The position numbers and the translations under genes were made by a program. Positions 1 to 32,073 of a stretch of 32,073 bases of DNA are shown one piece after another. This DNA is from Deltaproteobacteria bacterium. GTDB lineage: Bacteria > Myxococcota > Kuafuiibacteriia > Kuafuiibacteriales > Kuafuiibacteriaceae. The stretch lies in assembly GCA_040218735.1 (NCBI GenBank), contig JAVJQW010000032.1, positions 1-32,073 on the forward strand, written 5' to 3'. Position 1 is the first letter of the stretch, and each line of letters begins with the position of its first letter. The notes under the pieces were generated by a model. It saw only the letters and a program-made list of their open reading frames with translations, was not told the origin of the DNA and ran no database searches.

Positions 1-86
1 CTCTCCGTAGGGAATCAGTTCGGCTCGCCCACCGCGGCAGTCAGCGAAGCCGAGGGGCCACACCCGGCGAGACGAACGGCTTCTGA

Positions 87-326
87 CCGGAGGGGAGGTC
101 CCCGGCCGTCGCCGAAAGCGAAGCCGATCCTGGGCACTCCCTGCCCGGCTATCTGATACGGCCTCCTAGGCTGAGGCCGGTCGCGTCAGCGACCGGTCCG
201 AAGACTGTGCCAAGCCGTCCCGCGGAGCGGGCCGGCGTTATGGCCTAGCTGAGGCCGTATCGGATTGCCGGGCAGGGAGTGCCCAGGATCGGCGGCGCTT
301 TCGGCGACGGCCGGGGACCTCCCCGG
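87..326. repeat. Long intergenic inverted repeat (REPIN/MITE-like palindromic element)
   Basis: Arm 87-172 is the near-perfect reverse complement of 243-326 (ggggaggtccccggccgtcgccgaaagcg..gccgatcctgggcactccctgcccggc.atc.gatacggcctc..ctaggc), with a handful of mismatches/indels. The ~70-bp centre has two further hairpins (ccggtcgc-gtca-gcgaccgg; cccgc-gga-gcggg). Confidence 0.85.
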
Positions 327-336
327 CCAGCTCGGA

Positions 337-750
337 TCACTCGTCGTCGGGCTGCAGCGACGCGACGACGCGTAGCGCGACTTCCTTCGCGACGATCGTC
401 GCGACCGAGCCGAGCACCGAGTTGAGGAACGACGGGCGCTTCTTCGCGGGGGTCACCACGATCGTGTGCTCGCTCTCGTCGAGGATGCGCTCGCGGCGCT
501 TCTTCTTCGCGCGGCCGCGTCCGAGCGCGAGGCCGATGGCGACGGAGGCGCCGAACGCGACCCACCGGTAGGCGCGCACGTTTTCGTCGACGACGACCAG
601 CGCCTGCTTGCCGCGCACGACGAGCGCGTTGATCTCGGCCGCTTCCTCTTCGACGTGGTTCTTCAGCGCGTCAGTCGCGTCGGTGAGGCGCTTGCGCTTC
701 TCTTCGGCGCTCTTTCGGGCGAGCGCGAGGGGCACTTTGGGTTCCGTCAT
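337..750 (-). CDS. Small membrane-associated protein, YqjK/DUF3618-like
   Basis: ATG at 750 with AGGAG RBS; overlaps the upstream stop by 4 nt. N-terminal coiled-coil followed by a hydrophobic segment (WVAFGASVAIGLALG) and a basic tail. Third gene of a yqjD/E/K-like trio. Confidence 0.65.
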   Translation of the reverse strand: MTEPKVPLALARKSAEEKRKRLTDATDALKNHVEEEAAEINALVVRGKQALVVVDENVRAYRWVAFGASVAIGLALGRGRAKKKRRERILDESEHTIVVTPAKKRPSFLNSVLGSVATIVAKEVALRVVASLQPDDE

Positions 751-1130
751 GTCGTCTCCTCGGCGGATGCGGGCAGCGCCGGGCGGTCGGGACCTTCGAG
801 TCGGAGCGGGTGCGCCGTCAACCGGGCGGACCGGCGAACAGCGAGCCCGAACAGCAACGCGAGCACGAAGAACAGGCCGCCGACCAGCAGCGCGGCGTAC
901 AGGTACGATCCCAGCACCTCGGCGCATCCGATGATCGCCGCGACCCCGAACGCCTGCAGCGACAGCGCGACGAGGGTGATCGTGATGCTCGCGTTCACGG
1001 CGAGCTGGGTCGCGTGCTGCGTTCGTTCGTCGATCTCGGCGCGCGCCCGCGCCAGCTCCGCGGAGACGAGATCCGCCGACGCCTGAGCGACGTCGGTCAC
1101 GAGATCGACCAGGCCGGTCTGCTTCGACAT
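747..1130 (-). CDS. 'Phage holin family' membrane protein (YqjE/DUF1469-like)
   Basis: MSKQTGLVDLVTDVAQASADLVSAELARARAEI followed by two TM helices, the typical pattern of this family. TGATG coupling to the upstream gene. Confidence 0.75.
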   Translation of the reverse strand: MSKQTGLVDLVTDVAQASADLVSAELARARAEIDERTQHATQLAVNASITITLVALSLQAFGVAAIIGCAEVLGSYLYAALLVGGLFFVLALLFGLAVRRSARLTAHPLRLEGPDRPALPASAEETT

Positions 1131-1501
1131 CAATCGCGGCTCATGAGCCGCCCGATGACCCAGCCGATCGCGAGGCCGGCGGCCATCGCGCGGTAGGGGT
1201 GGCGCTGAATCGCGCCGTCCACGTCGGACAACATGCCGCGTGGATCCCGCTCGCGCAGGTAACTCGCGGCGTCGTGGACGTGCCCCGAGACCACGGCGAC
1301 CTTGTCGGCCGGGATGCGCTCCTGGTCCGCCGCGGCCTCGTCGAGGCGCTCCGCGGCGCGGTCGAGGCTGTCGGCGATGGACGTCATCCCCTTGGCGCCG
1401 GCCTCGTTGGCGCGCGTGGCCAGGTGCGAAGACGTGTCCTTGGCGAGGTCGCTCGCGCGCGTCTTCAGCTCTTCGGGTGTCGTGTTCGATGCGTTCGACA
1501 T
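1130..1501 (-). CDS. ElaB/YqjD/DUF883-like tail-anchored protein
   Basis: Helical Ala/Asp/Arg-rich body, with C-terminal IQRHPYRAMAAGLAIGWVIGRL matching the HP..a+g+a..G.++G signature. The long upstream extension in the ORF track is not credible. Confidence 0.75.
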   Translation of the reverse strand: MSNASNTTPEELKTRASDLAKDTSSHLATRANEAGAKGMTSIADSLDRAAERLDEAAADQERIPADKVAVVSGHVHDAASYLRERDPRGMLSDVDGAIQRHPYRAMAAGLAIGWVIGRLMSRD

Positions 1502-1536
1502 GAGGGGGACCCATCTTATTGGGTCACCCGTTCGCG

Positions 1537-2727
1537 TCAAGGTGATCCCTGATTCTGAAGGCGGTCGATCACCGCACGGTAACGGGGCCGTTCGTGCAGC
1601 GCGACGAAGCTCCCCTCCGCCTCCAGGCGGAAGAGATCGTCGAAGCCGAGCTCCACCGCACGTTCGAGCAGCCCCATCGCCGAGTCCGGGCGCAGCTCCG
1701 TCGCCTCGTGAATCGCGTACCGGAACGTGAGATCCGCGTAGCGCTCGCGGTCGATGTCCTTCGGTTTCACACGCTCGTGATCGATCGCCTCCAGCGCGTG
1801 CTCCGCGATCTTCGCACCGTACGCGCGGCCCCGTCGGAGCAACCACTCGCCCGCACCGAGCGCGGACGGATGGTGCGCAGGCAGCTTCGCCGCGAGCGTC
1901 TCGACGCGTTTTTCGTCCTCGATCTCGAGCGCCGACGCCAAACCGAGGACGTACAGCGGCATCCGATCCTCGCGGCGCGAACGATCCGACAGCCCGTTCA
2001 CCATCGCGAGCACGGTCTGGTGGTCCTTGCGCTCCCACGCGGCGAAGGCGTCGACGTGTTTGACGTAGGTCGCCTCGGCGCGACCGAGCAGCACCGCGAC
2101 GAGCGTCAGCCACAGCGCCCAACCGATGAGCGAGAAGTCGATCGTCACGACCAAGACGATGACCGTGAACCCGAGCACCCACCCGATGCGCCACGCGAGC
2201 GTCGCCGACTCGGTCTTCTTCACGAGCCATCGGCGCAGCAGCAAGCCGACGTCGAGCGTGGGGAACGGCAGCGCCTGGAACCCGGCCCACATCAACGACG
2301 CAAAGCGGAGGCTCGCGCCCCACCACGCGACGACGTTACTGTCCGCGTACTGCACGACGAGGTGCCCGACGAGCGCCGGGACGAGCGTGAGCAACGGCCC
2401 CGCGAGCAGGACGATGCTCTGCGGGCGCGCGGTCGGGAGGTCACGAACGTAGCTGCCGCCGCCGCCAACCTGGAGGTAGAGGACGAACGGACCACCGGTC
2501 GCGATGCGGTGCGCGATGGCGTGCCCGAGCTCGTGCACGAGGATCGCGACGAGGAACGCGACGCCGAGCGGGAGCTGCGTCGCGAGCGCGACGCCGCCCG
2601 GGATCAGCAGGAAGTCGATTCGCAGCCGGACCGGTCCGATCGCGAGATCTTCCAGCAAGGGCTCGACCTCAGCTCCGCTTCTCGCGGGGAATGGGGACGC
2701 GTTTTCCGTCCTTGGCAGCGACGACAT
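1537..2727 (-). CDS. Site-2 (M50 family) intramembrane metalloprotease with C-terminal TPR-like domain
   Basis: HELGH zinc motif inside a TM helix, QALPFPTLDVG variant of the NxxPxxxxDG motif, and a C-terminal helical repeat (AMGLLERAVELGFDD...). True start may be TTG at 2658 (GAGGT upstream). Confidence 0.75.
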   Translation of the reverse strand: MSSLPRTENASPFPARSGAEVEPLLEDLAIGPVRLRIDFLLIPGGVALATQLPLGVAFLVAILVHELGHAIAHRIATGGPFVLYLQVGGGGSYVRDLPTARPQSIVLLAGPLLTLVPALVGHLVVQYADSNVVAWWGASLRFASLMWAGFQALPFPTLDVGLLLRRWLVKKTESATLAWRIGWVLGFTVIVLVVTIDFSLIGWALWLTLVAVLLGRAEATYVKHVDAFAAWERKDHQTVLAMVNGLSDRSRREDRMPLYVLGLASALEIEDEKRVETLAAKLPAHHPSALGAGEWLLRRGRAYGAKIAEHALEAIDHERVKPKDIDRERYADLTFRYAIHEATELRPDSAMGLLERAVELGFDDLFRLEAEGSFVALHERPRYRAVIDRLQNQGSP

Positions 2728-3586
2728 TCTCGAAGATAGGACGCGCCTCGGCGAGGAAAGGTTCCACCGAAGGGTAGCGCTGCGAAAAATGGGTCAGCAC
2801 GAGCTTCTTCGCGCCCGCCTCCTTCGCGATCGTCGCCGCCTGCGCCGCCGTCATGTGCCCGTGATCGTGCGCCTCCCGGGACTCGGTCGAAAGGTAGGTG
2901 GACTCGCAGATCAGCAGATCCACGTCCTTCGCGAGCGCGTAGGCGCCGTCGCAGACCCGGGTGTCCATCACGAACGCTACGCTCTGGCCCGGCTTGGGTA
3001 CGGAGACGTCGTCCAGCGTGATCGTCCGCCCCTCGTGCTCGATGGAGCCCTTGCGCTGCAGCTCCCCCACGCGGGGTCCGGCGAGCCCGAGCTCACGGAG
3101 CTTCTCCGGGAGCATCGAGACGCGGTCCTTCTCCTGGAGCCGGTAGCCGAAGGTATCGACGCCGTGGTCGAGCTTCTCGGCGTGGATCGTGATCTTCTTG
3201 CTCTCGTGGATCACGCCGGCCTTGGCGATGGGGTTCGGCCGCAGCGTGGCGCACGCGTGGTAGATCGACGCACGACGCAGCCGGTCGTAGAAGACGTGCC
3301 CGGACTTCGGGAAGTACACGTCGATCGGGTGCGGAACGCGGTCGAGCGACAGACGCTGCGTGATGCCCGCGAACCCCAGGCAGTGGTCCCCGTGGAAGTG
3401 GGTGATGAGCACCTTGGTGATCGAGGTCGCCGTGACCTCCGCGTAGATCATCTGCCGCTGCGTGCCCTCGCCCGGGTCGAAGAGGAGCCCCTCCTCGTCC
3501 CAGCGCAACAGGTACCCGTTATGGTTCCGATACCGCGTCGGAACCTGGCTCGACGTACCGAGCACCACGAGCTCGCGGACCGACAT
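2669..3586 (-). CDS. rnz: Ribonuclease Z (tRNase Z, metallo-beta-lactamase fold)
   Basis: MSVRELVVLGTSSQVPTRYRNH, FDPGEGTQRQM, THFHGDH, GP exosite region, MDTR, CESTY, HGHMTA, LTHFSQRY. 305 aa. Confidence 0.95.
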   Translation of the reverse strand: MSVRELVVLGTSSQVPTRYRNHNGYLLRWDEEGLLFDPGEGTQRQMIYAEVTATSITKVLITHFHGDHCLGFAGITQRLSLDRVPHPIDVYFPKSGHVFYDRLRRASIYHACATLRPNPIAKAGVIHESKKITIHAEKLDHGVDTFGYRLQEKDRVSMLPEKLRELGLAGPRVGELQRKGSIEHEGRTITLDDVSVPKPGQSVAFVMDTRVCDGAYALAKDVDLLICESTYLSTESREAHDHGHMTAAQAATIAKEAGAKKLVLTHFSQRYPSVEPFLAEARPIFENVVAAKDGKRVPIPREKRS

Positions 3587-3645
3587 GGTGGCAGGGGCGT
3601 TACCGCGCGTACCCCCTGGCTGGCAACGCCGTAGAACCCGCGGAT

Positions 3646-4212
3646 TCAGAAGCGCAGCGTGAGCGCCGCGCCCGGGACGGCGTCGCCAGCGCGATCGCGC
3701 AGGAGCGTCGGCACGACCGCGACGTCGAGCGCCTCGTTGTGCCGGCGCACCGCGGCGCGCGCGTCGAGTAAGTCGGTGACGAGCAGATAGATCGCGACCC
3801 CGAGGAGGCCGACGCCCGCGACGGCAATCGTGATGACCAACGGATCGTCCGCGTGACCCTCGAGGATCCCGTAGAGCCCTCCGAACGTGAGGAACGCGCC
3901 GAGCCCCCCCGCCGCGGTTCGCCCCAGGGACCTCAGCCCGGCGCGTTCGACTTCGCCGGCGTAGAAGTGGCCGAACGATGGACCGAACCCGAGGCCGAAC
4001 CCGATCGCGAAGAAGCCGGCGATGTTGGCGGCGCCGTCGTACTTGTAGCTGAGGCCGCCCCCGATCAGCACGGGGAGGAACGTCGCGACGACGGGCAACA
4101 CAATTCCGGCCGTCTCTGATCTCGGCTGCGGGGGCACCTCGTCGACCGCGTCTGCCGCGACCACCGGCGCCGCCGCGATGAGCAGCGACGCGACGACCAG
4201 CCCACTCGCCAT
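3646..4212 (-). CDS. Exported/membrane protein of unknown function, paralog B (GPSFGHFYAGE motif, C-terminal ...LTLRF)
   Basis: Signal-peptide-like N-terminus, Gly-rich hydrophobic helices, and clear similarity to 4275-4820. Confidence 0.8.
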   Translation of the reverse strand: MASGLVVASLLIAAAPVVAADAVDEVPPQPRSETAGIVLPVVATFLPVLIGGGLSYKYDGAANIAGFFAIGFGLGFGPSFGHFYAGEVERAGLRSLGRTAAGGLGAFLTFGGLYGILEGHADDPLVITIAVAGVGLLGVAIYLLVTDLLDARAAVRRHNEALDVAVVPTLLRDRAGDAVPGAALTLRF

Positions 4213-4274
4213 GACCGGGTAGAGTCTCTCGCGACGCGGTCGCAAGTGGCAACGGAACCACCCGCGCGGCGGGC

Positions 4275-4820
4275 TCAGAAACGCACGGCGAGCGCGAGCG
4301 CGGGCCCGACCGTCCCGTCGCGCGCGACCACGGCGGAGGGCGTGAGCACCGCCGTGACCTCGGCCGTCTCGTTGTGGCGACGCACCGCCGCGCGCGCGTC
4401 GAAGAGGTCACGCCCGAGGAGGTAGGCGGCGCTCGCCCACAGGACGAGCCCGCAGATCGCCGCAGGGATCGCGGTGTCCGGGTTGTCGGCGAGCGTGTCG
4501 GCGAACACCAAGAACGCGCCCATCCCGAGCAGCGACGTGCGGAGCACCGAAGTCAGCCCCGCGAACAACGACTCCCCCGCGTAGAAGTGACCGATCGACG
4601 GTCCGACCCCGAGCCCGAACGCGAGCAGGAAGAGGCCGGCGAGCTCGCCGTCGTCGTCGTACCGGTAGACGAGCCCGCCTCCGAAGAGGACCGGCAGAAA
4701 CGTCGCGACGACGGGCAGCGCGATCCCCAAGGCTTCGGACTTCGGCTCGGGAGGGTCGTCCTCCACGACCGAGCTCGGCCCGACCGCGATCAGGAGCGCG
4801 AGCGCAGGAACGGCCGACAT
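4275..4820 (-). CDS. Exported/membrane protein of unknown function, paralog A (GPSIGHFYAGE motif, C-terminal ...LAVRF)
   Basis: Starts 11 nt after the gltG stop. Shares LPVVATFLPVL.GGGL.Y.YD, GHFYAGE and DARAAVRRHNE with the downstream paralog. Confidence 0.8.
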   Translation of the reverse strand: MSAVPALALLIAVGPSSVVEDDPPEPKSEALGIALPVVATFLPVLFGGGLVYRYDDDGELAGLFLLAFGLGVGPSIGHFYAGESLFAGLTSVLRTSLLGMGAFLVFADTLADNPDTAIPAAICGLVLWASAAYLLGRDLFDARAAVRRHNETAEVTAVLTPSAVVARDGTVGPALALAVRF

Positions 4821-4831
4821 GGACCCGATGA

Positions 4832-7063
4832 TCAGCCGGCGGTCTTGAAGATGAACGGATACTTCACGATGACGATGCCGCCGCCCTTCGGCTTCGGGAA
4901 CCGCCAGGTGCGGATCTTCGCCGTGATGCAGCGCTCGACCTCGGCGTTGTTCAGCGTCGACTGCGTGACCTTCGAGCTCTGCACCGAGCCGGTGCCGGAG
5001 ATCGTGAACTGCGTGGCGACCTTGCCGAACAGCCCCGGCGAGCGCACCAGCTCCTTCTCGTAGCAGTACCGAATCTGCGCGATGTGCTGCTTGATGACGC
5101 GACGGATGATCTCCTTGTCGAGCGACCCCATGATGACCGGGGTGCCGGGGGAGATGTTGATGTCGCGGTCGGACTTCTTGCCCATGCGGCCGGCGCCTTC
5201 GCCGTAACCCGAGCCGCCCGAGCCGCCACCGCGCCCGCGCGTGCCGAGCGCGCCGAGGCCGACCGAGTTCATCGACAGGCCGCCGCCGCCGGGGCCCGTG
5301 CCGCGCACGCCGAGGCCACCGAGGCCCGTGGCGTCGCCGATCTCGGCGCCGGTCACGCCGCCGAGGGCGCCCTTGAGCTCACCGCCGAGGCCGCCGCTGC
5401 CGAACAGGTAGCTGCGGCCGACGTTGCCCTTGCCACCGAACAGCTTGTTGAGCGCGCTCTTCGCGATCTCCTTGTCGTTCGGATCGCCCTTCACCGCCAT
5501 GCGGCCCTGCTTCTTGCCCTTGTAGTCCTTGCGGCCGGCCTTGCCTTCCTTGCCGCGTGCCTTCGCGCCGGGCTCGCCCGCCTTGAGCTTCGACAGCAGG
5601 CTGCTCTGGTCGGCCTGCTGCTTCTGCTCGGGCGTCAACCTGAATTGCGCGAAGCGATTCGGGTTCTTGAAGATGTCCTCGGTGAGCTCCGCCTGCGTCA
5701 CCGGCGTCGCGATGAAGCTGACGATCGCCATGACGTGCATGAAGAACGCGAGCACGAGGATGTTCATCCACGTGTAGTTCACCTCCGCCATGAACGGCAC
5801 CGGCGCGAGCCGGTTGTTCCGGATGTAGCGGATCTGAAGGATGAGCCCCTCGTGCGCGAGGTACAGCGTCTCCGCGGGGCGGAGGCCGTACCGAAGCCCG
5901 CCGGGCATGTCACCCGGCTCCGCGCCGAACTGCGACAGCTGCTCGAGCGGAATGACCGTCCCGTCCGCGCGCTCGACCTGACCGATGAACCCGGCCGGGA
6001 TGTTGATCGTGTAGTTCGTGGCGTCCGGCCCGAGCGACTCGGCGAGCGCGTACGTCTTCGCCGGCAGGCCCTTCGACGGCATCTCGATGTCGCAGCGCTG
6101 CACCTTCTGGAGCGGACCCCAACCGGAGATGCGACGCTCGTCGCCGATCGTGACGTTCGCCTTGTCGGTCACGGCGATCGAATCGATCACCGAGTTGCCC
6201 CACAGCAGCTTCACCTCGAGCGAGCGCTCGGTGTCCGGTGTGCCCTCGCTTGCGAGGTTGCTCGGCACCGTGCCCCACGCATCGCGCGGCGCCATCGACT
6301 GCGGATAGCCGGGTGCAGCCCCCGGGTAGCCGGCGGGCGCGTAGCCCGGCGCGGGCGCATAACCGGGCGGAGGCGCGTAGCCCTGCGGCGGATAGCCGGG
6401 CGCGGCCCCCGGATAGCCGGCGGGCGCGTAACCCGGCGGCGGTGCCTCGGCGGCGTAGGAAGGCTGCGGTGCAGCGGCGTACGGTGCTTCGGAGCTCGAC
6501 GGCGCGAGGTCACCCGTCTGAGGCGCCATCGCCTGCGCCGGCATCGCGGGCGCCGCCATCGGCGCGGGCGCGGCGGGGACGACGGACGCCGCCACCGCAG
6601 ACGGCGAGGCCGCCGGCGCCGACACCGGCGAAGCCGCCGCGGTGATCGCGGTCGGCGCGGAGTTGGCCATCTCCTGCGCGCTCGGTTGCCACAGCTGCTC
6701 GGGCGTGGCGTCGGGCGTGCTCGCCGCAGCCGCCACCGGCGCCGCCACGGCCGCCGCGGGCTGCGCGAACGTGACGACGATGCGGTAGTCGCCGACCTTC
6801 AGCGCGTCACCGTCCGAGAGCTTCTCCTTCGAGATCTTCTTGTCGTTGAGGTACGTGCCCTCGGTCGATCCCATGTCGATGATCGAGTACTCCCGGCCAT
6901 CGCTGGTCGCTTCGATCACGGCGTGGATGCGCGACACCTTCGAATCGTCGAGCTTGAGGTGGGCCGACGCGAGCCGCCCGATCTTCACGATGTCGCGATC
7001 GAAGGTCTCGTCGCTGACGACTTCGTCGCCTTTGTGCACGGTGAGCTTCAGCGGAATGGGCAT
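4832..7063 (-). CDS. gltG: Adventurous gliding motility protein GltG/PglI (FHA domain, TM helix, TonB-C/AgmX-PglI C-terminal domain)
   Basis: N-terminal FHA (IGR..S..H..IDMGSTEGTYLN), Pro/Ala linker, TM helix (ILVLAFFMHV), Gly-rich stretch, and C-terminal GSLDKEIIRRVI..IRYCYE..WRFPKPKGGGIVIVKYPFIF. Syntenic with gltF/E/D. Confidence 0.92.
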   Translation of the reverse strand: MPIPLKLTVHKGDEVVSDETFDRDIVKIGRLASAHLKLDDSKVSRIHAVIEATSDGREYSIIDMGSTEGTYLNDKKISKEKLSDGDALKVGDYRIVVTFAQPAAAVAAPVAAAASTPDATPEQLWQPSAQEMANSAPTAITAAASPVSAPAASPSAVAASVVPAAPAPMAAPAMPAQAMAPQTGDLAPSSSEAPYAAAPQPSYAAEAPPPGYAPAGYPGAAPGYPPQGYAPPPGYAPAPGYAPAGYPGAAPGYPQSMAPRDAWGTVPSNLASEGTPDTERSLEVKLLWGNSVIDSIAVTDKANVTIGDERRISGWGPLQKVQRCDIEMPSKGLPAKTYALAESLGPDATNYTINIPAGFIGQVERADGTVIPLEQLSQFGAEPGDMPGGLRYGLRPAETLYLAHEGLILQIRYIRNNRLAPVPFMAEVNYTWMNILVLAFFMHVMAIVSFIATPVTQAELTEDIFKNPNRFAQFRLTPEQKQQADQSSLLSKLKAGEPGAKARGKEGKAGRKDYKGKKQGRMAVKGDPNDKEIAKSALNKLFGGKGNVGRSYLFGSGGLGGELKGALGGVTGAEIGDATGLGGLGVRGTGPGGGGLSMNSVGLGALGTRGRGGGSGGSGYGEGAGRMGKKSDRDINISPGTPVIMGSLDKEIIRRVIKQHIAQIRYCYEKELVRSPGLFGKVATQFTISGTGSVQSSKVTQSTLNNAEVERCITAKIRTWRFPKPKGGGIVIVKYPFIFKTAG
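6302..6490 (-). repeat. Intragenic Pro-Gly-Tyr-Ala repeat (GYAPAGYPGAAPGYP x2 plus variants) in the GltG linker
   Basis: Near-duplicated ~48-bp segments at ~6303 and ~6390, also visible in the translation. Confidence 0.8.
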
Positions 7064-7081
7064 GTCGTCTCCTCGGGCTCC

Positions 7082-7342
7082 TCAGATCTTCGACACCGAC
7101 CCCAAGACCCGGTCGCGGAAGTTGTCGCGGATCTTGATCAGGTTCGAGTGTCGGACGCGCTTGCGGCTCTCGACGTAGGCGCCGTCGGGCTTGGTGAGGT
7201 CACCGTCGATCGTGTCGTCGCCGAAGCTCACGACCGTCTTCTTCTTGTAGATGATCCCGGCCTCTGACTCCTCCTGAGCCCACGCCGACACCGGCGCGGC
7301 CAGAAGCGTCAGGACCACCATGAAGTTCAAGACTCTCATCAT
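7082..7342 (-). CDS. gltF: Adventurous gliding motility protein GltF/CglF
   Basis: ~86 aa, signal peptide (..VSAWAQ), YKKKTVVSFGDDTIDGDLTKPDG..SNLIKIRDNF. Lies between gltE and gltG. Start could be 7339, 7342 or 7345. Confidence 0.9.
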   Translation of the reverse strand: MMRVLNFMVVLTLLAAPVSAWAQEESEAGIIYKKKTVVSFGDDTIDGDLTKPDGAYVESRKRVRHSNLIKIRDNFRDRVLGSVSKI

Positions 7343-7381
7343 CACTCTCGAGGCCTCTCGACCCGGGTTCGCGTCACCGTG

Positions 7382-7410
7382 TTCGACAGCACACGCGCCC
7401 CCAGGGTTCC
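7382..7410 (-). promoter_or_regulatory. Candidate ECF-sigma-type internal promoter upstream of gltF
   Basis: Minus strand reads GGAACC-N17-GTCGAA, ~40 nt upstream of the gltF start, in the only sizeable gap of the operon. Confidence 0.35.
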
Positions 7411-7516
7411 GAGGTTGCATCAGTTACCGAAGTTTTTCGGTATTTCGTCCCAGATTTCCAGCGGACAGATGTGCGACCGGGTCCCGCCGAGTCGGACCGA
7501 CGGTCCCGTCGCCCCC

Positions 7517-8911
7517 TCATTCGAAGTCGTCCGGTTCGGGGATCTCCGGGGTCTCGGGCTCGTCCTTCTTCTTCGGACGCGACCGACGCCGCGTCTTCTT
7601 CGGCTTGTCCGCCTCCGGCTCGGGCTCGTCCTTCGGCTCCGAAGCGCTCGGATCCGGCGGTTCCTCGGCGGCGCGCTTCGCCTCCTCGGCCGCGAGGCGA
7701 TCCGCCTCCGCCTGCTTCTTGGCCTCTTCCTCGGCGATCTTCGCGTCGATCTCCGCCTGGCGCTCGGCCTCTTCGAGCATACGCTTTTCTTCGATCGCCA
7801 ACGCCTCGAGCTTCTCGATCTCCTCGAGCATCCCAAACACCTTGTCGTTGTTGCCGTCCGACAGCTGCAGGTAGCGCTTTAGCTCCTCCTTCGCCTCCGG
7901 GAGCTTGTTCATGTTCCGCAGGTACAGGACGCCGAGGTTGTAGTGCGCCGCCGGCGCGCCGTCCGCGCCCGCCGCGTCGATCGCCTGCTTGTACGCCGCC
8001 TCCGCCGCGTCGAACTGCCCGCTCCCCTTGTGCGCCACGCCGAGGTTCACGAACGCCGCGACCGCCTTCGGGTTCTGCTGCGTGACCGCCGCGTAGTTGT
8101 CGATGGCCTTCTTGAAGTCCTTGTAGCCCATCGAGATCTGCGCCACGTGGAAGCGCGCTTCGAGCAGCGAGCTGTCCTTCGCAATCGCGCGCTCGAACGA
8201 AGCGATCGCCGTCGCCAGCTCCTTCTCGCGCAACGCGACCAACCCCAGCACGTAGTGCAGGCACGACGCCTCCGGATCGATCTTCAGCCCCTGCGCCGCC
8301 ACGAGCCGCGCCCGCAGGTGGTCCTTCGACTTCACCGACGCCTCCGCCAACACGCAGTACGCGCCGATGTGTTTCGGCTGGTACCCGAGCGCGTCCCGCG
8401 CGAGCGCCGTCGCCTCCTGCACCTCGTCCCGCTGGAGGTGATGCGTCGCCAACGCGACGCGCGCGTCGGCCGCCCCCGGATCGCGATCCACCAGCTCCTG
8501 CAGCAGCCCGACCGCCTCGTTCGACTCCCCACGCTTCGCCGCGAGCGCGGCCAGGTTCTCCTGCGCCTCGCGGAGCTTGTTGTTCGTCGACAACGCCTTG
8601 CGATACGCGTCTGCCGCCTGGTCGTCGCGCCCGAGGTTTTCGTACGCGACGCCGAGGTTGTACCAAGCGAGCCCGTACCCCGGGTGCTTCGTCGTCACGC
8701 CCTCCATGCGGCTCGCGACCTCACCCCAGTCCGGGTTGTCGCCATTCTGTTTGATCGCGTCCGCCTCGGCCTGGAAGTCCTTCGCCGCTTCGTTGGCCTT
8801 CACGACCTGCACCGACTTCTTGCCGGGCGGCGCGGGGTCGAGCTTGGTCGCGGTCTTCTTCGCGCACGCGAGCGCGGCGAAGCACAGCGCACCGATCATC
8901 AAGCGCTTCAC
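7517..8911 (-). CDS. gltE: TPR lipoprotein GltE/AglT
   Basis: GTG start overlaps the gltD stop (GTGA) with GGAGG RBS. Lipobox-like ALAC, many TPRs (AWYNLG, AFVNLG, AHYNLG), charged C-terminal tail. Confidence 0.85.
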   Translation of the reverse strand: MKRLMIGALCFAALACAKKTATKLDPAPPGKKSVQVVKANEAAKDFQAEADAIKQNGDNPDWGEVASRMEGVTTKHPGYGLAWYNLGVAYENLGRDDQAADAYRKALSTNNKLREAQENLAALAAKRGESNEAVGLLQELVDRDPGAADARVALATHHLQRDEVQEATALARDALGYQPKHIGAYCVLAEASVKSKDHLRARLVAAQGLKIDPEASCLHYVLGLVALREKELATAIASFERAIAKDSSLLEARFHVAQISMGYKDFKKAIDNYAAVTQQNPKAVAAFVNLGVAHKGSGQFDAAEAAYKQAIDAAGADGAPAAHYNLGVLYLRNMNKLPEAKEELKRYLQLSDGNNDKVFGMLEEIEKLEALAIEEKRMLEEAERQAEIDAKIAEEEAKKQAEADRLAAEEAKRAAEEPPDPSASEPKDEPEPEADKPKKTRRRSRPKKKDEPETPEIPEPDDFE

Positions 8912-11900
8912 TTCGCACCTCCCGCGTTGGCCTGCGCCTGTCGCGCGACGGAGTAACCGTCGTACTCGAGGATCAGGTTGTTCGACTCGAGCGAGCGCAG
9001 CTTCGTCGGCTCGCTGTAGCTCATCGAACGCTCCACGATCTGCGGGTACGCGTCGGGCGCGAGCTTCTCGAGCGCCTTCACACACCGCGTGCTGTACGGC
9101 GTGAACGTGTTGAGCTCGTTCGATTTCTGCACGCACGTCTTGTACGCCTGGTACGCGGCGTCACGCGCCGGGCCCGCCTTCGTCTCGATCTCGCCCTTCA
9201 CGATCAGGCACTGGTCCTCGGTCAGCCCGCGCGGGCACGGCACCGCAGTGAGCGTCTCGACGAACTCGTCCCAGGCCTCCGCGATCCGGAACAACGACGC
9301 GATCGAAGACTCCGCCTGCTGATACTCCGTCACGATCTTCGTGTACGACTTTACGAGTCGCTCGCGCGCCTGCGCCTTGTCCTGCAGCGACCGCTGGAAC
9401 GGCTTCGCGTTCCTGAGGCTCGGCGTCTTGATCCGCAGCCGGTCGTACTTGCTGAACTCGTCGTCGACGATCTCGAACGCTACCTGCGACGCGTAACGCT
9501 TCGCCGCCGGCGGTACGCGTTTGCCGCGCCGACGGTGCGCCTTGTACGTCCCGAGGATGTCGCGCTTGATCTTCTCCGCGCGGCTGCGCTGACGGAGGTG
9601 GTCGTTGCGGATCTCGGCTTCACGCCACAGCGCATCCCAGAAACGCTCCGTGCGCCCGAACTCCTTCGCGTAGTCGCGGTACCGATCCGCCGCCTGGCGA
9701 TGGCGACCGGCGCGGTCGAGGTCCTGGGCGATCGACCAGTAGATCTCCGCCGCCTCCTTTTCGCCGTCCTTCGCGCGCCCGTACTTCTTGAGGTACTCCT
9801 CGCGCAGCTTCGTCGCCGTACGCACCTCACCGACGCCCGCGTAGAACACCGCCGCGTTGAACAGCGCATCGCGCGCCCGCGCGTCGTCCTCGTGGCTGCG
9901 CGCGAACGACAGGAACGCCTTTGCCGCGCTCGCGAACTCCGTGCGCTCCTCGTGTGTCTTCGCCACGTAGAACGCGACGTCCGCGCCGAGCGGCGACTTC
10001 GGGAACTCGTCGAGCAGCGTCTTGCGCAGCGCGTCCGCCTTCTCCTTCTCGCCGGTCTTGTCGTAGGCGACCGACGCGTTGAACAACGCCTTGTCCGCGT
10101 TCTCGCTCTTCGGGAACTCGCGGTAGAAGTCCTCGTACGCCGCCGCGACGAGCCGCAGATCACCGCGCTCCTTCTTCACGCGCTCCTCGAGGATCTGCAC
10201 GAGCTTGAACTTCGCGTACTCCGAGAACCGCGACAGGTCGTCGCGGAGCTTGTCGCGCCCGTCGATCAGATCCGCGATCCCCAAGTACGCAGCCGACGCC
10301 TTGTACAGCTCCTCCCAGTTCTCTTCGAGGTTGTGGATGTCGACGACGAGGTTCGCCGCGTACTCCGCCTGCTCCGACTTCGGGTGCGCGCGCACGAGCT
10401 CGTCGAAGCGCTTCAGCGCCTCCACGTTGTGCGCGTAGTCGTAGTAGATCTTCGCGACCTTGAACCGCACCGCGACGAGTTTGTCCGCCTTGTCCGCCGG
10501 CACGTACTGCGCGTAGCGCTCACACGCTTCGATCAACCGCATCTTCTGCGGGTGGATGTCGACCTTCTTGTCCGTCGACTTCGGCTTGCGCACGCCGAGA
10601 TCCTTCAGGTGCTCCTCGACCGCGAGGATATTGTCGTTCGCGGCTTCGATCAGGTACTTGCCGTCCTTCGGCTTCGCGAGGACCGTCTCCTTGTACGCCT
10701 TCGCCGCGTCGTCGAACTTCTCGAGCTTGTAGTAGAGGTCCGCGAGCTGGAACCGCATCTCGTAGGCGTAGTTCGTCTTCGGGAAGAGGCCGAGGTAGTC
10801 CTCGTACATCGTCTTCGCGAACTCGTACGTCTTGTTCGTTCGCGTCTTCTTCGCCTCGCGGTTCCACAGCTGCGCGAGCTTGCGGATCGTGTTCTCCGCG
10901 AGCTGCGCCGCCTCCTTCACGTCGTCCCGCGCCTGCTCGTCCGCCTGGCTCGTCCCCGTCCGCTGCGCAACGCTCGCCTTGACCGTCTCGTAGACCTTCA
11001 CGAGCTCACGCGTCTCGCGGATGACCTTCTTCTTGTTCCCGCCACGCGCGACGAGGTCGACGATGCGCCCCTGGAAGAACGGGTTGCGCGTGTTGTTGGG
11101 GTCGAGCTGCATCAGCTGCTTGTAGATGATCGCCGCCTCCGCGAAGTAACCCTCGTCGTGCCACAGCCCGGCGAGCTGCTCGAGCAGCTTCCAACAGCTA
11201 CGGTCGGTGCAGTCCTTCACGCCGAGCAGATCCGCCAGCTCGAACTTCGCGCGCTTCGGATCGCCGACGTGGGAGTACGCCCGCACCCAATCCTTCTGCG
11301 CCTCGCGCCCGAGCGCGATCTTGTTCTCACCGCTCAGCTGGTCCGCGAGCTGCGAGTACAGCACCGTCGCGCGGAACTTCTTCAGCGCGGCGCGCCAGTC
11401 CGCGAGGTTGTAGTAACACCACGCCTGCTTGTAGAGCGCGAAGCCGTACACCCGCGAGCGCTTGTCCTTCGCCGCCTTCTCGTAGCTCTTCAGCGCGCGA
11501 TTGACGTCGCCCTCGTTGAAGTAGAACTCGCCGAACGCGATCCACGCTTCCGCGACCAACGGGCTGTCCGCGAAGTTCACGATCAGATCGCGGTACATCG
11601 CGATCGAGTCCTCGTAGCGCCCCTCGCTCCAGTAGCTCTGCCCGAGCGCGAAGAGCACCTCGGGCGTGCGCTCGTACTTCGGGTACTTGTCGCGAATCTC
11701 CCGGTACACGTCGAGCGCGTTGTTCAGCCACACCTTCGACTCGGCGAGGTTGCGCTTCTTCTCGGACATCGCGTCCGCCTTTTCGCCCTCGTTGTTCGAG
11801 CGCAGCGCGCGGTCCTCGGCCTCCTGTCCGCGGAAGAAGTAGAAACGCGACTTCTCGTAGTAGAGCTCGGCGAGCCGGAACTTGAGGTCCGGCGTGTCGC

Positions 11901-12162
11901 GCTCCTCGGTCGTCATCTCGAGCAGCCGCTTGATCCCGGTGATCTGCTCTTCGCGCTTCTCCGCGACCTTGATCTCGATCTTCTTACGGAACTGCTCGTA
12001 CTTCAGCGTCGGGCCGCCGGCGGTCATCTTCGTGACCTTGGCCTTCTTGCCGCGACGGCGTTTCTTCTTGGCTTCTACGTCGACGGAGACGGACGCCACC
12101 AACCCCACCACGACCATTACGCCCAGCGCCCGGCCCATTCTCTTCTTCGTCTCGGGTCTCAA
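8908..12162 (-). CDS. gltD: Large periplasmic TPR protein GltD/AgmU
   Basis: TTG start with GGAGG RBS, signal peptide, 1084 aa of TPRs (FRLAELYYE, FALYKQAWCYYN), C-terminal paired cysteines. Position upstream of gltE-F-G. Confidence 0.88.
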   Translation of the reverse strand: MRPETKKRMGRALGVMVVVGLVASVSVDVEAKKKRRRGKKAKVTKMTAGGPTLKYEQFRKKIEIKVAEKREEQITGIKRLLEMTTEERDTPDLKFRLAELYYEKSRFYFFRGQEAEDRALRSNNEGEKADAMSEKKRNLAESKVWLNNALDVYREIRDKYPKYERTPEVLFALGQSYWSEGRYEDSIAMYRDLIVNFADSPLVAEAWIAFGEFYFNEGDVNRALKSYEKAAKDKRSRVYGFALYKQAWCYYNLADWRAALKKFRATVLYSQLADQLSGENKIALGREAQKDWVRAYSHVGDPKRAKFELADLLGVKDCTDRSCWKLLEQLAGLWHDEGYFAEAAIIYKQLMQLDPNNTRNPFFQGRIVDLVARGGNKKKVIRETRELVKVYETVKASVAQRTGTSQADEQARDDVKEAAQLAENTIRKLAQLWNREAKKTRTNKTYEFAKTMYEDYLGLFPKTNYAYEMRFQLADLYYKLEKFDDAAKAYKETVLAKPKDGKYLIEAANDNILAVEEHLKDLGVRKPKSTDKKVDIHPQKMRLIEACERYAQYVPADKADKLVAVRFKVAKIYYDYAHNVEALKRFDELVRAHPKSEQAEYAANLVVDIHNLEENWEELYKASAAYLGIADLIDGRDKLRDDLSRFSEYAKFKLVQILEERVKKERGDLRLVAAAYEDFYREFPKSENADKALFNASVAYDKTGEKEKADALRKTLLDEFPKSPLGADVAFYVAKTHEERTEFASAAKAFLSFARSHEDDARARDALFNAAVFYAGVGEVRTATKLREEYLKKYGRAKDGEKEAAEIYWSIAQDLDRAGRHRQAADRYRDYAKEFGRTERFWDALWREAEIRNDHLRQRSRAEKIKRDILGTYKAHRRRGKRVPPAAKRYASQVAFEIVDDEFSKYDRLRIKTPSLRNAKPFQRSLQDKAQARERLVKSYTKIVTEYQQAESSIASLFRIAEAWDEFVETLTAVPCPRGLTEDQCLIVKGEIETKAGPARDAAYQAYKTCVQKSNELNTFTPYSTRCVKALEKLAPDAYPQIVERSMSYSEPTKLRSLESNNLILEYDGYSVARQAQANAGGAK

Positions 12163-12175
12163 GAGAACCTCCGAT

Positions 12176-14038
12176 TCAGCGGCACGAGTGGGCCAGGGTC
12201 AGCTCGTACGTCCCCAGCTCGTCCCGCCAATACTCACCGTCGAACGGCCACACGAGCTTCTCGTCGTCCGTCCACTCGATGAATTCCTTTTCGATGTCCT
12301 TCGGTCGCGACTGCACGTCTCTCAGCTGCGACTCGATCCGCTCCTGCTCGGAGCGCGACGTCTCGATGTCGATGCGGATCGCCTGTTGGATCAGCGTCTT
12401 CACGTGGTCGCGCTCGCGCTCGAGCTGGTTGCGCACCGCGCGCCCCGCTTCGCGCGCCAGCTGCTGCTTCGCGTCGGTCAGCACCTCGCGCAGTCGCTCC
12501 GCGATCGCGGCGCTGCCGAAGCCACCGCCGTAGGACGCGAGCGACGCCTCCTCCTCGCTGACCTCCTTGTACGCCTCGTCGAGCCGCTGAAGCTCCGGAT
12601 CCGCGAGCGCGATGCCGAGCACCTGTCCGAGGATCTCGGCCTTCTCGGTGTTCGTCTCCGCGAGGTCGCGACCGCGCAGGTTCTCGAGCGCCTCGTAGTA
12701 CTTGTCGGACGTCTGCTCGCGCGCCGTCATCGCTTCGAGCTCTTCGAGGACCGGCTCGTAGCGGCGGAGGAACCGCGTGAGGATGTTCTTCGCCTCCGGG
12801 TAGCGGCAGTTCTCGTAGTAGATCACGGCCTTCAGGATGTGGCTCTCCGGGAAGTACTCGTCCTTGAAGAACGGCGAGTGCAGCGTCAGCAGGTTGCCGA
12901 GCGCCTTCTCGTAGACGCCGAGCCGGAACTCCGCCCAGCTCGCCTCGTAGAGCGCATCGAGCCACGCGTACGAATCGCGGTCGACCTTGTCGTAGTAGAA
13001 GATCGAGAACGACGGCTGCTGCGCGCCGAAGTGCGTACGCGCGAGCTGGAAGAACGCCGCCTCGCGCAGCGTCTCGTTCGGGTGCTCGGCGTCCGGGTGG
13101 GTCAGCCGCACCACGGTCTTGAACGCGTCGAGCGCCTCGTTCTCCTTCTCGTTCTTGAAGAGCACGAGGCCCTCCAGGAACTTCGCGCGCGCGCCGAACT
13201 TCGACGTCTCGTTCACGCGCAGGACGTAGCGCTCGGAGGCCTCGGTGTGCTCCTTCGCGGTGAGCTCGACGTCGCCCGTCGCCTTCTTCTTCTTGCGCGA
13301 CTTCTTCCGCTTCTTCTTCTTGGGCTTCGGCTTCTCGACGGGGTCGCCGAAGAGGTCCTCGTCGATCGTGAAGCCGCCGCCTTCCTTCTTCTTGATGTCG
13401 GGATCGTCGGCGGGCGGCGGGGGCGCTTCGAACGGGTCCTCGCCGAACAGGTCGCCCTTGAGCGACTTGCCGCCGGTCACCGTGTCCTCGACGCGCGTCT
13501 CGCCGAGGCGCCCGACGGCGGCGCCGCGCTCGATCGCGAGCGCCTGGACGTAGTGGTAGCGCGCGAGGCGGAAGAAGAACTCGTCGCGGTACCCGTCCGG
13601 GAACTCACCGGCCGCGTACTTCGCGACGACGTCGTTCACGCGACGATCGTCCTCGAGGTTGCGGCTGATGAAGAGGCACCACTCGAGCGAGCTCTTGTAG
13701 TAGCGGCTCTTCGGCCCGGCCTGCAGGAGCGTGGAGAAGAAGTGCAGCGAGGAGTGATACGCGCCGAGGCGGTACAGCGCCTTGCCGAGGTAGTACGTGG
13801 CCTCCTCGGTGTTCTTCTTCTCGTCCTGCACGTAGTCGAACAGCGCGACCGCGGCGGCGTCGAACGCGCCGCTCTCGAGCTGACGTTTCGCGGCGTCGAG
13901 GCGTTCGCGCACCGGATCCTTCTGCGCTTCGGCGACCTGTCCGAGCGAGAGGCCCTTCTTGTCCTGCGCGATCGCGGGAGCGGAGAGCACCAAGGCTTGG
14001 ACGCTCACCGATGCGATCAGTATGGCGTACGTTCGCAC
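12176..14038 (-). CDS. gltC: Periplasmic TPR protein GltC
   Basis: GTG start with GGAGG RBS and signal peptide. KALGNLLTLHSPFF..YFPES.ILKAVIYYENCRY and C-terminal WPFDGEYWRDELGTY, as in GltC/NfsC-like proteins. Confidence 0.9.
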   Translation of the reverse strand: MRTYAILIASVSVQALVLSAPAIAQDKKGLSLGQVAEAQKDPVRERLDAAKRQLESGAFDAAAVALFDYVQDEKKNTEEATYYLGKALYRLGAYHSSLHFFSTLLQAGPKSRYYKSSLEWCLFISRNLEDDRRVNDVVAKYAAGEFPDGYRDEFFFRLARYHYVQALAIERGAAVGRLGETRVEDTVTGGKSLKGDLFGEDPFEAPPPPADDPDIKKKEGGGFTIDEDLFGDPVEKPKPKKKKRKKSRKKKKATGDVELTAKEHTEASERYVLRVNETSKFGARAKFLEGLVLFKNEKENEALDAFKTVVRLTHPDAEHPNETLREAAFFQLARTHFGAQQPSFSIFYYDKVDRDSYAWLDALYEASWAEFRLGVYEKALGNLLTLHSPFFKDEYFPESHILKAVIYYENCRYPEAKNILTRFLRRYEPVLEELEAMTAREQTSDKYYEALENLRGRDLAETNTEKAEILGQVLGIALADPELQRLDEAYKEVSEEEASLASYGGGFGSAAIAERLREVLTDAKQQLAREAGRAVRNQLERERDHVKTLIQQAIRIDIETSRSEQERIESQLRDVQSRPKDIEKEFIEWTDDEKLVWPFDGEYWRDELGTYELTLAHSCR

Positions 14039-14046
14039 GGCGCCTC

Positions 14047-14805
14047 CTACTGGAACTCGTATTCGAACGACATCGGGAAGAAGCCGCTGACCGAGAACCC
14101 GAGCACGAGGAGGTTCTGCAGGTCGGCTTCGTTGCCGCGGTTGTCCATGAAGATGTAGTCGCGGATCTCGACGCGGGCGGTGAGCCAGTCGTTGATGAAG
14201 TAGCGCTGACCGATGCCGAAGTTGAGCGACGGGTTGAGGCCGGCGTCCGTCCCGAACGCGCCACCGCCAGCGGTGACGTACGTGTCGAAGTGCAGGATGC
14301 CTTCGCCGAACAGGGAGATCTTTCCGTAGAACGGAGCCCAGAGGGCGTCGATGTCCGCGTGGTACTTGAACTCCGGCGGGTCCTCGATCAGCGACTCCGT
14401 CTCGATACGCACGAAGCGAATCGCGGACTGCTCGATCGAGGCGACCACGAAGCCACCGCGCAGCTCGACGGCGAACGAATCCGCCACGTGGTACGAGCCT
14501 GCGACGCCGACGATCAGGTGCTGGAAGAACGGGTCGTTCAGATCGAGCGCGAACTGCGGGAAGATCTCGATGCGCTCCTTCTTGATGAAGTCCTTCCGCT
14601 GGACCGACTTGATGCGGTCGGACAGCTTCTGTTTGCCGTCCTCACGCTCTTCGACGGCCTTGTCCGTCTCCTCCGCCTCGGCGGAGGTCTCGGTGTCGAC
14701 CGGGGGAGTTTCGTCACCCTCTTGCGCGAAAACGACGCTCGAGGACGAGGCCCCGAGCGCGAACGCCAGGGCGAGTGGGACGCAGATGGGTTTGAATCCG
14801 GTCAT
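14047..14805 (-). CDS. Outer-membrane beta-barrel protein, GltA/GltB (NfsA/B)-like
   Basis: Signal peptide, DRIKSVQRK..K..R.E..P....LNDPF, WAPFYGK, HFDTYV.AGGG, G.GQRYF, C-terminal SGFFP. I cannot distinguish GltA from GltB by eye. Confidence 0.85.
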   Translation of the reverse strand: MTGFKPICVPLALAFALGASSSSVVFAQEGDETPPVDTETSAEAEETDKAVEEREDGKQKLSDRIKSVQRKDFIKKERIEIFPQFALDLNDPFFQHLIVGVAGSYHVADSFAVELRGGFVVASIEQSAIRFVRIETESLIEDPPEFKYHADIDALWAPFYGKISLFGEGILHFDTYVTAGGGAFGTDAGLNPSLNFGIGQRYFINDWLTARVEIRDYIFMDNRGNEADLQNLLVLGFSVSGFFPMSFEYEFQ

Positions 14806-14835
14806 TTCCTATCGATTCCGCAGTGATAGGGGCGG

Positions 14836-14865
14836 ATGTTAGGATCATGTCGTGATCCGGCGCAA
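14836..14865 (-). promoter_or_regulatory. Candidate sigma70-type promoter of the glt operon with a palindromic operator in the spacer
   Basis: Minus strand TTGCGC-N18-TAACAT. The spacer contains GGATCA-N5-TGATCC (14842-14858). Confidence 0.45.
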
Positions 14866-14923
14866 ACGGCTGTCAGGGCGCTTTCGAATGCCAGCAGAGC
14901 GTGTTAATCACCCGGACGGCTCG

Positions 14924-15304
14924 ATGGCACGCCCCTCCTACCGACTCCTGGGTATGTTTTGCGGTCTGATGCTCGCCGTAGGGGCGTGTACGGAAGACGA
15001 CGCTGGGGTGTGCTGCAAGGTGATTCCGGGGGGCGACGAGACGCTCATCCCGGAGCCGGAGCAGAACGACCAGGGTGACTTCCGCGACGTCGTGGCCCAG
15101 CACCCGGCCTTCGACTGCTCCGGTCTGGTGTGTGTCTCGACGCAGGGTTCCCCGGCCTATTGCACGCACCCGTGCCGCGACGCTGGGGATTGCCCCGAGG
15201 GCTTCGCGTGCGAGCCGATCCTGCAGTCCGAGCCGCCGCCCGGCAGCCAGCTCACGCCCGACGACAAGTTCTGCGTCCGAGCCCTCGACACCTGCCGCGA
15301 GTGA
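14924..15304 (+). CDS. cglC: Cys-rich gliding lipoprotein CglC/GltK-like
   Basis: Lipobox VGAC, then D.G..C, DCSGLVCV, YCTHPC....DCP.GF.C, KFCV. Divergent from and adjacent to the beta-barrel/gltC genes. Alternative ATG at 14888. Confidence 0.7.
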   Translation: MARPSYRLLGMFCGLMLAVGACTEDDAGVCCKVIPGGDETLIPEPEQNDQGDFRDVVAQHPAFDCSGLVCVSTQGSPAYCTHPCRDAGDCPEGFACEPILQSEPPPGSQLTPDDKFCVRALDTCRE

Positions 15305-15306
15305 CC

Positions 15307-15599
15307 GGTCCTACGCCGTTATCGGCCGGCAAGCCGGCCTGCGGCGTCTTCGCTCGCCTTCGGCTCGCTGCGCGCTCCGCCCTTCGGGCTCCGCTTGCCG
15401 GGTCCTACGCCGTTATCGGCCGGCAAGCCGGCGCGGCGTCTTCGCTCGCCTTCGGCTCGCTGCGCGCTCCGCCCTTCGGGCTCCGCTTGCCGGGTCCTAC
15501 GCCGTTATCGGCCGGCAAGCCGGCCTGCGGCGTCTTCGCTCGCCTTCGGCTCGCTGCGCGCTCCGCCCTTCGGGCTCCGCTTGCCGGGTCCTACGCCGT
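15307..15599. repeat. Tandem array of REP-like palindromic units (94, 92, 94 bp plus a partial 4th)
   Basis: Units start at 15307, 15401, 15493 and 15587 (ggtcctacgccgt...). They are identical except for a 2-nt deletion in unit 2. GTAG tag on the minus strand; several internal hairpins. Confidence 0.95.
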
Positions 15600-15775
15600 C
15601 CTCGCTGCGCCCAACCCCGGAACTCCTCCGCTCTGCGGAATGTCCAGAGGGACTGGGGCCGTTGGCCCTTCTATCGGGGGATCGGGTACGATGAAATTTC
15701 GCCGACCGATCAAAATCAACGACCGATCGCTGCCCGAAGATCCTTTTCGACTGGTCGTCCGTTGGGAGTAGCACG

Positions 15776-17194
15776 ATGCGTAAGACCCTCGCCCTGTTCG
15801 TAGCCGCCTTCTCGATGCTCATTGCAGCGTTGATCTTCGGGCTGCCCGGTGGACCCGACCCGTCGGGCCCGATCGAAGCCCCCGTTCAGACCCCGCCGAT
15901 CGCTCCGCCGAGCGCCCACGCGCAGGCCACCGCCCACCTCGGTCAGATCGTCACCCTCGATGCCGCGCTCCACGGCGACTACCTGTTCGCCCAGCAGCGC
16001 GAGCGCGTCTCCCTGCTGATGGACCTCAACGCCATCCCGGTCGAGCGCGGGGGCCGCGCGCCGATCAGCGTCGCCGTCGTGATCGATCGCTCCGGCTCGA
16101 TGGCCGGCGACAAGATCCGTCAGGTGCGCCGCGCGGCGAAGACGCTCGTCGAGCGCCTCGCCGACTCCGATCAGATCGCGCTCGTCACGTACGCGAGCGA
16201 CTACGCTGTCGACCTCCCGCTCACGCCGATCGGCGGCCAGCGCGCGCGCATCACCCGCATCATCGACGACATCCTCGACGGCGGCGGCACGAACCTCGCC
16301 GGCGGCATGCAGGCCGGCCTCGACGCGCTGGCGAAGGCGCAGGGCGCGCCGGTGCGTCGCCTGATCCTCCTGTCGGACGGCAACGCGAACCAGGGCATCA
16401 CGGACCCGACCTCCATCGCCGAAATCGCGGCGAGCGCGCGTCAGAAGGGCATCACGATCTCCACGCTCGGCGTCGGCCTCGACTTCAACGAGGACCTGAT
16501 GACGCTCGTCGCGCAGAGCGGCGCGGGCGGCTACTACTACGCACGTAACGCCACCGCCGTCGCCGCCGCGTTCGAGAAGGAGCTCACCGGGCTCGTCGCC
16601 CTCGCGGCGCGCACCGTCGAAGTCGGCCTCGAGCTGAAGCCCGGCGTCACCGTGGCCGAGGTGTACGGGTACCGCACCGAGATGCGCGGCGGACGCCTCG
16701 TGATCCCGGTCGGCGACATGGCCAGCCAGGAGAAGCGCCGCATCATGGTGCAGCTCGACGTGAACCCGACCGAAGCCGGCCCCGTCGGCATCGGCGACGT
16801 CGTCCTCTCCTACCGCAACGCCGCCAACCAGGACGTGCGCGAGCACCGCGCCGCGCTGTCGATGGTCGCGACGGCCTCGCACGACGAGGTCGCCTCGGGC
16901 TTCCGCAGCCACGTCGCCGAGGCGTTCGAGCAGGCGCAGGCCGCGCAGGCGCGTGAGGCCGCTGCGACGCAGCTCATCGCCGGAGACCGCGACGCCGCGA
17001 TCGCGCGGGTGCGTGCGTCGGTGAAGCGTCTCTCGGAGCGCAACGCGAAGCTCAAGAGCGACAAGCTCCAGCAGCAGATCGACGAGATCAACGATGTGCT
17101 CGTCGACTTCGAAGACGTGGACCTGGCGTCCGACGCCGCGAAGGATCTCGTGAAGAGTGAGAAGCTGCGCGCCCGCCAGGTGTTCGTCTACTGA
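15776..17194 (+). CDS. Membrane-anchored/secreted von Willebrand factor A domain protein (YfbK-like)
   Basis: N-terminal hydrophobic helix, MIDAS DRSGSM, GGTNL, LLSDGNAN, Ig-like segment and helical tail. GGGAG RBS. Confidence 0.9.
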   Translation: MRKTLALFVAAFSMLIAALIFGLPGGPDPSGPIEAPVQTPPIAPPSAHAQATAHLGQIVTLDAALHGDYLFAQQRERVSLLMDLNAIPVERGGRAPISVAVVIDRSGSMAGDKIRQVRRAAKTLVERLADSDQIALVTYASDYAVDLPLTPIGGQRARITRIIDDILDGGGTNLAGGMQAGLDALAKAQGAPVRRLILLSDGNANQGITDPTSIAEIAASARQKGITISTLGVGLDFNEDLMTLVAQSGAGGYYYARNATAVAAAFEKELTGLVALAARTVEVGLELKPGVTVAEVYGYRTEMRGGRLVIPVGDMASQEKRRIMVQLDVNPTEAGPVGIGDVVLSYRNAANQDVREHRAALSMVATASHDEVASGFRSHVAEAFEQAQAAQAREAAATQLIAGDRDAAIARVRASVKRLSERNAKLKSDKLQQQIDEINDVLVDFEDVDLASDAAKDLVKSEKLRARQVFVY

Positions 17195-17226
17195 ATGGAA
17201 CGACCGCCCCGACGCGAGGTCCGAAA

Positions 17227-18615
17227 GTGACGAAGACGTCTCCCCCACCCGGCCCGCCCGCGCCTGAAGAAACGAAACCGGTTCGACGCCCTGGCCCACT
17301 CCCGCAGCGCTCGACCGCGCTCGTGAAGCGGCCGCCGGCGGCGCTCGCCGCCTACTCCGACCACGGCAGCCTGCACGGCACGGTGCTGCGCGCGATGGGC
17401 GGCGCGGCCGGCGGGCTCTTGTTGGCGGACCTGATCTCCCGCGCGTTTGCGTTCGGTCTGGCCGACTCCGTCGTGCTCCCGATCGCCGTCGCCGCGGGGG
17501 CGCTCGCGACGGTGGCCTCACGCGGCAAGAAGTGGATCAAGGGTCTGCTCGGCGGCGCGCTCGGCGTCGGTGGCGGCGCGCTCTTCGCGGTCACGGCGCC
17601 GTACTGGTCGCCCTTCGCGGCTCTACTGTATGGGGCGTCGATGGTGCCGATCCTGGCGCCGGAGGAGTCGTGGAAGCGAAAGACGGTGACCGGCATCGTC
17701 GCGGGGGCGCTCGCGTCCGCCGGGGTCTACGTCGGGCAGGTCATCCTGTCGTGGGATCTGTTCGGCGGGATGGTGCCCGGCCCGCTCGCCAGCGCGGCGG
17801 CGGGGGCGGCGGCCGGCCTGTTCGTCGGGCTCGCGGGGGCGCCCAAGCACCTCGCGCGGCCCGCGGACCCGGTCGAGGTCGCGTACCTCGAAGCGCTGAT
17901 GATCAAGGATGGGGAGCTGCACGAGATCCTGCAGCGCACGCTGCAGATCCACCGCGCGGTGCGCGAGGACCTGAAGGTGCGCGAGGACGACAAGGCGGTC
18001 GCGCCGCTGCGTCCGCAGGTCGGTGACATGACGATGCGCATCCTCAGCATCGTGAAGTCGTGCCGCCACATCGAGGCCGACCTCGCGGCCGCGCCCGGGT
18101 ACGAGCTCGAGGACCGGATCGCGGACCTCGAGTCGAAGGCCGGCGCGACGGACGACGCGGCGGCCCAGGCGACGTACCGCTCGGCGATCGAGACCCTCGA
18201 CGCGCAGCGACAGGGCATCGCCGCGATCCAGCGGGGTCGCGAGCGGGTCATCGCGCGGCTGCACGCCAACGTCGCCCTCCTCGAGAAGGTCCGCTTCTCG
18301 CTCGTGCACCTCCGCAGCGCCGACGCCCTGCGGCTGGGCGGGGAATCCTCGCCGGTGACCGAGGCGATCGCGGAGCTGTCGGCCGGGATCGACGCGACCT
18401 CGACGGCGGTGGGTGAGGTCTACGGCCACCCGGACGACGCCCCGGCCCTGTTGGGGCCCGTGGCGGAGGACCGCCTGGAGATCGGGCCCGCGGAGCGGCC
18501 CAAGGCGCGACCCGAGCTGGTCGCCCAGCTCGTCCCCGCGCCCGTAGAAGACCTCGAGGACGCCGAGAGCGTGGATACGGTGCCTCCGCGCGCCGCCGAC
18601 GGACGCGACGCGTAA
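17227..18615 (+). CDS. Membrane protein with ~6 Gly/Ala-rich TM helices and a C-terminal helical/coiled-coil domain
   Basis: Strong GC3 coding frame 32 nt after the vWA gene. Hydrophobic N-half, amphipathic helical C-half. Confidence 0.8.
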   Translation: MTKTSPPPGPPAPEETKPVRRPGPLPQRSTALVKRPPAALAAYSDHGSLHGTVLRAMGGAAGGLLLADLISRAFAFGLADSVVLPIAVAAGALATVASRGKKWIKGLLGGALGVGGGALFAVTAPYWSPFAALLYGASMVPILAPEESWKRKTVTGIVAGALASAGVYVGQVILSWDLFGGMVPGPLASAAAGAAAGLFVGLAGAPKHLARPADPVEVAYLEALMIKDGELHEILQRTLQIHRAVREDLKVREDDKAVAPLRPQVGDMTMRILSIVKSCRHIEADLAAAPGYELEDRIADLESKAGATDDAAAQATYRSAIETLDAQRQGIAAIQRGRERVIARLHANVALLEKVRFSLVHLRSADALRLGGESSPVTEAIAELSAGIDATSTAVGEVYGHPDDAPALLGPVAEDRLEIGPAERPKARPELVAQLVPAPVEDLEDAESVDTVPPRAADGRDA

Positions 18616-18740
18616 TCGCGAACCGACCGACTCCCCTGTTGCATTTATGGGGGCCTTGCCGAACACTCTCGGGGCACTTCTGGTCCGGGTCACTTGGGCG
18701 GGCGACCGCAGGGCCAGCGCTACAGCGGAGGAACCCATAG

Positions 18741-20327
18741 ATGAACATTCGATCCTTGCGCCACGTCGGTCTCGCCGCGTGCTTCGGGATTCTTTCCTGC
18801 ACACCCAGCACGAACGTGCCGGGCAGCAACCTCTACATCGAAGCCGACGACGGCAAGTACCACGGGCCCATGGAGACCATGCGTCTCGAGCTGAGCGCGC
18901 CGATGGTCGAAGTCGCGGAGGCGATCACTGTCCGCGCGACGGGCATCTTCGAGGACGGCACGGCGGTCGACATCGGCGCTTACGTGTACTGGGGCCTCGA
19001 GGGTGAAGGCGTGCAGCTCGGCGACAAGGCCGGCACCGCGATCACCTTGAACGGTATGGCGGTCGGCACGCCGAAGATCACGGCGCAGGTCGGCTCGATC
19101 GTCGGCACGACCGACGTCACGGTCATCCCGGCTTCGCTCCGCGAGATCGCGCTGCAGGGCGCGACGGAGCTCGCGCGTGGCTCGACCACGCCGCTCGTCG
19201 TCAACGGCACGTTCGGCGACGGCAGCACGATGGTCCTCAACGAGATGGCGACCGTGACCGTCTCCGACGAGAGCCTCGTGACGGTCATCGACAACACCAC
19301 GATCTACGGCACCGGCATCGGCACCGTGACGATCAGCGTGACCATCGAAGAGTTCACGGCGACGCACACCGTCAACGTGTTCTGCGCGTACCCCGAGGAC
19401 GCGAGCAACCGCATCTCCGTCGGCGAGACCTTCCCGATGACCACGTGGACGAACGCGGTCTACCCGGACGGCTCGCAGGGCCCGCTGAACCTCGAGGAGG
19501 TCTACTGCGGCGACAACAACAAGTTCGACGGCGTGGACACGCTGTTCTTCCAGGTGTCGGCCGAGTGGTGTGGCCCGTGCCGCAGCTTCCGCAACTACTT
19601 CAACGGCAACCGCGGGATCTTCGACAACAACAAGTCGCAGTTCATCGTGACCGAGATTCGCGACGTTCAGAACGTCGACGTCGTGACGTCGGTGGGCGCG
19701 AGCGAGTCCGTGACGCGTGAGCTCGGCGACGACTGGGGCGTGCGCCTCGGCGACGCGGAGACGACGCCGACGCGCAACCTGTTCAACAACCGCGCGAGCA
19801 TCAGCGTGTTCCCGACGTTCTACGTCGTCCGCAAGAGCGACATGAAGGTCATCGCTTGGTCCGACGAGGACCCGAGCGTGTTCGTGAACGACCACCTGCT
19901 CGACATCCTCCAGAACCCGAACTGGGACTGGTCGGATCTCGACAACCCGATCGAGCAGTTCGTGTCGAACTGCGAGCCGGGGACGGAAGAGAGCTACGAG
20001 CCGAACGACACCGCGCCGCTGGCGAAGGAAGTCGGCGTCTCGCAGATCAACGGCGGCATCTGCACGGACGCGCCGGACTTCTACTTCGTGAACCTGCCCG
20101 GTTCGTGGCGCATCACGCTCGTCACGGAGCCCGAGGTCGCGGACATCGACGTGTACGCGTGGGACGACGCCGCGAACGAGCCGGTCACGAACGGCAACTA
20201 CACGGTGGGCGCCTTCGCCTCGTCGGGCATCGACGACTTCACGCACAGCGGCCCGACCCTCATCAAGGTTCAGGGCAAGCGGTCCAGCGAGAGCGGCCCG
20301 TACACGCTGTACATCGAAGAGCTGTAG
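18741..20327 (+). CDS. Lipoprotein with Ig-like (Big_2-type) repeats, thioredoxin-like domain (WCGPC) and C-terminal PPC-like beta-sandwich
   Basis: GGAGGA RBS, lipobox ILSC, Thr/Val-rich repeats (G.F.DG+), SAEWCGPC with a later cis-Pro-type FPTFYVV, then YEPNDT..DFY..DIDVY..GPYTL. Confidence 0.85.
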   Translation: MNIRSLRHVGLAACFGILSCTPSTNVPGSNLYIEADDGKYHGPMETMRLELSAPMVEVAEAITVRATGIFEDGTAVDIGAYVYWGLEGEGVQLGDKAGTAITLNGMAVGTPKITAQVGSIVGTTDVTVIPASLREIALQGATELARGSTTPLVVNGTFGDGSTMVLNEMATVTVSDESLVTVIDNTTIYGTGIGTVTISVTIEEFTATHTVNVFCAYPEDASNRISVGETFPMTTWTNAVYPDGSQGPLNLEEVYCGDNNKFDGVDTLFFQVSAEWCGPCRSFRNYFNGNRGIFDNNKSQFIVTEIRDVQNVDVVTSVGASESVTRELGDDWGVRLGDAETTPTRNLFNNRASISVFPTFYVVRKSDMKVIAWSDEDPSVFVNDHLLDILQNPNWDWSDLDNPIEQFVSNCEPGTEESYEPNDTAPLAKEVGVSQINGGICTDAPDFYFVNLPGSWRITLVTEPEVADIDVYAWDDAANEPVTNGNYTVGAFASSGIDDFTHSGPTLIKVQGKRSSESGPYTLYIEEL

Positions 20328-20441
20328 AAACGTACGGCTACCCGCGCCGGGTCCGGCTCACCTCCGCGCCGGACCGCGGCCCGCCCTCTCTCCCCCGTCA
20401 TAAACTTGTCCGCGGCGCCGCCCGCAGGTAGATCCGAAGGT

Positions 20442-20879
20442 ATGCGCCTTCGCGTCCTCCTCCTCTCGGTCTTCACCGCCGTCCTCGCCTGGTCCACCCA
20501 CGCCGAGGCGCGCGACAAGAACAGCTGCCAGCAGGCCTGGAGTCAGGCGGTCCGCAGCTACCTGACCACCAACCGAAAGGCGGCGCCGGACGGCACGGTC
20601 CCGAAGGACCTCGACGCCAAGGAGCTCGCCGACCAGGCGTGGCTCGCGTCGTTCTCGGCGGCCTGCGATCTCGAAGCCAACGGCGACAAGGCCGGCGCGC
20701 GCGTCGAAGCGGCGATGATCGGCGTGCAGGTCCTCGCGCGCCTCGACGCCCGCGGCTGCGAGCGCTTCATGCAGTACTACATGGACTCGACCCAGGGCCG
20801 TGACGTCTGCAGCGTCGGCACGACCGCGAGCACCGCCGAGCTCCGCAAGAAGATCGCGTCCGCGATCCCCGGCCGCTGA
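20442..20879 (+). CDS. Small secreted helical protein with 4 Cys, unknown function
   Basis: Signal peptide ending AEA. TGATG-coupled to the next gene. Confidence 0.75.
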   Translation: MRLRVLLLSVFTAVLAWSTHAEARDKNSCQQAWSQAVRSYLTTNRKAAPDGTVPKDLDAKELADQAWLASFSAACDLEANGDKAGARVEAAMIGVQVLARLDARGCERFMQYYMDSTQGRDVCSVGTTASTAELRKKIASAIPGR

Positions 20880-21295
20880 TGGCGCCACGCGCCTACGGGC
20901 TCTGGCACCTTGCGCTCAACGTCCGGGCGCTCGAACCCATGGAGCGCTTCTACGTCGACGTCATGCAGATGGCCGTCGAGTGGCGTCCCGACCCCGAAAA
21001 CGTCTACCTCTCCAGCGGCTTCGACAACCTCGCGCTGCACGTCGTCGAGGGGATGCCGCCACCCGGAACGCTGGGCGCGCTGGACCACCTCGGCTTCTTC
21101 GTCGAGACGCACGAAGACGTGGACGCGTGGCACGCCCACCTCGTCGAACACGGCTTCACGCCCGACAACGCGCCGCGCACCCACCGCGACGGCGCACGCT
21201 CGTTCTACTTCCGCGACCCCGAGGAGAACCGGCTCCAGCTCCTCTGCCACCCGCCGATCCTCGTCGCCGCGAAGCAGGCCGGCCTGAAGCTGTAA
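20879..21295 (+). CDS. VOC (glyoxalase/bleomycin-resistance/dioxygenase) family protein
   Basis: HLALNV..LE.MERFY, LDHLGF, SFYFRDPEENRLQL. Confidence 0.9.
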   Translation: MAPRAYGLWHLALNVRALEPMERFYVDVMQMAVEWRPDPENVYLSSGFDNLALHVVEGMPPPGTLGALDHLGFFVETHEDVDAWHAHLVEHGFTPDNAPRTHRDGARSFYFRDPEENRLQLLCHPPILVAAKQAGLKL

Positions 21296-21339
21296 CCGAT
21301 CGTTGGCGCAGGCCGCCTTTTGGTGTTCAATCGCCGGCC

Positions 21340-21552
21340 GTGGCCACCAAGACGGTCTGGCGATGCATCATCTGTTCGACGGAGGCCGCCGAGCAGCCCC
21401 CGCGACACTGCCCGAACTGCGGGACCCCGGCGGCGCGGTGGCGCATGGTCGTGAACCGCGCGCCGCAGCTCCCCGAAGAGGCGCCGCCGGCCGTGGAGGC
21501 CGAGCAGCTCGAAGGCGCGACCGTGGACGCCGGCGAGGCACCCACGGCGTGA
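21340..21552 (+). CDS. Small rubredoxin-like/zinc-ribbon protein (70 aa)
   Basis: GTG start; WRCIIC-x11-CPNCG plus an acidic tail. Stop overlaps the next start (GTGA). Hidden at the end of ORF 20800-21552. Confidence 0.65.
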   Translation: MATKTVWRCIICSTEAAEQPPRHCPNCGTPAARWRMVVNRAPQLPEEAPPAVEAEQLEGATVDAGEAPTA

Positions 21553-22028
21553 AGGTCGTCCTCCCGCTGAACGTGAACGGCGACGACGTCGAAGTCGCCG
21601 TCCCCCCGCACTGGACGCTCCTCGAGGCGCTCCGGTACGAGCTGGACCTCACCGGGAGCAAACAGGGGTGCGACAAGGGCGACTGCGGCGCCTGCACCGT
21701 CCTCCTCGACGGGCAGCCCATCCTCGCGTGCCTGACCCTCGCGATGCGCGCCCGCGGCGCGCGCGTGGTGACCATCGAGGGCCTGGCGCGAAACGGGCGC
21801 CTCGACCCCGTCCAGGACGCGTTCGACGAGTGTGGGGCGCTCCAGTGCGGATTCTGCCAGAGCGGCATGATGATCTCCGCCCGCGCCCTCCTCGACGAGC
21901 ACGAGGACCCGACCGACGACCAGATGAAGGTCGCGCTGTCCGGAAACCTGTGCCGCTGCACCGGTTATACGAAGATCTTCGACGCGGTGCGCCGCGCGCA
22001 GGCGCTCCAAGAGCGCGACCCGACCTGA
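21549..22028 (+). CDS. (2Fe-2S)-binding small subunit, CoxS/CutS/XdhC family of molybdo-hydroxylases
   Basis: GSKQGCDKGDCGACTV..LAC, QCGFCQSG, GNLCRCTGY. Confidence 0.95.
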   Translation: MKVVLPLNVNGDDVEVAVPPHWTLLEALRYELDLTGSKQGCDKGDCGACTVLLDGQPILACLTLAMRARGARVVTIEGLARNGRLDPVQDAFDECGALQCGFCQSGMMISARALLDEHEDPTDDQMKVALSGNLCRCTGYTKIFDAVRRAQALQERDPT

Positions 22029-22075
22029 TTCCCTCCCCGCCACGCCCAATTGAGTGGCAACATCGTAGAGGTTCC

Positions 22076-24433
22076 ATGGACCTCGGACGCCGCACCCTCA
22101 GCCCCACTCCGTACCTGGCGGTCCTCGGCCTCCTGGGCCTCGGCGCGTGCGCCGAAGTCCCCGCGGCGGCTTGCCCGGACGGCACCACCCTCGCGGAGGG
22201 CGAGCTGTGCCGCCGCGTCTGCAGCCGCGACGACGACTGCCTGCTGACCGAGGTCTGCTCCGCGAGCATCTGCCTGCCAGCGCCCGACGACACGTTCTCG
22301 ATCCGCCGCTTCGACCTCGCGCCCACACGCGTGGGCTCGGGGGAGCCGATCGACGTGCGCTACGTGGTCGTTGGTGCCGAGCGCGTCGAGCTCCTCGTGC
22401 GCCGGCTCGGTGAAGCAGACCAGAGCGTGGCGGTCCTCGGGGAGCACGTCGGCACGGTGCCGTTCATGGACACCCTCGCGAGCGGGACGCTGCTCCTCCG
22501 CGCGACACGCGGCAGCGACACGCTCGAGGAGGGCCGCGCCTTCGAAGTCGACGTCGAGCCGCCCGCGGTTCAGATCGACGTCTTCGAGGCCGACGCCACC
22601 GAGGTCGGCGCCGGCGAGGCGGTCTCCCTGGTCTGGGAGACGACGGGGGCGACCGAGGTCTCCCTCACGGCGAACGAAGCCGACGTCGCGATCAGCGGAG
22701 TCGACGGTCGTACGTCGCAACCGATCCAGCAGACGACGACGTTCCGCCTGACCGCCACCAACGGCACCGCGACCGACGCCGCCGAGGTCACCGTCCGCGT
22801 CATCACGGACAAAAAGCCCGTGATCGTGGCCTTCGATACGAACCGATCCGCGATCGATCCGGGCGACACGGCGGCGCTGTTCTGGGAGGTCGAGAACGCC
22901 GTGCGCGTGGAGGTCAAGGGCGAGGACGGGCGGCCGCTCTACTCGACGACGCACACCCGGCGCGTGATGGACGGTGCTTGGGTGGTCCGCCCGCAGGCGG
23001 CGACGACGTACACGCTCTACGCGTACGGAGCGACCCAAGAGAACGTCACGGCGACGACCCAGGTGTTCGTGGAGCAGCGACCGGCCGTCCCCCAGCTTCG
23101 GAACGTCGAGATCGAACCGCTGTACACCTCGGTGCAGAGCTCGGGGACGATCAGCTGGCAGGTCGACCAGCCCGCCGAGGTCACGATCACCGACCTGAAC
23201 AGCGGCGACGTCACGGTCGCATCCGGCGATAGCTACACCATCCGCAACACTACGGGCGGATTCGACACACGCCAGTTCATCGTGCACGCGAGCAACGAAT
23301 CCGGCGACGCCGAGCAGCTCGTGACGATGTTCCAGGTGGTTCAGGAGGTCGAACCCAACGACATCCCGAACGTGCAGCTGCAGTCGGTGAACAACGTCGC
23401 CATCTCCGGGAACTTGTACGCCGAGGTGCAGAAGGCCGACGTCGACAACTTCGGCCTCGCGCTCGAAGCGGCCGGCGTGATCCGGATCCAGCAACACGAA
23501 CCCTGCGCCGAGGGCGTGCACCTCACGCTGATTCGCGAGGGAAACGAGATCCGACAGTCGTCGTCGACGAACTCGACGTGCGCGCAGATCACCCTCCCCT
23601 CCGCGAACATGGGTCCGTACCGACTCCGCGTCGATCAGACGGCCGCTATGCCGGGCAGCATGGCGAGGCCGTACGTGATTGGCGTCGAAGTCCTCCCCGG
23701 TGCGGTCTGCGGAAACAACCGCATCGAGATGGGCGAGACCTGCGACGACGGCGGACGCGCGAACTTCGACGGCTGCAGCGGTCAGTGCCAGCGCGAAGCA
23801 GGATCGCTGTACACGTCGGCGACGACGATGCGCGCCCCGCCGAACGCCGGGACACCGGTTTCGCTGGAGGCGCTGTCCAGCGGCAACCTCGACGATGCGT
23901 TCATCGTCATCCCGCTGCCCTTCGAGTTCCCGTTCTACGGGCGCCGCTACGGTGCGGTCGTCCTCCACTCGAACGGCTACCTGAGCCTCACCCCCGACTT
24001 CTACGGCGTCCCCGCCGGGCTGCACTCGCCGCTCGGACCGTCGGTCCCGCAGACGACGCTCGCGCTCTTCGCCGCGGACCTGCGCGTCCCGGTCGGCCCG
24101 TCGAGCAGCATCCGCGTGCACCCGTTGTTCGGCGGGGCGAACGGCGACGCGATCGCGTTCACCTTCGAGGGTCTCGAGATGGACGGCAACGCCAACGGTC
24201 GCCTCAGCGGGTCGATCGGCATCGCCTCCAACGGTCAGATCTTCGTGTTCTACGACGAGGTCGGGGACGGGCAGACCACGTTCTACGCGGGCGTCGAGGA
24301 CGACCAAGGTGAGCGCGTCGTCTCGCTCCCGGTGTGTGAAGCCGAGTGCGTCAGCACCGACGCGCTGCTGACCCAGGGCCCGTTCGTCTACGCGCCGCTC
24401 GACCCCGCGGACGCCGGCAACGACGACAACTGA
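22076..24433 (+). CDS. Multidomain surface lipoprotein (Cys-rich N-terminus, Ig-like repeats, EVEPND/PPC-like domain, myxobacterial Cys-rich repeat, nidogen-like C-terminus)
   Basis: AGAGG RBS, lipobox LGAC, CGNNRIEMGETCDDG....DGCS..C, and LDD....IPLPFEFPFYG..Y......SNGYLS. Confidence 0.85.
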   Translation: MDLGRRTLSPTPYLAVLGLLGLGACAEVPAAACPDGTTLAEGELCRRVCSRDDDCLLTEVCSASICLPAPDDTFSIRRFDLAPTRVGSGEPIDVRYVVVGAERVELLVRRLGEADQSVAVLGEHVGTVPFMDTLASGTLLLRATRGSDTLEEGRAFEVDVEPPAVQIDVFEADATEVGAGEAVSLVWETTGATEVSLTANEADVAISGVDGRTSQPIQQTTTFRLTATNGTATDAAEVTVRVITDKKPVIVAFDTNRSAIDPGDTAALFWEVENAVRVEVKGEDGRPLYSTTHTRRVMDGAWVVRPQAATTYTLYAYGATQENVTATTQVFVEQRPAVPQLRNVEIEPLYTSVQSSGTISWQVDQPAEVTITDLNSGDVTVASGDSYTIRNTTGGFDTRQFIVHASNESGDAEQLVTMFQVVQEVEPNDIPNVQLQSVNNVAISGNLYAEVQKADVDNFGLALEAAGVIRIQQHEPCAEGVHLTLIREGNEIRQSSSTNSTCAQITLPSANMGPYRLRVDQTAAMPGSMARPYVIGVEVLPGAVCGNNRIEMGETCDDGGRANFDGCSGQCQREAGSLYTSATTMRAPPNAGTPVSLEALSSGNLDDAFIVIPLPFEFPFYGRRYGAVVLHSNGYLSLTPDFYGVPAGLHSPLGPSVPQTTLALFAADLRVPVGPSSSIRVHPLFGGANGDAIAFTFEGLEMDGNANGRLSGSIGIASNGQIFVFYDEVGDGQTTFYAGVEDDQGERVVSLPVCEAECVSTDALLTQGPFVYAPLDPADAGNDDN

Positions 24434-24438
24434 GCGCC

Positions 24439-25380
24439 TCAGGACATGAAGTCGCCGACGGACCGGATGGTCTCGTGCAGGCCGTACTTCGGTTCGTAAC
24501 CCAGCTCCGCCTTCGCGAGGGCGCCGTCCACCACGCAGTTGAACTGTACGTGCCGAAGCTCCGGCGGCGGGAAGCCGGTCATGCGCATCACCCAAGCGCC
24601 GTCGAGGAGCCGCTTCGCCAACGGTGAAGGGATCGAGCGGGGTCGACGACCGAGCACGGCGAGGATGCGCGACAGCGGCGCCTCCCCGGGGCCGACGACG
24701 TTGTAGACGCCGCGGCGCCCCTTCACGAGCCCCAGCATCATCGCGCGGACGACGTCCTCCTCGTGCACGAGCTGAATGATCGGATCGAAGCCCATGATCA
24801 CCCAGGGCCGGTCGAGCCGCAGGTAGTTCGACGGCGCGTTCTTCACGCGCGGTCCGACGATGTGCACCGGGCGGAGCATCACCGTCTCCACCTCGGGGTG
24901 CCGGTAGAAGAAGCTCTGCACGATGCCGTCGGCCGCGACGAGATCGCGGATGTCGGGGTGGTGCTCGGCGCCGAGCAGCGGTGCGTCTTCGGTGAGGAAG
25001 TACGAGTTGTCCGGGTCGGGGCCGTAGATGTTCGCGCTGGAGAGCATCACGAGCTTCTGCGTCCCGTACTTGGCCGCGAGCTCGAGGAGGCGCTGCGTAC
25101 CGACGACGTTGAAGCGGTACTGGTCCTCGTCGCCGCGCGGGTTGTGCGCGAGCCCGAGGTGCACGATCGCCTTCACGTTCTTCGTGCGGAAGACGTTCTC
25201 GATCTTGCGCCAGCGGACATCGGTGCGGAGGTGTTCGACGTCCTTCGGGAGGCCCAAGATCGGCCGCCGGTCCACGGCGACGACGTGGTGTTCGCGGTGG
25301 AGCGACTGGATGACGAGCTTGCCGAGGTTGCCCGCGGCCCCCGTCGCGATGATGACGTCGTCTTTCCCGCTCGCGCTCAC
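24439..25380 (-). CDS. NAD-dependent epimerase/dehydratase (extended SDR) family protein
   Basis: TGAAGNLG, NVVGT, SSANIYG, LRPVHIVGP, QLVHEEDV, VYNV. GTG start overlaps the acyltransferase stop. Confidence 0.9.
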   Translation of the reverse strand: MSASGKDDVIIATGAAGNLGKLVIQSLHREHHVVAVDRRPILGLPKDVEHLRTDVRWRKIENVFRTKNVKAIVHLGLAHNPRGDEDQYRFNVVGTQRLLELAAKYGTQKLVMLSSANIYGPDPDNSYFLTEDAPLLGAEHHPDIRDLVAADGIVQSFFYRHPEVETVMLRPVHIVGPRVKNAPSNYLRLDRPWVIMGFDPIIQLVHEEDVVRAMMLGLVKGRRGVYNVVGPGEAPLSRILAVLGRRPRSIPSPLAKRLLDGAWVMRMTGFPPPELRHVQFNCVVDGALAKAELGYEPKYGLHETIRSVGDFMS

Positions 25381-26252
25381 GTGAAGATCCCCTCGCGCTC
25401 CTGAAGGCCGCGCTCGAGCATCTGTTGGATCTTTGAGCGCACCTGCTCGACGTAGGCGGTGACGACCTCGTCCTCCTCGTCGCCCTCGCCGTCGAACTTC
25501 ATCGGTTCGCCGAAGTAGATGCGGTAACGCGTCGGGAGCGGGAGCAGCCCGGCGGGCCCGAGCAGCGGGAAGGTCGGCGTGATGGGGAACGCCGGCATAC
25601 CGAAGAGTTTGCCGAGCGTGCGTGCGTTGTAGAGCGCGGGCGCCTGCTCCTCCGCGCCAACGACGGCGACCGGGACGATCGGTGTGTTGCACTCCAGCGC
25701 GAGCCGCATGAAGCCCGTGCCGAAGCGTTCGAGCTGGTACCGCTTGTCGATGGTCTTCGAGATGCCGCGCGCGCCCTCCGGGAAGACGAGGATGGCCTCC
25801 TCGCGGTCGAGCAGGCGGCGACAGTTGTCCGGGGTCCCGACGATCTGGCCGACGCGGGCCATGAAGATCGAAACGAACGGGAGCCGCGGGATCCACTTCT
25901 CGACCATCGAGCGGACGACACGCGGCGGATCGTGCTCGAGCACCATCGAGGCGCCGATCATCAGACCGTCGAAGGGGAGCTGCCCGGAGTGGTTGGCGAT
26001 GAGGAGAACCCGCCCTTCGTTCGGGACGTTTTGCACGCCGAACGTCTGCACGCGGAAGTACTTCTCGTAGAGGAGCGCCACCGGCGCGGCGGCATATTTG
26101 ACGGTCTCGGGGTCATATCCGAACGGGTCGACGCCCAGCTCGCCCACGTCGACGTCCAGCTCGCTGGTCCGGTCACGGACGCGATCGGTGAGGATGAGCT
26201 CGGCGACGCGCTTTCTCAGCGAGCGTCGTCGGGGCACGACCGGTTCGGACAC
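25377..26252 (-). CDS. Lysophospholipid/1-acylglycerol-3-phosphate acyltransferase (PlsC-like LPLAT)
   Basis: ANHSGQLPFDG (HX4-5D), VFPEGARG, PIVPVAVVGAEE. Start approximate. Confidence 0.9.
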   Translation of the reverse strand: MSEPVVPRRRSLRKRVAELILTDRVRDRTSELDVDVGELGVDPFGYDPETVKYAAAPVALLYEKYFRVQTFGVQNVPNEGRVLLIANHSGQLPFDGLMIGASMVLEHDPPRVVRSMVEKWIPRLPFVSIFMARVGQIVGTPDNCRRLLDREEAILVFPEGARGISKTIDKRYQLERFGTGFMRLALECNTPIVPVAVVGAEEQAPALYNARTLGKLFGMPAFPITPTFPLLGPAGLLPLPTRYRIYFGEPMKFDGEGDEEDEVVTAYVEQVRSKIQQMLERGLQEREGIFT

Positions 26253-26333
26253 GGCGCCGCACGCTACGACGCCGCGCCTCAAAAGGGTAGCGCTTGCTCG
26301 CCCGCGTCGCGCGCTGCTACGCATCGAGGCGTC

Positions 26334-27311
26334 GTGATTCGGGGAGACTCGCTGGAAGGCGCGATCGCGGCGACGCTCGCGTACGCCGACGTGTTCAGCT
26401 TCGCCATGAAGCCGTCGGAGGTGCATCGCTTCCTCATCGGGCGCCGCGCGTCGCGCCCCGAGGTGGAGCGCTGTTTGAGTGGCAACAACGCGCTGCGCTC
26501 GGTGATCTCCACACGCGATGGCCTGTGGTTCCTCGCGGGGAAGGATCACCTCGCACCGCGGCGGCAGCGCTTCGCGAGACACTCGGAGTTTCTCTGGCCG
26601 CGCGCGCGGCACATCGCGACGACGATGGAGCGCACCGGGCTGTGCCTCACCGGAATGGTGACCGGCTCCCTCGCCGCGGACAACGCCGACGAACACGCGG
26701 ACATCGACTTCCTCTTCATCTACCCCGCCGAGCGCACGTGGACCTCGTTCGCGGCGGTGCGTCTGATCAAGAACTGGCCGGCGCTGTCGTCGTGCTGCCC
26801 GAACTACGTGCTCGCGTCGGACCGGCTGCTCATCCAGCCGCAGAACCTGTTCACCGCGTGGGAGATCGCGAAGGCCGTGCCGCTCTTCGGGTACGACGTC
26901 TACGAGCAGTTCATCGCCGCGAATCGCTGGGTCGGTCGGTACCTCCCGAACGCCCTCCCCCTCGTCGACCAGGCGCTCGAGCCGGCCCCCCTCCGCGAGG
27001 ATCCGAGCTGGGTTCGTACGCTTACGTCGTCGGGCGCGTTCCGGTGGCTCGAAGAGCGCGAGCGGCGGCGCAAACACCAGACCGACAAACGCGACGTCGG
27101 CGTCGACATGAAGGACCGCAACGCGAAGGGCTCCATGGACCGCCATTCGCCGACGCGCTCGTTCCACACGCTGTCCGAGCTGCGGTACCGGATGTCCACG
27201 CTCGGCCTCGAAGCGCACCCCCTCTTCACCGAGCTGTACGAAGCGACGAACATGCTCGAGGACGAGATGACGCGCTGGGGCGCGGACGCGATTCGAACCG
27301 AGGCGGGCTGA
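26334..27311 (+). CDS. Nucleotidyltransferase-domain protein (Pol-beta superfamily) with N-terminal winged-helix-like region
   Basis: TLAYADVFSFAM...EVHRFL, VTGSLA......ADIDFLFI, CPNY, NLFTAWEI, FIAANRWV..YLPN. GAGG RBS before GTG. Confidence 0.8.
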   Translation: MIRGDSLEGAIAATLAYADVFSFAMKPSEVHRFLIGRRASRPEVERCLSGNNALRSVISTRDGLWFLAGKDHLAPRRQRFARHSEFLWPRARHIATTMERTGLCLTGMVTGSLAADNADEHADIDFLFIYPAERTWTSFAAVRLIKNWPALSSCCPNYVLASDRLLIQPQNLFTAWEIAKAVPLFGYDVYEQFIAANRWVGRYLPNALPLVDQALEPAPLREDPSWVRTLTSSGAFRWLEERERRRKHQTDKRDVGVDMKDRNAKGSMDRHSPTRSFHTLSELRYRMSTLGLEAHPLFTELYEATNMLEDEMTRWGADAIRTEAG

Positions 27312-27332
27312 TCCCCGTCGGAGCGGTCGGAC

Positions 27333-30300
27333 GTGCCCGGCTCACCGCAGGACCTCGAAGACATCCGCCGGGCCCTCGCGCGCATCGCGCGGCTGGCGGG
27401 CGTCGTCGTCCCCACGCGCGAAGGCGCGCTCCTCTTCGAAGGGATCGAGCTCGTCGATCCGCGTTTGATCGTCGACGAAGTGTTCACCTCGGGGCTGCCG
27501 TCGGCCGCAACCGTCCGTGCCGCCTTCCGTTCGCCGAGCAAACGAACACCGATCGAGGCGACCCCTCGCTGGCTCGCCGCCGCGCAACGTGACTTGCACC
27601 GCGTGCGCGCACAACCGCATGTGCTCGACTGGGTGAAGGAGGCGTCGTCGGTGCTCGGCAAGTACCGGCACGTCGACGCCGCGTGGCTCGACCTGCACCA
27701 GGCCCACCTCGATCGCCTCGGCGGCGAGCTCGTCGCGCGCGACGATCCGCCGGGCTTCGACACCGTGCTGCGCCTGATCGGCGCCGTGCACGGCGCGACG
27801 CAGGCCGAGCGGGTCCGCCGCGTCGTGACGCTCAGCGCGCAACACAGCGTCCGCCTACGACGTCGCGCCGAGCGGAGGCTCTCCGCCCTGGTCGCCGCGC
27901 TGCGCTCCCAGGACGCCCCTTCGGACGCCGTCGCTGCCGCCGCGACGGTGCGTAGCGTCGCAGGGCCTTCGCGCCGCGTTCGTCGCCGCTTCGTGCGCGC
28001 CGTCGTCGAGCACGTCCTCGGGGCGGACGCCGGCCACGCGTTCGACGACACCCCCGGGGCGCCGATCGAGGAGCGGGTGCAGACGATCGGGCGCGCGGCC
28101 ATCGCTTCGATCCCATCGACGCGCTCCGAGGCCTACCTCGATAGGCTGCAATCCACGCTCGCCACCTACGCGCTCTCGTTCTCGTGGGACGGCCCCGCGC
28201 GCGCGATCGCGCCGCGCGGGCTGGACGGCCTCGATCGCCGCACCGACGCGGTCCTCACGGCCTTCGCGGGGCACGTTCGGTCGTTCACGGACGTCGTGGA
28301 GCTGCTGCAAGACCGTAAGGTCTGCAAGGACCTCGCGCTCGCCGGCCGACTCAGCGACGTCCTCTCCGTGGCGGAGGTGCGGTCGATCTTCGCGCTCGGG
28401 CTCGCCCACGAGGTCGCACGTCTCCTCCACACCCCCGAGGTCGCCCGGGGGTACGGCCGATGGATGGCGAAGCTCGCGCCCCACTTCGAGCGGATCGGCG
28501 CGAAGCTCTCCGTGTCCGCGCGTCAGTACGAAGAGCTCGCGCGGCGCGCGGCGAAACAGAGCGACCTCGCGTTGCTCGCGCACTGCCTCATCAGCCACCA
28601 CGCGACGCCGTCGCAAGAGACACTTCAGGCCGACCTCGCCAACCTCGACGCCACGCTCGGTCTCTTCCGAGCCGAGGACACGAAGCTGCCCGACATCGTG
28701 GCGAAGCTGCGCGCCTCCCAGACGGGGATCGGACGCCGGCACTACCCGGACTTCGCCGTCTGGCTCGACGACGACGCACACCTCGACCGCTTCCTCACGC
28801 TCGCTCGTCAGGCGGGTCGGACCGAGCTCCTCCCCGCCGCGCTCCGCGAAGACTTCGAGCGGGAGTCACGCACCGCGCGCGAACGGCGGTTCCTCGCTGC
28901 GCTCCAGGAGCCGAGCGAACGCCAACGCGCACGCCTCGCGCACCTCGCGAGCGCTCCGCCGGCGGATCCGCGCCGCACACGCGCGAGGATACGTCGGCGC
29001 ATCGACGGCCTCACCGCCGAGGTCTACCGCACCGCGCTCGACCAGCAGATCCTGGAGCTACTCCATCGCGCGTTCCGAATCCGGCCGGCGAAGCTCGACG
29101 GAGCGTGGCGGGACGCCGTGCGCTTCTACCTCGCCACACATCGCAACCACGAGCTGCTCCGCGCGCTGCTGCATCACGCCACCGCGCACCCCGGCCAACC
29201 GATCGACCGCGAGCGCAGCGAATCACGAGCGTGGATCGAGCGCGCCGCGTCGCGCATCGACGTCGAGGCGTGGCTCGCTCCGCGACGGCGCACCGTCGAC
29301 CTCTCCGGTCGTCCCCACACGATCGCGGTCGAGCACGATCCGCTTCAAGTGCTCCGCATGGGCATCCCCTTCTCGACCTGCCTGTCGATCGAGGGCGGGT
29401 CGAACGCCGCCGCGACGGTCATCAACGCGTTCGACGTCAACAAACAGATCCTCTACCTGCGCAACGCCGACGGCGTCGTCGTCGGGCGGCAGCTCATCGC
29501 GATCTCGGAAGGATTCCAGCTCCTCACCTACCGCGTGTACCTCTCGGATCGGGAGGACACCGATCAAGCCCGCGACGCGTTCGTGGAGCTGTGCCTCGAG
29601 ATCTCCCGCGACACGGGCGCTGCGCTCGCGACCGGCGGCGCCCCCGAGCAGCTCCACGAGGGCTTTTGGTACTGCGACCCGCCCGAGGCGATCGCCCGCA
29701 CGATCTCGGACGACGCCGTCGCAGCGTACTGCGCGTCCCTGGGCCGGCCCGAGCCGGACGGCGAGCGCACCGAGCTCAACCGCGAAGCCGCGGGGTGGCA
29801 GGCGGCACGGGAGGGCGACGCGCTGCGCGCCGCCCAACTCCTCGCGCGCGACCGAGGCGCGGCCTTCACGGAGGTGGCTCGAACGTTGGACGCCGACCGC
29901 GATGCGCTCGGCCAGGCCTGCGCGGCCGACCCGTCGCTCGCGATCGCCTTCGCCTACCACCGCGCGCGCCGCGACGGCCTCGAAGCGGCCTTCGCGTTGA
30001 TCGAGCGCGCGCCAGCCATCGACTGGCGCTTCGCCGACGCACTCCCACCGCTCGGGCTTCGCTTCGAACCCGCCGCGACGATCGCCGACGCCTGGCTCCG
30101 GATCGGTGAACGCGGCCGACGCATCAACCCCATCTTCGACAACCACGGCGTCGAACACTCGACCTTCTACACCGTCGCTCCGCAGCTTCGTGGCGCGCCG
30201 GTCCGAGCGATCCTCGCGCTCGCGGACCGCGCCGACGCGCTGTGGGGGTGGATCGTCGAGGAGAGCGACGGCTACTGCGAGGGCTGCCGCATCAACGCGA

Positions 30301-31532
30301 CGCGGAGCTGGCTCGCGACGGCGGAGCGCTCGTTTGCGCTCCAGCCCGACCCCGACGCCGTCGTCGCGTGCCTCCGATCGTCGCGGCGCTCCCCGCTCGC
30401 ACACCGCACCGCGCTTCACCTCGCGGCGCGGTTCACGATGGACGGGAGCACGCCGAATCCCACGACGCGGCACTCCGCTCCCGCGGCGTCACCGTCGCTG
30501 GTCCGTCTGCTCCGAAAGCTCGCCGACAAAACGCCGGCGCTCGACGGTGTCGATCTCCGCGTCGCCGTAGCTCGCCATGCGATCGACCGACAGGAGCTCG
30601 CGACCCAAGTGCCGGCGAGCGCGCTCGGTGACTTGCTCCTCCACCTCGACGTGGCGCCGCTTGCGGACACCCCTGTCGACCTCGAGGCCTGGCCACCGAA
30701 CCCCTGGTCGCTCTACGTCGCCCGGCGCGGCACCAAGCTACGCGACCGCGTCCGCGAGAGGGTGCCGGAGCAACGCACCCTCGTCCGGTGGCTCATCGCG
30801 CTGGGCGATGTCGACGGGGTGCGGGACGCACGCTCGCCGCTGCTCGACGCGGCCGGCTTCGTGCGGGACCAGCTCGACGGCGTGCCCGCTTCCCTCGCGG
30901 TCCTCGACGAGCCGCGCGCGGACTGCATCGTGGATCCGGCCCTGACCGAGGTCGCCGCGCGCCGCCTCGACGAAGACGAAGCGTGGAGCCTGAAGGTGCT
31001 CGGCCGCGGCCTGCCGCAGGAGACGTGGCACGACCTCCTCGCCCGCCGCTTGGAGCATCCTACGGAGGCCGTGGTGAAGGCGTGGGCCCACGCGTTGCTG
31101 GATGTGCCGGCGCCGGTGCTCTCGGCGCCCGTCGTCGATCGCCTCGCGCGGCACCCGTCGCTCCACGACCGACTCGCGGAAGCGCTCGCGCGGCCGATCT
31201 GGGACAACGTCTGGAGCCACTTCCTGCGATACGCGCACCTGGACGGCGTGGACGCGCTGTTCGCGCAGGTGCTCGAGCGCATCTCCACGAGCTACGCGAG
31301 CGTCGACGTCGCGACCGACGAGGACGTGGATCGACTGGCCGCGATGGCGTCGAGGCTGAGTGTGGAGCGGTGGCTCGATGTCGCGATGAACCTCCCGGAC
31401 CATCGCGCCCTCGCGCGCCTCCTCGACGCGTCGCGCGCCACACTCGAGGAACACCGCGAAGAGATCCTCCGAACGCTCGAAGGGAACCGCCGCCTCGACG
31501 CGGAGTGGATCTACGCCGCCGCGCGTTCCTAA
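27333..31532 (+). CDS. Large (1399 aa) uncharacterised, mostly helical protein with a central alpha/beta domain
   Basis: Uninterrupted 4.2-kb ORF 21 nt after the NTase gene. Central motif DPLQVLRMG.PFSTCLS.EGG.N...NKQILY..GRQL..WY.D. No signal peptide evident. Confidence 0.8.
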   Translation: MPGSPQDLEDIRRALARIARLAGVVVPTREGALLFEGIELVDPRLIVDEVFTSGLPSAATVRAAFRSPSKRTPIEATPRWLAAAQRDLHRVRAQPHVLDWVKEASSVLGKYRHVDAAWLDLHQAHLDRLGGELVARDDPPGFDTVLRLIGAVHGATQAERVRRVVTLSAQHSVRLRRRAERRLSALVAALRSQDAPSDAVAAAATVRSVAGPSRRVRRRFVRAVVEHVLGADAGHAFDDTPGAPIEERVQTIGRAAIASIPSTRSEAYLDRLQSTLATYALSFSWDGPARAIAPRGLDGLDRRTDAVLTAFAGHVRSFTDVVELLQDRKVCKDLALAGRLSDVLSVAEVRSIFALGLAHEVARLLHTPEVARGYGRWMAKLAPHFERIGAKLSVSARQYEELARRAAKQSDLALLAHCLISHHATPSQETLQADLANLDATLGLFRAEDTKLPDIVAKLRASQTGIGRRHYPDFAVWLDDDAHLDRFLTLARQAGRTELLPAALREDFERESRTARERRFLAALQEPSERQRARLAHLASAPPADPRRTRARIRRRIDGLTAEVYRTALDQQILELLHRAFRIRPAKLDGAWRDAVRFYLATHRNHELLRALLHHATAHPGQPIDRERSESRAWIERAASRIDVEAWLAPRRRTVDLSGRPHTIAVEHDPLQVLRMGIPFSTCLSIEGGSNAAATVINAFDVNKQILYLRNADGVVVGRQLIAISEGFQLLTYRVYLSDREDTDQARDAFVELCLEISRDTGAALATGGAPEQLHEGFWYCDPPEAIARTISDDAVAAYCASLGRPEPDGERTELNREAAGWQAAREGDALRAAQLLARDRGAAFTEVARTLDADRDALGQACAADPSLAIAFAYHRARRDGLEAAFALIERAPAIDWRFADALPPLGLRFEPAATIADAWLRIGERGRRINPIFDNHGVEHSTFYTVAPQLRGAPVRAILALADRADALWGWIVEESDGYCEGCRINATRSWLATAERSFALQPDPDAVVACLRSSRRSPLAHRTALHLAARFTMDGSTPNPTTRHSAPAASPSLVRLLRKLADKTPALDGVDLRVAVARHAIDRQELATQVPASALGDLLLHLDVAPLADTPVDLEAWPPNPWSLYVARRGTKLRDRVRERVPEQRTLVRWLIALGDVDGVRDARSPLLDAAGFVRDQLDGVPASLAVLDEPRADCIVDPALTEVAARRLDEDEAWSLKVLGRGLPQETWHDLLARRLEHPTEAVVKAWAHALLDVPAPVLSAPVVDRLARHPSLHDRLAEALARPIWDNVWSHFLRYAHLDGVDALFAQVLERISTSYASVDVATDEDVDRLAAMASRLSVERWLDVAMNLPDHRALARLLDASRATLEEHREEILRTLEGNRRLDAEWIYAAARS

Positions 31533-32073
31533 ACCCAGTGCCCATCACGCAGCGAGATCTGCCCGCGCAAAGGTCGTAGGCGGGGAATGACGCGCCCGCC
31601 CCACCTGGAACCATCGCCCGACACTGGAGTGCCCCCGCCGGCCCGCGCGGCCCGCGATCCACGTAGGCAGGAGGACGGCGGGAGGCTCCGCTCGATGGTC
31701 GGCGGCGCTCGCAGTGCTCCCCCATGTAGCGCTCGCGGCGCGGTCATCCCCCAGATGGATCTTCGCGGCCTCGCACGCGAGTAATCCACGCCGCCTTCGA
31801 TGCGTTCAACGAGACCACTGGAATCAGCGTCGGCTGATTGCGCCGGCGGCGGCCGAGGGCTGCGATGAACCGGTGAGGTTCGCCGGCTGGTCACGGGGAT
31901 CGCCGGTCGCGCAAGTTGAGTTGCGGAAGAAACTTCTTTCTCTCTTTGGGGGTTGACGGAATCAAAGGCCCTGTCCGGGCCATCTCCTCGACGAACGCCA
32001 TCCGTTTCGAAGTTTTGGAGCTTGGACTCGCCTTCGGACGCTGACGGTCCATGGCGTGCGTCCTCGCACGTGT

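Follow-up and report, generated by a model that had tools for sequence, protein, structure and literature searches.

A probable gliding-transducer locus of Candidatus Kuafubacteria (Kuafuiibacteriia) with joined gene order and a single GltB-type barrel gene

The window, as we call the whole stretch of 32,073 nucleotides that was analysed, contains six co-directional genes in the order barrel-gltC-gltD-gltE-gltF-gltG and, divergent from them, a gltK-like gene that is followed by two conserved neighbours:

4832-7063, minus strand: gltG (pglI); NF033760, NF033768, Pfam FHA and hydropathy
7082-7342, minus strand: gltF (cglF); NF033764 (104 bits, cut-off 90) and translation
7517-8911, minus strand: gltE (aglT), TPR lipoprotein; NF033758 as best match, lipobox-like ALAC
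8908-12162, minus strand: gltD (agmU), large periplasmic TPR shaft; TPR domains, similarity to A. oryzae GltD and synteny
12176-14038, minus strand: gltC, periplasmic TPR connector; NF033756 (513 bits, cut-off 450)
14047-14805, minus strand: single barrel gene, 8-stranded, OmpA-like, GltB type; TIGR04565 (123 bits, cut-off 60), AF2 model, A/B tree and motifs
14924-15304, plus strand: putative gltK/cglC-like Cys-rich outer-membrane lipoprotein, divergent from the operon; lipobox-like AVGAC, 11 Cys and hhalign
15776-17194, plus strand: VWA-domain gene after gltK, conserved neighbour; Pfam VWA and synteny
17323-18615, plus strand: membrane/coiled-coil protein after the VWA gene, conserved neighbour; synteny and Atlas clusters from Myxococcota only

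The operon genes are spaced by 8, 13, -4, 174 and 18 nt, and all seven glt ORFs show a coding-type GC3 bias. Genes, order, shared direction and the divergent GltK-like gene are as stated in the preliminary description of this DNA, which had put the last-but-one gap at about 175 nt. GltC, GltF and the barrel score above the cut-offs of their NCBIfam models (NF033764 being the CglF/GltF model). NF033760 and NF033758 are the best matches of GltG (581 bits, under the cut-off of 650) and GltE (160 bits, E 7.6e-47, under the cut-off of 225), respectively, and GltG exceeds the cut-off of NF033768. According to Pfam and hydropathy, GltG consists of an FHA domain, a Pro/Ala linker, a TM helix around residue 430 and a TonB-like C-terminal domain. 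GltD matched TPR models alone in profile scans, as did GltD of Anaeromyxobacter oryzae; the two proteins share 31% identity across 1100 columns (E 1e-139). The core periplasmic and inner-membrane set of Agl-Glt (gltC, D, E, F and G) is present. Profile searches confirmed the single GltA/B-type barrel claimed earlier and found no second barrel gene in the window. HMM searches detected no gltH there, and the 19 and 26 ORFs scanned gave no match to the GltI/J, MotA/ExbB or ExbD families, in agreement with the reported absence of gltH/I/J and aglRQS from the window. Rfam gave 0 matches in the window, and a promoter and terminator scan stayed at chance level. An ARAGORN tRNA call at 30301-30396 was rejected, since its anticodon is undefined and it lies inside a 1399-aa ORF.

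For the divergent gene, the signal peptide length makes ATG 14924 a more probable start than GTG 14852. The 11 Cys of its product follow a pattern common to its relatives, profile-to-profile comparison with the CglC/GltK family gave an hhalign value of 98.4% (E 5.8e-15), and reciprocal HMM matches fell at the syntenic ORF only. The NCBIfam CglC model did not match the protein, the ESM Atlas returned nothing but unnamed Myxococcota clusters, and a fold search with its model yielded one uninformative match (Z 3.2). Judged from profiles and synteny, the gene probably encodes a GltK/CglC lipoprotein of the Agl-Glt type. In Corallococcus (L073), gltK and barrel are likewise divergent, and a VWA gene adjoins gltK at the G2 locus too. 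The window VWA protein was considered as CglB and rejected, as no CglB-named NCBIfam model matched it. The coiled-coil protein had no Pfam or NCBIfam match.

The AF2 model of the barrel has eight long strands, with OmpA/OmpW as best Foldseek matches. In pairwise BLAST, the two Corallococcus barrels match the window barrel almost equally well (113 vs 112 bits), which leaves A and B undistinguished, and a Myxococcales A profile scored higher for 3 of the 17 single barrels. The barrel tree splits A from B at a starred node (100/97) and places the window barrel on the B side, and motif comparison revealed B motifs in it. By tree and motifs, the window barrel is of GltB type, and hence GltA is the missing one. 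In a published AlphaFold model the N-terminal strand of GltB inserts into GltC (PMC11761067), which fits the B type being the one kept.

The gene order had been presented as a novel hybrid, nfs-like in its contiguity and with G2 fused to G1. Neither part of this claim holds. The order gltK-B-A-C-D-E-F-G-H is contiguous in four Anaeromyxobacter genomes (Luciano 2011, PMC3169522, text and Table S3), and gltC adjoins gltD in 52 of the 76 assessable GTDB loci (80 loci were fetched, no Nfs sequence among them); gltK is divergent in 49 of these joined loci, and three are truncated. The split form maps to one clade around Myxococcaceae and is explained by one change in the GltC tree (97, starred), so that the term fused has the polarity reversed. 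Joined G2 and G1 is the majority state in the Myxococcota lineages sampled and is already published. The absence of aglRQS from the locus is shared with the glt loci of M. xanthus and Anaeromyxobacter (PMC3169522). A tblastn search with GltD against plasmids, made to obtain outgroup loci with context, gave no match.

The Anaeromyxobacter locus (Adeh_3318-3326; A. oryzae Red232, L065) resembles the window in its divergent gltK, its uninterrupted barrel(s)-gltC-D-E-F-G run and its distant aglRQS, with 31-51% identity for C, D, E, F and G. It differs from the window in its two barrels, B followed by A, in a gltH that comes immediately behind gltG and in gltI/J a few genes further on. M. xanthus Agl-Glt (G1 MXAN_4870-62, G2 MXAN_2538-41, M1) comprises the same proteins K, B, C, D, E, F and G, but G1 and G2 are split, and GltA and GltH are present and required.

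On the concatenated GltC/D/E/G tree, the window falls within a 16-row clade (100, starred) that also holds LLY-WYZ-16_1 of Candidatus Kuafubacteriaceae (L013) and a WYAZ01 contig (L009). The class is c__WYAZ01 (Candidatus Kuafubacteria/Kuafuiibacteriia), which has been described as deep-branching. The preliminary description was thus right in suspecting a poorly studied Myxococcota lineage; the phylogeny it had proposed gives this placement from a sample without Nfs and Bdellovibrio sequences. A-motility homologues are broadly present in Kuafuiibacteriia according to a 2026 preprint (10.64898/2026.07.10.737566). Divergent gltK and one barrel were found in all 16 clade loci. GltA is absent at the locus in 17 of 17 cases (window plus 16 loci), with no A-type remnant in any of the six frames of the 16 clade loci. 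None of the 14 clade loci readable past gltG has gltH, and 13 of them have RNase Z after gltG. One barrel and no gltH at the locus, first noted for the window only, is conserved at the level of the class (16 of 16 loci), and we found no description of this trait. The only unusual feature of the locus is the one barrel gene kept by a whole uncultured class, where cultured relatives keep two interdependent ones and a third. The uncultured lineage L020/L045 has gltK, one B-type barrel and C-D-E as in the window; L020 differs in keeping gltH and a long TPR gene after gltG, and L045 in a VWA lipoprotein-like gene between gltK and barrel.

We consider it very probable that these genes form an orthologous glt locus, the gliding transducer of Candidatus Kuafubacteria/Kuafuiibacteriia, in joined order and without gltA and gltH at the locus. 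The gliding-type identity is supported because GltC and GltF pass gliding equivalog cut-offs, because GltC shares 41-43% identity with its Corallococcus and Anaeromyxobacter counterparts (C-terminal ~350-380 residues) compared with 19% between M. xanthus GltC and NfsC (PMC4488436), and because GltK, which nfs lacks (PMC3858216), is present in a gltK-VWA neighbourhood common to Corallococcus G2. Against it count the GltG and GltE scores under the NCBIfam cut-offs and the missed CglC model.

By analogy with M. xanthus, the AglRQS proton motor, separately encoded, would bind GltG at its TM/FHA region, GltG would wrap GltD-GltE with its periplasmic arm, and GltF would bridge GltG/GltD to GltC. GltC would dock the N-terminal strand of the GltB-type barrel, and GltK would cap the outer face of the barrel and present a VWA adhesin (CglB-like, encoded elsewhere), so that the force of the motor would move the cell over a surface. 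We infer motor, adhesin and motility itself from this analogy, and gliding by means of the locus is a prediction for a class that is uncultured. Neither GltA nor GltB is stable in M. xanthus when its partner is missing, and mutants in gltH hardly move; there, the locus alone would consequently be insufficient.

From the locus data, the most likely reading is a gliding transducer whose locus has lost gltA and gltH. As for the gltA slot, relocation and true loss are near even, and a barrel that was never duplicated is less likely. The chance is almost even that the machine is fully canonical and that gltA and gltH (with gltI/J, cglB and aglRQS) have moved elsewhere in the genome, gene order alone being different. 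Sorangium barrels are displaced from gltC in this manner (sce2906/2907 vs sce2914; PMC3169522 Table S3). Moreover, the PxYGK...HFD segment, which probably corresponds to the periplasmic hairpin through which GltA and GltB pair in the published model, is invariant in 111 orthologues, as if the partner were still there. Relocation would also agree with an orphan clade of 20 representative barrels, about half of which have a GltA-type N-terminal motif and 15 of which are best matched by the Kuafubacteria barrel profile. Its members, however, form 19 clusters at 50% (median identity 39%), a far wider spread than the 1-2 clusters (median 56-60%) of the Kuafubacteria B barrels; this comparison is biased by representatives that are <50% identical by construction. 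Among the best 120 of 129 matches to the window barrel, all at least 48% identical, 112 had the B motif and 0 the A motif, although a relocated GltA would escape such a search. A query with the nearest GltH (L020) returned 25 matches, none recognisable as Kuafubacteria, at a low sensitivity that left out many known GltH.

A true simplification is a possibility that we hold more tentatively: GltA and GltH would be lost in the class, and the GltB-type barrel would form the platform alone, either as a homodimer joined at the shared hairpin or on GltC as a monomer. The uniform state of the clade loci described above speaks for this, although a gene missing from a 20-kb locus need not be missing from the genome. 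Two barrels occur in nfs, Haliangium, Sorangium and Bdellovibrio Bd0828-0838 (PMC3169522 Table S3), which makes loss parsimonious. The best of the careful barrel trees puts the single barrels inside the B types (87/87), but this node is unstarred, and in two quick trees the B groups of two-barrel loci join to the exclusion of the single barrels (87 and, starred, 96). The trees are unrooted because Nfs, Polyangia and Bdellovibrio sequences are not in them. A homodimer prediction (residues 56-252, two copies, 111-row alignment, without controls) scored 0.00 (mark 0.42) and is evidence neither way.

That the single barrel predates the GltA/GltB duplication, an ancestral state already considered in the preliminary description, appears improbable. 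One-barrel (18 rows) and two-barrel (29 rows) loci are separated by a single change on the concatenated tree (100, starred), with two deep lineages on the one-barrel side, the class itself is described as deep-branching, and single barrels outside both A and B are not rejected by the AU test (p-AU 0.148). Glt-like clusters with a single, gltB-assigned barrel exist as well (MXAN_1327-1331, Bd0413-20, Bd1474-81 and Bd2369-77; PMC3169522). In M. xanthus G5 and the three Bdellovibrio clusters this barrel adjoins gltC as in the window, but the gene order is another one, no gltK or gltE is listed, and the Bdellovibrio clusters have motor genes inside. An ancestral barrel is nevertheless less parsimonious than loss; the A/B pairs of Bdellovibrio, Haliangium, Sorangium and nfs would need a separate origin or transfer, independent duplication in Myxococcales is nearly rejected (AU p 0.055), and both gltA and gltB have been placed in the Myxococcales-Bdellovibrionales ancestor (Luciano et al., PMC3169522).

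Least likely, and in our view improbable, is a surface transporter comparable to Nfs with a role outside motility (in handling spore coat or polysaccharide): M. xanthus nfsA-H (MXAN_3371-3378) shares the contiguous barrel-C-D-E-F-G and the lack of gltI/J in the cluster, and Glt-like paralogues with non-motility roles exist, but nfs has two barrels plus nfsH and no GltK, whereas the locus has one barrel, no H, GltK and a G2-type neighbourhood, and contiguity is common to bona fide Anaeromyxobacter glt. The surface-transport function proposed earlier found no positive evidence. The seven-gene core complex of Gammaproteobacteria and Geobacter has aglRQS in the cluster, and no MotA/ExbB/ExbD match lies in the window.

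To return to the simplified machine, the gliding focal-adhesion platform of Kuafuiibacteriia, a class with phototrophic members, may possibly consist of GltK, GltC and one GltB-type barrel, in genomes that contain neither GltA nor GltH. If so, it would represent a minimal outer-membrane module occurring in nature, in which the mutual dependence of GltA and GltB in M. xanthus is bypassed; in the strongest form, the state before the A/B duplication would be preserved. Contiguity carries little weight here, as it is published and common, whereas a one-barrel state, if it extends to the whole genome, would be of consequence for work on Agl-Glt. Present knowledge of the outer-membrane platform comes from genetics and AlphaFold models alone; a one-barrel version would be simpler to reconstitute or to study structurally and would help to date the GltA/GltB duplication.

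Short motifs tell GltA from GltB and are useful for annotation. Assigning A and B by gene position was rejected, since tree and motifs show a swapped order in L018-L030: the barrels are arranged A-B in these loci and B-A in Myxococcales.

The preliminary description claimed seven glt genes in a single arrangement, and these are real and arranged as it stated.

Genes of the glt locus in the window (NCBIfam score against cut-off in brackets)
4832-7063, minus strand, gltG (581 against 650, below)
7082-7342, minus strand, gltF/CglF (104 against 90, above)
7517-8911, minus strand, gltE (160 against 225, below)
8908-12162, minus strand, gltD
12176-14038, minus strand, gltC (513 against 450, above)
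14047-14805, minus strand, outer-membrane barrel (TIGR04565; 123 against 60, above)
14924, probable start, divergent from the barrel operon, GltK-like lipoprotein with 11 cysteines

From the barrel through gltC, D, E and F to gltG the gaps are 8, 13, -4, 174 and 18 nt. The GltK-like protein did not match the NCBIfam CglC model, which the GltK proteins of Corallococcus and Anaeromyxobacter do match. An alignment of its family (16 rows) matched a CglC alignment (24 rows) with 98.4% probability and, reciprocally, the HMM of each family found the syntenic ORF of the other, supporting the divergent CglC/GltK-like gene described earlier. A search of the window found no copy of gltH, gltI, gltJ or the motor genes. 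The usual gltH position, directly after gltG, is occupied by two tandem paralogues (4275-4820 and 3646-4245, minus strand; ~52% identical) encoding small hydrophobic proteins, which match no family and occur in none of the best 80 of 335 loci. An ORF at 27333-31532 (plus strand, 1399 aa) has coding-type bias, and neither Pfam nor NCBIfam gave a match for it.

These loci come from a GltC alignment scan of GTDB genomes, which returned 335 relatives; the best 80 were studied, and the remaining 255, outside our counts, would include Nfs, Polyangia and paralogues. Among the best 80, gltC adjoins gltD in 52, is apart from it in 24, and four loci are too short. A divergent gltK accompanies 49 of the 52 joined loci, the other three being cut off. 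Contiguity of the G1 (gltD-E-F-G) and G2 (gltK-barrel-gltC) genes is common and already published: both sets of homologues lie together in four Anaeromyxobacter genomes (Luciano et al., 2011; PMC3169522), whose Table S3 runs from gltK (Adeh_3326) through B, A, C, D, E, F and G to gltH (Adeh_3318) and gives aglRQS as Adeh_4308-4310. The GltA homologues of that table (~240-295 aa) carry the label 'MXAN_2541' and were taken as GltA from their size and Fig. S1. The proposal of a hybrid, fused order is thus not upheld. In a GltC tree (77 rows, four of them unscored, with long-branch warnings in other parts) the split state forms one side of a single branch (support 97), comprising Myxococcaceae and kin inside Myxococcales. 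Consequently, the M. xanthus split is most simply a derived state. Three loci (L044, L067, L068) have two barrels and gltC, with gltK undetected beside them.

The single barrel, the only one found in the window, is a feature of its lineage. A tree of 49 loci, built on concatenated GltC/D/E/G, placed the window inside a 16-row clade (support 100), an assignment made by these gene trees and not by marker genes. The clade includes L009, a contig of assembly WYAZ01, and L013, which is LLY-WYZ-16_1; Li et al. (2023; PMC10576062) call the latter Ca. Kuafuhalomonas phototrophica and place it in Ca. Kuafubacteriaceae, class c__WYAZ01. In every one of the 16 loci L002-L017, gltK is accompanied by one barrel and by gltC-gltD; scanning all six frames permissively with a GltA-type profile recovered no barrel besides this one. 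Where these loci extend past gltG, gltH is found in none of 14 and RNase Z follows gltG in 13. One barrel is also present in L020, which keeps gltH, and in L045; the other 31 of 49 joined loci with gltK (from the best 80 of 335) have two. Of the traits put forward earlier as unusual, contiguity with GltK is widespread and in print; the single barrel is uncommon among described myxobacteria, but a second one may lie elsewhere in the genome. In the literature searched, which covered subscription journals thinly, no account of a glt locus with one barrel was found for the Kuafubacteria class, and 10.1101/2021.07.06.451402 contributed nothing on the subject. A review on Agl-Glt evolution, reportedly by Agrebi et al. 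in 2015, may bear on this, as may fig. S2 of PMC9946355 and the supplements of a 2026 preprint (10.64898/2026.07.10.737566).

Myxococcales barrels were labelled A or B by the gene order of M. xanthus (K, B, A, C). In a careful tree of 36 barrels, Myxococcales GltA and the first barrel of L018-L030 stood apart from all others (100/97), with the single barrels on the B side. Motifs were taken from the alignment only after inspecting it: the B-type N-terminal motif occurs in 15/17 single barrels, 39/43 GltB and 0/42 GltA, the A-type motif in 0/17, 0/43 and 35/42, respectively. Profile scores preferred B for 14 of 17 single barrels (Myxococcales profiles) or all 17 (L018-L030 profiles). Pairwise BLAST of the window barrel against two Corallococcus barrels was tied, which counts against the B assignment. 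Since tree, motifs and profile scores indicate a B-type barrel, the gene missing from the locus is GltA. The barrel is predicted to be eight-stranded and OmpA-like. In L018-L030 and L041 the GltK-like protein is longer and the barrels stand in the order A then B, the reverse of that in Myxococcales glt. In two database proteins (P0266, P0267) a GltB and a GltA barrel are joined into a single chain; the junctions are garbled and resemble frameshift artefacts.

Parsimony favours loss or relocation of gltA in Kuafubacteria. The trees are divided: in the careful one the single barrels are nested among B types (87/87), and two quick ones did not recover this nesting. A relocated GltA could lie within a 20-row clade of host-unknown barrels outside the B radiation, seen in a tree of the 132 full-length sequences among the best 150 of 2742 A-type profile matches. 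The Kuafubacteria profile scored best for 15 of these 20, but the clade seems too diverse for Kuafubacteria alone, by a comparison that is itself biased. Alternatively, the single barrel might be ancestral, outside both A and B; an AU test did not reject this (p 0.148), but the two-barrel clusters that Table S3 of Luciano et al. (2011; PMC3169522) lists for nfs, Haliangium, Sorangium and Bdellovibrio (Bd0828-0838) make loss or relocation more parsimonious. In that table, G5 of M. xanthus has one gltB-like barrel, and so does each of three Bdellovibrio clusters. Independent duplication in Myxococcales was borderline in the AU test (p 0.055).

In the modelling study of Attia et al. (2025; PMC11761067), the TM/FHA region of GltG sits on AglR, its periplasmic arm encircles GltD, GltF lies between GltG and GltC, GltC receives the N-terminal strand of GltB, and GltK holds CglB on the outer face of GltA-GltB. 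The window encodes every link from GltG through to GltB and GltK; GltA, CglB, GltH-J and the motor are not encoded in it. Key A-motility homologues are reported to be broadly present in Kuafuiibacteriia (2026 preprint, 10.64898/2026.07.10.737566), and AglR and/or MotA occur in all phototrophic MAGs of Li et al., according to their peer-review file (PMC10576062). The locus probably encodes a gliding transducer. By analogy, the AglR motor would engage the TM/FHA region of GltG, whose arm would contact GltD; GltF would link GltG to GltC, which would take the N-terminal strand of the GltB-type barrel, and GltK would present CglB on the barrel's outer face. In M. xanthus the stability of GltA depends on GltB and vice versa (10.1101/2020.07.22.216333; PMC11761067), so that here gltA would be located elsewhere or the platform changed.

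Downstream of gltK, two genes lie in the same direction (15776-18615, plus strand), the first coding for a VWA-domain protein and the second for a membrane/coiled-coil protein of unknown family. The same run occurs in L002-L005, L007, L009, L010, L014, L015, L017, L020, L045, L058, L064, L066, L071, L073 and L080, spanning Kuafubacteria, the L020/L045 lineage and several Myxococcales. The two genes may be overlooked accessory genes or merely old synteny. We guess that the M. xanthus counterpart is MXAN_2537, on which no paper was found in the literature searched. Between gltK and the VWA gene, a REP-like intergenic repeat of ~92 nt stands in three tandem copies (15302-15604). In L045, a gene between gltK and the single barrel (3934-5616, plus strand) encodes a protein of 560 aa whose start resembles a lipobox and which contains 30 Cys and a DxSxS MIDAS motif; it has no NCBIfam match and is a candidate for a CglB-like adhesin encoded within the glt locus.
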